DNA of 64,000 bases from Candidatus Aminicenantes bacterium (GTDB lineage: Bacteria; Acidobacteriota; Aminicenantia; Aminicenantales; Saccharicenantaceae): positions 38,859 through 102,858 of the forward strand of contig CAWCND010000009.1 of assembly GCA_963796835.1 (NCBI GenBank). Direction: 5' to 3'. Below, piece by piece: positions 1-64,000 of this stretch; position 1 is the first letter of the stretch, and each line of letters starts with the position of its first letter. The translations under genes were made by a program, and so were the position numbers. The notes under the pieces are model-generated. The model ran no database searches. It had not been told where the DNA came from and saw nothing but the letters and a program-made list of their open reading frames with translations.

Positions 1-4
1 TCAT

Positions 5-45
5 GTGACCTCCTTTAAAGCAGGTATTATATAGAAATCTCCCCT
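5..45 (-). promoter_or_regulatory. TATAAT-like -10 element and AAGGAGG Shine-Dalgarno for a minus-strand gene whose ATG sits at positions 4..2 and which runs off the window edge
   Basis: The minus strand reads ...tttctatataatacctgctttaaaggaggtcacATGa. Confidence 0.35.
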
Positions 46-109
46 GATAAAAAAGCAAGAGAAACTGGCCCGGGCGGCGCCTGGGGCCCACCCGGGCCGC
101 CGGTCAGGC

Positions 110-1581
110 CTATTTGCCGGTCTCTCCCGTCATGGGATCCGCGAGCGCGAGCCGGTGGACCTTGCCCAGCTTGTCCAGCGGGCCGGGCCACTTGTCCATG
201 CCTTTGTTGCAGGGCTCCCAGTCGCCGACGATCATGATCACCAGCTTGTCGGGATGGATGTACTTCCGGGCCGCTTCCTGGACTTTGGCCTTCGTCACTG
301 TCTTGACCTTGTCGCGGTAGGTCTTGTAATAGTCCATCGGCCTGCCGGTCATCTCGAGGTTGGCGAAGCTCGACATCGTGATCTGAGGCGTCTGGAAGCT
401 GTCGGCGAAGCTCTCCAGGTAGAAATTGACGGCCGTCTCCATTTCCGCGTCCGTCACAGGTTCCTTCCGGATGCGGTCGAACTCGTCGAGGATGAGCGAA
501 ATCGCGTAGCCGACCGTGGCCGATTTGCTCTGGACGTAGCCGGAGAACGTCCCGGGGAATCCCCAGCGGAACGTGAACCGGCTGCCCTGGTTGTAGGAGA
601 GCCCTTCGTTCGAACGGACCTTCGTGGTGATCCGCGAGGAGAAGCTTCCGCCGCCGAGGATGAAGTTCATGACCTGGACGGCGGAATAGTCGGGGTTGGT
701 GTCCTCGAGGCCCAGGTGGCCAATGCTGATGTAGCCCTGATTGATGGCTTTCTGGATGAAATAGACTCCGGGCTCGGGCGTGGGGAAGGTTCTTGACGAG
801 AGGCCGGGAACTGGACGGCGTGGTTTTTCCAGGCGGCCGACGGCGTTGTTGACCTTGGCCTTGAGGTCGGCCTTGGCGAAATCGCCCGAGGCGGCCAGGA
901 TGATGTTCTTCGGGAAGAAGTACTTGCCGTGGGCGGCCTTGAGGTCGGCCGGCGGTGATCGCCGTCATACGTGGTTTTCGTCGGCTCCCAGGTCAGGGGG
1001 TGGTCGCCGTAGAGGAGCCTCTCGTATTCCCGGTTGAGGACGCCGCTCGGCTGAGTCGTTGGCCTGGCGGAGCTGGTCGAGGGGCGGGCTTTGGCCAGCT
1101 TGACGGGCGTCCTCCCGGAACTCGGGGTTCATGAGGACGTCGAAGAAGATGCCGCAGGCCCTCATCGAGGTCCTTGCTCAGGACGGAAAGGGTCAGCTGG
1201 TCGAGGTCCGCTCGCCCGCCATTGAAGCTCAGCGTGCCGCCGAGGAAATCGATCCGCTCCTCGATGGCCGAGCCCTCCTTGGCTTTGGTCCCGCCCTGGA
1301 TGAGGCGCCGCTCAGGAGCTGCGAGAGCCCTGCTTGTCCTTGGGGACGTCAGGCGCGCCGAAGTTGATGTGGGCCGTGATGTTGACGAGGGCAGGGAGTG
1401 GTCTTCCTGGACGTAGCCGCGCAGCCCGCTGGCGAAGTCCGTCCGGAAGGCCTTCGGATCGGGCGGGTGTATTCAGGGGCGGGTACTTGAGATCGGAAGG
1501 CCGGGGGGCCTGGCCCAGGCCGGAGGCCACGAAAACGAACGCGATGGCCAGGATGGTTGTCAGGGTTTTTTTCATGGTCAT
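110..1581 (-). CDS. M16 family zinc peptidase (pitrilysin/insulinase-like), secreted; split over at least three frames by indels
   Basis: ORF 1312..1581 carries the N-terminal signal peptide (MTMKKTLTTILAIAFVFVASG). ORF 110..670 carries the M16 C-terminal domain. The middle section lies in other frames. Confidence 0.6.
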
Positions 1582-1586
1582 CCTCC

Positions 1587-3120
1587 TTACCGCCCCATCT
1601 TCCTTTTATAGATGGCCGTCAAGCTGTTGTCCTTGACGAAATACTTGGCCGCGACGCGCTTGATGTCGTCGTTCGTCACCTTCTTCACGCTCTCGAGGTC
1701 GTCGATGATCGAGTGCCAGCCGCGGTTGAGCTCGGCCCGGCCGATCCGGCCCGCCAGCCCCATCGTGCTGCCGAGGCTGCGGACGAACATGGCCTCGCTC
1801 CGGTTCTTGGCCTTCTGGATCTCCTCCGGAGTCGCGCCGTCTTTCTTGACCTTATCGATCTCGGACCCAGATCTCCTTCTCCAGGTCCTCGGGCTGGACG
1901 TTCTTGTCGAAGCGCGGCGTCGCGCTGAACTGGAACGAGCCAACGTACCACTGGGGCCGGCTCGAGGCGGAAGCGTTGACGGCCAGCTGCTTGTCTCTGG
2001 ACCAGGATCTTGGGAGCCGTCCCGGTCCCGCCGCCGCCGCCGGCCATGCCGCCGCGGAAGCCGCCTGCCCCGCCGCCGGCGCCGAGGACGTCGGCCAGGA
2101 CCGAGAGGGCCGCCGCGTCGGGATGGCCTTCCTGGGCGTATGGAACATGATCTGGAGGCTGGTCGGCGCCGGGCCCTCCCCGTACATCCGCTTCTCGCTA
2201 TACTGCGGCGGCTCCCCGTCGCGGATGGGCTCGAGGTCCGGGCCCCTGGGGATGCGGCCGAAATATTTCTCGGCCATGGCCGTGATCGCCGCCGGGTCGA
2301 TGTCGCCGACGTAGATCGCGACACAGTTGTTGGGGACATAGTACCTGTTGTGGAAATCGATGAGGTCGGCCTTGGTGATCTTCCGGATGTCGTCCATCCA
2401 GCCGACGACGTCCCAGTGGTAGGGAGACGCGGCGTAAAAGGCGGCGTTGACCTGCTCGTTCGAAGAAGAAGCCCGGCCGGTTCTCGCTCAGCCGCCGCTC
2501 TTCCATGATGACGTCTTTTTCGGAGTAGAACTCGCGGAAATAGGCGTGGAGCATGCGGTCGGACTCGAGGAGCATCTGGAGTTCGACCTTGTTCGACGGC
2601 AGGGTCACGTAGTAGCCCGTGTTCTCGTTGCCGGTCGAGGCGTTGAGGCCCGTGCCGCCGTTCTTCATGTAAAGGTCCAGAGGTCGTCCTTGATGACGTA
2701 GGGCTTTTCGGACGCGATCAGGGCGTCGGCCTGCTTCTGGAGCTCGGCGAGCTTGGCCTGGTCGCCGCCATCGGCCTTCCAGTACTTCTCGTGGTAGATC
2801 TGGCCCATGACCTCGTCGATCTGCTTGTCGATGGCCTGGTCCTTCGCGAAGTCCGTGACGCCCATCATCTCCGTGCCCTTGAACATCATGTGTTCGTGGA
2901 TGTGGGCGATCCCGGTGATCCCCGGCTTCTCGTTGATCGAGCCGACCTTGAAATAAATGTGGCAGACGACGCGGGGGACGCCGGGCTTGATGATCATCAG
3001 GATCTTCATGCCGTTTGCCAGGACGTGCTCCTTCACGTCCAGGTTGACCGCGCCGAAGACGGCGAGGGTCGGGAATGCCAAGAGAGCCAAAAGAGCCAAG
3101 AAAGAACGTTTCATGCGCAA
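1587..3120 (-). CDS. M16 family zinc peptidase (second tandem copy), secreted; multiple frameshifts
   Basis: ORF 2665..3120 has a signal peptide and the inverted zinc motif HIHEHMMFKGTE (HxxEH). ORFs 2198..2668, 1852..2397 and 1587..2339 continue the M16 domains in shifted frames. Confidence 0.65.
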
Positions 3121-3175
3121 ATGCCCCTCCTCTCGAGCTTTCGACGATGCGGGTCGAAAAATATTCCTGGATCCG

Positions 3176-4295
3176 TCACAGATAACGGGCCTTTTTCATT
3201 TTCCGGAGCGTCTCGACGACCTCCCTCACGCGCTGGTCCTGGCTCGAAGAACAGACGAGGAGGGCGTCCCCGGCCTCGACCACGATGAGGTTGCGGACGC
3301 CGACGAGAGCCGTCAGCCGGCCGGGATTGTAAACCAGGCACCGGCGCGAATCGACGGCGAGGCATTCGCCGCGGGCGGCGTTGCCCTCCGGGTCCTTTTT
3401 CCAGATCTCGAAGAGCGAGGACCAGGCGCCGACGTCGGACCAGCCGAAGTCCCCCTCGCAGACGACGACGCCACGGGCCCTCTCCATGAGGGCGTAATCG
3501 ATGGACGTCCGGGGGATCTTCTCGAACACGGCCCGGAGCCCTCTTTTGTCCTTCCTCCTCGAGGGCCTCGATCAGCCGCTTCCAGAGCGTGAAAAGCTCC
3601 GGGGCGGAGCGCTCCAGCTCGGCGGCGAAGACGCCCGCCCGCCAGACGAATATCCCCGAATTCCAGGCGCAGTCGCCCGCCGCAAGGAACCGGCGGGCCA
3701 GCCCGAGACTCGGCTTTTCCCTGAAGGCCCGGACGGGGTAGAAGACTTCCCGGCCGAGCTTTTGGGGCCGGCCCTTCGAGAATTGGATGTAGCCGTACCC
3801 CGTGGCGGGATAGCGCGGACGGATGCCGAAAGTCACGAACGAGGAATTTTCGGCGGCGAAGTCGGCGGCCGCCTTGAGCTTGATGAGGAACTCCTTCGGC
3901 TGCCGGATGAGGTGGTCGGCGGCCAGGACGGCGACGACCGCCTCGGGATTGTCGAGCCAGATCCGGGCCGTCGCCAGTATGAGAGACGGCGCCGTGTTTC
4001 TGGCCAGCGGCTCGACCAGGAAATTCGCCCCGGTCATTTTCGGGAAGAGTTTCCGGAGGGTCCGGGTCTGGCCGGCGTCGGCGACCATCAGCGTCCGCCC
4101 GGCCGGGATGAGGGGACGGATGCGCTCGACCGTTTCCTCGATCATGGACTTCCGGCCTACGATCGGGAGGAATTGTTTCGGCTCCTTGGCCCGGCCGAGC
4201 GGCCAGAACCTGGTCCCGCGGCCCCCGGCCAGGATGAGCGCCCGGAGGTCGACCCCGGCTTTCGCCGGGCCTTTTCGCGCCGCCGCTCTCATCAT
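3176..4295 (-). CDS. manC: Mannose-1-phosphate guanylyltransferase (GDP-mannose pyrophosphorylase); one frameshift near 3535
   Basis: The N-terminal frame (3111..4295) has LILAGGRGTRFWPL and typical ManC blocks. The C-terminal frame (3176..3529) has FEKIPRTSIDYALME and the cupin-like tail. The junction is a +1 indel in an AAAA/GGG run. Confidence 0.8.
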
Positions 4296-5660
4296 GGCCG
4301 CCCGAGCTCCTCGATGGCCCTCTTCAGGACACCCCGGACCTCGGCCTGGATGGCGGCCAGGGCCTCCTCCGTGTCCGCCTCGAACCGCAGGACGATCACG
4401 GCCTGGGTGTTGGACGCCCGGACCAGGCCCCAGCCCGCGGGAAAGATGGCCCGGACGCCGTCGATGTCGATCACTTTATGGTCCGCCGCGAGAACCCTCC
4501 GGACCTCGTCCACGATCCTGAACTTGACCTCGTCGGAGGCGTAAATCCGGATCTCGGGCGTCGCGAAGGTCTTGGGGAAATCGGCCATCATCCCGGAGAG
4601 CCTTTTCGGCGAGCGGGCCAGGATCTCGAGAAGCCTGGCCGAGGAGTAGATGGCGTCATCGAAGCCGAACCAGCGGTCGGCGAAAAAGATGTGGCCGCTC
4701 ATCTCGCCGGCCAGGACCGCTTTCTCCTCCTTGATCTTTTGCTTGATCAGGGAATGTCCGGTCCGCCACATGATGGGCCGCCCGCCGAGCCTGGCGATCT
4801 CATCGTAGAGGACCTTGGACGCCTTGACCTCCGAGATGACCGCCGCCCCCGGGATGGGACGGGAGGATGTCCCGGGCGAAGACGATCATCAGCTGGTCGC
4901 CCCAGATGAGACGTCCCTCGTCATCCACGACACCAAGCCGGTCCGCATCGCCGTCGTAGCCGATCCCCAGGTCGGCCTTGGTCTCGCGGACCGTGCGGAT
5001 GAGGTCCTCCATCGCTTCGGGCAGGGTGGGGTCGGGGTGATGGTTGGGGAAACGCCCGTCCATCTCGCAATAGAGGGGCACGACCTCGCACCCGAGCTTT
5101 TCTAAAAGAGGGACGGCGACGGACCCTCCCGTCCCGTTGCCCGCGTCCACGATGACCTTGAGCCTTTTCGCAAAACGGACCTGCGCCGCCACATAGCTCT
5201 GGTATTCAGGGATGATGTCGAGCGCCCGGGACGAGCCTTTCCCGTCCGCGAAGCGGCCCTTTTGGATGACCGCGAAAATATCCTGGATATGCTGGCCATA
5301 GAGGGTTTCCTCTCCGGACATCATCTTGAAGCCGTTGTACTCCGGCGGGTTGTGGGAGCCCGTGATCATGACCCCGGACTCCATTTTCTTCTCGTAGACG
5401 GAAAAGTAGAGCAGCGGCGTGGGGATGACGCCGAGGTCCGTGACGTCGCGGCCCGTGGAAATGAGCCCGGCCGTCAGGGCGGCGGAAAAGGAGGGCGAAC
5501 TCAGGCGGCAGTCCCGGCCGACGGCCACCTCCTTTTTCCCGCGGTCGGCGAAATAGGTGCCGATGGCCCGGCCCAGGAGGTTGGCGACCCCGTCGTCCAG
5601 GTCCTGACCGACGATCCCCCGGATGTCGTATTCGCGGAAGATCTTGGGGTTGATGTCCAC
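4292..5660 (-). CDS. manB: Phosphomannomutase/phosphoglucomutase; one frameshift near 4800
   Basis: ORF 4800..5660 has TGSHNPPEYNGFK and the GYDGDADR motifs. ORF 4292..4771 carries the PMM C-terminal domain. Confidence 0.8.
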
Positions 5661-5752
5661 GCTTCACTCCTTCCCAGGATGACCGTCCGCTCAGCTCCGG
5701 AGAATATTATTTATCCTGTTTGTTATCATTTAGTTACGACCTTGCTCCCGTC

Positions 5753-7376
5753 TCAGGCCGGGCCCCGTCGGCCGCCCTTCTTGAGACGGTTGGCATAGCT
5801 CGCGGCGATGAACGCCTTGAAGAGCGGGTGCGGGTCGAGCGGCTTGGATTTGAACTCCGGGTGGAACTGGCAGCCGAGGAACCAGGGGTGGCCGGGGACT
5901 TCGATGATCTCGACCAACCCGTAATCCGGGTTCCTCCCCGAGATCACCAGCCCGGCCCGGGCCAGGACATCCTCGAGCTCGGGGTTGAATTCGTAACGGT
6001 GGCGGTGCCGCTCGGAGATCCGGCTCTTCCCATAAGCCTTAAAGGCGAGGGAGCCCTTTTTGAGGTCGCAGCGATAGGCGCCCAGCCGCATGGTGCCCCC
6101 CATGTCGAATTCCTTGCCGAGCTCGCGCCAGCGGACGATGATCTTCTGCGGCGCGTCGGGAACGAACTCGGTGCTGTTCGCCTTCTCGAGCCCGGCCACC
6201 GACCGGGCGAACTCGATGGCGGCGCACTGCATGCCCAGGCAGATCCCGAAGAAGGGGACATCGCTCTCCCGGGCATATGTGGCCGCCCGGATCTTGCCTT
6301 CGATGCCCCGCTTGCCGAAACCGCCCGGGACGAGGATGCCGTCCTTTGCCGCGAGGATCCCGGCCGGATCGCATTCCTCCAGGTCTTCGGCTTCGATCCA
6401 GTCGATGTTGACCTTGAGGCGGTTGGCTATGCCGCCGTGGATGAGGGCCTGGTTCAGGCTCATGTAGGCGTCGTGGAGCCCCGCGTACTTCCCGACGAGG
6501 CCGATGTCCACCTCGTCCTTCGGGTTCTTGATCCGGTCCACCAGGACCTCCCAGCGGGAGAGGTTCTTTTTGCTTCGGGGCAGATGGAGCATCCGGAGGA
6601 TGATGGCGTCCAGGCCCTCGGCGGCGAAATTGAGGGGGATCTCATAGATGCTCTGAACGTCGCGGGCGGTGATGACGGCCTCGACCGGGACGTTGGTGAA
6701 AAGGGCGATCTTCGACTTGATGTCCTGGGTGAGCGGCCGGCCGGTCCGGCAGAGGAGGATGTCGGGCTGGATGCCGATCGCCCGGAGCTCCTTGACGCTG
6801 TGCTGGGTCGGCTTGGTCTTGAGCTCCCCCGACGTCCCGATGGCCGGGATGAGGGTCAAGTGAACGAAGATCGCGTTGTCGGCGCCCGAGGGCCAGCCTC
6901 ATCTGCCGCGTCGCTTCGAGGAAGGGGAGGCTCTCGATGTCGCCCACAGTGCCTCCGATCTCACAGATAACGATATGGTTGCGGTCGGCCACGGCGTGAA
7001 AGGCCTTCTTGATCTCGTCCGTCACGTGGGGGATCACCTGGACCGTCTTGCCCAGGTACTCCCCTTTCCGCTCCTTGCGGATGAGCGACTCGTAGACCTT
7101 GCCTGCGGTCCAGTTGTGGGCCCGCGTCGTCTTGCCCGAGGTGAAGCGCTCGTAGTGCCCGAGGTCGAGGTCGGTTTCCGCGCCGTCGTCGGTCACGTAG
7201 ACTTCGCCGTGCTGGAAGGGGCTCATGGTCCCGGGATCCACGTTGAGGTAAGGGTCGAACTTCTGGATCGTTATCTTATAACCGTGGTTCTCGAGGAGCA
7301 TCCCCATGGAGGCCGCCGCGATGCCTTTCCCCAGCCCGGAAATGACCCCGCCCGTGACAAAAATATACTTGCTCAT
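5753..7376 (-). CDS. pyrG: CTP synthase; one frameshift (extra C in a GCGCC run near 6875)
   Basis: ORF 6642..7376 has the N-terminal synthetase domain ([32 protein letters not shown]). ORF 5753..6859 has [20 protein letters not shown] and the glutamine amidotransferase domain (GICLGMQ). Confidence 0.9.
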
Positions 7377-7488
7377 CGAACCGCCTCGACCGGAATTGAT
7401 TCCCTCCGATTATATCCTTCGGGCCGTCCGCACTCAAGAGCGGCGAGCGGTTTTTTTCTGACCTCGCGGGCCGCATAATACGATATTA

Positions 7489-7506
7489 TTATAGGAATTA
7501 TAGGAA
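7489..7506 (-). promoter_or_regulatory. Tandem TATAAT -10-like hexamers (9 bp direct repeat TTATAGGAA x2 on the plus strand) in an AT-rich island upstream of pyrG
   Basis: The minus strand reads ttcctataattcctataataatat. This is an AT-rich island in a GC-rich genome immediately 5' of pyrG. Confidence 0.4.
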
Positions 7507-7559
7507 TAGTAAGAATTAAGTGGCGGAACGCCCAGGGCCGGGCGACGTCCCGGAGAGCC

Positions 7560-7976
7560 TCAAGATCTGTTGCCGGCCTGCTCCTTGGCCCCTGGTGCTG
7601 ACGTGCCGGCCGCTGACGCGCCGGCCGGAGCCGCCTGAGTCTGGCAGGTGGCCTCGAGGAAAGCGCCTTCCGCGACGATCAGCCGCGGAGAGGTGACCGT
7701 CCCGAAAACGCGGCCCTTGTTGTGGATCTCGATCCGGTCGCTCGCCTCGAGATGGCCGCGGACCTCTCCGTTGATGACGAGTTGACCCACTTTGACGTCC
7801 GCCTCCACCCTGCCTTTCTCGCCGACAACGAGAAGGGCGTCCGAGGTGATGGTCCCCTTGAAGGATCCCTCGATCCTGAAGGACCCTTTGAAGACCAGGT
7901 CGCCCTTGAAATCCGACTCAATATCGATCAGCCCGGCCAGCCTTGATTCGTTGAGCTCTCTCGGCTTGTCTTTCAT
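7560..7976 (-). CDS. Bactofilin family cytoskeletal protein
   Basis: Repetitive beta-helical bactofilin (DUF583) pattern: GSFRIEGSFKGTI..., VINGEVRGHLEASDRIEI. The gene sits directly downstream of parB. Confidence 0.8.
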   Translation of the reverse strand: MKDKPRELNESRLAGLIDIESDFKGDLVFKGSFRIEGSFKGTITSDALLVVGEKGRVEADVKVGQLVINGEVRGHLEASDRIEIHNKGRVFGTVTSPRLIVAEGAFLEATCQTQAAPAGASAAGTSAPGAKEQAGNRS

Positions 7977-8821
7977 GAGGAGGCTCCTTTAACCCTATCG
8001 TAAATCCGGTTGAGGTCATCCAGGGAAAAATAGAAGATCTTCAGGACACCTTTCGTCCGGCTGCCTGAGATCAGAACTTTCGTGCCCAAGATCTTGAGCA
8101 TCTCCTCTTGGAGGGCGCGAAGGTCGGGGTCCTCGAGGTGGCGCTGGGTCCGAGGAGGCCTCTCTTTCAGCCTGTTCACGAGCTTCTCCGTGTTCCGGAC
8201 CGAGAGTTCCTTGTCGACAACCTGGCGGCAAGCGAAGAGCTGGGCCGAGGCCTCCTCAAGGGCAAGCAAGGCCCGGGCGTGTCCCATCGAGATCGTCCCG
8301 TCGTTGACATGGTCCTGGATCTCCTGGGGCAACTTTAGGAGCCGGACGTAGTTCGTCACTGAAGTCCTATCTTTCCCCACTTTGTCCGCGACTTCCTGTT
8401 GTGTGTACCCTTGCTCGTCCATGAGGCGCTGGTACGCCTGGGCGATCTCGAGGGGATTCAGCTCCTCCCGGTGGATGTTTTCGATGAGCGAGATCTCCAG
8501 TTGTTTCTCCCTGGGGACGTTGCGGATGAGGACCGGGATCTTCCTCAGCCCGGCCTTCTGGGCCGCGCGCCATCGCCTCTCTCCGACGATGATCTTGTAA
8601 TGATCCTCTTCCGGCGTCACGAGGACGGGCTGGACGACCCCTGATTCCCTGATCGATTGGGCCAGCTCCTCGATGGATTTGTCGTCGAACTTCATCCGGG
8701 GTTGAAAGGGGTTGGGCTTGATCTCGTCGATCTCGACCTCGGCGAACCTCTCATCCTTCAAAATGCTGAATTCATCGGGGATGAAGGCTCCCAGGCCTTT
8801 TCCCAGGGCTTTTTTGCTCAT
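7973..8821 (-). CDS. parB: Chromosome partitioning protein ParB/Spo0J
   Basis: ParB box motifs are present ([26 protein letters not shown], helix-turn-helix). Confidence 0.9.
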
Positions 8822-9573
8822 TTCTGCAGGATCTCCTCTGCGAGTTTTAAATAGGCCTCGGCTCCCTTGGACTTTATATCATAAAGAACGATAGGCTTGC
8901 CAAAGCTCGGCGCCTCGGCCAGGCGAATATTTCGCGGGATGACCGTTTCGAAGAGGATGTGCTTGAGCGATCTTCTGACCTCATCCGCCACCTGCTTGGA
9001 GAGATTTGTCCGCTCGTCGTACATCGTCAGCAGGATCCCTTCGACGGCCAGCCTGGGGTTGAAATACGTCCGGACGGTCTCGAGCGTCTGGAAAAGGTCC
9101 GGGATCCCTTCCATGCAGAAGAATTCCGTCTGGACCGGGATGATCAGCGAATCGGCGGCCGTCAGAGCGTTGATGGTCAGGAAGCCGAGAGATGGAGGGC
9201 AATCAATGAGGATAAAATTGAAATATCTGCGGATCTTTTCGACAGCTTCCATGAGCCTTTTTTCCCTCCGCTCGGAGGTAAAAAGCTCGGCCTCGGCCCC
9301 GGATAGCTCTGGAGAGCATGGGCAAAGGTAAAAGTTGTCCAATTCGCATCCCGAGATGCATTCCATCAGGTCCGTCCCGTTCATCAGACCCTGATAAACG
9401 CCCTTGCCGGGTTCCTTTGGCTTGGCCAGTCCGAGCGTCGACATCCCCTGGGGGTCAAGATCCACGAGCAGGACCCTTTTGTTCTTGAGCGCCAGGCAGG
9501 CTGAGAGGTTTATCGCGGTGGTTGTCTTCCCAACCCCGCCCTTCTGATTGGCGACCGCGATGATCTTATTCAT
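8818..9573 (-). CDS. parA: Chromosome partitioning ATPase ParA/Soj
   Basis: The protein begins [23 protein letters not shown] with a deviant Walker A motif. The likely start is the MNK codon, internal to ORF 8818..9606. Confidence 0.9.
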
Positions 9574-11449
9574 CTTCTGGTTCAGGCCATGTTTCACGTG
9601 GAACATCGGCGCCCAGGCGGGCCTTTTTCCTCTGGACTTCCAGATAAAGGTCGACGTTATGTATGGCGGCCGGAGTCATTCCGGGGATCTTTCTGGCGTC
9701 GCCCAGCGTCCCGGGCCTCAGCTTCTCGAGCTTCTCGATGGCCTCCCGGGTAAGGCCGGGCACTTGTTTGAAATCAAGCTTCACAGGGATCCTGGTCCGG
9801 TCCGTTCTTGCGCTCCCGGCAATCTCCTTCTCCTGCTTCCTGATATAACCCTCGTATTTTATTTCCGATTCTATGAACCTCATGCTCTCGCTGCTCAGAT
9901 CTTCGCTGAATTTACCATATTCTAGCACATTTTTAAGGGTATTCTCGGGTTTTTTTAATTGATCGAACAAAGAAATCGTCTTCCCTGAACCGGATTTTGT
10001 CCTTTTTACCCTCAAGAACTTGATGACTCTATCTATTTTGTCCCATTTTCTCAGGGATTTGTCCCAATCGTCCGGCCTGATCAGCCCAAGCTCATGGCCG
10101 TACTTCATGAGCCGCCTGTCCGCGTTATCGATCCGGAGGATAAGCCTGTGCTCAGCCCGCGAAGTGAAAAGCCGGTATGGCTCCTCGACGCCTCGGGTGA
10201 CCAGATCGTCAATGAGCACCCCGATGTAGGCTTCGCCCCTTCCCAATATGAACGGCTTTTTCCCCATGATCTGGAGCCCGGCGTTGATCCCGGCCATGAG
10301 CCCCTGGGCAGCCGCTTCTTCGTAACCGGAAGTCCCGTTGATCTGCCCAGCTAGGTACAGCCCCTTGATCTTCCTTGTTTCGAGGGTATGGAGAAGCTCG
10401 GTAGGGGAGACGGCGTCGTATTCGATCCCGTAGGCTGGCCGCAGGACTTTGGCCCTTTCTAAGCCGGGAATCGTGGCCAGGATCTCCTTCTGGACCTCAA
10501 ATGGAAGGCTCGAGGACATCCCGTTGACATAGGTTTCCGCTGTTTCAAGCCCCTCAGGCTCCAAGAAGAACTGGTGGCGGGCATGATGGGGGAACTTGAC
10601 CACCTTGTCTTCGATGGAGGGGCAGTAGCGGGGTCCGATGCCTGTTATCTTTCCGCTGTACAGGGGAGATTTATCCAGGTTCTTGCGGATCACGGCGTGG
10701 GTTTGGTCGTTCGTATATCCCATATGGCAGAGGACCTTATTTTCGACCGGATTCCGGGTCCGGAAGGAAAAGGGCACGGGCTCGTCGTCCCCCGGTTGCG
10801 CCGTGAAGATCTCCCAGTCGATCGTGTTGCGGTCGAGGCGCATGGGAGTGCCGGTTTTCAGCCGGATCCCCCTCAGGCCCATTCTTTTCAACGCCCCTGC
10901 CAGCTCGACGGAAGGCGGTTCGTTGGCCCGTCCGGCCGGATAGCTTTCGAGCCCGATGTGGATGAGCCCGTTGAGAAAGGTCCCCGGGGTCAGGATGACC
11001 GCCCGGCTGTCAAGGGCCGTCCCGTCCAGGGTCCGGATACCCAAGGCCCGGCCTCCCTTGACGACGATATCGGAGACAATGCCCTGGAAGACCGTCAGGC
11101 CGGGAATTCCCTCAAGACGGCGTTTCATGGCCAGCCGGTAGCGGGCCTTGTCGCATTGGGCCCTGGGGGCCTGGACCGCTCCTCCCCGGCTCCGGTTGAG
11201 GAGCCGGAATTGGATGCCCGTCTCGTCCGTCATCTCCCCCATCAGCCCCCCCAAGGCGTCGATCTCGCGAACAAGGTGACCTTTGGCCAGGCCGCCGATG
11301 GCCGGATTACAGGACATCTGGGCGATCGTATCGAGGTGGATCGTGACCAGACAGGCCCTGAGGCCCATGGCGCAAATGGCGGCCGCCGCTTCGCAGCCGG
11401 CGTGGCCGGCCCCGACCACGATAACATCGTAACTCTGGACGTTCTTCAT
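9566..11449 (-). CDS. mnmG: tRNA uridine 5-carboxymethylaminomethyl modification enzyme MnmG (GidA)
   Basis: The protein begins [16 protein letters not shown] with an FAD-binding site. The 627 aa GidA family architecture is conserved. Confidence 0.95.
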
Positions 11450-11457
11450 CCGCCCGC

Positions 11458-12840
11458 CTATTTTCCTACGCAGAAACGATCAAAGATCTCGGCCATGACG
11501 TCGTCCGACCTGATCTCTCCCGTCAGCCTCCCGAACAGGGAGATCGCTCTCCTGAGCTCCTCGACGTATGTCTCCTCCGTATGCCCGGCCTCGAGCAGCC
11601 GGCCGGCTTCGCGGAGCGCCTCCCTGATGTCGAGGAGGATGTCCTTCTGCCTCGCATGGAGGATCACCTCCTCCCCGGCATCGACCGGAGGGACGAACGC
11701 CCGGCGTATCTCCGCCCTCAGCTTATCCAGATTCGTCCCCTTGAGGGCGGAGACTTCAATGAGAAGGACACTTCCCGACTGGGCCCGGAGCCTCTGCTTG
11801 TCGATCCGGCAGGGAAGGTCGGATTTGTTGAGGACCAGGAGGGATTTTTTCTCTCTGAATCTCATGATCAGCCGATCGTCTTCATCGCTTTCCGGCCTGG
11901 ACCTATCGAGGACGATGAGGAGGCCGTCGGCCTGCCGGGCAATCTTTTGTCCCATGAGGATCCCCTTTTTCTCGACCGGATGGGCGGGTTTTCCCAGGCC
12001 GGCCATGTCCACGAGGTGGAAGACGAGGTCGTCGATGACAATCTCCTCCCTGAGGTAATCCCTGGTCGTCCCCGGATAAGGGGTCACGATAGCCCTGTCT
12101 TCTTCGAGAAGAGCGTTGAACAGAGTCGACTTTCCGACGTTCGTCCGCCCGGTGATTGCCAGCGTTAGCCCTTCGTTTAGGGCCTTTCCCGCCTGGAAGC
12201 TTGCAATGAGCCTCTCCAGTCCGGCCATCAGGGCCTCCAAAACCTTGCTCTGCCTGGCCGGTGTCGTCCTCAGACCCTCTTCTGGGAATTCGATCCCGGC
12301 TTCCACCTGGGCGACCAGGCGGACGAGGTCCGACCTGAAGCCACGGATCTTCCTTGAAAGACCCCCCGAAAGTTGCCGGGACGAGATCCGCGCCTGGGTC
12401 AGGGACGCCGCCCGGATGAGATCGTTGACGGCTTCTGCCTGGACGATATCCAAGCGGCCGTTGACATAGGCCCTGAGGGTGAATTCCCCCTGGCGGGCGG
12501 GCCTCGCTCCGGCCTGTACGCCCAGCCGGACGGCCTCCTCGAGGACGACAGGGCTCCCATGGCAGCTCAGTTCGACCACGTCCTCCCGGGTGTAGGAATG
12601 AGGGGCCTTGTAATAGGTCATAAAGGCCTCGTCGAGGACCTCTTTTCTCGAGCGGTCGATCAAATTACCCAAGACGGGACGCCTGACGGGAAAATCGCGG
12701 CCATGGCCGCGGCCGCTGCCCCCGCCAGGCTTGAAGACCCTTCCGGCCACCGCCAGGGCCTTTTTTCCGCTGATCCGGACGATCCCAAGACCACCGATCC
12801 CGGGAGGGGTCGATATGGCAATGATCGTGTCTTCGAGCAT
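11458..12840 (-). CDS. mnmE: tRNA modification GTPase MnmE (TrmE)
   Basis: Contains the G-domain motifs [10 protein letters not shown] and DMAGL, and the C-terminal CxGK motif (FCVGK). Confidence 0.9.
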
Positions 12841-13259
12841 GTTCAGGGGCTTTCCGGCTCCCCATTGTAGAAGACGCGACGGCATTAGTAAATAGACCAT
12901 CCATCGGTCTGGTCAGGGATGAACGAAACGACCACAATGCGGGCTTATCCTTCAAGGAGCACCGATTTAGGATTAGGGCTGAGTGGATGGCTGAAGCGAT
13001 AGAAGTTAAATGCGCAGGGGGTGTTCCCGGAGCCGCCCAGAAGAAGAGTTCAGGACTCGATCCGGATATTTTCCAGAAGTGCGGCTCCGCCACACTTCTG
13101 CCGGTCGCTCCTCAGAATCCGCCCCGCTAAGAAGCGGGACTGCCCGCTTCTGGACAATTACGGCAAGAGGCGGGACGGCTCCCTGCCCCAGGGAATCCCC
13201 CGAGCTCAACTCTATTAAAAGGCTGAAGCCGTCCTCGTCGCCCCATAAGGAAGGGGAGT

Positions 13260-13901
13260 CTATTTCGAGGCGCGGAAGACCTTGACTTTCTTCAGGAACC
13301 CTTCGCCGATGCTCTCACTGGTGATGCCGGGGACCTGGTTGACGGCGATGTGGACGATCCGGCGCTCATAAGGGTTCATGAAATCCAGGACCTCGTCACG
13401 GCCGGACGCGGAAACCTGCTCCGCGACCTTCTGGGCGAACTCCTGGAGCTTTTTCTCCTTCCGCCGCCTGTAGAATTCGCAATCCACCTGGACCTTCACG
13501 GGCGAAATCTTGTTGAAGACGTGTTGGAAGGCGAGCAGGAGCGCTCCGTCGTTGCGGAGGAGGAGGTTCTTGTCGGGGCCGTCAAAGATGATGAAGACGA
13601 TATCCGGGCGCTTCTTGATCTGATACGTCAGCTCCAGGGGAAAATGGGGCATGACCTTTTCCAGGAACAGGTCGACCGCGTTCTCTTCCTCTTCCTTTAT
13701 CGCCCAGGCCCGGATCACGATCTCCTTGCCCTTGATGCCGAAGAGCTTGGTCTTCTCCGTGACGATCTCGTAGTTGAATTTCCCCCGGGGGAGCTTCAGC
13801 CGGTCCTCGGCCAGGCTGATGGCCTCCTCGAGGTTCCGGCCCTTATATTCCTGTCCCTCGACGGCCGGTTGTCCGTTCTCAGTTTTTTCTTGGTTTTCCA
13901 T
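13260..13901 (-). CDS. jag: Jag/KhpB (EloR-like) RNA-binding protein with KH and R3H domains
   Basis: The gene sits downstream of yidC. The R3H-like C-terminus (ERRIVHIAV) is present. Confidence 0.8.
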   Translation of the reverse strand: MENQEKTENGQPAVEGQEYKGRNLEEAISLAEDRLKLPRGKFNYEIVTEKTKLFGIKGKEIVIRAWAIKEEEENAVDLFLEKVMPHFPLELTYQIKKRPDIVFIIFDGPDKNLLLRNDGALLLAFQHVFNKISPVKVQVDCEFYRRRKEKKLQEFAQKVAEQVSASGRDEVLDFMNPYERRIVHIAVNQVPGITSESIGEGFLKKVKVFRASK

Positions 13902-15549
13902 CGGGTTCTCTCTTATGGCGGCCCATCATGCGGTTCATGATGGCCTGCTGGGCGATCTGAAGCACGTTCGTGGTCAGCCAGTAAAGGACCAGGCCGCTCT
14001 GGAAGGTCATGAAGAAGAACGTCATGATGACGGGCATGATCAGCATCATTTTGGCCTGGGAGGGGTCGGCCGAGGTCGGCGTCATCTTCTGGGAGATGAA
14101 TTGGGTGATACCCATGAGGACAGGCGTCACATAGTAAGGGTCCTGGACGGACAGGTCCTGGATCCAGAGGCCGAACGGGGCGTGGCGGAACTCGACCGAA
14201 GCCACCAGCATCCGGAAAACGCCCCAGAAGATCGGGAGCTGGATGAGGAGCGGGAGGCAGCCCCCGGCGGGGTTGACCCCGTGCTCCTTGTAGAGCTTCA
14301 TCATCTCCTCGTTCATCTGGCGCCGCTGGTCGATGTCGGACTTGGCCTTTTTGTACTTGGCCCGGATGGCCTTGACCTTGGGCTGGAGGTCGGCCATCCT
14401 GGACATGGACTTCGTCGAGCTGTAGGTCAGGGGGAAGAAAATGATCTTGATGACGAGGGTCAGGAGGATGATGGCCATGCCCCAGTTGGGGACGAGCTTG
14501 TAGAAGAACTTGACGGACACGAGGAGGACCTCGGCGATGCTGCCGAACACGCCGAAATTGATGACTTTTTTAGTTTCGTGGCCGAAGGCCTTGAGGGCGT
14601 CGAAATCCTTTGGCCCGATGAAAGCCGCCTGCGGTTGGGAGACCGAGAGGAAGTAGGCCGCCGCCTTGCCCTGGCCCTGAGACTCCTGGAGGAACGCGGC
14701 TTGTCCCCTCTGGGCGGGCAGGATGAAGATCGCTGCGAAATAATTTTCCTCGTAGGCGGCCCAGTCGACGAAGTTAAAGGTGCTCGTTTCGGCCTTGTAT
14801 TTCTTGACGTCCATCCGGTTGACCTTGCCGCCGGTATAGATAGCGGCTCCGGTGACCGCCGTGAATTTACCCTTTAGCTCGGCCGGAGAGGGGTTGCCGA
14901 TGCCCGGTCCCCAGAGGAGGGAGGGCACAATCTCCTGGCCGTTCTTCCAGACGTGAAGCTCGATCTCCATCTGGTAGGTCCCGCCGGTGAAGCGGAAGAT
15001 CTTCTCGGCCCGGACGGACCTTCCGTCGGAATAGGAAAATTTGATCTCATCCTTCTGGCCGTCCTTGAGGATGAGGCTCGCCCGGGAGGCTTCAAACAAG
15101 GCCGAATTAAGGGCCGCGGCAAGGGCGGCGTCGTCGCCGCCCAGGGAGAAGGGGTATCGTCCGATCTCCTGGGCCGTCTCCGGGACGAGCTCCAGGGGCT
15201 CCTTCTTGTCGTTCGTGTGTTTCTTGAGCTTCCAGCTCTTGAGGACGCCGCCTTGATTGCTCCAGGAGGCCTGATAAAGAGGGGTATCGACCGTGACTTC
15301 CTGCTTGGCCTGGGCGACCGTGGCCTTGAGGCCTTGTGAGGAAATGGGCTGGCCGGAAGCCTTGGGTTCCGGCGTAGCCGGGGGGACCTGGCCCCCGGGC
15401 TGGGCCTGTGCCTCTGCCTGTTTTGCCACAGGGACGGGCGCGCTCACGGGCGCTGTTTCCGTCTGAGGCTTGGGCTTCACGAAGAGAAGCTGGTAACCCA
15501 TCAGGACCAGGAAGGAAAGGACGATGGCCAGGATCAATCGTTTTTCCAT
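13879..15549 (-). CDS. yidC: Membrane protein insertase YidC
   Basis: N-terminal TM helix, large periplasmic domain, and the conserved C-terminal 60 kDa IMP core (PLLIQLPIFWGVFRML). Confidence 0.95.
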   Translation of the reverse strand: MEKRLILAIVLSFLVLMGYQLLFVKPKPQTETAPVSAPVPVAKQAEAQAQPGGQVPPATPEPKASGQPISSQGLKATVAQAKQEVTVDTPLYQASWSNQGGVLKSWKLKKHTNDKKEPLELVPETAQEIGRYPFSLGGDDAALAAALNSALFEASRASLILKDGQKDEIKFSYSDGRSVRAEKIFRFTGGTYQMEIELHVWKNGQEIVPSLLWGPGIGNPSPAELKGKFTAVTGAAIYTGGKVNRMDVKKYKAETSTFNFVDWAAYEENYFAAIFILPAQRGQAAFLQESQGQGKAAAYFLSVSQPQAAFIGPKDFDALKAFGHETKKVINFGVFGSIAEVLLVSVKFFYKLVPNWGMAIILLTLVIKIIFFPLTYSSTKSMSRMADLQPKVKAIRAKYKKAKSDIDQRRQMNEEMMKLYKEHGVNPAGGCLPLLIQLPIFWGVFRMLVASVEFRHAPFGLWIQDLSVQDPYYVTPVLMGITQFISQKMTPTSADPSQAKMMLIMPVIMTFFFMTFQSGLVLYWLTTNVLQIAQQAIMNRMMGRHKREPDGKPRKN

Positions 15550-15560
15550 ATCGTTTCCTC

Positions 15561-15770
15561 TCAGGGCACGGGGTCGATCCCGCCCTCATGAAAAGGGTGG
15601 CACCGGAGGAGCCTTCTGACTCCCAGGCCTGTCCCCTTGATCAGGCCGTACCTTTCGATGGCCTCATACGTGTAGGACGAGCATGTCGGCTGGAACCGGC
15701 AATGGATTCCCAGGAAAGGGGAGAGGACGGCTTGATAGGCCTTGATCAGGATGAGCGCGACCCGTTTCAC
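15561..15770 (-). CDS. yidD: Membrane protein insertion efficiency factor YidD
   Basis: [33 protein letters not shown] is a textbook YidD sequence. Confidence 0.95.
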
Positions 15771-16123
15771 GATGAAGTCCGTTTCTTCTTGATCGATTCC
15801 AACGCCTGAAAATAGCCGGCCCTGAACTCCCGCGTGCCGAGGCCCAGGATCTCCTTTCGGGTCACGAAGATAAGGTCCATAGGCTCTGCCAGAAGGCCCT
15901 TGTTCCGCCGAAAGATGTCACGGATCCGCCGCTTGACCCTGTTGCGCGCGACAGCGGGCCCGACCTTCCTGCTGACGACCACGGCCAGCCTCGAGAAACC
16001 GAAAAGGTTGGGCCGGTAAACCAGGTTGAAATATCGCCCTCGAAAGCGGCTGCCGTTCCTATAAAGACTTGTGAAGTCCTTTTGGCTGCGGATCCTCTCG
16101 CGAGGCGTCAGACGCTCATTCAT
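15767..16123 (-). CDS. rnpA: Ribonuclease P protein component
   Basis: A basic 118 aa protein. The RnpA RNR motif region is present ([14 protein letters not shown]). Confidence 0.9.
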
Positions 16124-16257
16124 CCGACAGAGACGCGTTTTCTGCCCTTACGCCTTCTGCTCTTGAGGACTTCTTGACCGCCTTTGGTCTTCATCCGGAC
16201 ACGAAACCCGTGGGTTTTCTTCCGCCTGCGGTTGTTCGGCTGAAAGGTTCTCTTCAT
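16120..16257 (-). CDS. rpmH: 50S ribosomal protein L34
   Basis: Hand translation of the minus strand gives [45 protein letters not shown]. Its TGA overlaps the rnpA ATG. The ORF track misses this gene (it reports a shadow frame at 16148..16330). Confidence 0.9.
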
Positions 16258-16411
16258 TCTCTTTCCACACCTGCAAAGTGAGTATGTTACTCGAACCCCC
16301 CTGGCCTGTCAAGCCCGCAAAAACGGCCATCCAGCCCCGTTCCCCGGCCCCCCTGTTCCACTGGGGTGCCGGGGAACGGGGGGCAGGGAACGACCCGTCC
16401 CAGATACCACG

Positions 16412-16441
16412 TTGACTCTCCCCCCTGTTTTCCGTTATAAT
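16412..16441 (+). promoter_or_regulatory. Sigma-70-type promoter (TTGACT-18-TATAAT) for carD
   Basis: TTGACT lies at 16412..16417 and TATAAT at 16436..16441, 9 nt upstream of the carD ATG. Confidence 0.5.
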
Positions 16442-16449
16442 GGGGGGGC

Positions 16450-16965
16450 ATGAATTCCATGAAAATCGGCGATAAGGTCATCTATCCGAACCAGGGGCTC
16501 AGCATCATCGAGGCCATCGGGAAGGAATCGAGCGGCGAGGGCTCGAATATCATTCACCTGAGGATCATCGCCAACAACACCCTCGTCCAGATCTCGAGCT
16601 CGATGGCCACCGAGATCGGAGTCCGGCGGCCCGTTTCCGAGGGCTCCATCAAGAAGATCTTCATGTTCATGAGGAACGGGGCGGTGGACGTCACGATGGA
16701 CTGGAAGGGGCGGTACAAGGAGCATGTCAACCTGATGAAGTCGGGGACCCTCTTCGACGTGGCCACGGTCATGAAGAGCCTCTATTATCTCAGCTTGATC
16801 AAGCCCCTCTCCTTCCGGGAGAAGAAGATGATGGAGAAGGCCAAGGAGCTCCTCGTCTGTGAGATCTCCGAGGCCGCCGACGTCCCCAGCTCAAAGATCG
16901 AGCACAAGCTCCTCGGGACCCTCGCACGCTGCTTCAAGGACGCCAAGCCGCGGGTCGCCATCTGA
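16450..16965 (+). CDS. carD: CarD/CdnL family RNA-polymerase-binding transcriptional regulator
   Basis: The N-terminal RNAP-interacting domain (KIGDKVIYPNQGLSIIEAI) is present. The size is about 170 aa. Confidence 0.8.
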   Translation: MNSMKIGDKVIYPNQGLSIIEAIGKESSGEGSNIIHLRIIANNTLVQISSSMATEIGVRRPVSEGSIKKIFMFMRNGAVDVTMDWKGRYKEHVNLMKSGTLFDVATVMKSLYYLSLIKPLSFREKKMMEKAKELLVCEISEAADVPSSKIEHKLLGTLARCFKDAKPRVAI

Positions 16966-16975
16966 CACGGACCTG

Positions 16976-18244
16976 ATGTTCCTGCCGGCATTGATCCTTT
17001 TTGTCCTGTGCCTTATCGCCAGCGCTTTTTTTTCTTCCTCGGAGACCGCCTTCATCGCCTCGAGCCCCTATTCCCTTGAACTCGCCGAAAAGCAGGGCTC
17101 CAAACGCGCCGGTCTCGTCCGCAGAATCCTCCACCGGACGAACGATTTCCTGGCGACCATCCTGATCGGCAACACCCTGGTGAACGTGGCCGCGGCCTCG
17201 ATCGCCACCTCCGTTTTCGTCACCCTGGTCCCGGACAGGAGCCGGGCCGTCCTCCTCGCCACGGTCACCACGACCCTCTTCCTCCTGATCTTCGCCGAGA
17301 TCAACCCCAAGACTTTCGCCGCCCACAATCCTCTCCGGACCGCCCTTTTCTTCAGCTATCCGGTCCGGGGGATGATGGTGATATTCTTTCCCTTCGTCAA
17401 GCTTTTCTCCTTCGTCACGGGGCTTCTCGTCCCGTCCTCGCGCGCCCGGCGCGACGGCCCTGCCGGCCGGCTCAGCGAGGAGGAGATCCGGATCGTCGTC
17501 CTTTCCGGCGCCCGCGGCCTCTCCGCCCTGCGCCGCAAGATGATCTCGGGCGCCCTGGACATCAACGCCCGGCCCGTGAAGGAGATCATGGTCCCCCGGC
17601 CCGAGGTCAAGGCCGTCGAGATCGACTGGCCGTGGAGCCGGGTCCTCGAAACGGTCCGCTCGGCGGGCCATTCCCGGTATCCGGTTTACAGGGGCCGGTT
17701 CGACAACATCGAGGGGACCATTCACACCAAGGACGTCATCAGCTATCTTGTTGATAATAAAGATGTTCCTGTTAGGTCCATCCTCCGCCAGCCGCTCTTC
17801 GTCCCCGAGCTCGCCTCCCTCGAAAAAGTCCTGCTCCAGATGCAGGAGAGGGCCGTCCACATGGCCTTCGTCGTGGACGAGTACGGCAACATGGAGGGGA
17901 TCGTGACCCTCGAGGACATCATCGAGGAGGTCGTCGGCGACTTCCGGGACGAACACGACGGGACGGCCGAGGATTGCTTCGCCCGGGTCGACAACGGGGC
18001 TTATCTTATCAAGGGCTCGGCGCCGGTCAAGGAGGCCAACGCCCGGCTCTCCCTGGGCCTTCCGGAAAGGAAGGATTACACAACCTTGGCCGGCTTTCTC
18101 TTATACGAGTTCGGCCGCGTCCCTGCGGAAAAGGATTCCCTGGAGTTCGGCGGTTCAAGGCTGACGGTGGAGAAAATGAACAAGCGGCACATCAGCCTCA
18201 TCCGGGTCGACCTCGGCCCCGCGAAAGGACCCTCGGTGCCGTGA
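16976..18244 (+). CDS. CNNM/CorC/HlyC family transporter (DUF21-CBS pair-CorC_HlyC)
   Basis: TM DUF21 domain, CBS pair and C-terminal CorC domain. The true start is the MFLPALILF codon, internal to ORF 16859..18244. Confidence 0.85.
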   Translation: MFLPALILFVLCLIASAFFSSSETAFIASSPYSLELAEKQGSKRAGLVRRILHRTNDFLATILIGNTLVNVAAASIATSVFVTLVPDRSRAVLLATVTTTLFLLIFAEINPKTFAAHNPLRTALFFSYPVRGMMVIFFPFVKLFSFVTGLLVPSSRARRDGPAGRLSEEEIRIVVLSGARGLSALRRKMISGALDINARPVKEIMVPRPEVKAVEIDWPWSRVLETVRSAGHSRYPVYRGRFDNIEGTIHTKDVISYLVDNKDVPVRSILRQPLFVPELASLEKVLLQMQERAVHMAFVVDEYGNMEGIVTLEDIIEEVVGDFRDEHDGTAEDCFARVDNGAYLIKGSAPVKEANARLSLGLPERKDYTTLAGFLLYEFGRVPAEKDSLEFGGSRLTVEKMNKRHISLIRVDLGPAKGPSVP

Positions 18245-18705
18245 AAAGCGCCGCCCGGACCATCGCCGTCAACAAGCACGTCTCCCATGACTACGAGATC
18301 ATGGAGAAGTTCGAAGCGGGGATGGCCCTCCAGGGAAGCGAGGTCAAGTCCATCCGGGACGGCCGGATCAGCCTCAAGGAGAGCTACGCCGAGGTCAAGA
18401 ACGGCGAGGTCTTCCTCGTCAAATGCCATGTCAGTCCCTACGAGGCGGCCAACATTTTCAACCACGACCCTCTCCGCGACCGCAAGCTCCTCCTCCACCA
18501 CCGGGAGATCAAGCGCCTGGCCGGCAAGATCCAGGAGAGAGGACTGACCCTTGTCCCGACCCGCGTCCTGATCAGCGACCGGGGCAAGATCAAGCTCGAA
18601 CTGGCCCTCGTCCGGGGGAAGCGCGAGTACGAGAAGCGCGAGGCGATCAAGAAAAGGGATACCGACCGGGAGATCCGGGCGGAGATCAAGAAGCGCTGGC
18701 GCTGA
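18241..18705 (+). CDS. smpB: SsrA-binding protein SmpB (GTG start)
   Basis: IAVNKHVSHDYEI...GSEVKSIRDG...LLLHHREIKRL are canonical SmpB blocks. The GTG start overlaps the corC stop. Confidence 0.9.
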   Translation: MKSAARTIAVNKHVSHDYEIMEKFEAGMALQGSEVKSIRDGRISLKESYAEVKNGEVFLVKCHVSPYEAANIFNHDPLRDRKLLLHHREIKRLAGKIQERGLTLVPTRVLISDRGKIKLELALVRGKREYEKREAIKKRDTDREIRAEIKKRWR

Positions 18706-19663
18706 AGCGTCCGGCCAGTCTGACCGCCTCCACCATGCTCAGGGGGCTGGCCACCCCCCTGCCGGCGATGTCGAAGGCCGTGCCGTGGTCGGGGGAGGTC
18801 CGGACGAACGGCAGGCCGAGCGTGGCGTTGACCCCGGACTCGAACGACTCCAGCTTGAACGCGGCCAGGCCCTGGTCATGATAGAGCGCGGCCACCATCA
18901 CGTCCGGCCGGCCCAGGGCCAGCCGGAAAACGGTGTCGGGCGGATAGGGGCCGCTGATGTTGATCCCTTCGGCCCTGGCCGCTTCAATCGCCGGCCTGAC
19001 CTCCCCTTCTTCTTCGGCGCCGAGAAGCCCCCCTTCTCCGGCGTGCGGGTTGAGGCCCGGCACGAGGAACTCGCGCGGGCCTCCCCGGACCCTCCCGGCA
19101 TCCCGGCTGAGGGCCCGGAAGAAATCAAGGAGGACGTCGCGCCGGACCCTCCCGAGAGCCTCCCTCAGGGGGAGATGGTGACTGAGGAGCGCGACCTTGA
19201 GCTTCTCGGACCAGAAGGACATGATGGCGCCGGGATAAAGGCTTTCGAGGTACTCGGTATGGCCGCGCCAGGGGATGCCGGCCAGCTTCCAGGCGGTCTT
19301 GGAGACGGGGGCCGTGACCACGGCATCGAGCGACCCTCTCCGGGCGGCGTCCGCGGCGGCTTCAAAGAAACGGAAAGAGGCTTCTCCGCTCTTGCCGTCG
19401 GGCCGGGCCGGCGCGGGGTCATCGGCCGGAGACGGGACGTCGGACAGGAATATCCCCGGCTCACCGCCTTTCTCCGGACCCCAGGCTTCCGGGCCGAAAC
19501 GGAGACCGAGGGACCCGGCTGCGCCGGCGACAATACGGGAATTCCCGAAAAGGACATAAACGGCCTCGGGAAGCGCGTAGTCCCCGGCCAGCGCTTTCAG
19601 GACGATTTCAGGCCCGACCCCGCCCGGATCGCCCAGGGTCACCCCGATCCTGGGAACGGTCAT
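18686..19663 (-). CDS. pdxA: 4-hydroxythreonine-4-phosphate dehydrogenase PdxA
   Basis: The PdxA family motif (GLNPHAGEGG, HDQGL) is present. The size is 325 aa. Confidence 0.85.
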   Translation of the reverse strand: MTVPRIGVTLGDPGGVGPEIVLKALAGDYALPEAVYVLFGNSRIVAGAAGSLGLRFGPEAWGPEKGGEPGIFLSDVPSPADDPAPARPDGKSGEASFRFFEAAADAARRGSLDAVVTAPVSKTAWKLAGIPWRGHTEYLESLYPGAIMSFWSEKLKVALLSHHLPLREALGRVRRDVLLDFFRALSRDAGRVRGGPREFLVPGLNPHAGEGGLLGAEEEGEVRPAIEAARAEGINISGPYPPDTVFRLALGRPDVMVAALYHDQGLAAFKLESFESGVNATLGLPFVRTSPDHGTAFDIAGRGVASPLSMVEAVRLAGRFSASAS

Positions 19664-20088
19664 TTTTTCTTCTTGAGCTCGTCTCCCGCGGCCCCGGGGG
19701 CCTCGTCCGCCTTGTATAGGCAGCGGATGTTCGTCTTGTAGATGAGCAGGTTCGGGGCGTTGTCACGGTTGAGCTTGATGCAGTTGCGATCGTACCATTC
19801 AATGTACCCCTCGACGATCGTGCCGTCCGTGAAGACGACGGTCATGGGGGTCTTCTTGTTCATCTGCTTGAGGTAGTAGTAGCTCTCGGCGAATGTGTCG
19901 GTCGGAGGATGCATTTTCCGCCGGGTCACGTCCTTGTCGCGGTCCTTGTCCTGGGTCATGTGTTCCTTGAACTCGGAGAGATTGGGCCGGATCAGTTTTC
20001 TGTTCATAGAGTCTTCTCCAAACGATGGGATGGGTTGGAGATCTTTAACTTTATCTCGGATCATAACATCACTCCCCGGCGAATGCAA
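19660..20088 (-). CDS. hfq: Divergent Hfq-like (Sm fold) RNA chaperone with an N-terminal extension
   Basis: The C-terminal 60 aa align to Hfq Sm1/Sm2: TPMTVVFTDGTIVEGYIEWYDRNCIKL against [27 protein letters not shown], and NLLIYKTNI against QMVYKHAI. Confidence 0.5.
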   Translation of the reverse strand: MHSPGSDVMIRDKVKDLQPIPSFGEDSMNRKLIRPNLSEFKEHMTQDKDRDKDVTRRKMHPPTDTFAESYYYLKQMNKKTPMTVVFTDGTIVEGYIEWYDRNCIKLNRDNAPNLLIYKTNIRCLYKADEAPGAAGDELKKKK

Positions 20089-20173
20089 GTTCAGACGGAT
20101 GCCCGAGGCCCGGATGTCACGTTCGGGCGGCGGTCAAGGCCGCCCTGGGGCCCGCGGGGTAGATGGCCCCCTC

Positions 20174-21772
20174 TCAGTTCTGGATATAATCCGTTAACTT
20201 GACGTTCCTGTTCCTCAGGCTGACGCCTAGGGAATGGTCCAGGGAAGCGAGGGACACATTGTAGGCAATGATGGCGTTGAGCTCGGAAGCCTTGGCGTCG
20301 GCGAGGTCCCGTTGATAGGACAGGACCATGTAGTTCGTGCTCTGACCGACCTTGAGCTTCTCCTCTTCGTTGACCAGCTTCTGCTCGGCGAGGACCCGGG
20401 CCACTTTGTAAGCGGTGATCCGTTTGAAATTCGATTCCACGGCCCGGAGGGAGTTCTTGATCTCGAGGACGGCCTGCTGCTGCGTATTCTGCAGGTTCAG
20501 CACGGCATGCTGCAAGTTGACTTTGGCCTGGGCGAGAATCGCTTTTGTTGTGAAATCGCTCATGGGAATGGTCAGGGTCAGGCCGACGTACCAGCCGGGA
20601 TACTTGAAGGCCAGCGTGTCCTTGATGGCGCCGCTGAAGTCGCCGGGGATGGTCCCAATGACCGGGGCCCCAAGGACGGGGTTTCCGTCATACAGGATCT
20701 CGGTCCCGGAGACTCCCGAGCCGGAATAGGAAGTCGAGAGGTTCAGGGCGGGGAGAACCTGGTTCCTGGCATATCTCAGGTTGAGCTGCTGGAGCTCGAT
20801 GCCGAGCTTGGAGGTGGCGAGGTCCGCCCTCAGCTGAAAGGCGGTGGCCAGGGCTTCGTCCAGACTGACCTTGCGTTCCTCTAAGTTCGGGCTGTCCAGA
20901 GCCTTGATCGACCCGATCGCCCTCTGTTCGTCTTCCGGCATGTTGAGCAGGACCTTCAACTGGTCCTCCGCGCTCTTGACCTGGGTTTCGGCCTGGATGA
21001 GGTCGGCCTCCCGGGTGGCGATCTCGGCCTCGGCGGTGAGGACATCCATGGGGGCCATGATCCCGACCTCGACCGAGCGCTGGTTCTTCTCGAGAAGGTC
21101 CTTGGCGAGCTGGACGGAGTACCGCTTGTCGCTGAGGTTCTCGATGCTGTAGACGAGCGCCCAATAAGCGGACTCGACGGAATAGATCGTGTCGAGCAGC
21201 GTCTGCTTGAGCTGCGTGTCGGAGGTGGCCAGGCCGTTCCGGGCGACAAGGATATTATACCGGCTGATATCGTAGCCGAAATTCTGGAGGAGGGGCTGGG
21301 TGAAATTGAAGCTTAGCGTCGTGCCGTAACGGGGGTTGATCGTCTGATAGCTCTGGTTCGAATTGTAACTGTACCCCGTGGCCGAAAGCGAGAACTGGCC
21401 CCCGAAAGGCAGATTTTGCGTGGCCGAGAACGAATAGTTATTCGTCTTGTAGATGACGCTGCCGGACGCGGTAATGAAAGAATACGAAACACTGGCCGAG
21501 TTTTGTTTACTGAAGCCCAGGGAGAAGCTCGGCAGGAAAAATTCCTTGGCCAAGGTCACCGAATTTTCGGCCTGCAGAGGGTTGAGGACCTGGATGGCGA
21601 CTCCGAGGTTGTTCTTGAGAGTTTGGGCGATGCAATCCTGCAGGGAAAGGGAAACCGTCTTCTGGTTCTCCTGGGGCCGGGCCGGGACGGCCAAAACGAT
21701 CAGCAAGAGCCCCAAGGCCCAACGGAACTGTTTTTTCATGATCGACCTCCTCATGGTCTGTGCGCTCTTCAA
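20174..21772 (-). CDS. TolC family outer membrane efflux protein
   Basis: Signal peptide and two OEP repeats. The gene is co-oriented downstream of macAB. Confidence 0.85.
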   Translation of the reverse strand: MKSAQTMRRSIMKKQFRWALGLLLIVLAVPARPQENQKTVSLSLQDCIAQTLKNNLGVAIQVLNPLQAENSVTLAKEFFLPSFSLGFSKQNSASVSYSFITASGSVIYKTNNYSFSATQNLPFGGQFSLSATGYSYNSNQSYQTINPRYGTTLSFNFTQPLLQNFGYDISRYNILVARNGLATSDTQLKQTLLDTIYSVESAYWALVYSIENLSDKRYSVQLAKDLLEKNQRSVEVGIMAPMDVLTAEAEIATREADLIQAETQVKSAEDQLKVLLNMPEDEQRAIGSIKALDSPNLEERKVSLDEALATAFQLRADLATSKLGIELQQLNLRYARNQVLPALNLSTSYSGSGVSGTEILYDGNPVLGAPVIGTIPGDFSGAIKDTLAFKYPGWYVGLTLTIPMSDFTTKAILAQAKVNLQHAVLNLQNTQQQAVLEIKNSLRAVESNFKRITAYKVARVLAEQKLVNEEEKLKVGQSTNYMVLSYQRDLADAKASELNAIIAYNVSLASLDHSLGVSLRNRNVKLTDYIQN

Positions 21773-21803
21773 TGAATTCTCGTCCTCCCGGAGGGGTCCG
21801 GGC

Positions 21804-23045
21804 TCATTCGTATCTCAGGGCCTCGATGGGGTCGAGCTTGGACGCTTTCCGGGCCGGGTAGAACCCGAAGAAGATCCCAACGGCGGCGGCGAAACAGAAC
21901 GACAGTAAAACCGATCCCAGAGAGACGACCGTTTTCATCTGGGAAAAAATCTCGATCTTGCCGAGAAGTTTCGACACCGCGAAACCGAACCCGATACCGA
22001 TGATCCCGCCGAGAAGGCTGAGGACGACGGCCTCGGTCAGGAACTGAAGAAGGATGTCCCGTTCCCGGGCGCCGACGGCCATGCGGATCCCGATCTCCCG
22101 GATCCTCTCCGTGACGGAAACCAGCATGATGTTCATGATCCCGATCCCGCCGACGAGCAGCGAGATCGAGGCGACGCTCCCCAGCAGGATGGTCATGATC
22201 TTGGTGGACTCGGCGGCCGTCTCGGCGACGTCCGCCACGTTCCTAACGGTAAAATCGTCGTCCGCTCCGGGGGCGATATGGTGACGGTCGCGAAGAAGAT
22301 CCTCGATCTGGCGTTGAGCCTCCGCGGTCCTGTCGGCGGAGACGGCCGACACGTCGATCGAATTGAGCCAGGTGATCCCCGAGAGCCGCCGCATGCAAGT
22401 CGTGTACGGGATGGCGATCATGTCATCTCGGTTGAAGAAGCCTCCGGACTGTCCCTTGCTCGTCAGGACGCCCAGGACCCGGAAGGGGATCTGCTTGATC
22501 CGGATGATCTGCCCGACCGGGTCCTCGGCCCCGAAGAGGTTATTCTTGACCTCGCTCCCCAGGACGCAAACCTTGGAGGCGGCCCTGACCATGCCGTCGT
22601 CGAAGAAGACCCCCGTGTCCATCGCCCAGTCCCGGATCACCGTGTACATGGCTCCTGCGCCCTGAATGGAAGTGCTCCAGTTCTTGTTGCCGTAAACGAC
22701 CTGGGCCCGGGAGCTGACCGAGGGCGAGATGGCCTGCACGGCGTCGCAATCATCAAGGATGGCCTTGGCATCGTCCTCTTTGAGGCTTGTCCAGCCTCCC
22801 GCCCCCGTGCGGACGCCGGCCATGTTCCGGCTTCCCGGGTAAACGAAAAGAAGGTTGGTGCCCATGGAATTGAACCGCTCCTGGATGCCGACTTTGGCCC
22901 CTTCGCCGATACTGACCATGGCGATCACGGCGCCGACGCCGATGATGATGCCCAGGGCGGTCAGGAACGTCCGCATCTTATTCCGGGTCAAGGCCCGCAG
23001 GGCCACCCTCATCGTTTGGATGAAGTGCATTAAGGCGCTTTTCAT
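21804..23045 (-). CDS. macB: ABC transporter permease, MacB/FtsX family
   Basis: N-terminal TM helix, MacB periplasmic domain and a C-terminal FtsX four-TM bundle. Confidence 0.85.
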   Translation of the reverse strand: MKSALMHFIQTMRVALRALTRNKMRTFLTALGIIIGVGAVIAMVSIGEGAKVGIQERFNSMGTNLLFVYPGSRNMAGVRTGAGGWTSLKEDDAKAILDDCDAVQAISPSVSSRAQVVYGNKNWSTSIQGAGAMYTVIRDWAMDTGVFFDDGMVRAASKVCVLGSEVKNNLFGAEDPVGQIIRIKQIPFRVLGVLTSKGQSGGFFNRDDMIAIPYTTCMRRLSGITWLNSIDVSAVSADRTAEAQRQIEDLLRDRHHIAPGADDDFTVRNVADVAETAAESTKIMTILLGSVASISLLVGGIGIMNIMLVSVTERIREIGIRMAVGARERDILLQFLTEAVVLSLLGGIIGIGFGFAVSKLLGKIEIFSQMKTVVSLGSVLLSFCFAAAVGIFFGFYPARKASKLDPIEALRYE

Positions 23046-23085
23046 CGTCGCACTCTCTCTTTCACGGCCTGTTCTCCGGTCACGG

Positions 23086-23769
23086 TCAATCCTCCCGGAC
23101 GATGAGCCCGTCCTTGAGGTAGATCCTCTTTTTTGCCCAGGCCGCGATGTCGGGCTCGTGGGTGACCATGATCATGGTGATCTTCTTTTCTTCATTGAGC
23201 TTCTTGAAGATGTTCATGATCTCGAAGCTCGTCTTGCTGTCGAGGTTCCCCGTCGGCTCGTCGGCCAGGATCAACTGGGGGTTGTTCAGGAGGGCCCGGG
23301 CGATGGCGACGCGCTGCTGCTCTCCTCCCGAAAGCTGGTTCGTCTTGTGGTGGGCCCTGTCGCGGAGCCCCACCGAGGCCAGGGAATCCAGGGCCATCTT
23401 CGTGATGTCCTTGCCGTTGATGCGCGAATACAGGAGCGGCAGCTCCGTGTTCTCCAGGGCCGTCGTCCTCGCCAGGAGGTTGAAGCTCTGGAAGACGAAG
23501 CCGAGCTTCTGGTTCCGGATCCGGGCCAGCGTGTTCTTGTCGAGGGTCGAAACGGCCACGCCGTCCAGGATGTATTCGCCCGAGGTGGGCTTGTCCAGGC
23601 AGCCCAGGATGTTCATCAACGTGGATTTCCCCGAGCCCGAGGCTCCCATGATGGCTAGGAATTCGCCGTCCTCGATCGAATAGGAAACTCCCCGAAGGGC
23701 CTGGACTTCGGTTTCGCCGATCTTGTAAATCTTCACCAGGTCGTGAAGTTCGATGATCTTTTTCTCCAT
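23086..23769 (-). CDS. ABC transporter ATP-binding protein (MacB/LolD-type)
   Basis: Walker A GASGSGKST, signature LSGGEQQRVAIARAL, Walker B ILADEPTGNLD. Confidence 0.9.
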   Translation of the reverse strand: MEKKIIELHDLVKIYKIGETEVQALRGVSYSIEDGEFLAIMGASGSGKSTLMNILGCLDKPTSGEYILDGVAVSTLDKNTLARIRNQKLGFVFQSFNLLARTTALENTELPLLYSRINGKDITKMALDSLASVGLRDRAHHKTNQLSGGEQQRVAIARALLNNPQLILADEPTGNLDSKTSFEIMNIFKKLNEEKKITMIMVTHEPDIAAWAKKRIYLKDGLIVRED

Positions 23770-23795
23770 TGTCGACTCCTCGAACGTCCGAGCGT

Positions 23796-25184
23796 CTACC
23801 GGCCGATGAACATCGCCGGCCCGCCGGGGCCGCGGGACGAACTCGCGGCAGCCGCGGCGTTGACGGCGTTAGGCCCCGTGATGCCCGTGATGACCTCGTC
23901 GCCCTCCTTGAGCTCGGACCGGAGGACCTCCGTATAAGTGTTGTCCGTGATGCCCGAGCGGATGAAGACGATCGACAGCTTGCCGGTTTTGTCCTGGACC
24001 CAGACGCGGCTCGCCTGGCGGCGTTGACCGGCCTGGCCCCCGGCGGACCGTGCGCCCGTCTGGAAGCCCTGAGCCTGAGCCTGCGCCCGCTGGGGGTCCG
24101 TCGCGCGCGCGGCCTGCGAAGGCCCGCCTTGCGTTGAGTCGACGGCGCCCGGCTGCTGCTGGCGCTGGGCCTGCATCCGCTCGGCCGTCTCTCTCATGAC
24201 CCTCTCCATCTCCGCCTGGGTCAAGTTGGGTGTGAACCTGAGGGCCGAGTTCGGGACCCGGAGAACGTTCTTAGCGTCGCCGACGAGGATCGTGACCGTG
24301 GCGGTCATGCCCGGCCGGAGTTTCAGCTCGGGGTTATCGACGTTGACGATGGTCGTGTACGTCACGACGTTCGAGACGGTCTGGGGCTGAAATTGGACCT
24401 GCTGCACGGAGCCGGAGAATGTTTCGGTTGGGAACGCCTCGACCGTGAACCGGACCTTCTGCCCCTCCTTGACCTTGCCGACGTCGGCTTCGTCGACGCT
24501 GCAGGCGCACTTCATCTTGGTCAAATCCGTGGCGACCTGGAAGAGGACCGGCGCTGAAAAGTTGGCCTGAAGGGTCTGCCCTTCATTGACCTCCTTGTTG
24601 ATGACGATCCCGTCGGAGGGGGAACGGATGATGGCGTAGTCCAGGTTCACCTTGCTCTGGTCCAGCTGGGCCTTGGCCTGGACCAGCTTGGCCTCCGCCG
24701 AGGAGACGTCGGCCTTCGCCCCCAGGTAGTTGGCCTCCGCCGTTTCCTTGTCCTGGTAAGCCATCAGTTTTTTATCGAAGAGGCTTTGGGCCCGTTCGTA
24801 TTGATTCTTGAGCTGGGCCAGGGTCGCTTGGGCCCGTTCGAGTGCCGCCACGGAGCTCTTGTAGTTGGCGTCGCTCTGGTCGACGGACAGTTTGAGGGGC
24901 TGCATATCGAGCTGGGCCACGATCTGGCCCTCCTTGACCTGGGAATTGAAGTCGGCGTAGAGCTTGACGATCTTGCCGGAGACCTGGCTGCCGACGTCCA
25001 CCAGGACGATCGGGTTCAACGTCCCCGAGGTGACCACGACGGCCTCGATATCGCCGCGGGCCAGCGCTTCTTTCCTGTATTTGACGTTGCTCTCCTTGCC
25101 TTTCCGGATGATCGTGAATCCGAGGACGGATCCGACGACAATGACCAGAACGATGATGACCCAGATGAGTTTCTTCTTCATCAT
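23796..25184 (-). CDS. macA: Efflux transporter periplasmic adaptor subunit (MacA/HlyD family)
   Basis: TM anchor, coiled-coil hairpin, lipoyl and beta-barrel domains, and a Gln/Ala-rich C-terminal tail. Confidence 0.85.
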   Translation of the reverse strand: MMKKKLIWVIIVLVIVVGSVLGFTIIRKGKESNVKYRKEALARGDIEAVVVTSGTLNPIVLVDVGSQVSGKIVKLYADFNSQVKEGQIVAQLDMQPLKLSVDQSDANYKSSVAALERAQATLAQLKNQYERAQSLFDKKLMAYQDKETAEANYLGAKADVSSAEAKLVQAKAQLDQSKVNLDYAIIRSPSDGIVINKEVNEGQTLQANFSAPVLFQVATDLTKMKCACSVDEADVGKVKEGQKVRFTVEAFPTETFSGSVQQVQFQPQTVSNVVTYTTIVNVDNPELKLRPGMTATVTILVGDAKNVLRVPNSALRFTPNLTQAEMERVMRETAERMQAQRQQQPGAVDSTQGGPSQAARATDPQRAQAQAQGFQTGARSAGGQAGQRRQASRVWVQDKTGKLSIVFIRSGITDNTYTEVLRSELKEGDEVITGITGPNAVNAAAAASSSRGPGGPAMFIGR

Positions 25185-25214
25185 GCTTCTCCTTTATCCT
25201 TTATCCTTGAACAT

Positions 25215-25646
25215 TTATTTCGTTTCCGGGGAATGGTCCCGGTCGCTCCGCTGAGGATCCTTGGCGGTCCGTCCGGGCTGCCGCTTGGCCCGCTCTTTCT
25301 GGATCATGTCCTCGAGCTTGCCGGACTGCTCCGGGGTGAGGACGCCGTCGACCTCGCTCTTGAGCTGGGTCCGGATCTCCCGCAGCCGGGCATGGATCTC
25401 CGTGTCGAGCGCTTTCATCCGCTCGTCGCCCCGCTTGAAGACTTCCCGGATCTTGTCCTGCTGGTCGGGCGTAAGCCCCAGGGCCTTGGCCACGGGCTCG
25501 AGCAGGGGGAACGGCGTCCGGTCGGGCGCCGGCCGGTGGTCTCTCTTGTGCATGATGGTGCGCTCGCCGAAAATGCCGGCCGCGGCGCCCAGGCCGAAGA
25601 CGACGATGAGGGTCAGCGCGACCCAGAGCTTGTATTTTTTGATCAT
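25215..25646 (-). CDS. Periplasmic LTXXQ-motif protein (Spy/CpxP/ZraP-like heavy-metal/envelope stress protein)
   Basis: Signal anchor and two LTXXQ motifs (LTPDQQDKI, LTPEQSGKL). Confidence 0.7.
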   Translation of the reverse strand: MIKKYKLWVALTLIVVFGLGAAAGIFGERTIMHKRDHRPAPDRTPFPLLEPVAKALGLTPDQQDKIREVFKRGDERMKALDTEIHARLREIRTQLKSEVDGVLTPEQSGKLEDMIQKERAKRQPGRTAKDPQRSDRDHSPETK

Positions 25647-26131
25647 GGGGACTGTCTCCTGACCGGGGGTTTCTCGTCGAGCGAGGCGAAGATGAGCATC
25701 ATGCTCTTGTCCTCCGGGCGTTTCTGCTCGAACAGGCTCCTCGTTTCCGAGAACGGGTTGGTGTTCTCGATGAGCAGGGCCTCAGACTGGCCCATTTCCC
25801 TGGTTTGGGGCGTGAAAATGAAAAGGCCCGCCGCCAGGGCGACGAGGGCCACGAAGACCGGGATCGCATGGAGCGCCCATCTCTCCCAGAGGACGAGAGG
25901 CACGATCTTCTGCTCTTCCCTCAAGCGGGGCTCGAGCCGCTCCCAGAAGCCGGGGAGGGGCGTTCGCTCCTTCTCCTCCCGGAGGAGAGCCAGCATGGAC
26001 CGGTATTCGGCGGCGGCTTTGCGGCAGGAGGGGCAGGCTGCGAGATGCTCCTCGAGGCCTTCCCGGGAGCGCTCGTCGAGGCGCCCGTCCAGGGACCGCA
26101 GGATCCATTTCTCGGCCGTCTTACATTTCAT
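25643..26131 (-). CDS. Zinc-binding anti-sigma factor (ZAS family; HxxxCxxC) with a C-terminal TM helix
   Basis: Contains EEHLAACPSC. Translationally coupled to the upstream ECF sigma factor. A TM segment (AIPVFVALVALAAGLFIF) is present. Confidence 0.75.
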   Translation of the reverse strand: MKCKTAEKWILRSLDGRLDERSREGLEEHLAACPSCRKAAAEYRSMLALLREEKERTPLPGFWERLEPRLREEQKIVPLVLWERWALHAIPVFVALVALAAGLFIFTPQTREMGQSEALLIENTNPFSETRSLFEQKRPEDKSMMLIFASLDEKPPVRRQSP

Positions 26132-26696
26132 GAGACCCTCCTTCCTGGCCCAAATGGGGAGCCAGCTTCGTTCGGAGCATCTTCCGGGCCCTGTGGAGCC
26201 TGGAGTCCACGGTCCCGGGAGACATATGAAGGACCCGGGAGATCTCGTCGTACGGAAGGCCCTGGATGTCCCGGAGCGTCAGGATGACCCGGTATTTCTC
26301 CGGGAGCCTCTCGACACAGCCCAGGACGAGGCCTTTGCGGGCCTCTCTCTCACGTTCCGCTTCCGCCTTTTCCACGGCGTTCTCGTCCGCGATCGAGAGC
26401 TCCCGGACGTCGTCGAGCGAGACCTCTCTGGCCCGACCCCTTTTCCGCAGGACGTCCTTGATGTGGTTGATGGCGATCCGGTAGAGCCAGGTGCCGAACT
26501 CGGACTTCAGGTGGAACTTCGGGAGGGCCAGGTAGGCCTTGAGAAAGACCTCCTGGGCCGCATCGTCGGCCGCTTCCCGGTTCCGGATAAAGCTCATCGC
26601 CATGCTGAACACCTTGGCCTGGTATTTCGTGACAAGCTCTTCGAAAGCCGCCTGGCTTCCGTCCTGGGCCAGTCTGACGAGTTGCTTTTCGTCCAT
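26121..26696 (-). CDS. ECF (sigma-E-like) RNA polymerase sigma-70 factor
   Basis: Sigma-70 region 2 (FGTWLYRIAINHIKD) and region 4 (LPEKYRVILTLRDIQGLPYDEISRVL) are present. Confidence 0.9.
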   Translation of the reverse strand: MDEKQLVRLAQDGSQAAFEELVTKYQAKVFSMAMSFIRNREAADDAAQEVFLKAYLALPKFHLKSEFGTWLYRIAINHIKDVLRKRGRAREVSLDDVRELSIADENAVEKAEAEREREARKGLVLGCVERLPEKYRVILTLRDIQGLPYDEISRVLHMSPGTVDSRLHRARKMLRTKLAPHLGQEGGSHEM

Positions 26697-26957
26697 GCGA
26701 TTTGGCTCAATTGTCCTCCGCATCTTTTTAGACGGGAGGACGGGAGAAATCTTCCAAAGGACGGTCTCTTTGGAGTCAACTCTGTTTCGGACGAACCTGA
26801 TTCGGCGGGTGGCCGAACAGACCTGACCGTCTTGGCGGGAGTCCCCTGGGGACCGAGTCCACCTGGATCACCCCTGCCGCCGGTTATCCATTATAGCCGA
26901 TATCATGCGCCGGGAAAAGGGACGGGGGCGAATCGCTGGCGGCCCGGCGCCTGGTGA

Positions 26958-26997
26958 ATAAAAAAGGGAAGCCGGCCGCACGGATGGCCGGCTTCCC
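26958..26997 (-). terminator. Rho-independent terminator (perfect 12 bp stem GGGAAGCCGGCC followed by a U-run on the minus strand)
   Basis: The minus strand reads gggaagccggcc-atccgtgc-ggccggcttccc-tttttta, downstream of gene 27072..27458. Confidence 0.7.
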
Positions 26998-27071
26998 GTC
27001 TTGGCCAAAAAGACCCGCCCCTCCCGGCCCGCTCGCTCAGGGCGGCGAGGCCGGAAGGACCGAAGGATCGC

Positions 27072-27440
27072 TTACTTCGCCTTCTTGACGGCGGTCCACT
27101 CGACGGGCGTGCCTCTCATATCAAAGGTCCCCGACATCTTGTCGCCTTCGATCTTGCCCTTGTAGACCATCTTGAATTCACCCTGCTGGGTGGTCCGGAC
27201 GATCGTCCACTCGATATCGTTACCCTTGACCGTCCCGGTGCCCGTGATTTCCTGGCCGTTCCTGCCGGTCGTTTTGACCGCCAGGTTTTCACCCGTCTGA
27301 GTGAAGGTTACGACCGACGTCCTGTCGCCCTGGGGCCCTTTCACGGTCATATTCCAGTCGCCCGTGACGTCAACCGCGGCGAGAAGGAAGGACCCGGCCA
27401 GAACGAACATGAGAGCCAGACTCAATAATGTTTTTTTCAT
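27072..27440 (-). CDS. Secreted hypothetical protein (lipocalin/beta-barrel-like)
   Basis: Signal peptide (MKKTLLSLALMFVLAGSFLLAA). Repeated TG..G beta-strand pattern with a conserved Trp. Confidence 0.55.
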   Translation of the reverse strand: MKKTLLSLALMFVLAGSFLLAAVDVTGDWNMTVKGPQGDRTSVVTFTQTGENLAVKTTGRNGQEITGTGTVKGNDIEWTIVRTTQQGEFKMVYKGKIEGDKMSGTFDMRGTPVEWTAVKKAK

Positions 27441-27818
27441 GAACACTTCTCCTTTCATCTATTATAGACGAATGTTCTCGAAATTTCTTCCGTGCCATCA
27501 TAACATATTTTATAACCATGAGTTACAAAGAGTGCCGCGAGGCCGCCCGGGCGTTCGGAAACCCTAGGGCCGGCTCGCTTCGGCGCCGCGCCCGCCCGGG
27601 AAGACGGCTAGGCAGGCCCAGGTTCCTCGATGTCCGGCCGCGCTTCCCTTGCCGATTTTTGCAGTCTTCCGGATGACCCCGCCCGACGTCGAGGAAGACG
27701 GGGAAAACAAAGGGAAAAAGGAGGTCAACCAACAGAGGGGGCTCAAGAAAGATGGAACCTTTTGGCCTCAACGCGCGTCTAATGCTCTGAAAGAACGAAA
27801 TCAACTTGGAGGTTCAAC

Positions 27819-28016
27819 ATGAAAACGAAAACCAAGATCGCCATCTTGGTGGTGGCCGTGATGGTCACTCTGATCGGGTTCAACCTGATCGCGTCGCCGT
27901 CGGCCCTGGGCATGTTCAAGCTCGGCCAGATGAGCGGCGACCGCGTCGACGTGGTCGTGACCGCGAAGTTGGGATCCGACGCCCCGGCCGTCGTGCACTT
28001 CAACGGGCTGTCCTGA
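27819..28016 (+). CDS. Small secreted/membrane hypothetical protein (65 aa) with a strong RBS
   Basis: GGAGG lies 7 nt upstream of the ATG. N-terminal hydrophobic helix. Genome-typical GC3 codon usage. Confidence 0.5.
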   Translation: MKTKTKIAILVVAVMVTLIGFNLIASPSALGMFKLGQMSGDRVDVVVTAKLGSDAPAVVHFNGLS

Positions 28017-28126
28017 TGAGGCGGCCCAGGATCCTGGACTGGCTGTTTCTCGACCGGCCGGTCGTCTTCCAGCCGTTCCCGGGATATGCACGGTTCCTGG
28101 CCTGCAGGCCGATTCTCGTCGCGTAA
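28016..28126 (+). CDS. Possible 36 aa peptide translationally coupled (TGATG overlap) to the preceding small ORF
   Basis: Encodes MRRPRILDWLFLDRPVVFQPFPGYARFLACRPILVA, ending 3 nt before a strong terminator. Confidence 0.25.
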   Translation: MRRPRILDWLFLDRPVVFQPFPGYARFLACRPILVA

Positions 28127-28128
28127 AA

Positions 28129-28172
28129 GGCCGCCGATTTTTCCGAGGGGAAAAACGGCGGCCCTTTTTTTT
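28129..28172 (+). terminator. Rho-independent terminator
   Basis: GGCCGCCG...CGGCGGCC stem followed by CTTTTTTTT. Confidence 0.7.
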
Positions 28173-28268
28173 AGAAAAATGCACGGGCCGTACGTTGGAG
28201 AGAGCCTGGCTGAGAGGAATGCCTGAAGCTATTGATGAAGAACGCGCATAAAGAGGAACCGCCCGGCC

Positions 28269-28763
28269 TTATGAAGACGCAGGGTCTTCTTTCTCGATAA
28301 GGGCCACAGCCCAGCAGGCAATGGCCCGGCTCTCTCCGACGTCCCCCAAGCCCTCGTTCGTCTTGCCCTTGATCCCCAGGCCGGTCTCCTTGATGCCCAG
28401 AACGGGACAGAGGATGTTTTTCATCGCCGCGACGTGCGGGGAGATCTTCGGTTCCTCGGCCGCGACGACCGTGTCAACGTTCACGACCCTCCAGCCGCCG
28501 GCCTTGAGCCTGGCCACGACCTCGGCCAGAATGAGGAGGCTCGGAACGCCCTCCGTGAGCGGGTCGGTGTCCGGAAAAAGCCGGCCGATGTCGCCTTCTC
28601 CCATGGCCCCGAGCAGGGCGTCGACGACGGCGTGGATAAGGGCGTCGCCGTCCGAGTGCCCGGCAGAGGCCCGTCGGGAACGGGATCTCCAGACCGCCGA
28701 GGACGAGCGTCCGGCCCCGCGACGAGCCGGATGGATGTCATACCCGAAGCCGATCTTATGCAT
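28269..28763 (-). CDS. ispF: 2-C-methyl-D-erythritol 2,4-cyclodiphosphate synthase (local compensating frameshifts near the N-terminus)
   Basis: IGFGYDIH..., GHSDGDALIHAVVDALLGA and the C-terminal IspF fold are present. Confidence 0.8.
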   Translation of the reverse strand: MHKIGFGYDIHPARRGAGRSSSAVWRSRSRRASAGHSDGDALIHAVVDALLGAMGEGDIGRLFPDTDPLTEGVPSLLILAEVVARLKAGGWRVVNVDTVVAAEEPKISPHVAAMKNILCPVLGIKETGLGIKGKTNEGLGDVGESRAIACWAVALIEKEDPASS

Positions 28764-29420
28764 CGAGCAAGGCCTCCGCGACCTTCAGGTCCAGGGGACT
28801 CGTGATCTTGATGTTCCGCGGGTCCCCTTCGACGCGCGTGACCGGGAAGACCGGCCCGCTCGACGAGGACGGCCTCGTCCGTCCCGTAAAACCGGTCCCG
28901 GCGGGCCGCGTCAAGGGCCCTCTGGAGGACGGCGTAGAGGAATCCCTGCGGGGTCTGGACGCGGAAGAGCCCGCGCCGGTCCAAGGTCCGGACGACGAGG
29001 CCCTCGCGGACCTCCTTGGCCGTGTCCTCGAACGGGGACGACGGGAATGGCGGCCCCGGCCGCCCGGGCCTCGGCGATGACCCGGCTGACGAGGTCGGCG
29101 TCGACGAGAGGCCGGGCGCCGTCGTGGACGAGGACGAGCTCCGTCGTCGCCGGGTCGAGGAGCCTGAACCCCTGCCAGACCGAATCCTGCCGCCTTTCCC
29201 CGCCCTGGACGACGTCGACGATCTTGGCGTAGCGCATCTGGTAGTGCTTCCGGTCCTGCTCGTCGGGCAGGACGAGGACGATCGAGCCGACCTCTTCGTG
29301 GGCCTGCGAACCTCGCGAGCGTCCATTCGAGGACAGGCTTTCCCCTCAGGTAGACGAACTGTTTCATCTGCCCGAACCGCTTCCCGGCCCCGGCCGCGAC
29401 GACGATCGCCGCGACGAGGC
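28760..29420 (-). CDS. ispD: 2-C-methyl-D-erythritol 4-phosphate cytidylyltransferase, split over three frames
   Basis: AAIVVAAGAGKRFG..KQFVYLRGKPVLEWTL (N-terminus), VLVHDGARPLV (middle) and RVQTPQGF...TDEA (C-terminus) lie in different frames. Confidence 0.7.
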
Positions 29421-30416
29421 TCACCGGCTCTCCCCGTTGTAGCGGCCGAAGATCATCTTCCCGACGGTCGTCTGGAGGACCGAGGTGACGGTGACGTCGA
29501 CGTTCTGGCCGATCATCCGGCGGGAGTTGTCGACGACGACCATGGTCCCGTCGTCCAGATAGGCGACGCCCTGGTCCTTTTCCTTGCCCTCCTTGATGAT
29601 GAAGACCTTCATCGCCTCGCCGGGCAGGACGACCGGCCTGAGGGCGTTGGCCAGCTCGTTGATGTTGAGGACCTGGATGCCGTGGATGCGGGCGACCTTG
29701 TTCAGGTTGAAATCGTTGGTGACGATCTTGGCGTCGAGGCGCCTTGGCGCACTCGATGAGCTTGGAGTCGACGTCGCGGATGTCGGGGAAATCCAGGTCC
29801 GAGATGACGACCGACACCTGGGACGATTTCTGGAGATGGTTGAGGACGTCGAGCCCGCGGCGGCCGCGCTGGCGCTTCAGCGCCGTCCGGGCGAGTCGGC
29901 CACGAGCTGGAGCTCCTTGAGGACGAACTGGGGGACGACCAGCGTGCCCTCGATGAAGCCCGTGTCGCAGAGGTCGGCGATCCGGCCGTCGATGATGACG
30001 CTCGTGTCCAGGATCTTGTAGCTCCGGCCGGCGCTCTTTTCCTTGAAGAAGCGGAAGAGGTGGCCGGGTCGAGCCATTCCGACTTCCGCGTCCCGACCAG
30101 GAGGCCGAAGTAGGGCAGGATGATCAGGAAAAAGATCCGGATGAAGGTCGCCATCTCCGGATCGTGTGGATGATCGACTGGTAGATCGAGCCGAGCATCC
30201 AGCCGAGGAAGACGCCGGCGAGCAGGCCCAGGCCCGAGCTCCAGATGACCTTGAACTGGGTCCTGCGGATCCGCGTTTCGAGGAACATGAAGATGAGCGC
30301 CGAGGACGAAAGCCACGGCGGCCCCGGCGAGCCGGGTCAGGCCGGAAGGGTGGATAGAAATATCCGGCCGCGGCGATGAGGCTGATGATGAAGAACCGGA
30401 AAATTGCCATGCCCAT
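29421..30416 (-). CDS. yacL: YacL-like PIN and TRAM domain membrane protein (frameshifted)
   Basis: N-terminal TM region, PIN domain ([22 protein letters not shown]) and a C-terminal TRAM domain (ORF 29421..29612). Sits upstream of ispD-ispF as in Firmicutes. Confidence 0.65.
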
Positions 30417-30444
30417 CGGAGCGATCCCTATCTATTCAAGTCCG

Positions 30445-31803
30445 TTAAAATACGTACTGGAGCGCCTGCTTGACCGTCCTGGCCCCGAGGCATTGGATGG
30501 CCGGCAAGTCGCCCTTGTCCAGAGCGTCCAGGTTTCCAGCGGGGACGAGGATGGTCCCGAAGCCCAGCGTCTGGGCCTCCTTGATCCGGGCCAGGGGCTG
30601 GCTGACCGAACGGATCTCGCCGCTCAGCCCGACTTCGCCGAAAAACGTCATGTCGCTGGGCAGGGGCGTGTTCTTCAGGGAGGAAACGACCGCCATGACG
30701 ACGCCGAGGTCGGCCGCAGGTTCGTCGATCGTCATCCCTCCGGCCACGTTGAGGTAGATGTCCTCTCCCGCGAAGCTGTACCCGAGTTTTTTCTCCACCA
30801 GGGCCAGGAGCATCGACGTCCGGTAGTGATCGAGGCCGATGCTCATCCGGCGGGGGTTCCCGGTGAAGAGCGTGGACGACACGAGGGCCTGGATCTCGGC
30901 GAGGAGGGGCCGAGTCCCTTTGATGGTGCAGACGACGGCGCTGCCGGCTTCCTCCCGGGGCCTTTCCCGGAGGAAGAAGGCCGACGGGTTGAGGATGGCC
31001 TGGAGCCCGGCCGCGGTCATCTCGAACACGGCCAATTCCGAGACGGGGCCGAACCTGTTCTTCAGGGCCCGGAGGACGCGGTGGCTGTGGTCCCGTTCCC
31101 CTTCGAAAAGGAGGACGACGTCGACCATGTGCTCGAGGGACTTCGGCCCGGCTAGGGAGCCCTCTTTCGTGATGTGGCCGACGAGGAACGAGGGGATCTG
31201 GTTTTTCTTGGCGAAGCGGAAGATCTGGTTGGCCACCTCCCGAACCTGGCTGATCGTCCCCGGGCTGGAGGTCATCTTCGAGGAGAAGATCGTCTGGACA
31301 GAGTCCACAACGAGGGCCTTCGGCCGGAGGCGCTCAGCCTGGGAGATGATGCGCTCCAGGTTGGTTTCCGAAAGGAGGTAGAGGCTGCCGTCGCGGACCC
31401 CGAGCCTGTCCCCGCGGAGCTTGATCTGCTCCAGGGACTCCTCGCCGGAAACGTAGAGGACCTCCTCGCCCGCCTGGGCCAGACCCTTGGACACCTGGAG
31501 GAGGAGCGTGGACTTTCCGATCCCCGGCTCGCCCCCGATGAGGACGACGGAGCCAAGGACGAGGCCGCCGCCGAGGACCTTGTTGAAATCCCCGATCTCG
31601 GTCTGGATCCTCGGCTTGGCCAGTTCCCTGATGTCTTTATAAAGGATCGGGTCGGAGGGCGGGAACGAGATCTCGACCGGGGTCTCCTCTTCCAACTCCT
31701 CAACGAGGCTGTTCCATTCCCCGCAGTTGTGACACCGTCCCATCCATTTCGGCGAACGGAAGCCGCAGTTCTGGCAGATAAAGACCGTTTTGTCCTTCAT
31801 CAA
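30445..31803 (-). CDS. radA: DNA repair protein RadA/Sms
   Basis: C4 zinc finger (CQNCGF..CHNCGEW), RecA-like Walker A (GGEPGIGKSTLL), KNRFG motif and a Lon-like C-terminal domain. Confidence 0.95.
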   Translation of the reverse strand: MMKDKTVFICQNCGFRSPKWMGRCHNCGEWNSLVEELEEETPVEISFPPSDPILYKDIRELAKPRIQTEIGDFNKVLGGGLVLGSVVLIGGEPGIGKSTLLLQVSKGLAQAGEEVLYVSGEESLEQIKLRGDRLGVRDGSLYLLSETNLERIISQAERLRPKALVVDSVQTIFSSKMTSSPGTISQVREVANQIFRFAKKNQIPSFLVGHITKEGSLAGPKSLEHMVDVVLLFEGERDHSHRVLRALKNRFGPVSELAVFEMTAAGLQAILNPSAFFLRERPREEAGSAVVCTIKGTRPLLAEIQALVSSTLFTGNPRRMSIGLDHYRTSMLLALVEKKLGYSFAGEDIYLNVAGGMTIDEPAADLGVVMAVVSSLKNTPLPSDMTFFGEVGLSGEIRSVSQPLARIKEAQTLGFGTILVPAGNLDALDKGDLPAIQCLGARTVKQALQYVF

Positions 31804-33104
31804 ATACCCGCGCCCAGGCCGAAGAACACCTCCCGTTTGGAGGCCAGGGTGAAATCCTCCAGGCCCAGGATGAGATAGACGTTCTTCTGGGGAAAGAATC
31901 TCGCGAAGGCCCGGAAGATCGGGCTCGTCTCCCGGTTGAAATCCAGCCCTTCCACGCTCATGACCAGCCGGTCTTTGAAGGCGTAATAATCAAGGCCGGC
32001 GCCGAACTTGGACTCGATGATCCCCGCCCTGGGGGCGAAGCCGCCGAAACGCATCCCGGTCTGGAGGGAGTACGCGAGGCGGTCCTGCACCGGGTCTTCG
32101 ACGATTTGGCCGAGGACGAACGCCCGGTCTTTGTACCAGAGGCCCAGGTTGAAGAAGCCCTTGAAGGCGCGGCTGCGGGCAAGATACTCGCCCCGGACGT
32201 CGGCGTGCAACCGGAGGCTCGAAAGGGAATCCGAAACCTGCTGGACTCCCCGGACGGCGTCCCGGGTCTCGTTGTAGAGGCTCTCGTCGTTGACGAGCTT
32301 CCCGATCGATCCTTCGCCCTTCTGGATCTTGTCGAGCGACTTGTTCAGAAGGGTGACGGATTCCTCGATCTTGGAGAGGACCTCCTTGATCTTGGCCAGG
32401 TTGTCATGGACGCCGTCCCGGTTCTCCTCGAGGAGCCGCCGCAGGTCGGTCAGGGTGGCGTCGAAACTCTGCGATAGGTCCCTGACCCGCTCGTCCACGG
32501 TCTTGGCCGTGTTCGACGCCGCGGTGATGGTCTGGCCGACTTTGCCGCGGTTCTCCGCGATGAAGGTCTGGACCTCGGCCGTCAGCGTGGAGAGGTTCTT
32601 GAGTGTCTGGGCGAAGTTGTCCCGGGTCTCCTTGTTCGTCATCTCCCGGAGGTTCTTGGCGACCTGCTGGAGGTCGTTCCCGAGCGAGGTCAGCATGGGT
32701 GTCAACTGGTCCAGTCCTGACGTCGGCCCGGGGACGAGCTCGTCGCCCGGCCGGAGGTAATCGTCTTCCATGCTGGGCTGGACGTCGACGTATTTCTCGC
32801 CGAGGAGGCCCTGGACCGATTGGATGGCCTTGGAGCCGCGGGGGATCTTGTATTCGGGATAGATGCTCAGGACGACCTTGGACCGCCGGCCCTCGAGCTG
32901 GATATCCTTGACGTAGCCGATCCGGATCCCGGCCATCTTCACGGCGGCGGTCTTGTCCAGCCCCAGGGAGGATTCGTAGCGGATGAAGATGGGGTATCCC
33001 GGCCGCCGGAAAAGGTTCGACAGGTTCCCGACGACAAAGATGAAAGCGGCCAGGATCACCAGCGCCCCGGTGAAGAAGATGCCGATCTTTTTCTCTCTTC
33101 GCAT
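31800..33104 (-). CDS. mlaD: MCE family protein (MlaD/PqiB-like) with a long helical C-terminal region
   Basis: N-terminal TM anchor, MCE domain and coiled-coil extension. Downstream of mlaE-mlaF. Confidence 0.8.
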   Translation of the reverse strand: MRREKKIGIFFTGALVILAAFIFVVGNLSNLFRRPGYPIFIRYESSLGLDKTAAVKMAGIRIGYVKDIQLEGRRSKVVLSIYPEYKIPRGSKAIQSVQGLLGEKYVDVQPSMEDDYLRPGDELVPGPTSGLDQLTPMLTSLGNDLQQVAKNLREMTNKETRDNFAQTLKNLSTLTAEVQTFIAENRGKVGQTITAASNTAKTVDERVRDLSQSFDATLTDLRRLLEENRDGVHDNLAKIKEVLSKIEESVTLLNKSLDKIQKGEGSIGKLVNDESLYNETRDAVRGVQQVSDSLSSLRLHADVRGEYLARSRAFKGFFNLGLWYKDRAFVLGQIVEDPVQDRLAYSLQTGMRFGGFAPRAGIIESKFGAGLDYYAFKDRLVMSVEGLDFNRETSPIFRAFARFFPQKNVYLILGLEDFTLASKREVFFGLGAGI

Positions 33105-33119
33105 GGTTGGCCTCGTTTC

Positions 33120-33866
33120 TCACCAATCCGTGATCGGGCCGGCGGCCCGGCCGCGGATGAACTGTTGGACGACGGGATTCGAGGTCGCCTGGATCTCGGC
33201 CGGCGTCCCGATCTCGACGATGACCCCGTTGTAGAGCATGGCGATCCGGTCCGCCACCTTGTAGCAGCTGACCATGTCGTGGGTGATCACGACCGACGTC
33301 ACGCACAGGTCCCGTTTCATCTGGTTGATGAGGTCGTTGATGGAGTCTGCCCGGATGGGGTCGATGCCGGTGGACGGCTCGTCGTAGAGGATGATCCGCG
33401 GCCGGTAGGCGATGGCCCGGGCCAGCCCGACGCGCTTCTTCATGCCGCCCGAGAGCTCGTGGGGCATCAGGCTCTCGACGCCCCGGAGCCCGACCTTCCC
33501 CAGGCTCTCCGTGACGATGGCCTCGATCTCCTGCCGGGTGTGTTTCGTGTAGCGCCTCAGGCCGAAGGCCACGTTCTCCCCGACCGTCAGGGAGTCGAAG
33601 AGGGCGGCGCCCTGGAAAAGCATCCCGAACTTCCGGAGGACCGGCTGGAGGGCCTCGTCCCGGAGCCCGGTGATCTCGACGTCATCGATGTAGACCCGGC
33701 CCTGGTCCGGCTTGAGCATGCCGATGATGTGCTTGAGGAGGACGCTTTTCCCCGAGCCGCTCTGGCCGATGACGACCATGGTCTCGCCTTCGCCGATCTC
33801 CAGGTTGACCCCCTGGAGGACCTTCGTCGGCCCGAACGATTTGTGGAGGTCGACGATCCGGATCAT
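33120..33866 (-). CDS. mlaF: ABC transporter ATP-binding protein MlaF
   Basis: Walker A GQSGSGKS, signature LSGGMKKRVGLARA, Walker B ILYDEPSTGIDP. Confidence 0.9.
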   Translation of the reverse strand: MIRIVDLHKSFGPTKVLQGVNLEIGEGETMVVIGQSGSGKSVLLKHIIGMLKPDQGRVYIDDVEITGLRDEALQPVLRKFGMLFQGAALFDSLTVGENVAFGLRRYTKHTRQEIEAIVTESLGKVGLRGVESLMPHELSGGMKKRVGLARAIAYRPRIILYDEPSTGIDPIRADSINDLINQMKRDLCVTSVVITHDMVSCYKVADRIAMLYNGVIVEIGTPAEIQATSNPVVQQFIRGRAAGPITDW

Positions 33867-33873
33867 GGCCCCG

Positions 33874-34656
33874 TCACTTCGGCAGCGCCTTGCTGAGGAA
33901 GAAGTTCAGGATGAGGACACAGATGCTGGCGATGACGACGCTCCGCGTCGTGGCCCGCCCCACGCCCTCGGCGCCACCCTCGGCCTTCAGGCCCTGCCAG
34001 CAGCCGATGGTGGCGATGACGAAGCCGAAGGCCAGGGCCTTGACCAGGCCGACGCAGACGTCCCAGAAATTGAAGTAAAGAAGGGCGTTCCGGATGTAGA
34101 CGACGCGGTTGACGCCCATGCCGACGATATTGTAGAAAAAGCCGCAGAAGATGCCGATCATGTCCCCGTACAGGGTCAGGACCGGGACCATGATGACGGC
34201 CGCCAGGGTCCGGGGGACGACCAGGTAACGGCTGGGGCTGGCCCCCAGGCTGGCCAGGGCGTCGATCTGCTCCGTGATCTTCATCGTCCCGATCTCGGCC
34301 GCCATGGCGGACCCGACCCGGCCGGCCACCATCAGCGCGACGAGGAGGGGGATGAGCTCCTTGCACAGGCCGACGGAGATGATCGGGCCGCTGTAGACCT
34401 CTGTTCCGGGCCCGATGTACTTGTGGAAGCCGGAGTAGGTCTGGAGACCGAAGACCAGGCCTCCGAAGGCCGCCGTCACGGAGACGACGGCGAGGGAGTT
34501 GACGCCGACGCTCTCGAGCTGCTGGATGAAGATCCGCGCTTCGAAGGGGCGCCGGAACATGTCCCGGACCGTCCGGCCGATGAGGATAGCGACCTCGCCC
34601 ATCTGCTGCAAGAAGGGGGCCAAGATGGGGACGTGGGGTCTCTTGGTCACGGCCAT
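33874..34656 (-). CDS. mlaE: ABC transporter permease MlaE
   Basis: MlaE/Ttg2B family sequence with five TM helices and the conserved EQIDAL motif. Confidence 0.9.
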   Translation of the reverse strand: MAVTKRPHVPILAPFLQQMGEVAILIGRTVRDMFRRPFEARIFIQQLESVGVNSLAVVSVTAAFGGLVFGLQTYSGFHKYIGPGTEVYSGPIISVGLCKELIPLLVALMVAGRVGSAMAAEIGTMKITEQIDALASLGASPSRYLVVPRTLAAVIMVPVLTLYGDMIGIFCGFFYNIVGMGVNRVVYIRNALLYFNFWDVCVGLVKALAFGFVIATIGCWQGLKAEGGAEGVGRATTRSVVIASICVLILNFFLSKALPK

Positions 34657-34659
34657 GGG

Positions 34660-36019
34660 TCAGTATTCCGGCGTGTACCGCTCCATGTCGGCGAACCTGG
34701 CGTACTCCCGGATGAAGGCGAGCGGGAGGTTGCCGATGGGGCCGTTCCTCTGCTTGGCGATGTTGACCTCGGCGACGCCCTTGAGGCTTTCGTCGTCGGG
34801 GTGGTAGAACTCGGGCCGGTAGATGAAGATCACGACGTCGGCGTCCTGCTCGAGGGCCCCGGACTCGCGGAGGTCGGAGAGCTGGGGCTTGGGCTCGCGG
34901 CGCCCCTTCTCTGGCGCCCGGCTGAGCTGCGAGATGCCGACGACCGGGATCTGGATCTCCTTGGCCAGCTCTTTGAGCGAGCGGGAGATGAACGACATCT
35001 CCTGGTTGCGGTTCTCGAACCGGCCGCCGGTCCGCATGAGCTGGATGTAGTCGACGAAGACGATGTCCAGGCGCTGCTCCATCTTGAGGCGGCGGCACTT
35101 GGCCTTCATCTCCATGACCGTGAGGGCCGGCGACTCGTCGATGAAGATCCGGGCGTGGGACAGGGCCTCTCCGGCGAGCTTCAGCTTCTCGAACTCCCGG
35201 TCGCTGATGAACCCTGTCCGGGTCCTCTTGATGTCGAGCTGGGATTCGGCGCAGAGGAGCCGGATGACGATCTGCTCCTTGGCCATCTCCATGGAGAAGA
35301 AGCCGACGGCCTTGTCCGTCTTGAGCCCGACGTGGTGGGAGATGTTCAGGCCGAGCGCGGTCTTGCCCATGGAGGGCCGGGCGGCCAGGATGACGAGCTC
35401 GGACGGATGGAAGCCCGCCGTCAGGTTGTCGAGCTCGCGGAAGCCCGAGGGGACGCCGGTGATGGCCTCTTTGCGATCGACCATGGTCTGGATCATGTCC
35501 AGGGTCGGGCCCGGTCGAGATGGCTCATGGACTGGAAGCCGGGCTTGAGGCGCTGCTCGGCGACCTCGACGATGGCCGCCTGGGCCGCGTTGAGCAGCTC
35601 GTCGGCGTCCTCTTTCTGCTCGTAGCTGTCGGAGATGATCTTGGCCGAGGACACGATCAGGCGCCGGAGGAGGGCCTTCTCTTTGATGATCTGGGCGTAG
35701 TACTCGATGTTCAGGCTCTTGGGGACGCCGTCCATGAGGGAGGAGATGTAGGCCGCCCCGCCGACGTCCTCCAGCGATCCCGGCCCGCTGGACCTCTTCG
35801 GTCAGGGAGAGGAGGTCGACCGGCAGCCCCTTGTCCACGAGGGCGATGATCCGCTCGAGGATCTTCCGGTGGGCGTCCTTGTAGAAGTCGTCGGGCGAGA
35901 TGATGGACAGGACGACGTTCAGGTTCTCGTTGTGGACGAGGATCCCGCCCGAGGACCGTCCGTTCGGCCTCCAGGCTGTGGGGCGGCGTCTTTTTCAGGA
36001 ACATCAGGTCGAGTTCCAT
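34660..36019 (-). CDS. dnaB: Replicative DNA helicase DnaB (frameshifted in the N-terminal third)
   Basis: N-terminus PPHSLEAERTVLG (with RBS GGAGGT). C-terminal RecA-like domain with Walker A (ARPSMGKTALGLN) and SQLSRAPE. Three ORF fragments. Confidence 0.85.
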
Positions 36020-36074
36020 GGCCACCTCCGTTCTCTCAGGCGCTCGCCGGGGAGATCCGGCCTTCCCGCCGGCC

Positions 36075-36551
36075 TCAGCCTTTCTCTCCGGCCTTCGCCG
36101 GCCTCGCCGCTCCCCGGCCTCGTCCTTGACCACGACGACTTTCACTTCGGCCTTGTCCTCGTGGTAGATCTTGATCGGGACCGTGAAATTGCCGAGCCGC
36201 TTGATCGGCTCGTCCAGGACGATCTTCTTCTTGTCGATCTCGAACCCCAGCTTGTCCAGGGCGTCCTTGACGTCGGCGGCGCGACACGGACCCGAAGATG
36301 ACGTCCTTCTCGCCGGCCCGCCGGGGAAGGTCAGGGTGACCTGGTTGAGCTTCTCGATGACGCCCTGGAACGACTGGCGCTCCTGCTCGACCTTTTTCTT
36401 CAGGGCCAGGCGCTCGATCTCGATCATCTTGATGTTGCCGCCGTGACCGCGAGGGCCAGCTTCCTCGGGATGAGGTAGTTGCGTCCGAAGCCCGGGGCGA
36501 CGTTGACGATATCGCCCTTCCGCCCCAGCTTCTCCACGTCTTGTTTCAGAA
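36075..36551 (-). CDS. rplI: 50S ribosomal protein L9 (frameshifted)
   Basis: Hand translation of the N-terminus gives [36 protein letters not shown]. The C-terminal domain ([33 protein letters not shown]) lies in another frame. Confidence 0.75.
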
Positions 36552-36586
36552 TGACCTTCATGTTGCCTCCCGAATCCGGCCCCGCG

Positions 36587-36853
36587 TCAATCCTCGACGT
36601 AGGGGAGCAACGCCAGGAGGCGCGCCCGCTTGATCGCCAGGGAGAGCTTCCGCTGATGGAACGCGCACGTGCCGGTGATGCGCCGGGGGGAGATCTTGCC
36701 GCGGTCGGGGATGTATTTTTTCAGGATCTCCACGGCCTTGTAGTCGATACCCCGGACGTTCCGCTGGCAGAACCGGCAGAATTTCTTCTTCGGGGCGAAG
36801 TATTTGCGGTACGGTCCGCGGTCGCTTCTTTCGGGCCTGTCTTCTCTCGCCAT
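36587..36853 (-). CDS. rpsR: 30S ribosomal protein S18
   Basis: [23 protein letters not shown]...[32 protein letters not shown]. Confidence 0.95.
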
Positions 36854-36854
36854 C

Positions 36855-37265
36855 TCACTTCTCCTCTTGCCCCGCGGGCGTCACGGCCGCCGGGGCCGCA
36901 GCGGCGGCTTCGGGGCTGGCCTCGGGGGCGCGGGGAGCCTCCTCGGCGGGTCTTTTCCTCTTTTTGCGGGCCTGGTCCCGGAGGTCCTTCTTGACCGTCA
37001 GGAAGCGGATGACGGTGTCGGTCTGCTTGAATCGGCGCTCCATCTCGGTCGAGATATCCCCCGGGCCTTCGTAGGTGAGAAAGACGTACACACCTTCGTT
37101 GAATTTCTTGATGATGTACGCCAGCCTCCGCTTCCCCCAGATGTCCTGTTTGACCATCCGGCCCTTTTTCTGGGCGACGATCGCTGCCATCTGCTGGATG
37201 AACTGGGTTGTCTCTTCTTCGGAGAGGGCGGGGGAGAGGACGAACCCCGTTTCGTACTGTCTCAT
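36855..37265 (-). CDS. rpsF: 30S ribosomal protein S6
   Basis: [10 protein letters not shown]...[10 protein letters not shown]. Has an acidic/Ala-rich C-terminal tail. Confidence 0.9.
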
Positions 37266-37328
37266 AGAGAGCTCCTTTTGGATGATATAGCTCCTTCTCT
37301 AAAGGAAGGAACAAGGAGTGCGGCTCCT

Positions 37329-37356
37329 ATTGTAAACGATCCCGCTGAAATGTCAA
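37329..37356 (-). promoter_or_regulatory. Sigma-70 promoter TTGACA-17-TACAAT for the rpsF-rpsR-rplI(-dnaB) operon
   Basis: The minus strand reads ttgacatttcagcgggatcgtttacaat, about 65 nt upstream of rpsF. Confidence 0.55.
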
Positions 37357-37423
37357 AACTTATTCCGTCTTCAGGCCGGACAAGAAGAGATCCCAGGCCC
37401 GGGCCGCGTCTTCCGCCGGGCCG

Positions 37424-37999
37424 CTAGGGCGCCGGATGGCGGCGGTTGAACCGGGCCATGGCCTTGTCCGTCCCGCCGGCCAGGATGAGGTCCAGGGCCG
37501 CCTCGGCCTCTTCGAGGCTTCTTTCGAGGAGCGGCCGCTCGTCCCGGCCGAAGGGCGAGAGGACGTAGGCCGCCGCGTCCCGGCCCTCCGGAAGGGGGCC
37601 GATCCCGATCCGGATCCGCGGGAACTCCCTGGTCCTGATCTCGTCCGCGATCGACTTCATGCCTTTGTGGGTCCCGGGGCTGCCCTTGGCCCGGACCCGA
37701 ATCTCGCCCAGGGGGATGTCGAGGTCGTCGTAGGCGACGACCAGCCGGCCGGGCGGGATCTCCCGGCCCGCCAGGATCTCGCGGACCGCGACGCCGCTCC
37801 TATTCATATAGGTCTGCGGCAGGGCGAGCAGGATATCCTCATCACCGCCCCGGACGACGGCCGTCCGGGCCTTGAAAGCGCGGCCCCGGAGCTCCACGCC
37901 GCGCGAGCGGGCCACCCGCCGGACGAGCAAAAAGCCGACGTTGTGGCGAGTGGCCGCGTATTCCTCGCCGGGATTTCCCAGCCCCACGACAAGCCACAA
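37424..37999 (-). CDS. pth: Peptidyl-tRNA hydrolase
   Basis: Begins LVVGLGNPG..Y..TRHNVGF. Catalytic His and Asp are present. Confidence 0.9.
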   Translation of the reverse strand: MWLVVGLGNPGEEYAATRHNVGFLLVRRVARSRGVELRGRAFKARTAVVRGGDEDILLALPQTYMNRSGVAVREILAGREIPPGRLVVAYDDLDIPLGEIRVRAKGSPGTHKGMKSIADEIRTREFPRIRIGIGPLPEGRDAAAYVLSPFGRDERPLLERSLEEAEAALDLILAGGTDKAMARFNRRHPAP

Positions 38000-38002
38000 G
38001 GC

Positions 38003-38698
38003 CTACTTCTCCTTCTTTTCCTTCTTCTTTTCCTCTTCCCCTTCCTCTTCCTTGGGGGCCCGCTCCTTCTTGATGACCTCGGGCTCCTGCCCTTCTTCGA
38101 CCACGGCCTCTTCGGGCTTCTCGCCGGGGAAGACCTCCTCCTCCTTGTGCGGCAGGGAGATCAGGACGAGGACGGTCGCGGGTTCGCTGATGACCCGGAC
38201 GCCGGCCGGGGTCCTCATGTTCTCCACCTTGAAGGACTGATGGATGTGAAGCTCGGAGATCTCGATCCCGATGCTCTCGGGGATCGCCCGGGGCAAGCAT
38301 TCGATCTCGACCTCGCGGGTGACGAAGTCGACGAAACCGCCCTCGGTCTTGACCCCGATGGGCTCGCCGCTGTGGAGGATGGGGACCGTGACCCGGATCG
38401 GCTTGTCCATGTTGATCCGGATGAGGTCCGCGTGGATGAGTTCATCCGTGGTGGGGTCGACCTGAAGCTCCTTGATCATGGCGTCGAGCTCCTCGGAATC
38501 GTAGGTCACTTTGAAGATGGTGTTCTCCCGCGACTCGAGCTTCATGATCTTGATGATGTCCTTCTTTTTCAGGACGAGAGGGACGCTCTCCATGCCCTCG
38601 CCGTAGAGGACGGCCGGGACAAAACCCTGCACTCTCAGGCGCCGGGCGGCGTTCTTGCCGAGGCCCTCTCGCTTTTCGCTCTTGACAACGATGCTCAT
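38003..38698 (-). CDS. rplY: 50S ribosomal protein L25 / general stress protein Ctc
   Basis: RREGLGKNAARRLRVQGFVPAVLYG, the L25 beta-barrel and a C-terminal acidic/lysine tail. Confidence 0.9.
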   Translation of the reverse strand: MSIVVKSEKREGLGKNAARRLRVQGFVPAVLYGEGMESVPLVLKKKDIIKIMKLESRENTIFKVTYDSEELDAMIKELQVDPTTDELIHADLIRINMDKPIRVTVPILHSGEPIGVKTEGGFVDFVTREVEIECLPRAIPESIGIEISELHIHQSFKVENMRTPAGVRVISEPATVLVLISLPHKEEEVFPGEKPEEAVVEEGQEPEVIKKERAPKEEEGEEEKKKEKKEK

Positions 38699-38708
38699 GT
38701 GTTCCTCC

Positions 38709-39638
38709 TCAGGCGAACAAGGAGCTGACCGAGCTCCCCTCGTTGATCCTCCGGATGGCTTCGCCGAACAGCTCGGCGACGGAAAGGACGGTGAATCTTC
38801 CGGAGGCGTTCGCTTTTTCCGTCAAAGGGATCGTGTTGGTCACGAAGACCTGTTCCAGCTTGGATTTCTCGATGCGGTCCAGGGCCGGCCCCGATAGGAC
38901 CGGGTGGGTGCAGGCGGCGAAGATCCTCTTGGCCCCCTTGCGGGTCAGGGCGCCGACGCTCAGGGTCAGCGTTCCGGCCGTGTCGACCATGTCGTCGAAG
39001 ATCACGACGTTCTGGTTCCGGACCTCGCCGATGACATGAAGGACTTGGGCCACGTTGGGAGAGGGCCGGCGTTTGTCGATAATGGCCAGCTTCGCGTCGA
39101 GCCTCTTGGCGAAGACCCGGGCCCGCCCCACGCCGCCGGCGTCCGGGGAGACGATGGTCAAGTCGTTCAGCTTCATCGTCCGGATGTGGTTCGCCAGCAC
39201 CGGGGCGGCCTGGAGGTTGTCGACGGGGACGGAGAAGAAGCCCTGGATCTGCGGCGAATGGAGGTCCATCGCCAGGACGCGGTTGGCTCCGGCCGTCTCG
39301 ATCAGGTCGGCGACGAGCCGAGCCGAGATCGGGACCCGGGGCCGGTCCTTCCAGTCCTGCCGGGCGTAGGCGAAATAAGGGATGACGGCCGTGATCCGGC
39401 CGGCCGAGGCCCGCTTGAAGGCGTCGATCATGACGAAGAGCTCCATGAGGTGGAAATTCGCGTCGGCACATCCGGACTGGATGACGAAAATGTCCTCGCC
39501 TCGAACGTTCTCCTCGATGTAAAAGTGGATCTCCCCGTCGCTGAACCGGTCGAGAACCGCCCGTCCGAGGTCGATCTGCAGGTACTTGACGATGTCCTTG
39601 GCCAGGGCCGTGTTTGAAGAGCCTGAAAATACTTTCAT
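38709..39638 (-). CDS. prs: Ribose-phosphate pyrophosphokinase
   Basis: MKVFSGSSN..LAKDI.., PRPP-binding loop DDMVDTAGT. Confidence 0.95.
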   Translation of the reverse strand: MKVFSGSSNTALAKDIVKYLQIDLGRAVLDRFSDGEIHFYIEENVRGEDIFVIQSGCADANFHLMELFVMIDAFKRASAGRITAVIPYFAYARQDWKDRPRVPISARLVADLIETAGANRVLAMDLHSPQIQGFFSVPVDNLQAAPVLANHIRTMKLNDLTIVSPDAGGVGRARVFAKRLDAKLAIIDKRRPSPNVAQVLHVIGEVRNQNVVIFDDMVDTAGTLTLSVGALTRKGAKRIFAACTHPVLSGPALDRIEKSKLEQVFVTNTIPLTEKANASGRFTVLSVAELFGEAIRRINEGSSVSSLFA

Positions 39639-39671
39639 CGTTCCTTCCTCGTTCTCCCTATATCACCAGAG

Positions 39672-39744
39672 CTGGGGCGGGAGGATTCGAACCTCCGAAT
39701 GACGGAGCCAAAGTCCGTTGCCTTACCGCTTGGCTACGCCCCAG
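39672..39744 (-). tRNA. tRNA-Gln (anticodon UUG)
   Basis: The minus-strand sequence TGGGGCGTAGCCAAGCGGTAAGGCAACGGACTTTGGCTCCGTCATTCGGAGGTTCGAATCCTCCCGCCCCAG folds as a cloverleaf and closely resembles E. coli tRNA-Gln. Anticodon loop CUUUGGC. Coordinates are +/-1. Confidence 0.85.
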
Positions 39745-40810
39745 CGCCGACTTGCGCCCAATAGCCCTCACGCGGCAGGGTTTCCACGAGGCGGGCCTCC
39801 GACTTGCCACGGAGCAGGTCGAGAGCCTTCCGGGCCTGGTTCCTGTCGGTGAAGAGCCCGAAAACCGCCGAGCCCGAGCCGGTCACCAAGGACAAGGCCG
39901 CGCCCTGGCCCCGGAAAAACCTCTTGAACACTTCAAGTTCGGGATATCGCCGGAAAATGACGAGTTCCAGGTCGTTTTCCAAAAGACCGAAATCTCCGGT
40001 ATCCAGAAAACGCATAATTTTACTGTCTTTGGCGGGTGAAGTCAACTCCTCGAGTCCCCGGCCTGAATGCCGGGGCTTGTTTGGGGTTACTAAGCCGGGC
40101 AGGATATAATTGTCTTCAGATTTCTCTATCGCCCGGCTAGTACTCGGGGAGCAGCAAGGATTATGTAATATATTTACTGCTCCCCGTAGTAACCCTGAGC
40201 CTCGCTTCTTGTCCCCGACTTGAAAGGCGGGGCTTAGCGTCGGCGAACGGGTCAAGGATGCCCCGAGGCCCGCATAGATCTCGGCGGTGTGGATCGGGTA
40301 CGGCGGGAAGGCGAGAACACAGGGGAGGGGCGGGAGATCGGGGAGCCGTTTCAGGACTTCGCCCCGGGACTCCCCGAGGCAGAGCCCGCCCTGGAGGAAA
40401 TAAGGGACATCGGACCCGAGGAGGAGCGCCAGCTCGGCCAGGGTTTCTGCCCCGAGCCCGAGGGACCACAGCTTGTTCAGGGCGAGAAGCGTGACCGCGG
40501 CGTTCGCGCTCCCGCCGCCGAGTCCCTTTCCGGGCGGGACGGTTTTGGCCACCCGGATGCGCACGCCGGCCGGGCTCCCGGTCCGCTCCCGGAGCAGACG
40601 GGCCGCCCGGAAAACGAGGTTCGTCGGATCCCAGGCCACCGAAGGCTCGTCGCCCTCGAGACGGATCGATCCGTCCGCGGCGGGCTCCAACTCGATCGTG
40701 TCGGCGAGAGCGACCGACTGGAAAAGGGTCCTGATGTCGTGGTAACCGTCGGGCCTCTTCCGGACGATCTCCAGGCCGAGGTTGATCTTGGCGAAGGACC
40801 TAACCTTCAT
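39734..40810 (-). CDS. ispE: 4-diphosphocytidyl-2-C-methyl-D-erythritol kinase IspE carrying an in-frame ~70 aa repeat-element insertion
   Basis: The GHMP kinase N-terminal domain (PPGKGLGGGSANAA) and C-terminal domain share one frame. A ~210 bp insert (40041..40255) encodes no stop codon. Confidence 0.85.
   Translation of the reverse strand: MKVRSFAKINLGLEIVRKRPDGYHDIRTLFQSVALADTIELEPAADGSIRLEGDEPSVAWDPTNLVFRAARLLRERTGSPAGVRIRVAKTVPPGKGLGGGSANAAVTLLALNKLWSLGLGAETLAELALLLGSDVPYFLQGGLCLGESRGEVLKRLPDLPPLPCVLAFPPYPIHTAEIYAGLGASLTRSPTLSPAFQVGDKKRGSGLLRGAVNILHNPCCSPSTSRAIEKSEDNYILPGLVTPNKPRHSGRGLEELTSPAKDSKIMRFLDTGDFGLLENDLELVIFRRYPELEVFKRFFRGQGAALSLVTGSGSAVFGLFTDRNQARKALDLLRGKSEARLVETLPREGYWAQVGAGA
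40041..40255. mobile_element. MITE-like hairpin-rich repeat element (copy A), in-frame within ispE; flanked by GTCAA on both sides
   Basis: Near-identical termini to copy B at 42091..42398. Four predicted stem-loops. Internal 8-9 bp inverted repeats GGTTACTA/TAGTAACC bracket a ~95 bp core. Confidence 0.7.
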
Positions 40811-41480
40811 TTCTCGCGATCTCCTGGATCTCCCCCCAGGATCTCCGGGCGAACGTCTTGAGGAAGGACGTGTCGAAGGCCTCAGGCCGCGGCGGCGGGT
40901 TGAACCCCAGGGAGAGGATTTTCATCCGGCCGGATGTCCCCGGTCGGGAGAAGAGGATCGTCCTGGGAACCCCCGCGCCCGGGAAGAATTCGGGGACCTC
41001 GAACGCCAGGCCGTCCTTTTCGCCCCGGACGACCCGGCCGCTTCCGTCCCGGGCCAGCGTCCAACCTCCTCCGGGCTCGGGCTGTCCCTGAGCCCCGCCC
41101 GCCGCCCACTCGCCCCCGAGGATCTCGACGATCTCGTCGGGCCGGAGGGAAAAGCCAAGGAACCGTCCGACCATCGCCTCGGGCCGGTCCTGGGCGTAGA
41201 CTTTCTTCTGGGGGACAACGAGATAGGCGTCGTCGCCCACGAAGATCATGTAATAGATCGTCCGCCCGAGGGGGTCGAAGGCATCGACCCGGCCCCAGCC
41301 GGGCTTGCGGAAGAGGAAGGCGAACTTCCCCTTGACGTCCGCCTCCACCCCCCGGACCGACGCCGAGCCGAAGCCCGCGACGGCCTCGACGCCCGTCGCC
41401 GGAGGGATCAGGACGGGGGCCCGCTTCGCGCACGAAGCCAGGACGAGAGCGGCGAGGAGGGCACCGGACGCGCGGCGCAT
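40800..41480 (-). CDS. lolB: LolB-like outer-membrane lipoprotein (lipobox LASC)
   Basis: Signal peptide plus lipobox (ALVLASCA). The lolB-ispE-prs gene order matches the conserved proteobacterial operon. Confidence 0.5.
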   Translation of the reverse strand: MRRASGALLAALVLASCAKRAPVLIPPATGVEAVAGFGSASVRGVEADVKGKFAFLFRKPGWGRVDAFDPLGRTIYYMIFVGDDAYLVVPQKKVYAQDRPEAMVGRFLGFSLRPDEIVEILGGEWAAGGAQGQPEPGGGWTLARDGSGRVVRGEKDGLAFEVPEFFPGAGVPRTILFSRPGTSGRMKILSLGFNPPPRPEAFDTSFLKTFARRSWGEIQEIARNEG

Positions 41481-41561
41481 GGCGTTGGGGCCGGCTTCTT
41501 GACGGTCTATCAAGGGCGTGCGCGGTTCGGGCGATGGGGGTTCATGGCGGGGCCGCGGCCT

Positions 41562-41867
41562 TTAATCCAGGCGGAACCCGTAATCATCGGTCTTCTTGTC
41601 CGGCCCTTTCTTGTCCGCGGCCCTGTCTGCCCCGGCCTTCGACGGGGCTCCCGTTTTTCGATCCGGCGTGCCGCCGAGGTCGAATTTGTAGTCCGTCATC
41701 TTCCTCTTAAGGTCTTCCTTGACCGCCTTCCTCATCTCCCGCTTCCGTCGCAGAGGGTAGAACGGCGACCGGATGCGTTTCCCGAAACATGACATGTTCG
41801 GGTTGAGGATGAGGAGCAGCACGAAAGCCCCAAAGATCACCAGGATGGCATAAGCTCCCCAGCTCAT
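41562..41867 (-). CDS. Small hypothetical membrane protein (single TM, basic/Lys-rich tail)
   Basis: MSWGAYAILVIFGAFVLLLIL TM helix followed by a charged tail. Confidence 0.4.
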   Translation of the reverse strand: MSWGAYAILVIFGAFVLLLILNPNMSCFGKRIRSPFYPLRRKREMRKAVKEDLKRKMTDYKFDLGGTPDRKTGAPSKAGADRAADKKGPDKKTDDYGFRLD

Positions 41868-41914
41868 GGCGAGACCCTTTTTCTTTATGCTGGACGAAGT
41901 GTCCGTCCCGAGGC

Positions 41915-42049
41915 TCAAACATTACTTTCGGGCTCTTCCTGGAACTTCGGGATCTTGGCCTTTTCTTTCTCCTGGCCGAGGGAGAAACCCAGGAAGAAAA
42001 CCGAGCCGAGCGTCAGCAGCGCCAGCAGGAATTTGAAGAAGCCTTTCAT
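41915..42049 (-). CDS. Small hypothetical membrane peptide (44 aa) with RBS GGAAGG
   Basis: Hand-translated: MKGFFKFLLALLTLGSVFFLGFSLGQEKEKAKIPKFQEEPESNV. Confidence 0.35.
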   Translation of the reverse strand: MKGFFKFLLALLTLGSVFFLGFSLGQEKEKAKIPKFQEEPESNV

Positions 42050-42090
42050 CTCAACCTTCCGTCCTCCTTTATATCAAAAACGAGGAAAAA

Positions 42091-42398
42091 GTCAAACCCT
42101 CGAGTCCCCGGCATGAATGCAGGGGCTTGTTCGGGGTTACTACGGGGAGCAGTAAGTATATTACATAATCCTTGCTGCTCCCCGAGTACTAGCCGGGCGA
42201 TAGAGAAATCTGAAGACAATTATATCCTGCCCGGCTTAGTAACCCTGAGCCTCGCTTCTTATCCCCGCCCTGAAGCTCCACGGACTTACCCCGACTTTTG
42301 CGGTCTTTGGAGCGCCTGTCCCCGGAGCGGGGGTTCGCTATTCCTCTGTCCCGCGAAGGGGGTTGAAAGGCGGGGCTTAGCGTCGGCGAACGGGTCAA
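42091..42398. mobile_element. MITE-like repeat element copy B (intergenic), with the central ~95 bp segment inverted relative to copy A and a ~95 bp internal partial duplication in the right arm
   Basis: Left arm (gtcaaaccctcgagtccccggcatgaatgcaggggcttgttcggggttacta) and right arm (gtaaccctgagcctcgcttctt...ttgaaaggcggggcttagcgtcggcgaacgggtcaa) match copy A. The core is the reverse complement of copy A's core. Confidence 0.7.
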
Positions 42399-42455
42399 TT
42401 TGCTTTTTATAGGCGACCCCCCTATATTGGAAGGAGATGGTCCCGGGAAACGAGG

Positions 42456-43924
42456 ATGGCCATGAAAACAAGGTCTGCCCTGATGATCGCGCTTCTCATC
42501 GCCCCGCTTGTCGCGGGCGAGGTCGATAAGATCAAGCCGGCGTACGTGGCCGGCCAGTTCTACGAAAAGGACCCGGCCCGGCTGTCCGCCGAGATCGATC
42601 TCTTTCTCGCGAACGCCAAGCCGGCGGCCCCGGTCTCGGGGAAGATCCGGGCTTTGATCGTCCCCCATGCCGGGCATGTCTTTTCCGGCCAGACGGCCGC
42701 TTACGCTTATGCCCTCGTCAAGGGCGGCCCTTATGAAACGGTCGTCATCATCGGCCCTTCCCATCATTTCTGGTTCCAGGGATGCTCCATCTATCCGGGG
42801 GAAGGATTCGCGACGCCGCTCGGCACGGCCCGGATTGACTCGGCTCTCGCGCAGGCCATCAGCAAGGCGGGCGGTTTCACCTTCGTCCCCGAGGCTTACT
42901 TCGTCCCGGGAGCGGATGTCCAGGAGCATTCGGTTGAGGTCCAGATCCCGTTCATCCAGAAGGTCCTCCCCGACGCGAAGATCGTCCCGATCGTCATGGG
43001 CGCTCAAGTCAAGCCGACGGTCCAGGCCCTGGCCGCGGCCCTGGAAAAAGCCTGCGCCGGGAAAAATGTCCTCGTCGTCGCCTCGACGGACCTCTCCCAT
43101 TTCCTGTCCAAGAGCGCGGCCGCCGCGACGGACGCCGATACGATCTCCCTCATCCGGTCGGTCAAGACCGACATCCTCCTCCGAAAGGTCGAGGCCGGCG
43201 ATAACATCATGTGCGGCGGAGGCCCGGTCGTCTCCGCCCTTCTCTACGCCAGGCGGACGGGACCTCTCCGGGTCGACATCCTCAAGCACTCAGACTCCTC
43301 CGATTCAGGAGGTCCGGAGGACCGGGTCGTCGGTTACCTGGCGGCGGCCCTTGTCTCCGGCCCCGAAGCCCCCTCCTCGGAGGAGTACTCGCTCACGGCG
43401 GAAGAGCGGGCCGAGATCCTCGGCTTGGCCCGCTCGGCTGTCAACGAATTCGTCGGCCGGCAGGCGGTCGTCGCCTATCAGACCGTGGATCCGAACCTCC
43501 TGGCCCGGCGGGGCGTTTTCGTGACGCTCAAGAAGCGCGGCGAGCTCCGGGGCTGCATCGGTTTCATCGAACCTGTCGCCCCGCTCTATCAGGCCGTCAT
43601 CCAGGCTTCCATCTATGCCGCCACAGAAGACCCCCGCTTCCCTCAGGTCGGTCCAGGAGAGCTCAAGGACCTCGCCTTCGAGGTCTCCGTCCTCACGCCC
43701 CTCAAGGAGATCACGGATCCCGACCTCGTCCAGGTCGGCCGCCATGGCATCGTCATCTCGAGAGGCGGACAAAAGGGCGTGCTCCTGCCCCAGGTCCCCG
43801 TGGAGAACGGCTGGGACCGCAAGACCTTTCTCGAGGAAGGCTGCCTCAAGGCCGGCCTCCCGGCCGACGCCTGGAAAAAGGGGCCAAGATCTCCGTCTTC
43901 GAGGCCATCGTCTTCCACGAATAG
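42456..43924 (+). CDS. Fused AmmeMemoRadiSam system protein B (MEMO1-like) and protein A (AMMECR1 domain); C-terminal frameshift near 43880
   Basis: N-terminal half carries MEMO1 motifs (YVAGQFY, IVPHAGHVFSG, IIGPSHH, EHSVEVQIPFIQ). C-terminal half is AMMECR1 (RRGVFVTLKK.GELRGCIGF, GIVISRGGQKGVLLPQV). Confidence 0.8.
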
Positions 43925-44048
43925 GCCCCGCGCGTCCTGCCCCGGCTCCGGCGATAGCTTCCGCTCCCATTGAGGTTGAGCTCGCGGGATTCCCTTTATC
44001 GCTTCAGCCATTTCCGAGGGTTCGACGGGGCGGAAAGATGGTTTTTTC

Positions 44049-44057
44049 TGGTATAAT
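44049..44057 (+). promoter_or_regulatory. Extended -10 promoter element TGgTATAAT upstream of fmdB
   Basis: tggtataat lies about 45 nt upstream of the ATG. A GGAGG RBS is at about 44080. Confidence 0.4.
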
Positions 44058-44101
44058 ACGATATCACGGCGAGGGCCCGGAGGCCGAAAGAGATACGCAT
44101 C

Positions 44102-44380
44102 ATGCCCATTCATGAATACAGGTGCAAGAAGTGCGGGGCGACCGTCGAAGTCCTTCAACGAACCAAGGACAAGCCTCCCGAAAAATGCCAGAAATGCGGC
44201 GGCCCGCTGGTGAAGCTCATCTCCTCGCCGGCCATCCAATTCAAGGGGAGCGGCTGGTACGTCACGGATTACGCTAAGAAGAATTCCCCCTCTTCGGAGC
44301 CCAAGCCGGCCGCGAATCCCGAGCCCGCCAAAGAAAAGAAGGGCGGCTCCAAGCCTTCCCCCTCATCGTCCTCGGACTGA
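44102..44380 (+). CDS. FmdB family zinc-ribbon protein
   Basis: Begins MPIHEYRCKKCG...CQKCGG (CxxC...CxxC), with a Ser/Pro-rich tail. Confidence 0.8.
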   Translation: MPIHEYRCKKCGATVEVLQRTKDKPPEKCQKCGGPLVKLISSPAIQFKGSGWYVTDYAKKNSPSSEPKPAANPEPAKEKKGGSKPSPSSSSD

Positions 44381-44461
44381 GTCCGTCTTCGCCCGGCCCG
44401 GCTTTTTGACACGCGCGGAAGCCTCGGGATAGAATGGCCCCATGAAGACCGTCGGCCGGAC

Positions 44462-45103
44462 ATGCCCATGAGAAAGAGGCGGGCCGTTTTCCTCGACCGA
44501 GACGGGACCCTCAACCGTGACATCGGCTATCCCGGTCACTGGAGCCAGGTCCACGTCTATCCCTACGCCTTTGAGGCCGTCCGCAGGATCCGGGCGGCCG
44601 GGCTGGCGGCCGTGGTCGTCACCAACCAGTCCGGCGTCGCCCGCGGGTGCTTCAGCGAGGACGAGCTCCGGGAACTCCACCGGGAGTTCGGAGCGGCCTT
44701 CGAAAAGCAACAGGCCGCGCTCGACGGGTTTTTCTATTGTCCCCACGGCCCGCGGCTCGCAGCCGCCGCTCCGGCTGCCGGCTGCACCTGCGCCAAGCCG
44801 GGCCCTTCGCTGGGCCTCAGGGCCGCCGCCGAGCTCGGCTTGAGCCTCGACGGCTCGTACATGGTCGGGGACAAGGCGGGCGACGTCCAGTTCGGCCTGA
44901 ACATCGGGGCCGTCCCCATCCTGGTCCTGACCGGGTACGGGCGGAAGGCCCTCCGGGATCTCGAAAAGGTGCACGGCTGCCCCGCCCATGTCGCCGAAAA
45001 CCTGGCCGCGGCCGCGGACTGGATCGTCGAGCGGGAAAAGCCCGCCGTGCGCCTTTCAAGAGATCGCCCTTCGAGGAAACGCTCCGGCCATGATCCGGTT
45101 TGA
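44462..45103 (+). CDS. gmhB: D-glycero-beta-D-manno-heptose-1,7-bisphosphate 7-phosphatase / HAD-IIIA hydrolase
   Basis: Contains AVFLDRDGTLN (DxDGT), the zinc-binding C..H..C.C cluster and GDKAGD. Confidence 0.7.
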   Translation: MPMRKRRAVFLDRDGTLNRDIGYPGHWSQVHVYPYAFEAVRRIRAAGLAAVVVTNQSGVARGCFSEDELRELHREFGAAFEKQQAALDGFFYCPHGPRLAAAAPAAGCTCAKPGPSLGLRAAAELGLSLDGSYMVGDKAGDVQFGLNIGAVPILVLTGYGRKALRDLEKVHGCPAHVAENLAAAADWIVEREKPAVRLSRDRPSRKRSGHDPV

Positions 45104-47000
45104 CGATATCCTCGAAAAGGTCTCCTCCTACATCAGCGAGAAGGAGGCCCTGGTCCTTCAGAAGGCCTATGTCTTCGCGGCCAGGGCCCACAAGGGGCAG
45201 GTCCGGCGTTCCGGGGAGCCCTACCTCAGCCATCCTCTGGAAGTCACGAATATTCTCGCGGACATGCGCCTCGATAAGACGACCTTGGTCGCCGCCCTCC
45301 TCCACGACGTCCTCGAGGACACGGACATCACGGCCGCCGAGATCAAGGAGACCTTCGGCAAGGAAGCGGCCGACCTCGTCGAGGGCGTCACCAAGATCAG
45401 CCGTGTCCAGGACACCTCGCCCGAGGCCCGCCGGGCCGAGACCATCCGGAAGATCATCCTGGCCATGACCGACGACATCCGGGTCATCTTCATCAAGCTC
45501 GCCGACCGGATCCACAACCTTCAGACGCTCCGGTTCCTGGGCGAGGAGAAGCAGGCCCAGGTCGCCCGCGAGACCCTCGAGATCTATGCCCCGATCGCCA
45601 ACCGCCTCGGGATGGGCCGCATCCGGGCCGAGCTCGAGGACCTCTCCTTCCGTTACGTCGACCCCGAGGGGTTCGCCAAGGTCGGGGCCCTCGCCGGGCC
45701 GCAGAAGAAGCGGGCGGACAAGGACCTCCGCGAGACGAAGAAGGCGCTCGAGACCCTGATGAAGAAGAACAAGATCCCGGCCGAGGTCTTCTCCAGGATC
45801 AAGAGGCCTTACAGCATCTGGACCAAGATGAAGAAGAGGGACGTCGGTTTCGACCAGGTCTACGATTTCCTGGCCCTCCGGCTCATCACCGATTCCATCA
45901 AGAATTGCTACGCCGCCCTGGGCGTCATCCACCAGCGCTGGCCGCACCTGCCGCAGCGCTTCCGAGATTTCATCGCCATGCCCAAGCCCAACCTTTACCA
46001 GTCCCTCCACACGACGGTCATCACGGAAGGGCGGAAGATGTTCGAGATCCAGATCCGGACCCGGGAGATGCACGACCTCGCGGAGAACGGGATCGCCGCC
46101 CACTGGCGCTACAAAGAGGACGCGCCCCAAAGCCTGGTCAAGGAAGACCGGCGCCTCCGCTGGCTCCGGGAGATGGTCGCCCTCTATAAGGAGCAAAAGA
46201 ACCCTCAAGAGTTCCTGAGGAGCCTGAAGGCCAACCTCATCCCCGAAGAGGTCTACGTCTTCACGCCCAAAGGGAAGGTCATCAACCTGCCGGCCGGGGC
46301 GACCGCTCTCGACTTCGCCTTCAAGATCCACTCGGAGATCGGTCTCCACGCCGCGGGCGCGAGGATCAACGGGACGCCGGCGACGCTCAAGTCGCCGCTC
46401 AAGACCGGGGACATCGTCGAGATCCTGACCTCCGACGAAAGGACGCCGACCCGGGCCATCCTCGGCGCCGCCACGACCTCGGGGGCGCGCCAGCAGATCA
46501 AGCGGTGGCTCAATGCCAAGAGCGGGGCGAAGAGGGGCGACTTGGGGAAACAGATCCGGCTGAAAAAAGTTCAGGTCAGGGCTCTCGGCGACCCGATGAT
46601 CCGGCTGGCGAAATGCTGCTCACCGATCAAGGGGGAGCCCGTCGTCGGCTACGCCACGGCGGGCAAGGGGATCACGGTCCATTCCCTGCGCTGCCCGCTC
46701 GTGGCCAAGGAGATCCTCGACGGCCGGCGCCTGGTCGACGTTTCCTGGAGCCCTTCGCTCGCGGGGACGTTCAAGGCCAGCCTCCTCATCAAGTCCAAGG
46801 ACTCGCCCGGAGTCCTGGGCAAAGTGGCGACGGCCATCGCCCGGCTCGACGGGAACATCGCCAAAGCGGAGGTCGCCACGTTCGCCAGCGGAAAGGCCCA
46901 GATCAACCTGGCGGTCCTCATCGCGGATATCCGGCACCTCGAGGAGATCAAGCGGCGGATCGCCGGCATGGAGGAAGTGGTGTCGGTCGAGCGGGTCTGA
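45090..47000 (+). CDS. rel: Bifunctional (p)ppGpp synthetase/hydrolase Rel/SpoT (RSH)
   Basis: HD domain (HPLEVTNILADM...HDVLEDT), synthetase domain (RIKRPYSIWTKM, YQSLHTTV), TGS (VFTPKGKVINLP) and a C-terminal ACT domain. Confidence 0.9.
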   Translation: MIRFDDILEKVSSYISEKEALVLQKAYVFAARAHKGQVRRSGEPYLSHPLEVTNILADMRLDKTTLVAALLHDVLEDTDITAAEIKETFGKEAADLVEGVTKISRVQDTSPEARRAETIRKIILAMTDDIRVIFIKLADRIHNLQTLRFLGEEKQAQVARETLEIYAPIANRLGMGRIRAELEDLSFRYVDPEGFAKVGALAGPQKKRADKDLRETKKALETLMKKNKIPAEVFSRIKRPYSIWTKMKKRDVGFDQVYDFLALRLITDSIKNCYAALGVIHQRWPHLPQRFRDFIAMPKPNLYQSLHTTVITEGRKMFEIQIRTREMHDLAENGIAAHWRYKEDAPQSLVKEDRRLRWLREMVALYKEQKNPQEFLRSLKANLIPEEVYVFTPKGKVINLPAGATALDFAFKIHSEIGLHAAGARINGTPATLKSPLKTGDIVEILTSDERTPTRAILGAATTSGARQQIKRWLNAKSGAKRGDLGKQIRLKKVQVRALGDPMIRLAKCCSPIKGEPVVGYATAGKGITVHSLRCPLVAKEILDGRRLVDVSWSPSLAGTFKASLLIKSKDSPGVLGKVATAIARLDGNIAKAEVATFASGKAQINLAVLIADIRHLEEIKRRIAGMEEVVSVERV

Positions 47001-47038
47001 TCCGAAGGGACGATCTTTTTGCTGATCTCAGCAGGGGG

Positions 47039-47230
47039 TCAACGGGCCTTGGCGACTTTCCCCGTCCGGAGGCACCTCGTGCAGACCCAGATCTGGCGAA
47101 CGCCCTTGGGAGTCTGGGCTTTGACGTGCTGGAGGTTGGGCTTCCACTTCTTCGGGGACGCCTTGTGCGAATGGCTGATGCTATGCCCGAACACAGGCCC
47201 TTTTTGGCAGATCTCGCAAACTTTCGGCAT
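47039..47230 (-). CDS. rpmB: 50S ribosomal protein L28
   Basis: MPKVCEICQKGPVFGHSISHSHKASPKKWKPNLQ... is typical of L28. Confidence 0.85.
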   Translation of the reverse strand: MPKVCEICQKGPVFGHSISHSHKASPKKWKPNLQHVKAQTPKGVRQIWVCTRCLRTGKVAKAR

Positions 47231-47354
47231 GGTCGTCGCTCTCTCGTTCCAAATTGAAGCTGATTTTATACCATAAAACGCCCGGCAAGGCAAATGGGGG
47301 TGCTGCCCGCTTGACGGCCGCCCGGCAAGGGCGTAGTTTTATCCCGTCCGGCCC

Positions 47355-48092
47355 ATGACGAAGAAAGACGCGCTGATATCAGCCTTGGTCCTCGTCTGCG
47401 CGGCCGGCCTCAGCCGGTGCCGCCCGCAGGCCGGCCCCGTCGGAGTCCCTCCCGGGGCTCCTGCCGAAACGCCGGCCGTCCCAACTGCGGGGCCCTTGAG
47501 CGGCTACGAGACGATCGTGGTGGATTTCAAAGAGGTTGAGCCCATCCCGGACCTCGACCTCGGCCGCAGCCTCTCCGACTACGTCGAGGCGGAGCTGCGG
47601 AAGGTGTTCAAGGGCACGGTCTTCCGTCCCGCCGTCCGCCGGGATCCGGTGGCCCCCGGTGACGACAAGGACCTTTGGGCATCGGCCGGAGCCGGACTGA
47701 AGAAGGCCGTTTTTCTTGTCGGGACGGCGGCCCTCCGCGGTCAAGCGCAGAAGGCCCTGCTGGCGTCCGGCGTCCCGGCCGACGGCCCCTTCAAGCTCGA
47801 GAACCAGGGCCTCGTGGAGCGAAAGCGTTTCACCTTGGCCATCGAGTGGTCCCTGATCGACGTTTCAGGCGGCCGGACCATCCTGAAAAAAAGCTTCAAG
47901 GAAACGAGGACCTACAGCGACATCCAGCAGACGGCCGAATTCGCCCTTTTCGACCTCCTTCCCGCCGTCAAGGCCAGGCTTTTTCCCGCCCTTTTCGGCA
48001 GCCCCCGCGTTGAAAAGCGAGGCCTTATCCCGTCCTGGCCCAGCGGTCTCCCCGGCCCGCCGGAACGCGGTTTCCCCCAAAAAAAAGCTTGA
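47355..48092 (+). CDS. Secreted hypothetical protein
   Basis: N-terminal signal peptide. No recognisable domain. Confidence 0.45.
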   Translation: MTKKDALISALVLVCAAGLSRCRPQAGPVGVPPGAPAETPAVPTAGPLSGYETIVVDFKEVEPIPDLDLGRSLSDYVEAELRKVFKGTVFRPAVRRDPVAPGDDKDLWASAGAGLKKAVFLVGTAALRGQAQKALLASGVPADGPFKLENQGLVERKRFTLAIEWSLIDVSGGRTILKKSFKETRTYSDIQQTAEFALFDLLPAVKARLFPALFGSPRVEKRGLIPSWPSGLPGPPERGFPQKKA

Positions 48093-48156
48093 AATGGGGG
48101 GGTCAAAATGCTATGATGGCCGAGCTTTTCCCGAACCCGCCGTCGCCCGGGGAGGG

Positions 48157-48188
48157 TTTTCCACAGATGTGGAAAATTCTGTGGAAAA
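48157..48188. promoter_or_regulatory. DnaA-box cluster (TTTTCCACA / TGTGGAAAA x2) in the dnaA promoter region: predicted oriC part 1 and autoregulation site
   Basis: Three 9-mers, each one mismatch from TTATCCACA, two of them as an inverted pair, lie 15-45 nt upstream of the dnaA ATG. Confidence 0.6.
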
Positions 48189-48201
48189 ATTAATAGCACC
48201 C

Positions 48202-49533
48202 ATGGAACCTGAAGAAAAACAAAATCCTTGGATCCAACTCCTGCGGGCCGTCGAGGGGAAGATCGACCCGAACAGCTTCGAGACCTGGTTCGAGCCGACG
48301 AGCTTCATCGGCCAGGACCAGGAGTGCCTGTACATCAAGGTCCCCAATTCTTATTTCCGCGACTGGCTCTCCTTCCACTATTCGAACATCATCAGCGATT
48401 GTTCCAAGGAGCTTTTCAAGAAATCGCTGGAGGTCCGCTACATCTACGACGACACTCCCTCGGCCTTCATGCGGCGCTCACCCGAGGACCGGAAATCGAA
48501 GCAGGGCCTGTCCATCAATCCGAACCTCAACCCGAATTACACCTTCGAGAATTTCGTCGTCGGAAGCTCCAATCAGTTCGCCCACGCCGCCGCCCTGGCC
48601 GTCGCCAAGAACCCCGCCAAGTCCTACAACCCCCTCTACGTCTACGGAGGGGCCGGTCTCGGCAAGACCCACCTCATGAACGCCATCGGCCACTACTCTC
48701 TCGAGCACAACCACCGCCTCAAGATCCTCTACGTGACGACCGAAAAATTCATGAACGACCTCGTCAACCACCTCCAGTATGGAAAGATCCTCGAATTCCG
48801 CGATAAATACCGCAGCGTCGACGTCTTGCTGATGGACGACATCCACTATCTCTCCGGCCGGGAGCGGACGAAGGAAGAGTTTTTCCACACCTTCAACCAC
48901 CTTTATGACAGCCAGAAGCAGATCGTCATCTCGAGCGACTGCGCGCCCAAGGAGATCCCCCACCTCGAGGACCGCTTCCGCTCCCGCTTCGAGTGGGGGC
49001 TGATCGCCGACCTCAAGCCTCCCGACATCGAGACGCGGATCGCCATCCTCCAGAAAAAGGCGGAGGCCGAAGCGGTATCCCTGCCCGAATCCGTGGCCCT
49101 GTACATCGCCGACAAGGTCCAGTCCAATATCCGCGAGCTCGAGGGCTACCTCCGGAGGGTCATCGCCTTCGCCTCCCTTAAAGGCGAGAAGATCGACCTC
49201 GACCTGACGAAGGAAGCCCTGAAAGGCCTTCTAGACGCCTCGACGACGATCATCACTGTGGAAAAGATCCAGAAGCTCATCTGCCACAAGTTCAAGATCA
49301 AGCCCTCCCAGCTCAAGAGCAAGAACAACTCCCCCAAGATCGCCTTCCCCCGTCAGATCGCGATGTACCTGGCCAAGCAGATGACGAAATCCTCACTTCC
49401 GGAAATCGGCAAGAAATTCGGTGGAAAACATCACACCACCGTCATCCATTCCGTCCGGAAGATCGAGAAGCTTCGGGCCGACGATCCCGAATTCAACAAG
49501 GAAATCAACAGTCTCATCGTCTTCATCCAATGA
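48202..49533 (+). CDS. dnaA: Chromosomal replication initiator protein DnaA
   Basis: N-terminal domain, AAA+ Walker A (GGAGLGKTHL), sensor motifs and the C-terminal DNA-binding domain (KIAFPRQIAMYL, HTTVIHSVRKIE). Confidence 0.95.
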   Translation: MEPEEKQNPWIQLLRAVEGKIDPNSFETWFEPTSFIGQDQECLYIKVPNSYFRDWLSFHYSNIISDCSKELFKKSLEVRYIYDDTPSAFMRRSPEDRKSKQGLSINPNLNPNYTFENFVVGSSNQFAHAAALAVAKNPAKSYNPLYVYGGAGLGKTHLMNAIGHYSLEHNHRLKILYVTTEKFMNDLVNHLQYGKILEFRDKYRSVDVLLMDDIHYLSGRERTKEEFFHTFNHLYDSQKQIVISSDCAPKEIPHLEDRFRSRFEWGLIADLKPPDIETRIAILQKKAEAEAVSLPESVALYIADKVQSNIRELEGYLRRVIAFASLKGEKIDLDLTKEALKGLLDASTTIITVEKIQKLICHKFKIKPSQLKSKNNSPKIAFPRQIAMYLAKQMTKSSLPEIGKKFGGKHHTTVIHSVRKIEKLRADDPEFNKEINSLIVFIQ

Positions 49534-49559
49534 GCATGAACAGCGAGATGGGCCGGTTA

Positions 49560-49650
49560 TTCACATTTCCACAGGATCTTATTATTTTCTTTATGTATTT
49601 GATATGTCTTAATAAGAAGAATATAAATAAATCCGAGAACACGACGCGAA
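49560..49650. other. Predicted oriC DNA-unwinding element: ~80% AT stretch with an adjacent DnaA-box-like 9-mer (ATTTCCACA) between dnaA and dnaN
   Basis: tcttattattttctttatgtatttgatatgtcttaataagaagaatataaataaatcc in a 65% GC genome. Confidence 0.5.
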
Positions 49651-49660
49651 AGGTGCCGAC

Positions 49661-50762
49661 ATGAAATTCTCAGTCCCGAAAGAGATCTTTCTCGATGAGC
49701 TTCAACTCCTCCAAGGCATCGTCGAAAAGCGGAACACGATGCCGATCCTGGCCAACATCCTGATGAACGTGTCCGAAAAAGAAGTCGACTTAACGGGGAC
49801 GGACCTCGAAGTCGGCTTGAAGACGCACTTCTCCGCGGAGATCGAGAAGCCGGGCGCGATCACGGTCAACGGGAAGAAGATCTTCGAGATCGTCAAGTCG
49901 CTTCCGGAGGGCCAGGCCGTGACGGTCGAGCAGAAGGCCGAAACAATCGAGATCACAGCCGGGGAGAGTGAGTTCAAGGTCTTGTGCATGCAGAAGGAGG
50001 ATTATCCCCAGGTCCCGGAGGCCAAGTTCGAGAAAAAGATCGAGCTCCCCCTCAAAGACGTGAAGGCCATGATCGACCGGGTCTTTTACGCGATCACCCA
50101 GGAGCAGCGGTACTACCTCAACGGCGCGCTCCTGTCGCTCAAGAACAAGCACATGGAGCTCGTGAGCACGGACGGCCACCGGCTGTCGTATACGGCCAAG
50201 GCGGAGGAGCGGGCTCAAGGTCGAAAAAGAGCTCAGCGTCATCGTGGCCAAGAAAACCCTGAGTCGAGCTCCGGAAATTCGAGGACGAGGAGGTCGAGTT
50301 CGACCTCGACGAGAACAACCTCTTCTTCAAGGTCGGAGCTCGGACCCTGATCTCGCGGATCATCGAAAGCAAGTTCCCGAATTACCAGGCGGTCATCCCG
50401 AAGGACAACCCGAACCTCCTGTCCCTATCGACGGGAAGACCTGGCCGGGGCCATCCGCCGGGTCTCCCTGCTCTCGGCCGAGCGGTCGAAGGGGCATCAA
50501 GTTCTACCTCGAGAAGAACCGGATGAAGCTCTTCTCCTCGAACCCGGAGATCGGCGAAGCCAGGGACAGGCTGGATGTCGAGTACAAAGGCCAGGACATC
50601 GAGATCGGCTTCAACTCGCAGTACCTGCTGGACTTCCTGACGGCCGTCACGTCGGAGCGCGTGACGTTCGAGATCAAGGACGAGAACAGCGCCGTCCTCC
50701 TCAAGCCCGAAGGCGAGGAAGAGCTCAAGAATATCTATGTCCTGATGCCGATGAAGATCTGA
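49661..50762 (+). CDS. dnaN: DNA polymerase III beta subunit (sliding clamp); at least four indels between 50200 and 50520
   Basis: The N-terminal domain (49661..50220) and C-terminal domain (50500..50762) are in frame. The middle (LPKFEDEEVEFDLDENNLFFKVGARTLISRIIESKFPNYQAVIPK) is readable only in a third frame. Confidence 0.85.
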
Positions 50763-51270
50763 GCCGCCGGCCGACGAACGCGGCCAGCCAGGCGGCGAGC
50801 CTCTCGACCGCCGCCCGGACTCCGGGGGTCAGGGCCTCGCGGGCTTCAAAAGCCCCCGGTTCTATCCCGAGAACGACGACCCGGCAGCCGGTCGTCTTTT
50901 CCAGGTATGCGGCCAGCGTCGATAGCGGCGTCCTGTGCGTCGAAACGTCCTCGTCCGGGATCGAGGCGGGATCGAGAGCGAAAACCGTCCCCGGGGGATA
51001 TCCCCCGGCGGCCGCGTCGATGACGAGGACGTGGGACGGCCCGAAATCCCTGACCGCTCCCGTGAAATTCTCCGGCGCCTCGTGGGCGATGAAGATCTTC
51101 AGGCGGGGGTTGGCCGACGGCCCGGCGAGCCGGCCCAGCGCCTCGGCGCATAAAACACCGGCGGCGTCATCCCCCCGGGACACGTTCCCCACGCCGAGGA
51201 CAGCCAGCCTCTCCGGCCGGCCGAGCTCCCGCGCCAGCCACGCCTTCCACGCCGCGCGCTTCTTCATCAC
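50725..51270 (-). CDS. hycI: [NiFe] hydrogenase maturation endopeptidase (HycI/HyaD family)
   Basis: VLGVGNVSRGDDAAGV..., the size, and its position after the hydrogenase structural genes. Confidence 0.75.
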   Translation of the reverse strand: MMKKRAAWKAWLARELGRPERLAVLGVGNVSRGDDAAGVLCAEALGRLAGPSANPRLKIFIAHEAPENFTGAVRDFGPSHVLVIDAAAGGYPPGTVFALDPASIPDEDVSTHRTPLSTLAAYLEKTTGCRVVVLGIEPGAFEAREALTPGVRAAVERLAAWLAAFVGRRLRSSSASGHRYS

Positions 51271-51808
51271 CCCTCATTATACATAAAAGAGGACCCGTCC
51301 CGCTTCGTTGCTCTGTCACACTTCCGGAAAATATCTGGATCAAGAGGGACTGTCCCTGAAAGCGGGAAAGCCCCCTTTACCGGTGACGCGGATGCGGGGA
51401 GCGTGAGGCGGAGCGATGATGGATGGAGACGCACACGGAGAGGACGCCTCCGGCGGGACGAGAGCCAAAGGCCGAAGGGGAAGGGCTGGAACGTCATGTG
51501 CGGCTTAGCGCAAGCCGCACTCTGGAGTGAAGGCCATCCCCGAGGCCTTCGGCTGCTCGCTGGGGCAGGACCCCCGACCTTGACATACGAGGGATTGAGG
51601 CGAGCGCAGGCCTTGGGGACGTCCGCCGCCGTCCTGCTCCGGGCAGCCGGCCAGTGCGCCCCCCTCCGGGCCCAAAGCGGTGGCGCCGGGGTCATCCGAA
51701 AGACCCCGTTTGGAGAGGGACCCGGCGGGATTTCCGACGGGGGAACCGGGACAGGTTCCCGGGGCCGGGGGATAAGGGTGACCCGGGTGCCACCCCAATT
51801 GAGTGTGC

Positions 51809-52244
51809 TTAAGCCTTGGGGGCGGCCTCGGGAGCGGTGCCCGGCTTCGGAACGGCCGCCTTGGGCTTGATGACGGCCCGGGCGTAGACCCATGCCTTCT
51901 TCAGGTTGTGCCGGTCGAAATCGGCGATCTCGAAGAGGCTGTCCATGTCCATGGCCTTCGGGGTCGTCGGGCAGGAATCCACGCACTGGGCACAGTGGAT
52001 GCAGCGGTCGTTGTGGATGACCATCCGGAACGTCTTCTCGGCCTCGTTGACCGACGTGATCTCGATGGCCTCGGCCGGGCAGTCGCGCTCGCAGGCCCGG
52101 CAGACGATGCACATGTCCGGGTGGAGGAACGGGGTGCCCCGGAAGTCCTTCGGGCACTTCGAGCTTCTTGAAGGGGTAATCGACGGTCGCCGGTTTTTTG
52201 AAGAGACTGCGGAGGAGTTCGGGGAGGAAGGCCGCGATTTTCAT
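51809..52244 (-). CDS. NuoI-like 2x[4Fe-4S] ferredoxin subunit of the membrane hydrogenase (frameshifted)
   Basis: CIVCRACERDCP and CIHCAQCVDSCP cluster motifs. The N-terminus MKIAAFLPELLRSLFKKPATVDYPF lies in another frame. Confidence 0.75.
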
Positions 52245-52261
52245 TGCAGGAATCCCTTCAG

Positions 52262-53218
52262 GAGGATGACGATCAGGAGCTGAAGCACGGCCAGCGGGGC
52301 CAGGTATTTCCAGGCCACGGTGACGACCTGGTCGACCCGGATCCGGGAGGTCAGGGCCCGGAGGAGCGACCAGGAGGAAGATGATGAAGAGGGTCTTGAT
52401 CGACGAAATGCAGGAACCCGATGACCGCTCCGCCAGGAAACCCGCCCAGGAAGACGGCGGCCAGGAGGCCGCTCGCGACGACGAGCTCGATGTCGATCAT
52501 CAGCCGGAAGAAGGCCAGCTTCTTGCCCGAGTACTCGGTGAACGTCCCGCCGACGATCTCGGTCTCGGCGTGGGGGATGTCGAAGGGCGTCCGCTCCAGC
52601 TTGGCCTGGACGGCGATGACGGCGACGACGAAGCCGAGGAGGTTCGGCAGGATGAGGAGCGGCTTGTTCTGGTAGAAGGCGGCGATCTCGGCCAGGCGCC
52701 AGGAGTTGGCCAGGATGGCCGGGCTGAGGACGGACAGGAAGAGCGGCACCTCATAGCCGAAGAGCATGGTCAGGACGCGGGAGCCGCCGATCGTCGAGAA
52801 GGGGTTGGTCGAGGACCAGGCGGCCAGGAAAAGGATCAGGGTCGGCAGGCTCAGGAGGTAGAGGATGACGATGATGTCGCCCGGAGAACGACGTCATGCC
52901 GGGCGCGGCCAGGTCGAAGTTCCAGACCGGGAGCAGCAGCGCCGGCCGTGGACACGACGGCCAGGCCGAAGACCGGCAGGAGCGATGAACAGCCGCCTTG
53001 TCGGCGGCCTCGGGCACGATGTCCTCCTTGGCCAGGAGCTTGACGAAGTCGGCGATGGGCTGGAGGAGGCCGAAGCGGCCGGTGTGGGTCGGGCCCATCC
53101 GGTTCTGGAGCCGGGCGTAGACCTTCCGGTCGAACCACTCGCAGAACGTGGAGTAGACGAAAAGGAAGAGGAGCCCGGGATAGACGAGGAGATAGAGGAG
53201 TGTTCTCAGAACGGCCAT
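52262..53218 (-). CDS. NuoH-like membrane subunit (HycD/EchB/MbhM family), frameshifted
   Basis: [35 protein letters not shown] is the NuoH signature. Confidence 0.75.
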
Positions 53219-54411
53219 ACCGCATTCCTTTTCAGGGGGGGCGTTTTATGGTGCTCGATCGCCCGCCGGCGAAGGTCGCTCAAGCGGACGGTCGTCTCTT
53301 CGCCGCTCCGGGCGTTGACCAGGCTCACGGTCCGCTCCGCGCAGCAGATGCAGGGGTCGATGGCGGCGAAGATCAGGGGGATGTCGGCGATGAACCCGTG
53401 GCGGAGCATCTCCACCGTGGCCGGGTAGTTGGCCAGCGTCGGGGCCCGGACCTTGAGCCGCTCGGGCTTGTCGGTGCCGTTGCTCTTGATGTAGTGCATG
53501 TTCTCCCCGCGGGGGGCCTCGTAGCGGCTGACGACCTCGTTCGGGCTTGGCCTTCCGGGGCGCCTTGACGGCGATGTCGCCGGCGGGCAGGTTCTGGAGG
53601 ATCTACTCGATGATCTTGTAGGATTCGAGGAGCTCCTTGACGCGGACGACGACCCGGCCCGAGGACGTCGCAGGTGTCGGCCGTGCCGACCTCGAAGTGC
53701 ATCTCGTCGTAGACGGCGTAAGGGTCTTCCTTGCGGACGTCCCGGGTGATGCCCGAGGCCCGGGCCGTGGGGCCGACGGCGCAGAGGCTCGACGGCCTGC
53801 TCTTTGGTCAGGGGGCCGACGCCGGCGATCCGGCCGACGAAGCTCGGCTCGTTGGCGCCGATGTGGAAATAGTATTCGCTCCGCTTCCTGAGGACCACGA
53901 CGCCTTCGAGGATCTTGGCCTTCTGGCCCTCGTCGATGTCGCGGCGGACGCCGCCGAGGGTGTTGATGGCGTAGTGGACGCGGTTGCCGGAGATGAGCTC
54001 CAGGAGGTCCATGACGATCTCGCGGTCCCGCCAGGTGTACATGAAAAAGGAGTCGAAACCGGCCTCGTGGCCGGCGACGCCGAGCCAGAGGAGGTGGCTA
54101 TGGACGCGCTCGAGCTCGGAGACGAGGTAGCGGATGTACAGGCCCCGCTTGGGCGGAACGATCTCCATGAGCTTCTCCACGCCCTGGACGAAACAGGTGG
54201 CGTGGGAGTGGGAGCAGATGCCGCAGATCCGCTCGGTCAGGTAGATGTTCTGGATCCAGGTCTTTTCCTCGGCCAGCTTCTCCAGGCCGCGGTGGTTGTA
54301 GCCCAGGCGGATGTCGGCGTCCTGGATGACCTCGCCCTCGACGGTCATCCGCAGGCTGATGGGCTCCTTGAGGGCCGGGTGCTGGGGGCCGATGGGGATT
54401 TGGAACTTCAT
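53206..54411 (-). CDS. [NiFe] hydrogenase large subunit, group 4 (NuoD-like), with both Ni-binding motifs
   Basis: L1 motif [11 protein letters not shown]2 motif DPCICCAER, and a ~40 aa C-terminal extension (substrate for HycI). Confidence 0.85.
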
Positions 54412-54419
54412 GACTTGCC

Positions 54420-54882
54420 TCCGGGGATGATCTCCGGCGGCCGCTCGAACTTCCAGTCCTTGCGCAGAGGGAAGTTCCCGGCCGGCCAGTCGTCCGGCAT
54501 GACGAGGGGGCGGGGGTCCGGGAGGCGGTCGACGACGAGGCCGAACATGTCCTGGAGCTCCCGCTCGTAAAGGATGGCCCCGGGGATGACGGCGCGTGAT
54601 GCTGTCGATATGGGGAGAGGCCTTGGGGATCTCGGTCCGGACGTTGATGTTGGCCGCCGGGCTGGCGAAGTGGTAGAGGATCTCGAACGCTTCGCCCTTG
54701 TCCAGGCCGCTGATCGTGGCCAGGTAGGCGCAGTCGTACTTGTCGCGGAGGAGGGTCACGGCCGCGACGAGGTCGCCGGGGCCGACCTTGAGGAAGATGC
54801 GCCGGCGGTCGGGGTTCGTGACCTCCAGGGCTTCGGCGCCCAGGTCCCGCTTGAGCCTTTCGATGATCTCAGCATCGGTCAT
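54420..54882 (-). CDS. NuoC-like (30 kDa) subunit, possibly fused in frame to the large subunit (HycE-like)
   Basis: Complex1_30kDa-like N-terminus (MTDAEIIERLKRDLG..., DCAYLATISGLD). No stop codon before the [12 protein letters not shown] start of the large subunit in this assembly. Confidence 0.55.
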
Positions 54883-54898
54883 GGCGTGTCCTCGAAAC

Positions 54899-55318
54899 CT
54901 AGAGTTTTCCCAGGAGCTTGACGACGCCGTCCAGGATGGCGTCCGGCCGGGCCGGGCAGCCCGGAACGTAGACGTTCACCGGGATGACCTGATCGATCCC
55001 TCCCATGATATTGTACGCCCCGCGGTAGACGCAGCCGGACATGGCGCAGGCCCCGACGGCGATGACGAACTTGGGGTCCGGGACCTGGTCGTAGATCCGG
55101 ATGATCCGGTCCTTGATCTGCCGGGTGACCGGGCCGCTGGCGACGATGACGTCGGCGTGGCGCGGCGTCGCCTTGAGGAGGACGCCGAAGCGCTCGACGT
55201 CGAAGCGGGGCGTCAGGGCGGCGACGATCTCGATATCGCAGGCGTTGCAGGCGCCCGAGTTGAGGTGGAGGATCCATGGCGACTTGATCCTCGACCACCG
55301 GACCAGCTTGTTCAGCAT
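54899..55318 (-). CDS. NuoB-like hydrogenase small subunit (20 kDa, [4Fe-4S] N2-type)
   Basis: SGACNACDIE, GACAMSGCVY and PGCPARP cysteine motifs. Confidence 0.85.
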   Translation of the reverse strand: MLNKLVRWSRIKSPWILHLNSGACNACDIEIVAALTPRFDVERFGVLLKATPRHADVIVASGPVTRQIKDRIIRIYDQVPDPKFVIAVGACAMSGCVYRGAYNIMGGIDQVIPVNVYVPGCPARPDAILDGVVKLLGKL

Positions 55319-55379
55319 GTTAGCTCCTTGTGATGAGGGCCATGATGGACAGGAATATCATCAGGAGGTAGAAGATCGG

Positions 55380-55653
55380 CGAAGAAGATGATCTTGCCCG
55401 AAGGAACCGTGGCGATGACCAGGGTCGCAACGTGCATGATCGTGAAGAACAGGGCGACGAAGAAGAACAGCCGGTAGCCGAACTGGATCTTGACGCCCGG
55501 GATGTCCTCGCCGCAGGCGTAGGTCGCGAGCTTGCCGCCGACCTTGGTCAGCTTGGGGGCCATCTTCGAGCCCAAGCCGTAGAGGAGAAAGGCCGCTCCG
55601 AGGAAGAGGAGAAAGGCGACCGGCGGGGAGAGGAGAAGTTCGATTCCCTTCAT
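55380..55653 (-). CDS. NuoA-like small membrane subunit (C-terminus disturbed)
   Basis: YACGEDIPG resembles NuoA Y-E-C-G-F. Sits immediately upstream of nuoB-like. Confidence 0.4.
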
Positions 55654-55656
55654 GGC

Positions 55657-55965
55657 TTACCCTTTCAGTTTGGCCAGCTTCCGGACGTCCAGGCTCTTCG
55701 TGTGCCGGTAAATATTGATGATGATGGCCAGGGCCGTGGCGACGAGGCTGACCTCGATGACGATGAAGGTGACGACCAGGGCCTGGGCGACCAGGATGTT
55801 CCCCTTGGCGAAGCCGGTGGCGAGAAGGAGGAGGCTCACGCCCTTGCTGACGACCTCGATCGCGATGAAGAGCCGGATCAGATTCCGCTTGGAGAGGAGG
55901 GCGTAGAGCCCGGCGAAGACCAGGCCGGCCGAGAAGAACAGGTAGAGGTACCAGGTGTTAGTCAT
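55657..55965 (-). CDS. NuoK-like (MnhC-like) membrane subunit
   Basis: NLIRLFIAIEVVSKGVSLLL...VIEVSLVATALAII matches NuoK. Confidence 0.7.
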   Translation of the reverse strand: MTNTWYLYLFFSAGLVFAGLYALLSKRNLIRLFIAIEVVSKGVSLLLLATGFAKGNILVAQALVVTFIVIEVSLVATALAIIINIYRHTKSLDVRKLAKLKG

Positions 55966-56440
55966 GTTTGTCTCTCTTCCGGAACAGGGCCAGGACGGAG
56001 AAGACACCCGCCAGGATGACGGCGATCTGGCCGACGAGGTCCAGGGTCCTCCCTTTCCAGAGGACCTCTCCGAACGTGCCCGTTTCGGGTCCCGAGGGCA
56101 GGGCCGGGATCTTCTGGAGAAGGCCCTTCATGACCAGGGCATCGATGATGACGAAGATGACGAAGAAGAGCGGGAAGATGACGTTCGCGAGGCGCGATTC
56201 CCGGACCTCCTCGCCCGTGTTCGTCAGGGCGATGGTCAGGATGAACAGGACCGTGATCAGGCCCGCGACGACGGAGATCTCAAAGACGCCCGCGTAGGAG
56301 GCGCCCATCCGGAAGAAGATGATCCCCAGGAGAAGGCTGGCCACGGCCAGGGAGATCGCCGCCCGGATCAGGTCCTTGAGAAAGATCGCCAGGACCGAGA
56401 AGAGTACCATGCCGATGAGGAGCGCTGTTTGGACAATCAT
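55958..56440 (-). CDS. NuoJ-like membrane subunit
   Basis: AISLAVASLLLGIIFFRMGASYAGVFEISVVAGLITVLFIL aligns with E. coli NuoJ ALLYLIISLLAISGVFFSLGAYFAGALEIIVYAGAIMVLFVF. Confidence 0.65.
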   Translation of the reverse strand: MIVQTALLIGMVLFSVLAIFLKDLIRAAISLAVASLLLGIIFFRMGASYAGVFEISVVAGLITVLFILTIALTNTGEEVRESRLANVIFPLFFVIFVIIDALVMKGLLQKIPALPSGPETGTFGEVLWKGRTLDLVGQIAVILAGVFSVLALFRKRDKHD

Positions 56441-56443
56441 CTT

Positions 56444-57926
56444 CTATAATCCCCACGAACGGATCACGGCCTGGACCCCCTCCGCCAGCACGCCGGCGGC
56501 GGGCTGGATCCAGGATTTGATGGTCACCGAGAAGAAGATGCCGATCCCGACGCAAAGGGAGGCCAGCAAGACGGTCGAGGCGGTCATCCAGAAGGGCGCC
56601 TCCTTCACGGCGGCCCATCTCTCGTTGAGCTTTCCGAAGAAGGCCTTGCGCTGGATGAGGAGGTAATACCAGAGGGTCAGGACCGAGGCCAGTACGGCGA
56701 TCAAGGCGAAGACGGGGTGCCCCGCCTGGATGAGGGCCATGATGATGAGGAGCTTGGACCAGAAGCCGTTGAGGGGCGGGACGCCGGCGATCGACAGGGA
56801 GCCGATGAGGTTCGTGGCCGCGGTGAAAGGCATCCGCTTGGCCAGGCCGCCCATCTCGTCGAGGTTGCGGGTGCCGGTGGCCTGCTGGATGGAGCCGGAG
56901 GTCAAGAACAGGAGCCCCTTGGCCAGGGCGTGGTTGAACAGGTGGAAGAGCCCGCCGGCGATGCCGAGCGGCGTCCCGAGGCCGATCCCCAGGACGATGT
57001 AGCCGACCTGGCTGATCGAGGAATAGGCCAGCATCCGCTTGATGTCTTTCTGGCCCAGGGCCAGGAAGGCGGCGACGACCAGGGATACGGTGCCGAGGGT
57101 CATCAGGACACTGGACAGGGCCGGCGTCAGGCCGAAGACGTTGAGGAAGACCCGGGTCAGGGCGTAGACGCCCGAGACCTTGATCAGCAGGCCCGACAGG
57201 ACGGCCGAGATCGGGGCCGGGGCCGAGGGGTGGGCGTCCGGCAGCCAGGCGTGGAAGGGGACGAGGGCCGCCTTCAGCCCGAAGCCCATGATGAAGAGGG
57301 CCGCGCAGATGCCGACGACCGGGCCGGCGTTGAGGTCTTGGAGGGCCCTGGCCACGGCCGGCGAAGCTCAGGCTGCCGGTCATGCCGAAGATGACGGCGA
57401 TGCTGACCAGGATGAAGGCCGAGGCCACGACGGACAGCAGGAGGTACTTGAAGGCCGCCTCGAGCTCGTCCTGCCCGAGGCCGAAGGCCACCAGGGCGTA
57501 GGAGGCGACGGCGGCCACCTCGAGAAAGACGTAGATGTTGAAAAGGTCCGTGGCCAGGACGAGGCCGTTCATCCCGGCGATCATGATCAGGAGCAGGGCG
57601 TAATAATTCGCCTTGGCCCCGTAGTGCTCCATGTAGTCGATCGAGAACAGGCTGACGCAAAGCCCGACCAGGGAGATGGCCATGAGCATGAGCAGGCTGA
57701 ACCCGTCGAGGGCCAGGCGGAGGTTGACGGTCTCCCCGAGCCAGGTCAGCTTCTGGAGGGCGGGTCCGTTCCCGATGAGCGGCCGGCCGACGGCCACGGC
57801 GTAGACGAGCAAGAAGAGAAGGGCCGCGTTGGCCAGCAGGTCCGGCACGACCCTCCGGGAGACCTTGCCGACGAGCGGCAGGACTCCCGCCACGATGAGC
57901 GGCAGGGCAACGAAGAGAATGATCAA
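56444..57926 (-). CDS. NuoM/N-like antiporter subunit (Proton_antipo_M family), one frameshift
   Basis: ORF 56444..57355 (C-terminal) plus the N-terminal part of ORF 56280..57926. Confidence 0.8.
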
Positions 57927-57979
57927 CGCTCCTCCTCGATCTTCACAAACTCTTCCGAACGATCTATGGAATCAATCGG

Positions 57980-59854
57980 CTATTTCGTGAGCATGGAGAT
58001 GACCCCGGCCACGATGATGAGGCCGGCCAGGCACCAGGCCAGGTAATTCGCGTAGTGCCCGTTGTGGGCCTTCTTCAGGATCCCGGTGAACTTCCCGCCC
58101 ACGGCCGTGACGGCCTTCTCGAAGACGAAGTCGATGGGCCGGTCGACCGCCTTGAACAGGACCATGGACAGCCCCCGGAGGAACTTCACGCCCTGCTCGT
58201 AGAGGTCGAACACCCGCGCTTCGGCCAGATCGTAGAGCTTATGGAGGACCGGGCAGGTTGTGGACCGGCTCGGAGGCCAGGTAGGGCTTGCGCCCCGACT
58301 TCCGGAAGCCGTAGGCGTGGAGGAGGAAGGCTAGGACCAGGCAGGCCAGGGAGATGAGGGCGATGGGGTTGACGAGGGCCAGGGCGTGGGCCGTGAAGTC
58401 GACAGGCTCGCCCGCCTCGACGTGGCCCGCCAGGATCGGCTGGATGAACAGGGTCAGGGGCAGCTTGTTGAAGACGCCGAAGATGATGCAGAGCAGGGCC
58501 AGGATCGAGGATCGGGATAACGACGGGCGCCTGGCTTTCCTTGACCGGCCGGGACCTCCTTCGTCCGTTCGCCGAAGAAGACCGAGTGGCCGGCCTTGAG
58601 GAACGAGGCGAAGGTGAAGATCGCCCCGACCCAGGCGGCGATGGCGAAGACGATGTAGCCGGTCTCGATCGCGCCGTGGAAGACCATCTCCTTGGAGACG
58701 AACCCGTTGAGCGGCCAGACGCCCGAGATGGCCAGGGCGCAGACGGAGAAGCCGAACGCGGTCAAGGGCATCTCCTTGCCAGAGCCGCCGAGCTTCTTGA
58801 GCTCGGTCGTCCCGGTCCGGTGCTCGACCGAGCCGGCGCTCAGGAAGAGCCCGCACTTGTACATGGCGTGGTTGATCATGTGGAAGAGGCCGCCGGCGAT
58901 GCCGATGGGGATGCCCGTGCCGATGCCCAGGACCATGTAGCCGACCTGGCTGATGGCGTGGAAGGACAGCAGCTTCTTGAAGTCCTTCTGGATGAGGGCC
59001 ATGAACACGGCCAGGACGATGGTCACCGCGCCGATGGTCATCATCAGGATCGACAGGCCGCTGCCCGGCTCGATCTTGAAGAAATCGAGGGTGATGCCGG
59101 GCCAGCAGGTAGATGCCCAGGAGCTTTTCGAAGGCGGCCGGCAGGAAGGCCATGAAGGTCACGGGCGCGTCGAGGGCGGCGTCGGGGATCCAGGTGTGGA
59201 AGGGCATGGCGCCGGCCTTGCCGATGGCGCCGATCATCATCAGGACGAAGGCCGCCGCGGCCAGGCCCGTCGGGCTCGACCGAGATCTCGGACATCGTCA
59301 GCGTGCCGGACAGCGACCAGAGGAGGCCGATGCCCAGGATCATGCAGAAATCGCAGAAGCCGCTGATCAGGAGGGCCTTGACCGCGGTCCGGCTCGACGT
59401 CGGCTTGCCGCCGATGGTGATCAGGCCGTACAGGGTCACGAGCAGCCCTTCCCAGAAGAAGAGGAGGGGCACGAAATTGTTGGCCAGGACCGCGCCGTTG
59501 GCGAAGGCGGCCGTCAGGAAAACGTAGGCGTAATATTCCCGGACCCGCGGGGCGTCCTTCATCTTGACCGTCGAATAGAGCGTGATCAGGACGAGGAACC
59601 CGCGACAGGGCGAGCAGGATGAAGCTCGAAAAGTGGAACAGGCGAAGCTCGAAATCGATCCCCATTCCGAGCCAGGGGACGCTCAGCTCGAGGTTCTTCA
59701 CCGAGAAGAAGACGAACGCGTAATAGAGGAGGGCTGCGGACCCGGCGACGGCCAGCAGTTCGCGGAGGAGCCTGACCCCCTTGGGGATGAGGAGAAGGAC
59801 GACGGCGAGGACCGCGGGCAGAAGGACCGGCAGAAGGAGCATTTTGGGCGTCAT
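57980..59854 (-). CDS. NuoL-like antiporter subunit including the C-terminal long helix and last TM (frameshifted)
   Basis: The N-terminal fragment runs in ORFs 59240..59866 and 59044..59562, the core in 58454..59044. The separate 77 aa ORF 57980..58213 matches the NuoL C-terminal helix and TM16. Confidence 0.7.
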
Positions 59855-61282
59855 CGGAGCCACCAACTCATCTGGGCCGTCGCAACGCTGACGAGTTTCA
59901 TGGGAAACGAGACGAGAAGGCCGGCCGCCAGGCTGAGGACGGCCAGGGTCGCGACGACAAAGACCATGGATTTCGTTTTTTCAGGGGCCGGATGCTTGGC
60001 CTCACCCAGGAAAACCAGGCTGAAGACCTTCAGCAGGTAGAACATCGTCAGGACGGCGGTGAACAGGGCCGTCCCGGCCAGCCAGACCTGGCCCGCTTGA
60101 AGGGTGCCCATGATCACCAGGAACTTGGAGAAGAACCCGCCGAAGGGCGGGATGCCGATGACGGAGAACGCGCAGAAAAGAAAAGCGACCGCGGTGACGG
60201 GCATGGTCCGGATGAGGCCGCCCATCTCCCGGATGTCCTTGGTGTGGGTCGCGTGGATGACGATCCCGGCGCAGAGGAAGAGGCCGGCCTTGGCCAGGCC
60301 GTGCATCAGGATGAAGAGCAGGGACCCGGAGATGCCGGCCGCGTTGGCCATGCTGAAGCCCGAGGAAGATGTAGCCGATCTGGCTGACCGTCGAGTAGGC
60401 CAGGATCCGTTTGAAGTCGTTCTCGACGGCGGCCGCGCCCGCGGCGACCAGGCTGGAGACGACCACGACGATGGGGATGATCTGCTGCCATTCGGCCGGG
60501 ATCCTGAAGCCGTAGAGGAAGAGCCGGGCGTAGGCGTAGACGCCGATCTTGACGAGGACGGCGGCGTGGAGGAGGGCCGTGACGGTCGTCGGCGCGACGC
60601 CGGCGTCTGGCAGCCACGTATGCAGGGGCACCGTGGCGGATTTCGAGAACAGGCCAAAGAGGATCAGCAGGACCGCGCTTCCGGGGATGAGGGTCCCCCG
60701 CATGGCGGTGATGTCGAAGGTTTTCGTGACGCCGTAGATCTGGATGAACCCCAGGAGCATGACCACGGCGCCGAAGAAAGTCACGAGGAAGGCCTTGTCC
60801 GCTTTGATGACGAAGTCCCGCTGGCGGTAGAACCCGATCAGGCGCCAGCAGCTGATGGCGATGATCTCCCAGAACAGGTACAGGAAGATGAGGTTGCCGG
60901 AGAAGACGAGCCCCATCATGGCGCCGATGAACAGGAGGACCATCAGGTAGTATTCGTTCTGGTGCTCCTCGTGGTGGATGTAGCCGATGGAATAGACGAC
61001 GATCAGGCAGCCGACGAACGATGAGACGCAGGCCATGAAGATCGACAGGGGGTCGAGGATGAGGATGACGTCGAGCCCGAGGACGAAGGGCTTGCGGACG
61101 ACCAGATCCCCACCGCCGAGGGCGAACGGGATCAAGGTCAGGGGCAAGACCGCCGTCGCGGCGCTCACCAGGATGGCCCACAGCGACCGGGCGGGCTTGG
61201 AGACGAGGGCCGCCAGCGGGACCGCGAATGAGCCGACGATGGGGACGAGAATCGTGAGGAGGGCGATGGTTTCGACGTTCAT
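59851..61282 (-). CDS. NuoN/M-like antiporter subunit (frameshifted)
   Basis: ORF 60002..61282 (N-terminal) and ORF 59851..60657 (C-terminal) both carry Proton_antipo_M blocks. Confidence 0.8.
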
Positions 61283-61465
61283 GGTGACGATGCCGTTCCT
61301 TATTTTGAGGGGGTAGTATATGGGCGCCCTCGGGAATTGTCAAGAATTTCCACACGTCGTCCTCATCTCTTGCACAGGATTTCCAGAGCAAAATAATATT
61401 TGATTTTTCACCAGGAATCCTGGAATATAGGGAAAAGACGCCGCTTGGAGAGAAAGGGAGAAACC

Positions 61466-62591
61466 ATGGCCATCGAAGTCAAGGAAATCCGATCCCGGAA
61501 GGACCTCAAGACCTTCATTTACCTTCCCGAAAAGATCCACGCCGGGCACGCGAACTGGGTCCATCCCATCTACATGGACGACTGGAAATACTTCGACCCG
61601 AAAAAGAACAAGGCTTTCGGCTACTGCGACACAATCATGCTCCTGGCGTTCAAGGATGGCGCCTGCGTCGGCCGGTGCATGGGGATCATCAATCGCCCGA
61701 TACAACGAACACCGGAACGAAAAGACGGCCCGCTTCGGATACCTGGAAACGTACGAGGACCAGGAAGTCGTCCACGTCCTCCTGGCCAGGATCGAGGACT
61801 GGGCCAGGGCCAAGGGGATGACCCGGATCGTCGGCCCGTACGGCTTCTCGGACCAGGACCCCGAGGGGTTCCTCGTCGAGGGCTTCGACCACCGGGCGAC
61901 CATCGCCACCTACTACAATTTCCCCTGGATGCCCAAGCTCGTCGAGAACGAGGGCTACGTCAAGGACATCGATTATTTCGTTTACAAGATCGACATCCCT
62001 AAGGAGATGCCCGAGTTCTACAAGAAGATCTATGAGCGGGCCGAGAAGAAGGGGGACTTCGAGGTCCTGGAGTTCAAGTCGAAGAAGCAGATCAAGCCCT
62101 GGATCCGGCCGGTCCTGTCGTTGATGAACGAAACCTACATGCAGAACAATATCTACGGCTACGCGCCGCTCGATGAGAAAGAGATGGACGAGCTGGCCAA
62201 GCGCTATCTGCCCGTCCTCAACCCCCACTTCGTCAAGGCCATCACGAAGGATGGCGAGATCGTGGCCTTCATCATCGGCATGCCCGACATGAGCGGGGGG
62301 ATCCAGAAGGCCCGCGGCCGGCTCTTCCCGTTCGGTTTCATCTATATCCTGCGGGCGGCCAAGAAAACGAAACAGCTCGACCTCCTCCTCGGGGCGGTCA
62401 AGGACAAGTACCGGGGCCAGGGCCTGGACGTCGTGATGGGGGTCAAGATGATCCAGTCCGCCCTGGACGCGGGCTACGAGATCATGGACACCCACCACGA
62501 GATGGAGACCAACGTCAAGGTCCGGGGCGAGATGGAGCGGATGGGCGGAAAGATCTATAAGAAATTCCGCGTCCTCCAGAAGGCACTCTAG
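61466..62591 (+). CDS. Tandem GNAT-fold acyltransferase-like protein of unknown function (one frameshift near 61690)
   Basis: Two halves each with GNAT-like beta-alpha topology. The second half carries YRGQGLDVVMG (motif A-like). RBS AGGGAG. Confidence 0.45.
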
Positions 62592-62851
62592 GAAGCGAGG
62601 GCCCGTCCCTGAGAGCGGGCCAGCCCCTCTTGATCCAGATAGTTCCCAGAAGTGCGGCTCCGAGATGCTCCGCCACACTTCTGATGGTCGTTCCTCGGAA
62701 TCCGCTCCCTGCCGGTCCTGCCCGTGTGCGTTCCTGTCAGGCCTTCGGGGATGGCCTCCACTCCAGAGCGCGGTTCTTCACGCCTCCCCGAACCCTTCTT
62801 TCTCGGTGTCTGCGGAACTCGCTCAGCACTCCCTGACCCGCCCCGAATCTT

Positions 62852-62882
62852 AAAAAACGGGTTTCCTTTCTCCCGTTTTTTT
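62852..62882. terminator. Bidirectional rho-independent terminator (AAAAAACGGG...CCCGTTTTTTT)
   Basis: An A-run precedes and a T-run follows the hairpin, in the convergent intergenic region. Confidence 0.55.
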
Positions 62883-63348
62883 CCGAGCCTCCGCACTCTG
62901 TTGAATTTTGCTCAGACATCCTCGCCGCCCTCATGGGAGGGAATACCCAAGAGAGGTTTCCTCCCATGAGGATTCCCTCGAAAAACGGTTCGGAGAGGCT
63001 AAACCGCGCATGACGTTCCGGCCAATCCCCGAAAGCCCTCTTTAGCAGGGCACCGGCGGTCGGTCCCGTCGGTCGAACCCTCCAGAATTGTTGTCAAAAG
63101 GAATAGCCGGACGCAGGGGGGATGTCCCGGAGAAAACATTGAGCGCGACGCGGGCACGGTCCCTCGCCCCTTGGGCGAGGGGAGCGGAGCGATCACAGAG
63201 TGGGATTCCTCGCTGGGGAATCCCACGTTTTTCGGAGGGACTCTCCCCGAGTCCGCGACCTCGAGAAGGGAGGCCATTTCCCGAGGCCCTGAGATGGGAC
63301 ATGCCGGGACAGGACCCGTCCGGCCTTTTCGCCATCTGATAGGCCGGC

Positions 63349-64000
63349 CTATTTGGCGCCGGCCCAGTTGGGGCCCCAGCCGAGGCGGACCTTGAGGGGA
63401 ACCCTGAGGTCGCAGACGCTCTCCATGCGGTCCCTGACGATTTTTTCGACCTCGGCCGTTTCGGCGCTCGGGACCTCGAAAACAAGCTCGTCGTGGACCT
63501 GGAGGATCATCCGCGTCCGGAGCCTGCGGGCCCGCAGATCGTCCCAGATCCGGAGCATGGCGACCTTGATAAGGTCGGCCGCCGAACCCTGGATGGGCAT
63601 GTTGAGGGCGATACGGCGGCCTGCCTGCTGGGTCATCTTATCGGACTGGCGGAGCTCGGGGACCTGGCGCTGCCGGCCGAAGATCGTCTCCGAGTATCCC
63701 CGGTCCTTCGCTTCCGCGACGATCCGGTCGAGGTAGTTCCGGACGAGCGGGTGCTTGTCGAAATAACGGTCGATGAATCTCTGGGCCTCCACCGTCGAGG
63801 TCTGCGAGCTCCTTGGCCAGCGAGAAGGCGGAGGTCCCGTAGATGATGCTGAAATTGATGACCTTGGCCCGCCGTCTCATCTCTTCTGCCGGGAGCCCCG
63901 CCTCGCCGGCGAAGACGAGCCGGGCCGTCTCGTCATGGACGTCCCGGTCCGTCGAGGAACGTTTCGATCAGGGCCGGGTCCTCCGAGAGATGGGCCAGGA
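63349..64000 (-). CDS. polA: DNA polymerase I, C-terminal polymerase domain (gene continues beyond the window; frameshifted)
   Basis: RRRAKVINFSIIYG.SAF (motif B) and LQVHDELVFEV (motif C) are present. Confidence 0.85.

Follow-up and report, generated by a model that had tools for sequence, protein, structure and literature searches.

REP, REPIN and BIME elements are short, abundant hairpin repeats that lie between genes and occasionally within them (PMC3733652), and Rickettsia palindromic elements (RPEs) are units of ~100–150 bp found in frame within unrelated housekeeping genes, with no linked transposase known (PMC10969869). We compared with these systems two related stretches of a 64,000-nucleotide segment of contig CAWCND010000009.1 from a Candidatus Aminicenantes bacterium ("the window" below is this whole segment). 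With a probability of roughly 60%, each stretch is a copy of an interspersed ~91-nt module that is specific to Candidatus Aminicenantes (class Aminicenantia), resembles REP, BIME and RPE units, and is probably a non-autonomous mobile element. A sequence-only reading of the window had offered a small RNA gene, a REP-like element or a regulatory hairpin as explanations; "REP-like" came closest, as the module recurs in many copies at dispersed sites, bears a hairpin and is interspersed with palindromic repeats of other kinds. Its behavior is that of small mobile "selfish" DNA and fits neither an RNA gene nor a regulatory switch. Searches by taxon and by sequence returned no literature match for the sequence string and none on such repeats in Aminicenantes.

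Conserved unit and compensated hairpin

The conserved unit is ~91 nt long and consists of GATATTTCC, a 12-bp stem (CAGAAGTGCGGC/GCCGCACTTCTG) closing a 13-nt loop of conserved sequence, and GGTCGCTCCTCAGAATCCGCTCCCYGCCG. It has a sharp end, immediately after ...GCTCCCYGCCG, whereas the opposite, AT-rich end is ill-defined. High information content is confined to positions –62 to +29 relative to the anchor, and outside this interval there is no conservation at a fixed distance. The hairpin (12 + 13 + 12 nt) forms only the middle of the unit; these central 37 nt are its sole self-complementary part, the flanks are conserved and non-palindromic, and the element as a whole is not a palindrome.

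The hairpin is maintained through compensatory changes. In the alignment, 92% of stem cells were paired and 10 of the 12 pairs varied on both sides, and controls with a slid register were paired in only 27–58% of cells. A covariation check, suggested in the earlier reading, gave 99 compensatory cells in the stem, a number reached in none of 500 shuffles. Intermediates at stem positions 7 and 9, read in the plus orientation, were C.A in 24 haplotypes and U.G in 5, and the reverse strand forms the more stable fold. The loop and flanks are nearly invariant across many lineages, although conservation of the 3' flank is partly imposed by the pattern used in the metagenome scan. Each module contains CGCTCC three times, which reads GGAGCG on the reverse strand.

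Mutual information calculated for all pairs of core columns revealed no covariation outside the hairpin and no pseudoknot between loop and flanks. A general helix closing the core was rejected, as duplex energies failed to separate copies from controls in GC-rich DNA, and a small protein gene was rejected on the grounds that stem variants alter the peptide completely yet preserve base pairing. A resemblance of GAATCCGCTCCC / GCGGAUUCUG to tRNA or tmRNA, noticed by eye only, had no Rfam support, and its T-stem would not pair. When the window and 11 related loci were searched at Rfam gathering thresholds, nothing but tRNA passed, and at E values up to 10 the two copies gave only chance-level matches (12–16 bits versus thresholds of 32–80). 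The Rfam check run on both loci yielded no family that explains the element.

The two window copies and the jag–mnmE site

The core similarity claimed for the two stretches is real (local score 72 versus 14.7 ± 2.4; 0 of 500 dinucleotide shuffles reach 72), and both cores lie on the plus strand as described, at 13051–13122 (copy 1) and 62624–62715 (copy 2). The 5' start had been placed too far downstream, as the core begins ~25 nt further upstream with GATCCrGATAkTT, and the stem, given as 8 bp, has 12 pairs (CAGAAGTGCGGC/GCCACACTTCTG) with one C.A mismatch in each window copy. By contrast, the "loosely similar ~120 nt tail" proved to be at chance level (score 17 versus 16.1 ± 2.2; 176 of 500 shuffles reach 17). 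In copy 1, its "...ccccga" motif falls in the 3' end of a repeat shell around the core (13191–13212), and the "ttaaaaaacggg..." of copy 2 forms an ordinary terminator-like hairpin that is bidirectional (62852–62882). The two loci have only the ~91-nt core in common and are not parts of a longer duplicated segment.

Copy 1 is antisense to jag (13260–13901, minus strand) and mnmE (11458–12900, minus strand) and lies in the gap that separates them, as had been noted. Its core (covariance model R1, 77.5 bits, E = 1.8e-17) runs from the AT-rich 5' sequence GGACTCGATCCGGATATTTTC through the hairpin to GGTCGCTCCTCAGAATCCGC. In the hairpin, CAGAAGTGCGGC-TCC-GCCACACTTCTG (13074–13100, plus strand), 11 of the 12 pairs form, and the single C.A mismatch corresponds to a G.U wobble in the reverse strand. 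Of the 13 loop nucleotides in the family consensus, copy 1 is missing 10. The GAAGCGGG-actg-CCCGCTTC hairpin that had been assigned to the element does exist but belongs to a separate 57-nt module (13123–13179, plus strand). This nested module interrupts the 3' end of the core, and the final core bases, displaced to 13180–13190 (plus strand), read TCCCTGCCCCA (consensus TCCCTGCCG). The same 57-nt module recurs inside cores at non-orthologous loci (L020, L078, twice in L055, L132 and L036; L-numbers denote fetched loci) and occurs without a core in L082.

Copy 1 is also enclosed on both sides, all parts being on the plus strand. A "type A" shell provides a 5' end, TTAAATGCGCAGGGGGTGTTCCCGGAG (13006–13032), and a 3' end, GGGAATCCCCCGAGCTCAACTC (13191–13212), in which GGGGGTGTTCCC of the 5' end is the inverted partner of GGGAATCCCCC at 13191; the same ends surround the core in L003, L006 and L008. 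Shell and core are hosted in turn by an outer repeat with a 5' part, GGATGGCTGAAGCGATAGAAG (12985–13005), and a 3' part, TATTAAAAGGCTGAAGCCGTCC (13213–13234), where GGATGGCT pairs with AGCCGTCC at 13227–13234. An "empty" outer repeat at 43950–44011 (minus strand), with GGCTGAAGCGATAAAG joined directly to GGAATCCCGCGAGCTCAACCTC, corresponds to the copy 1 arrangement minus the 185-nt inner shell and core. Copy 1, with its loop deletion and nested 57-nt module, is an old, decaying composite. Its core shares 71% identity with the ortholog in L035/L060, compared with 92% for the flanks, and the stem is lost in that ortholog. One short-read contig that carries the same jag gene stops inside copy 1.

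Copy 2 is near the consensus (covariance model R1, 99.5 bits, E = 4.7e-23), has no insertion, and retains the 12-bp stem and a 13-nt loop, TCCGAGATGCTCC (consensus TCCGAGCCGCTCC), at 62647–62683 on the plus strand. It is placed in the 3' untranslated region of a plus-strand ORF (61656–62591), upstream of the terminator-like hairpin, within a 757-nt gap separating convergent genes. The third match to the covariance model in the window (51311–51356, minus strand) is truncated to the 5' part, GGGACAGTCCCTCTTGATCCAGATATTTTCCgGAAGTGtG, and lacks both the 3' stem arm and the 3' flank. A "type B" shell (63107–63262, plus strand) has ends that match core-carrying elements of related MAGs (L002, L007), with a different interior and no core.

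Among relatives, the length of the jag–mnmE gap varies between 105 and 573 nt. It is empty in L138 (105 nt), holds other modules and no core in L136 (238 nt) and a shell without core in L140 (360 nt), measures about 419 nt in the window, and contains a further nested module in L134 (573 nt). In L021, the module occupies this gap in the opposite orientation. Downstream of the insertion zone, mnmE retains a conserved promoter-like TTTACT-N17-TACAAT, and the module has no evident regulatory role at this site.

Copies between and within genes of relatives

An exact-pattern scan of genome contigs gave 11 matches, all in Aminicenantales/Aminicenantes MAGs and 6 of them in one MAG; a pattern leaving the hairpin free identified at least 120 metagenome loci, and the model matched 106 times in 663 kb of fetched loci. 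BLAST searches and scans of plasmids and phages returned no match to the consensus, and a scan of viral contigs returned one weak locus. The module is multi-copy and dispersed, lies between genes in either orientation, and is usually nested in or beside lineage-specific palindromic repeats. Several contigs have two or three divergent copies, and each divergent copy within one genome retains the hairpin. L027 contains a head-to-head pair, an arrangement that is rare, and L084 has three copies within 450 nt. Flanking genes were arranged as (–,–) in 23 cases, (+,+) in 22, (–,+) in 19 and (+,–) in 16, statistics that rest on gene calls from a crude home-made caller. The module is found together with four or more kinds of palindromic unit, some palindromes stand alone, some elements consist of a shell only, and interior modules are swapped between the same conserved arms. 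One neighboring palindrome, GTAGGTTTGACCCC, which has GTAG at its start, lies directly against the module's sharp end in 19 of 114 copies. Near-identical cores with a shared derived C.A mismatch at different loci of one MAG are a sign of recent copying, as is the recurrence of the nested 57-nt variant at loci that are not orthologous.

Presence or absence of the module varies at orthologous sites. Where orthologous copies exist, they are often conserved like flanking coding DNA and far above adjacent non-core DNA; in one example, identity was 98.9% in the core, 80.7% in the flanks and 56–86% in adjacent DNA. An excess of conservation over neighboring non-coding DNA is suggestive of either gene conversion between copies or some host benefit.

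Some copies lie in frame inside genes, in either orientation: in an HrpA-like helicase (L088), a ROK kinase (L062), GH38 proteins (L117, L131) and a Wzy_C protein (L057). Protein domains were detected on both sides of the intragenic inserts. In the helicase, the HA2_C domain lies on one side of the module and the OB-fold domain on the other; outside the group, HrpA homologues have no insert, and a relative with 84% identity has a solo palindrome at the exact site. The ROK domain is divided into two stretches by the module. Because the alignment of this protein to glucokinase 3vgk_A also falls in two blocks (residues 10–103 with chain residues 6–93 and 158–367 with 98–311), it has an insert of 54 aa. 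In the GH38 protein, the module immediately precedes the C-terminal domain. Five of the six reading frames of the module are free of stop codons, and all four reverse-oriented intragenic cases use the same frame, VRRGADSEERPSEVRRSGSEPHFWEIS. As judged from these translations, the intragenic module is predicted to be read through as a hydrophilic peptide of ~30 aa, like Rickettsia palindromic elements.

No recurrent gene or transposase beside the module was found among 546 neighboring proteins, and no autonomous insertion sequence with the same ends was found among these proteins or in plasmids and phages. The commonest neighbors, two large paralogous families assigned by eye from their sequences, one of 701-aa membrane proteins and one apparently sigma-factor-like, were taken to be chance neighbors. 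In L047, the module lies 50 nt downstream of a Y1_Tnp (RAYT-like) gene (37.8 bits; cut-off 23). This gene and its homologues (L145–L152) are flanked by different hairpins, GGGGACAYGTACC...GGTACRTGTCCCC, and the model finds no core at the other RAYT-like loci fetched. We rejected a RAYT as mobilizer as unsupported because the flanking hairpins of the homologues differ and no core is nearby; the single adjacency in L047 may be chance. The boundaries of the mobile unit were examined as well. An exact inverted repeat of at least 9 nt encloses 16% of copies versus 4.5% of controls, with arms that depend on lineage. An inverted copy of the module's own end accompanies 3 of 96 copies, a frequency equal to that of a control region. 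The idea that the module is half of a MITE with long terminal inverted repeats was rejected, as head-to-head pairs and inverted sharp ends are rare. No consistent direct repeat of the kind left by target-site duplication was found at the composite edges of one subfamily or in the filled/empty pair of the window, where edges are hard to define because of nesting.

Explanations weighed and comparison with known systems

If the favored reading is correct, the module would be current or recent non-autonomous mobile DNA that is copied or exchanged between loci. Recognition would be of the single-stranded hairpin formed by the complement of the window's plus strand, in which the stem intermediates are G.U or G.T wobbles. 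The acting enzyme would be supplied from another locus, most likely as an HUH/Y1-type single-strand transposase or a recombination system that targets REP-like hairpins, and new copies would seem to insert next to the 3' arm, or into the loop, of palindromes already in place.

Much of the same evidence could also be rationalized if the hairpin were retained by the host as single-stranded DNA or RNA, bound by a protein and kept by purifying selection at each locus. Candidate binders would be nucleoid, gyrase or polymerase-type proteins, as for REP and BIME, or an RNA-binding protein acting on the three GGAGCG motifs of the reverse strand. Orthologous cores at least as conserved as flanking coding DNA and far more so than adjacent non-coding DNA, divergent paralogous copies on one contig that retain the stem by compensation, the near-invariant loop and flanks, and the three CGCTCC motifs per module are all consistent with this proposal. 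We nevertheless consider it unlikely, given that some orthologous copies clearly decay (window copy 1, L035/L060), orthologous sites of relatives lack copies, and copies occur within coding sequences in both orientations and follow no rule of position or orientation relative to genes. Moreover, gene conversion among copies could imitate purifying selection, and the search pattern contributes to the apparent conservation of the 3' flank. A related and similarly doubtful proposal is that the module is more than selfish DNA, namely an ancient, vertically kept single-stranded recognition motif, made up of the hairpin with its 13-nt loop and the three reverse-strand GGAGCG motifs and bound by a dedicated, putative Aminicenantes protein. 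This protein could be a new HUH or other single-strand DNA enzyme with a substrate unlike classical REPs, or a host RNA- or DNA-binding protein that domesticated the repeat. Such a role, if true, would explain why orthologs and paralogs keep the structure by compensation over large divergence.

Models in which individual copies act as genes, switches or recombination sites fare less well. A multicopy family of independently transcribed small RNA genes, with hairpin and flanks as the functional RNA, would account for covariation that supports a folded single strand with a strand preference, for random orientation relative to neighbors, and for copy 2 in its gap between convergent genes. This model is improbable in view of the Rfam results even at E values up to 10, the truncated and nested copies, their variable presence at orthologous sites and the in-frame copies in helicase, kinase and glycosidase genes. 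In addition, no promoter or terminator was found at a fixed distance on either side of the module, and no T run follows the hairpin. Regulation in cis, with the module as an attenuator, riboswitch, processing site or 3'-UTR stabilizer and copy 1 regulating the jag–mnmE operon, fits the reverse strand of copy 1, which is co-oriented with both genes and lies between them. REP-type hairpins of other bacteria can also stabilize upstream mRNA (reviewed in PMC3733652). We regard this model as very improbable, however, as the four flanking-gene configurations are about equal in frequency, and orientation relative to flanking genes is random. At the jag–mnmE gap itself, presence is variable: the module is reversed in L021 and missing from L138 and L136, and the mnmE promoter-like site is conserved outside the insertion zone. 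Furthermore, the copy 1 hairpin has lost most of its loop, and its ortholog lacks the stem. Hardly more credible is a site for site-specific recombination of the integron attC, Xer/dif or inversion type. In its favor, attC sites act as single strands that fold into imperfect hairpins, the module has opposite orientations at jag–mnmE in different genomes, and interior modules are apparently exchanged between conserved arms. Against such a site, there are no same-oriented arrays with the spacing of small cassettes and no recurrent integrase or recombinase in the neighborhood, the consensus lacks R''/R' GTTRRRY boxes, and inverted repeats enclose only a minority of copies.

Aminicenantes are abundant, uncultured bacteria of sediment and peat. 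In their genomes, the family breaks assemblies, makes intergenic regions longer and gives housekeeping enzymes extra stretches of peptide; the repeat is therefore relevant to annotating Aminicenantes MAGs.

Returning to a non-autonomous mobile module, its likeness to REP, REPIN and BIME elements includes multiple copies that are mainly intergenic and occasionally intragenic, clustering and nesting with other repeats, a compensated hairpin with a strand-preferring fold, and persistence at orthologous sites. Aminicenantes relatives also carry a RAYT-like gene flanked by hairpin arrays. The module differs from REPs, which are palindromes of 20–40 nt, in being ~91 nt long and asymmetric, with a 13-nt conserved loop and single-stranded flanks of 20–30 nt. 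It has no GTAG/CGTC tag, its stem being flanked by ...TTTCC and CT/AT-GGTCGC, and the hairpins beside the RAYT-like genes examined are of the GGGGACAYGTACC family, not of the module. As in BIMEs, palindromic units and other motifs form a mosaic, a likeness of organization and not of homology to the E. coli elements; the BOX/RUP clusters of pneumococci are organized in a similar way. With RPEs and PARCELs, the module shares in-frame copies in unrelated genes that add a hydrophilic peptide in interdomain loops. It differs from RPEs in phylum and sequence, in being mostly intergenic and not palindromic throughout, and in usually being joined to palindromic units.

The ends of IS200/IS605-type elements and of their non-autonomous derivatives (PATEs) are similar in their asymmetry, with a subterminal hairpin ~30 nt from a sharp boundary and strand-specific folding, and the module resembles them in having no family-wide terminal inverted repeats and no target-site duplication that we could see, but it has one conserved "end" with no second hairpin end, no conserved target tetranucleotide at the boundary and no adjacent tnpA or tnpB. 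Integron attC sites differ in having R''/L''-L'/R' boxes with GTTRRRY, cassette arrays and an IntI integrase nearby. Like MITEs and ERIC, BOX, RUP and Correia elements, the module is small, non-coding, multi-copy, polymorphic in presence and nested, with shell ends around a variable interior, and composites of the window's lineage have inverted ends of roughly 12–20 bp. Unlike MITEs, it has no family-wide terminal inverted repeats, no target-site duplication that we could see and no parent insertion sequence that we could find. In a MITE family the ends are conserved and the interior varies, whereas here the interior is conserved and the inverted ends vary with lineage. For the study of mobile DNA, the interest lies in this asymmetric, structured interior module as the conserved part, in place of the ends. 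A clear RAYT/REP system that is seemingly not its mobilizer co-exists in the group, and the family is therefore a test case for mosaic assembly of the REP-like kind.

Two window copies of a dispersed module

The likeness between a stretch of the jag–mnmE gap (copy 1, ~13051–13122) and one near the 3′ end of polA (copy 2, 62624–62715), both delimited on the plus strand by direct reading and alignment, is real, as the sequence-only reading had held. Local alignment of the cores gave a score of 72, compared to 14.7 ± 2.4 in 500 dinucleotide-preserving shuffles. The loosely similar ~120-nt tail reported behind each core is at chance level, with a score of 17 versus 16.1 ± 2.2 that 176 of 500 such shuffles reached. 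The jag (13260–13901; Jag_N and R3H domains) and mnmE (11458–12900) genes are both on the minus strand and copy 1 lies between them on the opposite strand, confirming its antisense placement. Copy 2 occupies a 757-nt gap between the end of a plus-strand ORF (62591) and the polA 3′ end (63349). An Rfam search, proposed earlier as a check, revealed no known family at either locus; the sole match within the window was a tRNA (39672–39743). Compared to the consensus of an alignment of 114 distinct copies, copy 1 lacks 10 nt of the loop, and each window copy has one C.A stem mismatch. A covariance model of the module recovered both copies and a truncated 5′ fragment on the minus strand (51311–51356).

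Other features were observed in the window. The polA 3′ end (DNA_pol_A domain; 63349–64000, minus strand) is divided among three reading frames in the space of 650 nt, reflecting either a pseudogene or assembly indel errors; if the latter, trust in single-base details of the window is affected. The polA-proximal gap contains a bidirectional terminator-like hairpin between convergent genes (AAAAAACGGG...CCCGTTTTTTT; 62852–62882) and another followed by TTTTT (GTGGGATTCC...GGAATCCCAC; 63200–63226, plus strand) inside a core-less "type B" shell. Two ~186-nt plus-strand blocks adjoining the tRNA (40039–40224 and 42089–42274; 2050 nt apart, 83–86% identical in matched segments), each with internal complementary segments (GGGTTACTA.../...TAGTAACCC), are probably what had been called the first repeat family. 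Within a series of minus-strand ORFs, which includes one with Proton_antipo_M/N domains (60002–61282), there is a 300-nt direct repeat (56819–57118 and 58757–59056; 72% identity); it probably represents paralogous antiporter or NADH-dehydrogenase subunit genes rather than a repeat element.

Anatomy and pairing of the hairpin

When one genome per species was scanned with an exact pattern, the hairpin occurred at 11 sites, all in Candidatus Aminicenantales/Aminicenantes MAGs and six in a single MAG; in NCBI taxonomy this order belongs to class Aminicenantia within phylum Aminicenantota. A second pattern, anchored on GATA and the 3′ flank with the hairpin unconstrained, matched at least 120 metagenome loci. 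As drawn from the list of copies and the 114-copy alignment, the module comprises an AT-rich 5′ part, (A)GACTCGTTTCAGATATTTCC, a 12-bp stem, CAGAAGTGCGGC/GCCGCACTTCTG, a 13-nt loop, TCCGAGCCGCTCC, and an abruptly ending 3′ part, CTGGTCGCTCCTCAGAATCCGCTCCCYGCCG. High information content was confined to positions –62 to +29 around the anchor, with background levels on both sides. Among the fetched loci, the covariance model found further copies, such as two or three divergent ones on the same contig, one head-to-head pair, and elsewhere three copies within 450 nt.

Selection acts on the hairpin as a paired structure. Standard pairs fill 92% of stem cells in the alignment, changes on both sides occur at 10 of the 12 stem pairs, 99 cells are compensatory, and none of 500 shuffles reached any of these measures. 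Sliding the partner by 1–3 columns left pairing of only 27–58%, and whole-stem variants (CAGCACCGCTCC/GGAGCGGTGCTG, TAAAAGTGC/GCACTTTTA, and CAGAATAGCGGC/GCCGCTATTCTG) occur among the copies. Mutual information over all column pairs revealed no convincing pairing beyond the hairpin. U-A and C-G alternate most often at two positions, where 24 stem haplotypes show C.A as the intermediate and five show U.G; because these intermediates become wobble pairs on the complement of the window plus strand, the complement is probably the folding strand, and it also gave the more stable fold for both window copies. The strong conservation of loop and flanks, the most interesting point raised by the module, could reflect a putative protein partner.

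The jag–mnmE gap and possible roles in expression

Orthologous gaps, fetched from relatives via Jag homologues, differ in content. The gap is 105 nt without a repeat in L138 (Jag 85% identical), 238 nt with other modules in L136 (88%), 360 nt with a shell and no core in L140 (81%), ~419 nt with shell and core in the window (the query), and 573 nt with the window arrangement plus another nested module in L134 (96%). Locus L021 has the module in the same gap in reversed orientation. At copy 1, an outer repeat (12985–13005 and 13213–13234) encloses a type A shell (13006–13032 and 13191–13212), which encloses the core, and a nested 57-nt module (13123–13179) is inserted ahead of the core's last bases. 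An "empty" form of the outer repeat lies on the minus strand at 43950–44011 of the window and a type B shell without core at 63107–63262. In other lineages, the palindromes next to the core differ, AAGAAGGGGTCAAACCTAC...GTAGGTTTGACCCCTTCTT and GGGGACAYGTACC...GGTACRTGTCCCC being examples, and they also occur alone; only a minority of copies have an enclosing inverted repeat. In the L140 gap (~3380–3470), the module's last ~17 nt (CTCCGCTCCCTGCCGG) occur twice, as perfect inverted copies separated by a 30-nt spacer, the rest of the core being absent, and thus the sharp module end can exist and be duplicated alone. A 3736-nt Logan short-read contig with an identical jag gene (L001) ends within copy 1's nested module, as expected if the repeat breaks up short-read assemblies.

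The sequence-only reading had also entertained a small RNA gene or a regulatory hairpin, and neither is borne out. At fixed distances from the module, neither promoter-like nor terminator-like elements are conserved, and none lies beside the window copies. Flanking genes were called by codon usage, with a simple caller that had been trained on the loci's long ORFs; all four of their arrangements were equally common (23/22/19/16). The single promoter-like site near copy 1 (TTTACT-N17-TACAAT; 12892–12864, minus strand) directly precedes mnmE and is kept in every relative examined, regardless of which repeats the gap contains; this conservation suggests that mnmE is transcribed on its own as well as from the rnpA–yidC–jag operon. 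Copy 1 is nested and decaying, and nothing points to a role for it in jag–mnmE expression.

Copying, constraint, and known repeat families

The evidence is divided on whether the module is mobile or kept. In favour of copying, cores at different loci of one MAG are near-identical and have the derived C.A mismatch in common, the nested 57-nt variant recurs at non-orthologous loci, and L029 and L070 carry different stem variants at one orthologous site. For constraint, orthologous pairs with flanks 80–92% identical usually have cores 86–99% identical, compared to 45–86% for adjacent non-core DNA, and the stem is retained by each of the divergent copies in a contig. Copy 1 departs from this pattern, with a core 71% identical to its ortholog versus 92% for the flanks; the loop is missing in copy 1 and most of the stem in the ortholog. 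Such a mixture could result from gene conversion among copies, from a host function, or from slow replication in which recognisable hairpins are selected, as has been argued for REPINs.

The mobiliser would be a putative trans-acting enzyme that recognises the module's single-stranded hairpin. No gene recurs beside the module. With E. coli RayT as query, tblastn led to a Y1_Tnp gene in L047 (2712–3386, minus strand; PF01797, 37.8 bits) that has a module copy 50 nt downstream. GGGGACAYGTACC hairpin arrays flank both this gene and its homologues in Aminicenantes; at ~2001–2615 of L145, L147/L148, L150, and L151, IS200-like, RAYT-like Y1 genes have GGGGACAYGTACC-loop-GGTACRTGTCCCC hairpins, either single or in tandem, on both sides, as in a classical REPtron. 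The covariance model found no core in homologue loci L145–L152, and with other hairpins on the flanks of these genes, a mobiliser role for the RAYT-like gene is unsupported. These hairpins form an abundant repeat family of their own, absent from the window, and a second kind of intragenic repeat: they also occur within ORFs of L131, L057, and L047, including those for a GH38 protein and a Wzy_C protein, as repeated "ERGHVP / GGHVPxVHVP" peptide segments.

Several long ORFs read through the module without interruption, and Pfam identified real proteins with domains on both sides. The module lies between HA2_C and the OB fold of an HrpA-like helicase, splits the domain of a ROK kinase into two stretches, and is in frame in a GH38 mannosidase-like protein and a Wzy_C protein. 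Residues 10–103 and 158–367 of the ROK protein align with 6–93 and 98–311 of a solved glucokinase (3vgk_A), so that a loop holds an additional 54 residues. The module point is uninterrupted in HrpA homologues from outside the group, and an 84%-identical relative has a solo GTAG-type palindrome exactly where L088 has the core followed by the same right arm. Five of the module's six reading frames are stop-free, and all four reverse-oriented intragenic copies use one frame.

The module is a new, lineage-specific, structured interspersed repeat. The earlier label "REP-like element" holds for behavior and not for membership. By their defining tests the module falls outside each of the REP/BIME/RPE-type families: it has neither the GTAG tag of REPs nor family-wide TIRs, no consistent TSD was seen, and it does not flank a RAYT gene as in REP/RAYT pairing. 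It nonetheless works like such small mobile DNA, and is read in frame within genes as described for Rickettsia palindromic elements (PMC10969869) and intragenic REPs (PMC3733652).

Follow-up and report, generated by a model that had tools for sequence, protein, structure and literature searches.

Among the closest described counterparts of the repeats considered here are the Rickettsia palindromic elements (RPEs), which are ~100–150 bp long, the REP sequences, which are by definition extragenic, have a head of the GTAG type and are associated with RAYT transposases, and ISDra2, the target of which is TTGAT. The hexamer TTGAC[T/A] matches the -35 promoter consensus. RPEs are short palindromic repeats that reside in frame within unrelated protein-coding genes, where they add peptides compatible with the fold of the host protein (PMC10969869). 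Nesting and inversion have been documented for MITEs, inversion of a Correia element among the reported cases (PMC10969869), and TTGAC has been predicted to serve as a TnpB TAM, i.e., as a left cleavage site (PMC12415229).

The window analyzed here, a stretch of 64 kb from a Candidatus Aminicenantes bacterium, carries two copies of a hairpin-rich insert, one in frame within ispE and the other in intergenic DNA. We propose, with a probability of about 0.8, that the ispE insert consists of two unrelated non-autonomous elements, one nested in the other, namely, a 108 bp element (MITE1) and a 100 bp element (MITE2), along with a TA duplication. The initial annotation described a single MITE-like element and was right in recognizing a small hairpin-rich repeat inserted in frame, but took two different elements for one. 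Both families resemble MITEs in general in being small, lacking a transposase ORF, having many dispersed copies and showing empty as well as filled sites. They are undescribed repeat families but instances of a known phenomenon rather than new biology.

The ispE ORF of the window (39734..40810, minus strand) encodes a protein of 358 aa in which the N- and C-terminal GHMP kinase domains (PF00288 and PF08544) are intact on either side of the insert, whereas ~115 of the 120 best IspE homologues are 288 aa long (the initial annotation gave ~285 aa as typical). An alignment to orthologues, as originally suggested, places the extra segment at residues 186–255, between the conserved ...GAS and LTS... 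motifs. The size of the insert follows from the contig L002, which encodes a 92%-identical IspE in the same gene order and in which both element sites are empty, with just one TTGAC apiece. At either L002 site, there is a 5-nt overlap between the BLAST breakpoints, so that the inserts are exactly 210 bp in ispE and 303 bp in the second copy, each a multiple of three; the ~70 residues and ~210 bp of the initial annotation thus become exactly 70 aa and 210 bp. The empty site together with the translation delimits the composite insert at 40046..40255 (minus strand); owing to the 5-nt repeat, 40041..40250 is an equivalent placement. As had been noted, the insert is free of stop codons in the ispE frame and preserves the ORF. 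TTGAC occurs only once in ispE, counting either strand, and there encodes the Leu-Thr of the invariant SLTS motif. Given that the L002 site is empty, sequence comparison shows that the 70 extra residues were inserted rather than constituting a lineage-specific domain, and given that this empty site belongs to a 92%-identical relative, that the insertion is recent, at the strain level; relatives at 80–92% identity have an IspE that lacks the insert. An example of a peptide that spans the insert junction, in predicted translation, is LTRSPTLSPAFQVGDK.

On the gene strand, the insert in ispE follows the left TTGAC (GTCAA on the plus strand; 40251..40255), i.e., the target pentamer that encodes Leu-Thr, and starts with the MITE1 left arm CCGTTCGCCGACGCTAAG (18 nt; 40233..40250, minus strand), which is the most conserved part of the family. 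Next comes the left subterminal hairpin CCCCGCC-TTTCAA-GTCGGGG (40213..40232, minus strand), with one mismatch in this copy, and then MITE2 (100 nt; 40090..40189), which reads from X to Y on the minus strand (hairpin X at 40145–40186, hairpin Y at 40093–40138), is flanked by a duplicated TA (40088–40089 and 40190–40191) and is located centrally in the MITE1 palindrome GGGTTAACCC. The insert is completed by the right subterminal hairpin CCCCGGC-ATTCAG-GCCGGGG (40056–40075, minus strand), the right arm ACTCGAGGAG (10 nt; 40046–40055, minus strand) and the right TTGAC (40041..40045, minus strand), which represents either the terminal 5 nt of MITE1 or the duplicated target. The second composite copy (42091..42398, minus strand) is intergenic and comprises the 303-bp insert and one TTGAC, with TTGAC pentamers at 42394–42398 and 42091–42095; its target TTGACT resembles a -35 box, with TATAAA downstream. 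The MITE2 of this copy (100 nt; 42140..42239; X at 42143–42184, Y at 42191–42236) reads from X to Y on the plus strand and is therefore inverted relative to the surrounding MITE1, and the loop of the left hairpin contains an extra structured module of 92 nt (42271..42362, minus strand), which MITE1 copies from other genomes (L090, L081, L022, and L110) share.

The two MITE2 copies are 99% identical, and the central 115 nt of the ispE insert (40084–40198) are 98% complementary to 42131–42245. The initial annotation correctly described the two copies as alike at their ends but missed the inversion; the middle is shared as well, in inverted form, such that the inner MITE2 is opposite in orientation between the two window copies. 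The four stem-loops named in that annotation are present, and as single strands, the two window copies fold far better than shuffled sequences (z = -5.4, with 0 of 200 shuffles as good, and z = -4.0, with 0 of 100).

The family assignment extends well beyond this genome. The 18-mer of the left arm matched at least 112 stretches, mostly in Aminicenantes MAGs, and at least 74 complete MITE1 copies were extracted from at least 8 Candidatus Aminicenantes MAGs, whereas the repeat had been considered genome-specific; likewise, MITE2 occurs in >85 metagenome contexts. On the basis of these sequences, MITE1 is an Aminicenantes-wide family. Measured with both TTGACs, the MITE1 copies range from 58 to 313 nt, i.e., 53–308 nt of inserted DNA, with a mode of 113 nt (20 copies) that corresponds to the core of 108 bp. 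The canonical order is left arm, left hairpin (CCCCGCC-TTTCAA-GGCGGGG, 18 nt from the left TTGAC), palindrome, right hairpin (CCCCGGC-ATTCAT-GCCGGGG, 10 nt from the right TTGAC) and right arm. The two subterminal hairpins are alike and lie on the same strand, and five of their pairs have changed on both sides, a modest covariation signal that was equalled in 22 of 500 shuffles. Some subfamilies have other hairpins instead, and other copies contain extra hairpin modules, duplicated hairpins or nested perfect palindromes. In this respect, MITE1 is similar to the REP/BIME elements of enterobacteria, which are mosaics of short palindromic units in variable number and orientation, but the extragenic limit, the GTAG-type head and the RAYT link of REPs are not seen for MITE1. 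No RNA family in Rfam matched, either at the gathering threshold or at E ≤ 1, no MITE1 turned up in two scans of viral contigs, and the ORFs of MITE1 and MITE2 are read-through peptides alone.

Nearly all MITE1 copies have TTGAC on both sides. The left TTGAC precedes the left arm in ~86% of the copies, a value in which GAC was imposed by the search pattern and TT is free of ascertainment; by the same token, copies inserted in the reverse orientation at the same target are invisible to this pattern. Immediately 3' of the right TTGAC, 37 copies have a T, 22 an A, 3 a C and none a G, whereas A or T follows only 21% of background TTGAC sites (p = 6e-34). Accordingly, GTCAA does bound both window copies, being TTGAC on the gene strand, but is more than the mere boundary it was taken for: the sequences of the family indicate that MITE1 specifically targets TTGAC[T/A], a match to the -35 promoter consensus. 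As for the copies and termini that were to be defined, a minimum copy count and the empty site with its single TTGAC are in place, and the second TTGAC fits both a target duplication and the element's own end.

Only ~6–12 of 71 MITE1 copies are intragenic, and >80% lie outside genes, at promoters. A -10-like hexamer at a spacer of 16–18 nt accompanies 26–27 of 62 copies (~42%), and a phased -10 is found at 47% of MITE1 copies vs 8% of all TTGAC sites. When unoccupied TTGAC[A/T] sites are used for comparison, the values are 42% and 24%, and the difference is gone after AT-matching. Active targeting of promoters by MITE1 was therefore rejected, given that the -10 excess shrank against TTGAC[A/T] sites and vanished under AT-matching, and we attribute the phased -10 signal to the hexamer target combined with survival in intergenic DNA. 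Insertion into a -35 box regenerates the box through the TTGAC end of MITE1, which would explain why so many surviving copies are located exactly at promoters. Within ispE itself, the right TTGAC constitutes the first five bases of a promoter-like TTGACT-17 nt-TAAAAT (40017..40045, minus strand), which begins at the insertion target and is also kept in the empty-site relative. IS elements with outward -35 hexamers, which give rise to hybrid promoters, are comparable in that MITE1 ends in TTGAC and is followed by a -10 at 16–18 nt in the above ~42% of copies; they differ in that the -35 of MITE1 pre-exists in the empty site and is regenerated, with no obvious new promoter. With TTGAC[T/A] as the target, these elements would mark, and may modulate, promoters, which could aid promoter annotation in a phylum without genetics.

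Both MITE1 and MITE2 are likely to be mobilized in trans. For MITE1, we narrowly favor an HUH/Y1 mechanism, i.e., a single-strand transposase of the IS200/IS605 (ISDra2-like) type, under which MITE1 would insert 3' of TTGAC[T/A] and its own right end would finish in TTGAC. This leaning derives from the lack of a convincing terminal inverted repeat, the same-strand subterminal hairpins and the TTGAx target, and further from the excess of variation in the left TT (variant in 10 of 74 copies on the left vs 2 of 74 on the right, p = 0.03), from head-to-tail tandems with one common TTGAC (L116 and L075) and from orientations that match GC skew. The GC skew is positive in the MITE1 top-strand orientation at 48 of 75 loci (p = 0.02), and on the 1.95-Mb CAVSEQ contig 5, the orientation switches once, with 7 of 7 copies matching the sign of the local skew. 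Two of these observations are confounded, the left/right asymmetry by selection on the right TTGAC, which in many cases serves as a functional -35 box, and the strand bias by the tendency of promoters to track gene and replication direction. Among known systems, the PATE elements of the ISDra2 group of IS200/IS605 are similar in having same-strand subterminal hairpins without real terminal inverted repeats, a single orientation beside TTGAx and head-to-tail tandems, along with the strand bias that is confounded in the case of MITE1. The differences are that the loci examined for MITE1 (~0.8 Mb) yielded no TnpA or TnpB with matching ends, that the putative guide bases of MITE1 and their spacing differ among subfamilies and that TTGAC is present on both sides. 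Searches for a source of transposase were all negative: tblastn with approximate IS608, IS200, generic Y1 and RAYT probes found no Y1 or RAYT transposase in ~0.8 Mb of loci and the window, no cognate autonomous IS sharing the ends of MITE1 or MITE2 was detected in the ~0.8 Mb of fetched loci, two long intervals from a left end to a right end enclosed no transposase gene on inspection, and clustering of the ORFs near the elements recovered read-through peptides and no transposase.

Almost as likely is a DDE cut-and-paste mechanism with a 5-bp duplication at a strict target. Under this reading, which falls somewhat short of even odds, MITE1 is an ordinary DDE MITE with very short terminal inverted repeats (CCNNTCG) and a true duplication at TTGAC[T/A]. 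The single TTGAC of the empty site and the two of the filled site are readily explained in this way, and the conserved terminal arms are partly complementary (ACCCGTTCG vs CGAGGGGT); yet the ends, TTGAC-CCGTTCG...GGGGTTGAC, show complementarity at only 5 of the first 7 bases (CCGTTCG vs CCCCTCG, as read from the consensus). The arms are kept, whereas the hairpins vary between subfamilies, as would be the case with DDE-type recognition of the ends. Furthermore, the putative guide bases 5' of the left hairpin (CTAAG vs CGCTA) and the distance of this hairpin from TTGAC (18 vs 16 nt) change between subfamilies while the target stays TTGAC, which speaks against HUH. In one copy (L067), the two pentamers show the same variant, TCGAC...TCGAC, as predicted by a true duplication, but the left pentamer is in general more variable than the right, and nine left-variant copies have the canonical TTGAC on the right. 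Every copy seen has the same orientation on the asymmetric target, which also argues against DDE, although the search pattern was biased in that direction.

A stronger version of the HUH reading is tentative and, in our estimate, doubtful. In this version, MITE1 would be a single-strand (HUH/Y1-mobilized) hairpin element with the sigma-70 -35 hexamer TTGAC[T/A] as its site of cleavage and integration, and because its own right end has the same pentamer, it would ride promoters without damaging them. If true, MITE1 would place a structured, possibly terminating or insulating cassette just upstream of many core promoters, and its translatability in 3 of 6 frames would allow it to persist inside essential genes; such a promoter-targeting transposition strategy is not described for relatives of IS200/IS605.

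The case for MITE2 as a separate element comes from at least 89 copies recovered from unrelated metagenome contexts, 86 of which are exactly 100 nt long and 81 of which have TA on both flanks, within the target context (T/A)TA(A/T). MITE2 consists of two tandem hairpin units, and its ends (CTACGGGGAGCAG... and ...GCCCGGCTTAG) match at 13 of 19 positions, in the form CTA...TAG, as read from the sequences. The empty site of the nested MITE2 is the palindrome of canonical MITE1, GGGTTAACCC, to be compared with GGGT-TA-[100 nt]-TA-ACCC. Judging from the TA duplication and the short terminal inverted repeats, MITE2 probably moves as an IS630/Tc1-mariner-type MITE of the Correia kind. It is similar to the Correia elements (CREE/NEMIS, Neisseria) and the IS630/Tc1-mariner MITEs in its size of ~100 nt, short terminal inverted repeats, TA duplication, location upstream of genes and the observed inverted orientation; however, its sequence is unrelated, it contains two tandem hairpin units and its length is unusually fixed.

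The insert in ispE formed in two steps. A MITE1 copy entered the only TTGAC of the gene, leaving TTGAC on both sides and adding 108 bp, and MITE2 entered the TTAA center of the MITE1 palindrome with duplication of TA, adding 102 bp. With 108 + 102 = 210, the ispE frame was kept at each step, and because neither step brings a stop codon into this frame, the ORF survives.

It is improbable, in comparison, that the insert is a single composite in which the central ~100–115 nt are invertible, i.e., a DNA switch between the 10-bp inverted repeats GGGGTTACTA and TAGTAACCCC that flips by recombination or template switching, the composite then being transposed as a unit via the MITE1 ends. Both window MITE1 copies hold a MITE2, and the 64-kb window contains no free-standing one; the segment is exactly inverted between the two copies and has inverted repeats at its borders; a third nested case exists (L209; 3 of the 89 recovered MITE2 copies are nested in MITE1); and there is the Correia precedent for inversion (PMC10969869). 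All of these would suit such a switch. Nevertheless, the occurrence of MITE2 between two TAs and at a fixed length of 100 nt in >85 unrelated flanks implies that it is mobile on its own. Moreover, the MITE2 target within MITE1 is a perfect palindrome, so independent insertions are expected in either orientation. The inner parts of the two window copies also are 99% alike (1 of 100 positions differs), compared to ~93% for the outer MITE1 parts (~8 of 121 positions; p = 0.04), and later, separate acquisition of MITE2 fits this difference better than an old composite.

Returning to the nested insertion, its effect on the protein can be assessed from structure prediction. In the AlphaFold2 model of IspE built from 84 sequences, the core has a pLDDT >90, whereas residues 183–259 have a pLDDT <50 and no secondary structure; a shallower run with 12 sequences (pLDDT 52.8) was superseded by this model. 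The modelled core is similar to the solved IspE structures 1oj4 and 1uek (target-normalized TM-score 0.83–0.87). The 70 extra residues thus are predicted to form a disordered loop within the interdomain linker of the kinase, and because of this predicted location, the insert-bearing IspE is probably still active. In a second Aminicenantes clade (P0024, P0027, P0029, and P0040), IspE contains in-frame inserts of 23, 35, 35, and 56 aa at the same site, all of which are MITE1 copies of another subfamily, or decayed. A shared segment in IspE orthologues of unrelated taxa had been named as the sign of a lineage-specific domain; a related insert does exist in this clade, but since these inserts belong to another subfamily or are decayed, closer relatives are insert-free and ispE has one TTGAC, we read it, from the sequences, as a repeated hit on the single target of the gene, independent of the insert in the window. 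Extended target recognition, considered in view of the double hit on this site, was rejected on account of the one TTGAC that ispE offers on both strands. The empty, single-element and doubly nested ispE alleles represent a natural experiment on a loop that tolerates 23–70 extra residues.

We consider it quite unlikely that ispE was killed by the insertion, the open frame being coincidental and the gene a recent pseudogene or a minority allele. The 358-aa protein is indeed a singleton from one assembly, compared to the 288-aa allele P0002, which is present on 33 contigs, and the closest relatives lack the insert. On the other hand, the nested steps are each a multiple of three and stop-free, the catalytic motifs are all intact, and both domains are intact and confidently modelled; furthermore, the MITE1-derived inserts of 23–56 aa in the same loop of several diverged ispE genes of the other clade are all in frame, which implies long-term tolerance at this site. 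The notion that the extra segment is a lineage-specific IspE domain or loop, or an assembly artefact, which the related peptide inserts at the same position in the other clade might suggest, is effectively refuted on sequence grounds by the empty site and the multi-copy evidence, i.e., the same DNA in the intergenic region 2 kb away and at dozens of unrelated loci and the insert-free relatives at 80–92% identity, as well as by flanks that are the correct ispE halves, in the right order and frame, both junctions carrying the TTGAC typical of the family.

The parallel with RPEs that the initial annotation had drawn holds in the functional sense. In addition to ispE of two clades, in-frame members of the MITE1 family reside in genes for a sulfatase, a TetR regulator and a TamB-like protein (Pfam Sulfatase, TetR_N, and TamB), and in the sulfatase, the element occupies aa 331–367, within the PF00884 match. 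There is no known sequence relationship to RPEs, the hosts are Aminicenantes, i.e., another phylum, and MITE1 has a strict TTGAC[T/A] target and is found mainly on the promoter side, outside genes; we therefore treat the relation as an analogy and not as membership. By this analogy, the range of in-frame palindromic mini-elements would extend beyond Rickettsia, where they are best known, to an uncultured phylum of free-living bacteria and, among proteins, to an essential kinase of the MEP pathway.

The two repeat families will mislead gene calling and assembly in Aminicenantes MAGs, where many short "hypothetical proteins" are read-through products of MITE1 and MITE2. As a census of in-frame hosts, two protein searches were of little use: a phmmer search with P0121 against 1.84 billion representatives recovered 32 proteins, mostly short ORFs, two of which have weak Pfam matches (PMT-like and DUF2207), and a peptide search with the 40-aa consensus, which was limited by its word index, found one protein.

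The ispE ORF (39734..40810, minus strand; neighbors in the window: tRNA-Gln, prs and the L25 gene) encodes a protein of 358 aa, compared to 288 aa in about 115 of the 120 best homologs, including the 92% identical P0002. The organism falls within Candidatus Aminicenantes, judging by the source names of the homologs. The excess of ~70 residues reported in the initial annotation is thus real and, in the alignment to homologs, is a single 70-aa block (residues 186-255) flanked by the conserved ...IYAG.GAS and LTSPAKDSK..., which places the insertion point between ...GAS and LTS... The gene order in L002, the contig encoding P0002, is that of the window, and the BLAST alignment is continuous but for two gaps, one within ispE (205 + 5 nt) and the other in the spacer 2 kb away (298 + 5 nt). 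At either gap, the paired BLAST segments share a 5-nt overlap, which in L002 is TTGAC. Given the single TTGAC in L002 versus TTGAC-element-TTGAC in the window, both sites are classic filled/empty pairs, with inserts of 210 bp in ispE (copy 1, within 40041-40255) and 303 bp in the spacer (copy 2, within 42091-42398), so the segment of ~210 bp proposed to be an insertion is exactly that. Single-strand folding of both copies clearly beats shuffled controls (z = -5.4 and -4.0, respectively), in agreement with their description as hairpin-rich. The two copies had been considered alike at their ends; the shared ends stand, but the likeness is not limited to them because the center of copy 1 (40084-40198) is 98% complementary to that of copy 2 (42131-42245), i.e., is common but inverted.

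The outer element, MITE1, was searched for in 185,579 species-representative genomes using an 18-nt part of its conserved left arm, which yielded at least 112 matching stretches. The majority of those listed come from Aminicenantes MAGs (PFL55, MFD01872, LacPavin, SPRUCE and others) and the complete chromosome OY969696.1; the single matches left over, from taxa unrelated to these, look fortuitous. The family is therefore not specific to the source genome, contrary to what had been suggested. From the matches listed, 74 complete copies were extracted; counts per genome are minimum values. With both pentamers included, the most frequent length is 113 nt, and such a copy reads, on the ispE coding strand, TTGAC CCGTTCGCCGACGCTAAG CCCCGCC-TTTCAA-GGCGGGG ACAAGAAGCGAGGCTCA GGGTTAACCC CGAACAAG CCCCGGC-ATTCAT-GCCGGGG ACTCGAGGGG TTGAC. 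Across 21 canonical copies, 92% of the cells show pairing, and changes on both sides are seen in 5 pairs, a value that 22 of 500 shuffles also attain; the hairpin covariation in these sequences is modest. Compensatory changes are seen in the AACCCC/GGGGTT helix, in which the right terminus base-pairs with the central palindrome.

Copy 2 carries an additional 92-nt module in the left-hairpin loop, which is also present in MITE1 copies elsewhere, and many other copies contain further hairpin modules, so that the family is a mosaic. Nested modules are found in L010, L021, L048, L052, L101 and L110 (PFL55) and in L019 and L079 (OY969696.1); among these modules is TACTCATGAACCG-GAAA-CGGTTCATGAGTA, a perfect palindrome of 30 nt with TA...TA ends like those of MITE2 sub-units. 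Other variants at PFL55 and OY969696.1 loci have duplicated left hairpins or are 78-nt single-hairpin forms that retain the arms only. At L116 (~6507) and L075 (~1208), copies form head-to-tail tandems, where a single TTGAC serves as the right pentamer of one copy and the left pentamer of its neighbor. Even the canonical 108-nt element resembles an ancient dimer, with two hairpin units meeting at TTAAC (TTGAC...GGG-TTAAC-CCC...TTGAC). Several typical copies come from 'uncultured Eubacteriales' bins (L024, L029, L041, L061 and L098 in CAZPEP01; L037 in CAZGJS01), which suggests that an Aminicenantes-like bin was given the wrong taxonomic label; horizontal spread is less likely.

In canonical MITE1 copies, the central palindrome GGGTTAACCC is unbroken; the window copies read GGGT-TA-[100 nt]-TA-ACCC at this point. 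A metagenome scan with the first hairpin of this inner element, MITE2 (CGGGGAGCAG-N16-28-CTGCTCCCCG), gave at least 120 stretches, and the full two-hairpin architecture is present in 89 among the matches listed. In 86 of these 89 the length is exactly 100 nt and in 81 TA is present on both flanks, in the context (T/A)TA...TA(A/T); the flanking sequences are unrelated, and only 3 lie within a MITE1, namely the two window copies and L209. Such free copies of fixed length imply that MITE2 is an independent, TA-duplicating MITE. The insert in ispE is accordingly a nest, 108 (MITE1) + 100 + 2 (MITE2 and its TA) = 210 bp. Since the MITE2 target is a perfect palindrome, either orientation is expected. 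Between the two window copies, MITE2 shows 1 difference in 100 positions, compared to ~8 in 121 for the MITE1 parts around it (p = 0.04), which favors two separate, recent MITE2 insertions. An old composite that was transposed and then inverted is the less likely history; MITE2 may still have flipped between the 10-bp flanking repeats. The MITE2 pattern also matched a different, simple-sequence-like palindromic repeat, with GGGAGCAG/CTCCCTGCTCCC runs around a hairpin (L117, L123, L131, L139, L161, L196, L207, L217 and L230), on contigs unlike those bearing MITE2.

In-frame insertion into genes is a behavior of RPEs and some other MITEs (PMC10969869), and the comparison with RPEs drawn in the initial annotation is borne out beyond ispE. 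In 12 of 71 copies, MITE1 sits in a reading frame that continues without a stop for 50 codons or more to either side, and 11 of these 12 copies add a multiple of 3; several of the 12 frames are spurious GC-rich ones, and Pfam identifies genuine hosts as a sulfatase (element inside the PF00884 match), a TetR regulator and a TamB-like protein. Canonical MITE1 has two open top-strand frames and one on the bottom strand, the third top-strand frame being closed by the TGA inside TTGAC. Many short public 'proteins' (52-200 aa; P0121-P0153) are translations across MITE1, i.e., gene-calling artefacts.

The ispE gene contains exactly one TTGAC, counting either strand, which encodes Leu-Thr in the invariant SLTS motif. 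At the same TTGAC, a second Aminicenantes clade (~68% identical) carries MITE1-derived inserts of 35 aa (P0024, a decayed 105-nt MITE1), 56 aa (P0027, another MITE1 subfamily common to L069 and L115), 35 aa (P0029) and 23 aa (P0040). IspE orthologs 80-92% identical to the window protein have no insert, and independent insertions at the sole available target are the parsimonious explanation. All insert variants of the second clade are still in frame, suggesting that the loop tolerates insertions over evolutionary time. When the insertion was mapped onto an AlphaFold2 model (84 sequences), pLDDT exceeded 90 in both domains and was below 50, without secondary structure, in residues 183-259, so the insert is predicted to be a disordered excursion from the interdomain linker. 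The core of the model superposes on the solved IspE structures 1oj4 and 1uek (target-normalized TM-scores 0.83-0.87).

Nearly all of the 74 complete MITE1 copies among the matches listed have TTGAC on both sides. The right TTGAC is followed by T in 37 copies, by A in 22 and by C in 3, but never by G, compared to only 21% A or T after background TTGAC in the same loci (p = 6e-34); this bias indicates that the target is TTGAC[T/A], the -35 consensus. A -10-like hexamer (TAnnnT with at least 4/6 matches) is found at a spacer of 16-18 nt past the right TTGAC in 26-27 of 62 copies and 0-2 at most other spacings. Copy 2 sits on TTGACT with TATAAA downstream, and the ispE site reads TTGACT-17-TAAAAT. 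Where the DNA is comparably AT-rich, vacant TTGAC[A/T] sites have a similar phased -10 rate (31-42%), so a separate promoter-sensing step is unneeded; the hexamer target, survival in intergenic DNA and regeneration of the -35 box on landing account for the link to promoters. The promoter-like sequence within ispE (40045..40017) could drive prs and tRNA-Gln(TTG) (39671-39743), which overlaps the final 10 nt of the ispE ORF (39734-39743) on the same strand. At L066 (minus strand, ~2607), MITE1 is located exactly at a response-regulator stop codon (AAG-TGA-CCCGTTCG), where the stop is provided by the TGA within the target pentamer GTGAC, and a second copy lies upstream of the same gene.

No transposase gene was found in the fetched DNA. 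MITE2 shows hallmarks of IS630/Tc1-mariner-type MITEs, namely a TA duplicated on insertion and short, imperfect terminal inverted repeats. For MITE1, an IS200/IS605-like single-strand (HUH-type) mechanism is slightly favored over a DDE transposase with a strict 5-bp duplication. MITE1 has no convincing terminal inverted repeat, carries similar hairpins on the same strand at distances of 18 nt and 10 nt from the pentamers, and targets TTGAx, as in the ISDra2 group (PMC12415229); TT is more variable in the left pentamer than in the right (variant in 10 and 2 of 74 copies, respectively; p = 0.03), neighbors in head-to-tail tandems have one TTGAC in common, and orientation follows GC skew along large contigs. 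However, subfamilies with a constant target differ in the bases that precede the left hairpin on its 5' side and in their spacing, conservation is in the arms rather than the hairpins, the variant pentamer of L067 is duplicated concordantly, and the TT asymmetry and strand bias are explicable by selection on, and orientation of, -35 boxes. Because the search pattern forces GAC at the left end, MITE1 copies on a reversed target are invisible, which was also counted against the HUH-type mechanism.

No Rfam family matches the elements, and full-text literature searches returned no description of MITE1, MITE2 or MITEs in Aminicenantes. Given that in-frame, nested, inverted and promoter-bearing MITEs are already documented (PMC10969869), MITE1 and MITE2 are two new families of a known kind. 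What is distinctive is the MITE1 target, a -35 hexamer regenerated upon insertion, the nested pair in opposite orientations within 2 kb, and the repeated colonization of one loop of an essential kinase.

Elsewhere in the window, two apparently non-coding stretches ~11 kb apart (51319-51543 and 62617-63030), unrelated in sequence to MITE1 and MITE2, have three short blocks in common (33-38 nt, 85-93% complementary), inverted and in differing order, and may represent a structured RNA or a further family of small repeats. Three segments spaced by ~1.4-1.9 kb (56819-57118, 58757-59056 and 60359-60461) are 72-74% mutually identical and are probably paralogous genes in a row rather than mobile repeats.

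Follow-up and report, generated by a model that had tools for sequence, protein, structure and literature searches.

In a 64-kb stretch of DNA from a Candidatus Aminicenantes genome (the whole of which is called the window here), two copies of a composite palindromic repeat carry the same 100 bp core in opposite orientations between co-linear arms. The explanation that we consider probable overall is that small mobile elements have nested in one another and that the two orientations are fixed variants, not the states of a working switch. The composites are made up of small mobile repeats of Candidatus Aminicenantes that nest in one another and belong to families so far undescribed; a search of the literature returned nothing on such repeats in Aminicenantes.

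Architecture of the two composite repeats

Self-comparison of the window aligned the left arms (40039-40102 and 42089-42152, 86% identity) and the right arms (40171-40224 and 42221-42274, 83%) of the two composites, here called copies A and B, as direct repeats, and matched 40084-40198 to the reverse complement of 42131-42245 over 115 nt at 98%. The inverted match is far beyond chance, since the next-best inverted pair in the window spans only 55 nt at 71%. These comparisons bear out the co-linear arms and reverse-complemented core of a preliminary description made from the sequence. Between the exact cores there is one mismatch in 100 positions, and both are framed by GGGT-TA-CTA...TAG-TA-ACCC. 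The net insertion amounts to 210 bp at copy A (108 bp of outer element and 102 bp of core) and to 303 bp at copy B (108, 102 and a further 93 bp), and both copies fold well, with z about -5.

Copy B was rightly placed between divergently transcribed genes. The gene downstream of it, which had been called an AmmeMemoRadiSam gene, is a fusion of Memo and AMMECR1 domains, and no radical-SAM domain was found in that ORF. The features discussed below are as follows, in window coordinates.

39671 to 39743, minus strand: tRNA-Gln, downstream of ispE
39734 to 40810, minus strand: ispE, 358 codons, with GHMP kinase domains (Pfam), open through copy A
40041 to 40089, plus strand: left part of the outer element of copy A, with boundary GTCAA at 40041-40045 and the left arm
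within 40041 to 40089, plus strand: left-arm hairpin of copy A, CCCCGGCCTGAATGCCGGGG
40088 to 40089, plus strand: first TA of the central target of copy A
40090 to 40189, plus strand: nested core of copy A, 100 bp, CTA...TAG, in the '+' orientation of the family, with core hairpins AGCCGGGC...GCCCGGCT and CGGGGAGCAG...CTGCTCCCCG and AGTACT between them
40190 to 40255, plus strand: right part of copy A, with the duplicated TA at 40190-40191 and the right arm, which carries the hairpin CCCCGACTTGAAAGGCGGGG
40251 to 40255, plus strand: second boundary GTCAA of copy A
41915 to 42049, minus strand: 44-aa ORF adjoining the left end of copy B, with syntenic gene calls
42091 to 42139, plus strand: left part of the outer element of copy B, with GTCAA at 42091-42095, the left arm and the first TA at 42138-42139
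42140 to 42239, minus strand: nested core of copy B, 100 bp, opposite to that of copy A, from which it differs at 1 base in 100
42240 to 42274, plus strand: duplicated TA and proximal right arm of copy B, as far as TGAA in the hairpin loop
42275 to 42367, plus strand: third nested repeat of copy B, 93 bp including the terminal TGAA, GCTCCACGG...GGGGGTTGAA
42368 to 42398, plus strand: distal right arm of copy B and second boundary GTCAA at 42394-42398
42456 to 43973, plus strand: Memo and AMMECR1 fusion downstream of copy B, with a frameshifted C-terminal tail

The core and the arms are separate repeat families

The core constitutes an independent repeat family. When one genome per species was scanned for exact matches to its central 20-mer, the core was found in 55 places at 54 loci, in 15 Candidatus Aminicenantes metagenome-assembled genomes (MAGs), some of which are labelled Acidobacteria or Eubacteriales. 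The outer arms surrounded it at locus L048 only (1/55 in this genome scan), the other cores standing without arms, and common flanks were seen in just three pairs of core loci, the remainder being unrelated. The conserved unit stops sharply at TA-CTA...TAG-TA, and nothing is conserved further out. TA stands at both ends in 54-55 of the 55 copies, with T as the preceding base in 41 and A as the following base in 43: the target is a TA, preferably inside TTAA, and this TA is duplicated. The ends of the core read TACTAAGCCGGGC...GCTCCCCGTAGTA, a terminal repeat that is perfect over CTA/TAG and beyond that matches at 9 of 13 and 13 of 20 positions.

Core copies within a genome are near-identical, and those of different genomes differ, chiefly in loops rich in AT. 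Among 48 variants the stems never change, and hence no covariation was seen that could speak for or against a structure. The core is small and non-coding, and the only ORFs that read through it are chance ones. Rfam searches at gathering and permissive thresholds returned only the tRNA-Gln, with no match on either element. No long pair of core ends, such as an autonomous parent would have, was present in 1.4 Mb of examined loci, and viral contigs held no copy of the core or of the outer family.

At orthologous sites of different species (L037/L045 and L016/L046), the core is far more conserved than its flanks; in L037/L045 there is 1 mismatch in 104 in the core against 12-13% divergence in the flanks. 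This pattern points to a constrained core sequence or to homogenisation of some kind.

The arms are a second, independent family, whose element is about 103 bp long and usually lacks the core. A metagenome search with 19 nt of the right arm returned at least 120 loci, and the 127 outer copies that we examined are the matches listed together with the window copies, L005 and L048. No core is present in 121 of these 127 (among the matches listed), where the centre is GGGGTTAACCC or a close variant of it; the rest comprise five composites and one copy cut by a contig end. The centre of the element is the palindrome GGGTTAACCC, with TA in the middle, around which two copies of the hairpin module CTCG..TCCCCGSC-WTGAAW-GSCGGGGCTT are arranged as direct repeats. 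Accordingly, the arms align with each other at a score of 35 in direct and 16 in inverted orientation, and the element has no terminal inverted repeats. GTCAA marks both boundaries of the consensus and of the listed copies, apart from a few variants such as GTAAA, and the element always lies in one orientation relative to it. The left arms of some copies (L062, L065, L094 and L102) are expanded by extra CCGGG-rich hairpin units, and one expanded-arm copy is translated within an IspE protein (P0027, 344 aa).

Filled and empty sites, and the origin of the inverted junctions

Neither window site is occupied in the closest relatives, represented by the syntenic contigs L175-L178, in which the gene order is the same as in the window (Memo-AMMECR1, the 44-aa ORF, two small ORFs, ispE and prs). 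Each empty site holds a single GTCAA/TTGAC: the B site reads ...GAAAAAGTCAATTTGC... or ...GAGGAAAAAGTCAATTTGCTTTTTAT..., and the ispE site TCC TTGAC T TCA. In the window, the whole element lies between two copies of GTCAA/TTGAC at each site. On these comparisons both window sites are recent insertions, and the data would fit a 5-bp target duplication as well as an element with a 3' end identical to its target.

Filled and empty sites can be compared for the core as well, with GGGGT-TA-[100 bp]-TA-ACCC on the one hand and GGGGTTAACCC on the other (the latter in 121 outer copies among the matches listed), and together with the duplication of TA they argue that the core moves. For both families, mobility is deduced from filled versus empty sites and from the distribution of copies, no autonomous transposase partner having been found in the loci examined.

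Copies A and B are very probably nested mobile elements whose inverted repeats are a by-product of the nesting. The core would have inserted into the central TA of the outer palindrome, duplicating this TA, and the junctions GGGT-TA-CTA...TAG-TA-ACCC would arise whichever way it entered. The '9-bp inverted repeats' GGGTTACTA/TAGTAACCC consist of half the target palindrome, the duplicated TA and the CTA/TAG ends of the core itself. Because insertion of the core into a palindromic TA yields them, they are a by-product and not recombination sites. An inversion by a recombinase or by replication slippage across 8-9 bp repeats, which the preliminary description had put forward, gained no positive support, as the palindromic target, the TA duplication and the CTA/TAG ends explain the repeats. 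Its alternative suggestion of two orientation variants of a composite element was correct: core and arms are two nested mobile families.

A programmed switch, in which a serine or tyrosine recombinase flips the core for phase variation of the flanking genes, is a reading that we find very improbable. The short inverted repeats that flank the segment, and the position of copy B between divergently transcribed genes, are what would recommend it. However, the repeats are accounted for by insertion into a palindrome, a Pfam search revealed no recombinase or transposase among the 40 largest ORFs that the 64-kb window contains, and a promoter consensus scan found no site in either core.

Copy A within ispE

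Copy A lies inside ispE, a normally essential gene of the isoprenoid pathway, in antisense orientation. The insert (40046-40255) is 210 bp long and adds 70 codons with no stop between ...GASLT and SPAKD..., giving a protein of 358 aa where nearly all relatives have 288 aa. The orthologues P0002 and P0003, which are without the insert, have 288 aa and are 89-92% identical; P0002, the nearest of all (91-92% identity), comes from the syntenic contigs L175-L178. The AlphaFold model of the 358-aa protein has a mean pLDDT of 52, and of about 25 over the insert, which is too poor for placing the insert.

In either arrangement of the composite, exactly one frame out of six is open. The frame used by ispE is open in the A arrangement, and flipping the core in silico ends translation at codon 224. 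Provided that ispE is needed, the A arrangement would be the only viable one at copy A, and the orientation seen there would then also be constrained by selection for an open ispE. A programmed switch is difficult to reconcile with this location, in an essential-type gene whose protein the other state would truncate.

A distant clade of IspE proteins (P0024, P0027, P0029 and P0040, 311-344 aa) carries a peptide of the outer element at the same TTGAC site, and the lineages between the window and this clade are without an insert. As the distant clade carries the outer element and the intermediate lineages do not, the ispE site has probably been hit more than once.

A third repeat nested in copy B

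The additional sequence in the right arm of copy B had been taken for a partial tandem duplication of ~95 bp. An extra piece is present there (93 bp, 42275-42367), but a tandem duplication it is not: its similarity to the arms is that of shuffled sequence, 158 of 300 shuffles scoring as well, and it matches repeats in L054, L098, L116, L135 and L140. It is a third nested repeat, which sits at the TGAA in the loop of the right-arm hairpin. A related insertion is found in the same outer-arm loop in L112, and insertion at that loop is seen in only 2 of the 127 outer copies (among the matches listed).

This third small family (GCTCCAYGG...GGGGNTTGAA) inserts at TGAA in hairpin loops of outer elements, and further mini-palindromes of the CACTCATGAG type are nested in outer arms.

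Composites at other loci and the history of orientation

Six composites were found, two in the A arrangement (copy A and P0121) and four in the B arrangement (copy B, L048, L150 and L159). P0121 was recovered by an exhaustive protein search with the core-encoded peptide, word-indexed searches with element-encoded peptides having given nothing. Its N-terminus, ...GGDKKRGSG-LLRGAVNILHNPCC...LPG-LVTPNKPRHSCRGLEGL..., corresponds to the A arrangement, and its locus is not ispE but lies upstream of a satP/YaaH-like gene. L048 was considered as an orthologue of the window locus and rejected, as its genes are those of a different locus.

Both A cores carry AAT (Asn), where AGT or AGG stands in the three B cores that could be read. 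Across the loci and genomes of this small sample, orientation and a linked base difference go together, which argues against ongoing or frequent flipping and is what would be expected of fixed lineages. Cores at orthologous sites have the same orientation in three pairs of loci. Both observations count against a programmed switch, and the two orientations would on this evidence be fixed variants. We lean towards a history in which orientation was set at insertion, in A and B separately, possibly via a short hop between them.

Against fixed variants set at insertion stands the consideration that a composite spreading as one unit would need one inversion to give both orientations. Such a history would comprise a single nesting, spread of the composite via its outer ends and one later, non-programmed flip of the core, either by recombination or template switching between the 9-10-bp inverted junctions or by excision and re-insertion at the same TA, with both forms persisting. 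We regard it as doubtful, though a serious contender. In its favour, composites are frequent in one outer subfamily, the one closest to the window, where they make up 5 of roughly a dozen copies (assigned by eye), at unrelated loci, whereas a mere 1 of 55 cores in the genome scan lay in an outer element, a contrast that would fit spread as one unit. The rare third insertion seems to be common to P0121 (A arrangement) and copy B (B arrangement), at one and the same site, a hint of common ancestry. Correia elements are reported to invert in situ (review PMC10969869). The junctions left by an inversion would, moreover, be identical to those observed. On the other side, ordinary insertion in either direction gives the same product, a 9-bp repeat is a poor substrate for recombination, and an independent occurrence of the third element at that loop is known from L112. 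The arms of the composites depart from the subfamily consensus by private changes only, with no derived changes in common.

The loop variant CAGGATA was considered as a marker confined to composites, and hence of a single origin, and was rejected: cores with CAGGAT also occur outside outer elements (P0131, P0132 and P0136), which likewise tells against a single inversion. Within genomes, the arms diverge more than the cores, which again favours separate insertions. Copies A and B differ at 8 of 111 arm positions and 1 of 100 core positions (p=0.037), and pooling with L150 and L159, both of one metagenome, gives 14/175 in the arms and 2/146 in the cores (p=0.008). The corresponding argument from age, that the cores are younger than the arms, is weakened by the conservation of the core above its flanks at orthologous sites, and such constraint (L037/L045) is a point in favour of a single inversion.

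That the nested core flips in place, by recombination across the 9-10-bp junctions or by transposase-mediated excision and re-insertion at the same TA, seems to us unlikely. If it were true, recurrent on/off variation would occur at many promoter-adjacent copies, with only the A form surviving in ispE; the process would parallel the inversion reported for Correia elements, with the difference that the phylum is uncultured and the element nested.

Window context and quality of the assembly

The window covers the chromosomal origin region, with parB, parA, gidA, mnmE, jag, yidC, dnaA and dnaN (7973-15549 and 48010-50350). The dnaN gene (49661-50780) needs at least two frame changes, the C-terminus of the Memo-AMMECR1 fusion is frameshifted around 43880, and other genes in the window are split, for example that of CTP synthase (5753-6859). 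The assembly looks indel-prone, possibly a long-read consensus, and its single-base details need care.

An error of assembly or polishing that misoriented a hairpin-rich repeat at one site could appeal to these frameshifts. Indel errors, however, do not give a clean 100-bp inversion, and the ispE frame is open only in the arrangement observed. The B arrangement is present in three independent short-read assemblies (L048, L150 and L159) and the A arrangement on another contig (P0121). As both arrangements thus occur in other assemblies, an artefact is scarcely credible.

Two other repeats were seen in the window. A non-coding stretch is present as mutually inverted copies at 51271-51810 and 62617-63032; it is 92% identical to sequence beside the composite of L048 (L048 2992-3198) and also occurs in L026 (4122-4214). 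A direct repeat of 300 nt (56819-57118 and 58757-59056, 72% identity) lies inside Proton_antipo_M genes and probably represents paralogous antiporter or hydrogenase membrane subunits.

Relation to promoters

At its left end, the outer element reads TTGAC(T/A) in the outward direction. Of 79 distinct outer copies (L055-L174, among the matches listed), 37 have TAnnnT 16-18 nt past TTGAC, against a shuffle expectation of 3.5 ± 1.8; none of 500 shuffles reached 37. The spacing suggests that the outer family sits at the -35 position of sigma-70-like promoters, as judged from promoter-like hexamers. At copy A, TTGACT-17-TAAAAT (40045..40017) lies inside ispE and faces the tRNA-Gln, its TTGAC being the insertion site of the outer element. 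At copy B, TTGACT (42096..42091)-16-TATAAA faces the 44-aa ORF; this pair was read by eye and is below the scan threshold, and the promoter consensus scan gave no passing site either at the B site or at its empty counterpart. With the pentamer flanking the insert on either side, TTGAC is kept beside its original spacer.

Of 49 cores outside outer elements, 7 have a -35-like hexamer (TTGnnn) upstream of the left TA, at a distance of 16-18 nt (1.2 expected), and in 19 the TA at the right junction is continued by nnnT (p=0.0005). A gene start lies to the right of the core in 38 cases versus 13 (p=0.0006). The TA target of the core is often the TA of a -10-like hexamer.

Such positions raise the alternative that the core is mainly a functional multi-copy element, for example a leader RNA or a protein-binding site near promoters, whose orientation is itself functional; this would be compatible with mobility. 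Gene starts on its right, the coincidence of its target with -10-like hexamers, stems that do not vary across 48 variants and conservation far above the flanks at orthologous sites all fit such a role. We nevertheless think it quite unlikely as the main account, given that no covariation was seen and no Rfam match found, that copies are near-identical within a genome and different between genomes, that filled and empty sites with TA duplication show movement, and that in copy A the core is antisense in a coding gene.

Relation to known repeat families, and significance

Nested insertion, the reading preferred here, brings the two families close to several known kinds of small repeat. Like the Correia elements of Neisseria (CREE), which are TA-duplicating miniature transposons (MITEs), the core is small (about 100-150 bp), non-coding, multi-copy and flanked by a duplicated TA, and it lies mostly just upstream of genes in either orientation. 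Correia elements differ from it in having a 26 bp terminal repeat, where the core has one that is perfect over 3-5 bp (13/20 imperfect), and the core differs in its two different hairpins, in that no internal promoter or IHF site was found in it, in the phylum of its host and in showing no sequence similarity. By this analogy, the core may behave as a Correia-type, TA-duplicating MITE.

The outer element resembles palindromic elements of the IS200/IS605 type. As in IS200/IS605-derived PATEs and REP/BIME sequences, there are no terminal inverted repeats and similar direct hairpins stand near the ends, and, as in PATEs, the element keeps one orientation relative to an asymmetric pentanucleotide, here the GTCAA that borders both ends. 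Unlike the case of PATEs, a search of the 40 largest window ORFs gave no Y1 (HUH) transposase. To our knowledge, a central palindrome and a position at a -35-like TTGAC are not described features of the PATE or REP/BIME families.

Copy A recalls the Rickettsia palindromic elements (RPE) and other in-frame MITEs, such as QMITE of Coxiella, in that a palindromic repeat is translated within the gene of a housekeeping enzyme. It is unlike RPE in consisting of two nested elements, in the length of its insert (70 codons) and in belonging to a family that is mostly intergenic rather than intragenic.

The composites share with invertible promoter switches (fimS with its 9-bp repeats, hin and the invertons of Bacteroides) a segment of ~100-300 bp, short inverted repeats and the occurrence of both orientations. 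They are unlike invertons in that the orientations are found at two different loci, the repeats come from the insertion itself, the segment holds no promoter and no recombinase is encoded among the 40 largest ORFs of the window.

These findings open no new kind of biology. The nesting of these repeats, their position at promoter-like hexamers and the apparent tolerance of a composite as an in-frame insert of 70 codons in ispE are of interest for specialists in mobile elements and in genome annotation. A small transposon that lands in the middle of a palindrome gains perfect short inverted repeats and so mimics an invertible switch, and insertion into palindromes is a likely source of false positives in genome screens for phase-variable inversions.

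Follow-up and report, generated by a model that had tools for sequence, protein, structure and literature searches.

A conserved complex-I-like operon in an Aminicenantes bacterium probably encodes an energy-converting group 4 [NiFe] hydrogenase with its own HycI-type protease

The cluster of complex-I-like genes beside dnaN in this Aminicenantes genome raises the question of whether it encodes a working energy-converting hydrogenase and, if so, of which kind. In the 64,000-nucleotide stretch of DNA that we analyzed (the window), twelve genes, comprising eleven complex-I-like subunits and a HycI protease, occupy positions 50725-61282 on the minus strand; every gene named in the original prediction was found there, at its expected coordinates and on that strand. 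The operon is real, but it is conserved among Aminicenantes bacteria and had been reported from them before. We consider it probable that the eleven subunits make up a functional, energy-converting [NiFe] hydrogenase of group 4 and that the locus supplies its own HycI-type maturation protease. Most likely, this enzyme would couple ferredoxin-driven H2 evolution, possibly reversibly, to proton translocation. Because several genes are interrupted in the window, some protein lengths below are taken from L001, a relative with 94.5% nucleotide identity in which every gene is intact.

The NuoD-like [NiFe] large subunit (54411-53206; 400 aa in L001) contains an EAPRGE motif and both Ni-Fe motifs, [10 protein letters not shown] and DPCICCAER, with all four cysteines; it carries [19 protein letters not shown] together with a 41-aa C-terminal extension. 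This 41-residue tail after DPCICCAER aligns with the cleaved C-terminal extension of HycE. The PDB matches of the large subunit were MbhL (279 bits, 40% identity), HycE (260 bits, 37% identity) and Nqo4 (207 bits), and its identity to NuoD was 29%. In the NuoB-like hydrogenase small subunit (55318-54899; 139 aa; Pfam Oxidored_q6), whose best PDB match was MbhJ (167 bits), the alignment places the four cysteines opposite those of HycG and HyfI; the first two form a CxxC, in contrast to the adjacent CC in NuoB. The NuoC-like gene (54882-54408) encodes 157 aa in L001, and the NuoI-like 2x[4Fe-4S] subunit (52244-51809; about 140 aa in L001) carries two CxxCxxCxxxCP motifs for ferredoxin-type clusters. 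The HycI-type maturation endopeptidase (51270-50725; 181 aa in the window; Pfam HycI) scored above the TIGR00072 cut-off, with HycI as its best specific model, and keeps the Asp/Asp/His set, as its GDD, IDA and STH stretches align with the matching stretches of E. coli HycI. The Ni-Fe cysteines, the CxxC, the HycE-like extension and the HycI protease thus bear out the prediction of a genuine group 4 [NiFe] hydrogenase rather than an Ehr or NDH-1 complex.

We assigned the subunits of the membrane arm, like the others, from Pfam, NCBIfam or PDB matches. Antiporter-like subunit 1 (61282-59851; 476 aa in L001; Pfam Proton_antipo_M and Proton_antipo_N) keeps E139, K214, H327, K331 and K386; subunit 2 (59866-57980; 626 aa in L001) keeps E139, K216, K247, H328, H332, K336 and K391; and subunit 3 (57926-56444; 493 aa in L001), which exceeded the TIGR01972 NuoM cut-off (271 versus 263.8 bits), keeps E136, K218, K249, H328, H332, K336 and K391. 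When aligned with E. coli NuoL, NuoM and NuoN, all three retain the TM5 glutamate, the TM7 lysine, the central lysine or histidine and the TM12 lysine. Subunit 2 is of the NuoL type, with a lateral helix and a terminal TM helix: NCBIfam NuoL models cover it end to end (residues 8-623 against 3-611 of 615), and its TM15-TM16 linker spans 82 residues compared with 74 in E. coli NuoL. These two results agree with the predicted presence of the NuoL long helix on one antiporter-like subunit. An AlphaFold2 model of this tail, of low confidence, places helices at 2-35, 39-61 and 67-88. According to a review, the length of the lateral helix tracks how many antiporter-like subunits are present (PMC8165549).

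The smaller membrane subunits also resemble those of complex I. The NuoJ-like protein (56440-55958; 160 aa) matched Pfam Oxidored_q3 with 42 bits (cut-off 33.2) and MbhD weakly; its PDB matches were MbhD, MbsD and NuoJ, and its FEISVV stretch aligned opposite LEIIVY of E. coli NuoJ. The NuoK-like protein (55965-55657; 102 aa; Pfam Oxidored_q2, E = 1.3e-18) keeps a glutamate at the position of the NuoK TM2 glutamate in the alignment and has a second one in the next TM helix, two alignment columns away from the NuoK TM3 glutamate. For the NuoA-like protein (55653-55320; 110 aa in L001), the single-sequence Pfam match fell below the cut-off. A profile built from nine orthologues matched solely NuoA, ND3 and NdhC in the PDB, over the full length and with a best E of 2.7e-4; in its loop motif, Y-[AG]-[CS]-G-E, the Tyr, Gly and Glu are invariant in the nine orthologues. 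Counting against our preferred explanation, His and Ala stand where E. coli NuoA has the TM2 Asp-x-Glu. The NuoH-like membrane subunit (53218-52241; 323 aa in L001) matched Nqo8 (165 bits) and E. coli NuoH (151 bits) ahead of MbhM (94 bits), MbsM (74 bits) and HycD (69 bits). Homologues of all eleven complex I core subunits other than NuoE, NuoF and NuoG are therefore present, as had been predicted, with the NuoA assignment requiring the profile search. The complex is indeed richer than Ech or Hyc, as described, but three antiporter-like subunits also occur in E. coli Hyf.

The arrangement of these genes had been regarded as peculiar, and here the original prediction did not hold. We compared the 80 best-matching genome loci, whose titles are nearly all Aminicenantes or Acidobacteria MAGs. 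The identical eleven-gene order occurred in 65 of them, and the same layout was found on two metagenome contigs whose large subunits are 60-62% identical, so the order is not non-canonical. Placing the membrane genes first also agrees with the subunit lettering of the solved Mbh complex (PDB 6cfw chains D to N). Similarly, adjacency to dnaN (49661-50762, plus strand, outside the complex), whose 3′ end overlaps that of the convergent hycI by 38 bp, reflects conserved synteny, as a convergent dnaN was present in 47 of the 65 loci with the eleven-gene order. In about a third of the relatives HycI is absent from the operon, which counts against the preferred explanation. Between the nuoI-like gene and hycI lies a non-coding spacer of 538 nt (51808-51271, minus strand), longer than the same spacer in relatives. 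It holds fragments of a dispersed repeat that BLAST also matched to window positions 62617-63030 and to a further seven related loci; its RNA fold z-score was -3.0, and an Rfam search of the spacer gave no match. A promoter-like site, TTGACA-17-TATACT (61315-61343, minus strand), lies 33 nt upstream of antiporter-like gene 1 and was the sole sigma-70-like match in 50400-61800 (11 of 12 positions); because about 1.3 chance matches are expected, it is suggestive by position alone.

On the basis of these sequence features, we propose a putative mechanism. Ferredoxin reduced by other metabolic reactions would hand electrons to the NuoI-like subunit with its two [4Fe-4S] clusters; from there they would travel via the one cluster in the NuoB-like subunit and reach the NuoD-like subunit, at whose Ni-Fe site protons would be reduced to H2. 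This chemistry may be coupled through the NuoH/A/J/K-like interface to the three antiporter-like subunits, held together by the NuoL-type lateral helix, so that protons cross the membrane. The large subunit precursor would receive its metals and then be cut by HycI after the Arg of DPCICCAER, losing about 41 C-terminal residues. We infer ferredoxin as the donor and H+ as the ion, as well as the direction and stoichiometry of the reaction. A precedent is Ech2 of Thermoanaerobacter kivui, which was shown in purified form to carry out H+ pumping driven by ferredoxin (PMC9356269). In a Pfam scan, the frame-corrected translations of the whole window yielded neither hyp genes nor genes for formate dehydrogenase, CODH, PFOR or ferredoxin, which upholds the earlier statement on fdh, CODH and hyp. 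The absence of hyp genes and of a ferredoxin-reducing enzyme from the window counts against the preferred explanation, whereas ferredoxin as the donor is favored by the absence of HycB/HyfA, FdhF, CooF/S and NuoEFG electron-input subunits from the operon and window.

Electron transfer from ferredoxin to H+ yields just about 36-86 mV under standard conditions (PMC9356269); because this ill fits four complex-I-style proton paths, the stoichiometry or direction may differ from simple H2 evolution. We regard it as possible, although unlikely, that the same enzyme runs in reverse, oxidizing H2 while the proton-motive force drives ferredoxin reduction. The small voltage available for H2 evolution and the four putative proton paths speak for this, and H2-dependent ferredoxin reduction by Ech has been reported in some methanogens and acetogens (PMC9356269); moreover, an acetogenic heterotrophic lifestyle has been proposed for some Aminicenantes MAGs (PMC6472368). 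With its three antiporter-like modules the enzyme would reach a high H+/2e- ratio and could therefore run at low H2. However, the sequence holds nothing that fixes direction, and published studies of MAGs have led to the inference that Aminicenantes evolve H2 by fermentation (PMC5459899, PMC10766756).

The nature of the translocated ion can be weighed similarly. The antiporter-like subunits score about equally against MrpD/MrpA and NuoL, and relatives from other phyla were described as Mrp-linked (PMC8542988); hence, the membrane arm might move Na+ or exchange Na+ for H+, as does the Mrp module of Mbh, rather than move only H+. We find this improbable, as no Mrp small-subunit (MbhA-C-type) match was obtained, all eleven structural genes are complex I core homologues, and purified T. 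kivui Ech2 pumps H+ but not Na+ (PMC9356269).

More doubtful still is the view that the enzyme acts, as Hyf or Coo does, as a hydrogenlyase coupled to formate or CO, with a dehydrogenase partner encoded at another site in the genome. Three antiporter-like subunits accompanied by a NuoK-like subunit are found in Hyf, the C-terminal extension and protease are HycE/HycI-like, and the group 4 enzyme of Aminicenantes has been called a formate hydrogenlyase complex in one paper (PMC5459899). However, neither a HycB/HyfA-type connecting ferredoxin subunit nor FdhF or CooS/F was found in the window, and none of these was seen among the called genes that flank the operon on the five metagenome contigs examined. 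Additionally, NuoC and NuoD are separate genes here, whereas they are fused in HycE and HyfG, and the identity to HycE is a mere 37%.

The original prediction overlooked pervasive frameshifts. Only the NuoJ-, NuoK- and NuoB-like genes and hycI are intact ORFs in the window; the other eight of the twelve are broken by single-base indels, of which comparison with L001 shows 27 insertions and 7 deletions. Insertions and deletions number 8 and 2 in the NuoL-type gene, 6 and 3 in the NuoD-like gene and 8 and 2 in the NuoH-like gene, and one insertion each is present in antiporter-like gene 1 (corrected protein 97.1% identical to L001), antiporter-like gene 3, the NuoA-like gene (close to its 3′ end), the NuoI-like gene and the NuoC-like gene. 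The last of these inserted bases joins the NuoC-like gene in frame to the NuoD-like gene, creating an apparent 558-aa fusion ORF; in relatives the two genes are separate with a 4-nt overlap. We interpret the frameshifts as consensus errors of the assembly and not as pseudogenes or gene decay, because dnaN (four single-base insertions), dnaB and rplI are broken likewise, the breaks are patchy over the window (the stretch from 8 to 28 kb has no candidates), relatives (L001, L010 and L063) carry an intact operon, and dN/dS against L001 is 0.15, indicating purifying selection. The same scan of nine related loci gave 0-1 candidates per 20 kb, and the corrected proteins are 87-99% identical to those of L001 (ten of twelve at 93-99%). 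The sheer number of indels in eight of twelve genes might suggest a pseudogene cluster decaying in the source genome through real frameshifts, but this is very hard to credit given the breaks in dnaN, dnaB and rplI, their patchy spread over the whole window rather than at this locus alone, the low dN/dS, and the comparably fragmented protein copies on other long ENA contigs.

Among known systems, no characterized enzyme has the subunit set of the Aminicenantes hydrogenase, the closest large subunits being MbhL and HycE. Mbh of Pyrococcus furiosus (HydDB group 4d, PDB 6CFW) gave the best solved-structure matches for both catalytic subunits and, among the matched chains, likewise has no extra electron-input subunit; its 6cfw chain letters put the membrane subunits first and follow the same relative order, with D corresponding to the NuoJ-like subunit, H to the antiporter-like subunits and then J, L and M to the NuoB-, NuoD- and NuoH-like subunits. 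In contrast, homologues of the Mrp small subunits (sodium module) were not found in the Aminicenantes operon, which has three antiporter-like subunits; the MBH lateral helix, according to a review, spans one proton path only (PMC8165549). The long lateral segment of the Aminicenantes complex sits on the NuoL-type subunit. MbhD (96 aa) matches just the N-terminal half of the single 160-aa NuoJ-like protein, and the NuoH-like subunit is much nearer complex I than MbhM. E. coli Hyf (hydrogenase 4, FHL-2) shares the three antiporter-like subunits and the NuoK-like subunit, and Hyf and Hyc (hydrogenase 3, FHL-1, PDB 7Z0S), both of HydDB group 4a, share the homologous large-subunit extension and HycI-type protease. 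Unlike them, the Aminicenantes operon lacks HyfA/HycB and formate dehydrogenase, has unfused NuoC and NuoD and includes NuoA and NuoJ homologues; the large subunits are 36-37% identical, and the NuoH-like subunit is far from HycD/HyfC (69-87 bits).

Complex I has one homologue here for each of A, B, C, D, H, I, J, K, L, M and N, the residues aligned with the E. coli NuoL/M/N channel residues are kept, the lateral-helix linker is no shorter than that of E. coli NuoL, and the NuoH- and NuoA-like subunits match complex I above any PDB hydrogenase. However, the large subunit keeps Ni-Fe cysteines at the place where quinone is bound in complex I, the small subunit has CxxC instead of CC, the large subunit carries a protease-dependent extension, the gene order is permuted, and neither the NuoD nor the NuoH equivalog cut-off was reached. 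The biochemical model for the probable activity of the Aminicenantes enzyme is T. kivui Ech2, a ferredoxin:H+ oxidoreductase that pumps H+ when purified (PMC9356269). It belongs to HydDB group 4g, a loosely defined, polyphyletic group to which hydrogenases from MAGs of Omnitrophota and Cloacimonadota have been assigned (PMC5037454, PMC13582414, PMC8542988). Ech2 has eight subunits and Ech (group 4e) six, and NuoA, NuoJ and NuoK homologues or three antiporter-like subunits have been reported for neither. Finally, Ehr and Mbs/Mbx are also multi-subunit complexes with antiporter-like subunits, and among solved structures the NuoL-type subunit matched MbsH′ (PDB 6u8y_X, 618 aa). The Ni-Fe ligands are described as missing from Ehr complexes (PMC6349859), and the Mbs complex of known structure acts as a sulfane sulfur reductase rather than as a hydrogenase (PMC7684303), whereas the Aminicenantes enzyme has the full set of four cysteines along with the extension and the protease.

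By its defining features, the operon (window 50725-61282, minus strand) is supported as encoding a group 4 [NiFe] hydrogenase, with predicted activity and ion coupling. ORF listing and Pfam scans of the 50-62 kb region revealed, on the minus strand, fragments of three Proton_antipo_M proteins, a NuoJ-like (Oxidored_q3), a NuoK-like (Oxidored_q2), a NuoA-like (weak Oxidored_q4) and a NuoB-like (Oxidored_q6) protein, one 558-aa ORF matching Complex1_30kDa, NiFeSe_Hases and Complex1_49kDa, two NADHdh fragments, a 2x[4Fe-4S] fragment and the HycI protease. Both metal motifs were present, and the gene inventory and coordinates of the original prediction proved right. A point that it overlooked is that the window copy is evidently an error-laden assembly. 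Most operon genes are not intact ORFs in the window: the reading frame that gives a good protein sequence shifts every few hundred bases, and dnaN, adjoining the operon at 49661-50762 (plus strand), shows the same frame jumps.

To find relatives, a 208-aa stretch of the large subunit was searched against species-representative genomes. The best 80 loci, nearly all from MAGs titled Aminicenantes or Acidobacteria, were 80-97% identical over this piece. The closest of them (L001) shares 94.5% DNA identity with the window over 10.8 kb, and the alignment contains 39 one-base gaps, 30 of which are extra bases in the window; homopolymers are not the sole sites. All twelve genes are intact in L001 and in a second relative (L063), and the eleven structural genes are intact in a third (L010), which lacks hycI. 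Once the indels were removed, the window proteins were 87-99% identical to those of L001 (ten of twelve at 93-99%), with an overall dN/dS of 0.15 between the two copies, indicating purifying selection. A codon-usage Viterbi scan detected about 50 frameshift candidates across the window versus 0-1 per 20 kb in nine related loci. These candidates are patchy, with none in 8-28 kb and many in 0-4, 28-32 and 48-64 kb, a pattern suggesting that a long-read assembly was polished or covered unevenly. The frame switches are mostly single-base insertions without a stop codon, and the broken genes include dnaN, dnaB, rplI, ispD/F and M16 peptidases. Other assemblies are affected likewise: on several long ENA contigs the large subunit is present only in pieces.

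We considered and rejected a pseudogene cluster, as the relatives are intact, correction restores conserved proteins under purifying selection, and the breaks are window-wide and affect essential genes too. Because dnaN, dnaB and rplI are broken in the same way, decay confined to the operon is very unlikely, and the frameshifts in the window are most probably assembly errors. The apparent NuoC-NuoD fusion in the 558-aa ORF is likewise an artefact; intact relatives carry two separate genes with a 4-nt overlap. For annotation, the lesson is that such an error-rich window would turn a real, conserved operon into apparent pseudogenes or fragments.

The corrected operon begins with three antiporter-like genes (476, 626 and 493 aa), followed by NuoJ-like (160 aa), NuoK-like (102 aa), NuoA-like (110 aa), NuoB-like (139 aa), NuoC-like (157 aa), large-subunit (400 aa), NuoH-like (323 aa) and NuoI-like (about 140 aa) genes, and then by a 538-nt spacer and HycI (181 aa). 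A promoter-like TTGACA-17-TATACT lies 33 nt 5′ of the first gene. At the other end, hycI (minus strand) and dnaN (plus strand) share 38 bp at their 3′ ends (window 50725-50762).

The catalytic module has the features of a hydrogenase. Both Ni-Fe-binding CxxC motifs of the large subunit (RxCGxCxxxH-type at the N-terminus and DPCICCAER at the C-terminus) align with HycE, HyfG and MbhL, and EAPRGE aligns, together with both metal motifs, with HycE and HyfG. The C-terminal extension of 41 aa aligned to the 32-aa extension of HycE, from which cleavage after R359 is predicted. HycI scored above the TIGR00072 cut-off, and its GDD, IDA and STH align with the matching stretches of E. coli HycI, so that Asp/Asp/His are kept. 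With both an extension and an endopeptidase encoded, the large subunit would mature in a HycI-dependent manner, as in E. coli HycE. The small subunit retains four cysteines for a single [4Fe-4S] cluster, including a hydrogenase-type CxxC where NuoB has an adjacent CC, and the NuoI-like subunit carries two CxxCxxCxxxCP motifs. The subunits expected of group 4, namely NuoB-, NuoI-, NuoC- and NuoH-like proteins and at least one antiporter-like membrane subunit, are all encoded. Of the 65 loci with a conserved eleven-gene order, 24 lack hycI in the operon. In L010, a locus without hycI, the large subunit nevertheless has 400 aa, and dnaN directly follows the nuoI-like gene.

The original prediction of a complex-I-like membrane arm was also supported. 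The seven membrane subunits of complex I (A, H, J, K, L, M and N) all have counterparts, NuoA by a profile match at E = 2.7e-4. All three antiporter-like proteins retain the residues aligned to the E. coli NuoL/NuoM/NuoN channel: the TM5 Glu, the TM7 Lys, the central Lys/His and the TM12 Lys. The 626-aa protein aligned end to end with NuoL models, and the gap between its last two hydrophobic helices spans 82 residues, versus 74 in E. coli NuoL, 96 in HyfB and 58 in HycC, consistent with a NuoL-type lateral helix. According to a review, the length of this helix scales with the count of antiporter-like subunits spanned (PMC8165549). In a low-confidence AF2 model (pLDDT 63), which offers weak support, the NuoL-type tail is helical and ends in a terminal TM helix. 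For the NuoA-like protein, single-sequence searches gave a Pfam E value of 0.0047, a PDB E value of 1.6 and no NCBIfam match, and the profile, built from nine sequences, matched only NuoA, ND3 and NdhC chains in the PDB. A His and an Ala of this protein (window 55320-55653) align to the TM2 Asp-x-Glu of E. coli NuoA (FDVE). The TM2 His and a loop motif, Y-x-x-G-E, are invariant among nine orthologues from both operon types.

The eleven structural genes were all found in 67 of the 80 loci, with the same order and orientation in 65, and 12 of the remaining 13 lacked genes only at one or both operon ends; most of these 12 are short loci, possibly cut by contig ends. The other departure, L076 (CAIWXX010000119.1), is full length. 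It encodes HycI along with NuoB-, NuoC-, NuoD- and NuoI-like proteins, but the NuoH-like gene and all six membrane genes upstream are missing, which points either to a reduced variant or to a misassembly. Among the 65 order-conserved loci, hycI comes next in 41 and a convergent dnaN is present in 47. The same order with HycI also occurs on two metagenome contigs (L082 and L086) with large-subunit identities of 60-62%; a SpoIIP gene near the operon suggests that one of the two contigs may come from a spore former. At 57% identity, a two-antiporter variant with the order J-K-ant-ant-A-B-C-D-H-I is found on three other contigs (L081, 4380-12498; L087, 3556-12081; L088, 2845-11568). The large subunits of L081 and L088 have 363 aa, close to what the window protein would measure without its 41-residue extension, and neither operon is followed by a HycI gene. 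In L087, the large subunit is in fragments and a HycI gene follows. The original prediction had called the gene order non-canonical and the dnaN adjacency unusual; given the counts across related loci, both are lineage-wide synteny, and the complex-I-shaped hydrogenase is a core, origin-proximal feature of the Aminicenantes relatives sampled. Earlier studies have described group 4 hydrogenases in Aminicenantes bins (PMC5459899, PMC10766756). The claims that the operon is unusual are not supported.

The window is an origin-proximal housekeeping block containing mnmE/G, parAB, rnpA-yidC-jag, dnaB, dnaA-dnaN and polA. Near the dnaA start, a stretch of 32 nt (48157-48188) holds three TTTTCCACA DnaA-box-like sites, and the lowest GC content of the window, 0.55, is found around this cluster, which indicates that the window spans the chromosomal origin region. 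More DnaA-box-like sites occur towards dnaN at 48881, 49257 and 49557, and the window holds 15 in total versus 3.4 expected. GC skew over the operon was rejected as evidence of replication direction, since the coding composition of membrane proteins could yield the same skew. Within the window, no hyp, fdh, CODH, PFOR, rnf or ferredoxin genes were found, in agreement with the original prediction for hyp, formate dehydrogenase and CODH.

Two neighboring elements deserve mention. The spacer between the nuoI-like gene and hycI (window 51271-51808) is about 540 nt long versus 80-260 nt in relatives. Stretches of 33-38 nt recur in the intergenic region 5′ of polA (62617-62654, 62739-62773 and 62998-63030), and longer ones of 65-119 nt match unrelated sites in seven related loci (L009, L056, L042, L070, L053, L043 and L074). 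The spacer element thus looks like a dispersed intergenic repeat. Its predicted fold is moderately more stable than shuffles (z = -3.0); an Rfam search of the spacer returned no family, and nothing clear emerged as repeat structure inside it. Upstream of the operon, a divergent gene (61462-62580, plus strand) encodes a protein of about 374 aa and is syntenic with the operon in 55 of the 80 loci. Searches with this protein gave no PDB entry and, apart from weak similarity to GNAT (E = 0.017), no Pfam or NCBIfam family, and its single-sequence AF2 model was unusable (pLDDT 33).

After the precedents of Mbh and Ech, ferredoxin-driven H2 evolution coupled to proton translocation is the simplest reading of the enzyme. 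Ferredoxin would donate electrons to the clusters of the NuoI-like subunit, the electrons would pass via the small-subunit cluster to the Ni-Fe site, where H2 would be evolved, and protons would be translocated through the complex-I-like arm. The purified Ech2 of T. kivui, a group 4g enzyme of eight subunits, evolves H2 from ferredoxin with H+ translocation, and the driving force is only 36-86 mV (PMC9356269). Under standard conditions, this span is too small for all four complex-I-style proton paths to pump per electron pair, and we infer that the enzyme may operate at very low H2, with a low stoichiometry or in the reverse direction. The last option, in which the proton motive force would drive H2-dependent ferredoxin reduction, would fit the same shortfall. 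The searches returned no Mrp small-subunit match, which makes sodium rather than proton coupling less likely. A formate or CO partner could be encoded elsewhere, but nothing points to one, and the window contains no HycB/HyfA, Fdh or CODH gene.

The family could be an extant [NiFe]-retaining lineage that already owned a complete complex-I-type membrane arm, a reading that we put forward tentatively and consider rather improbable. Three antiporter-like subunits held together by a lateral segment of the length seen in NuoL, an unsplit NuoJ, and NuoH-like and NuoA-like subunits closer to complex I than to Mbh or FHL would all fit it. If the family were a true sister of complex I, a full proton-pumping arm would have been built on a hydrogenase before the loss of Ni-Fe and the gain of quinone reduction, and the enzyme would offer a sharp bioenergetic test of how four proton paths run on less than about 100 mV of driving force. 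Nothing known is overturned, and the evolutionary interest of the architecture, which is biochemically uncharacterised, is moderate. The operon would make a sensible target for studying the origin of complex I from hydrogenases and the amount of ion pumping that the small energy span from ferredoxin to H2 can sustain. To our knowledge, no member of this eleven-gene architecture has been purified or solved.

In comparison with known systems, the operon looks like a mosaic, with a hydrogenase-like catalytic pair and a complex-I-like membrane interface. In PDB searches, the large subunit matched MbhL (279 bits, 40% identity), HycE (260 bits, 37%) and Nqo4 (207 bits) but no Ech or Coo chain, and it is 29% identical to E. 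coli NuoD. The small subunit matched MbhJ (167 bits), NdhK (132) and HycG (126). The NuoH-like subunit, in contrast, matched Nqo8 (165 bits) and E. coli NuoH (151) ahead of MbhM (94), MbsM (74) and HycD (69). None of the NCBIfam equivalog cut-offs for NuoD, NuoH and NuoL was reached (NF004739, 329 versus 360 for NuoD; NF004741, 263 versus 305 for NuoH). Large-subunit identity to named references is at most 40% (MbhL, group 4d) and 37% (HycE, group 4a), and large subunits 57-60% identical bear three differing source names (EchE, MbhL and NuoD). Membrane-bound group 4 enzymes of Elusimicrobia, Saganbacteria, Omnitrophota and Cloacimonadota are usually labeled "Mbh-Mrp type" or group 4g, the latter being loosely clustered, polyphyletic and of undetermined function (PMC5037454, PMC13582414). 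Our literature search for a Saccharicenans genome and the explicit 11-gene architecture found only general statements on group 4 enzymes in Aminicenantes and, for other candidate phyla, enzymes of the "Mbh-Mrp type".

The Mrp-Mbh type (group 4d), represented by P. furiosus Mbh, has Mrp small subunits as a sodium module and a single antiporter-like subunit, whereas our operon encodes three, with no Mrp small-subunit gene in the operon or the window. The Ech type (group 4e) has six subunits, compared with eleven structural genes here, including NuoA-, J- and K-like genes besides the antiporter-like ones. Formate hydrogenlyase (group 4a, Hyc/Hyf) combines a fused NuoCD with HycB/HyfA and formate dehydrogenase; here, NuoC-like and NuoD-like genes are separate in intact relatives, and neither HycB/HyfA nor Fdh is encoded within the window. 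Unlike Ehr/Mbs, in which the NuoD-like subunit has lost the Ni-Fe cysteines, the enzyme keeps all four. Respiratory complex I/NDH-1, with its quinone site, differs from it in the retained Ni-Fe cysteines, the small-subunit CxxC and the scores below the equivalog cut-offs. The Ni-Fe cysteines, the CxxC, the C-terminal extension and HycI together bear out the original prediction that the operon would encode a genuine energy-converting hydrogenase rather than an Ehr or NDH-1 complex.
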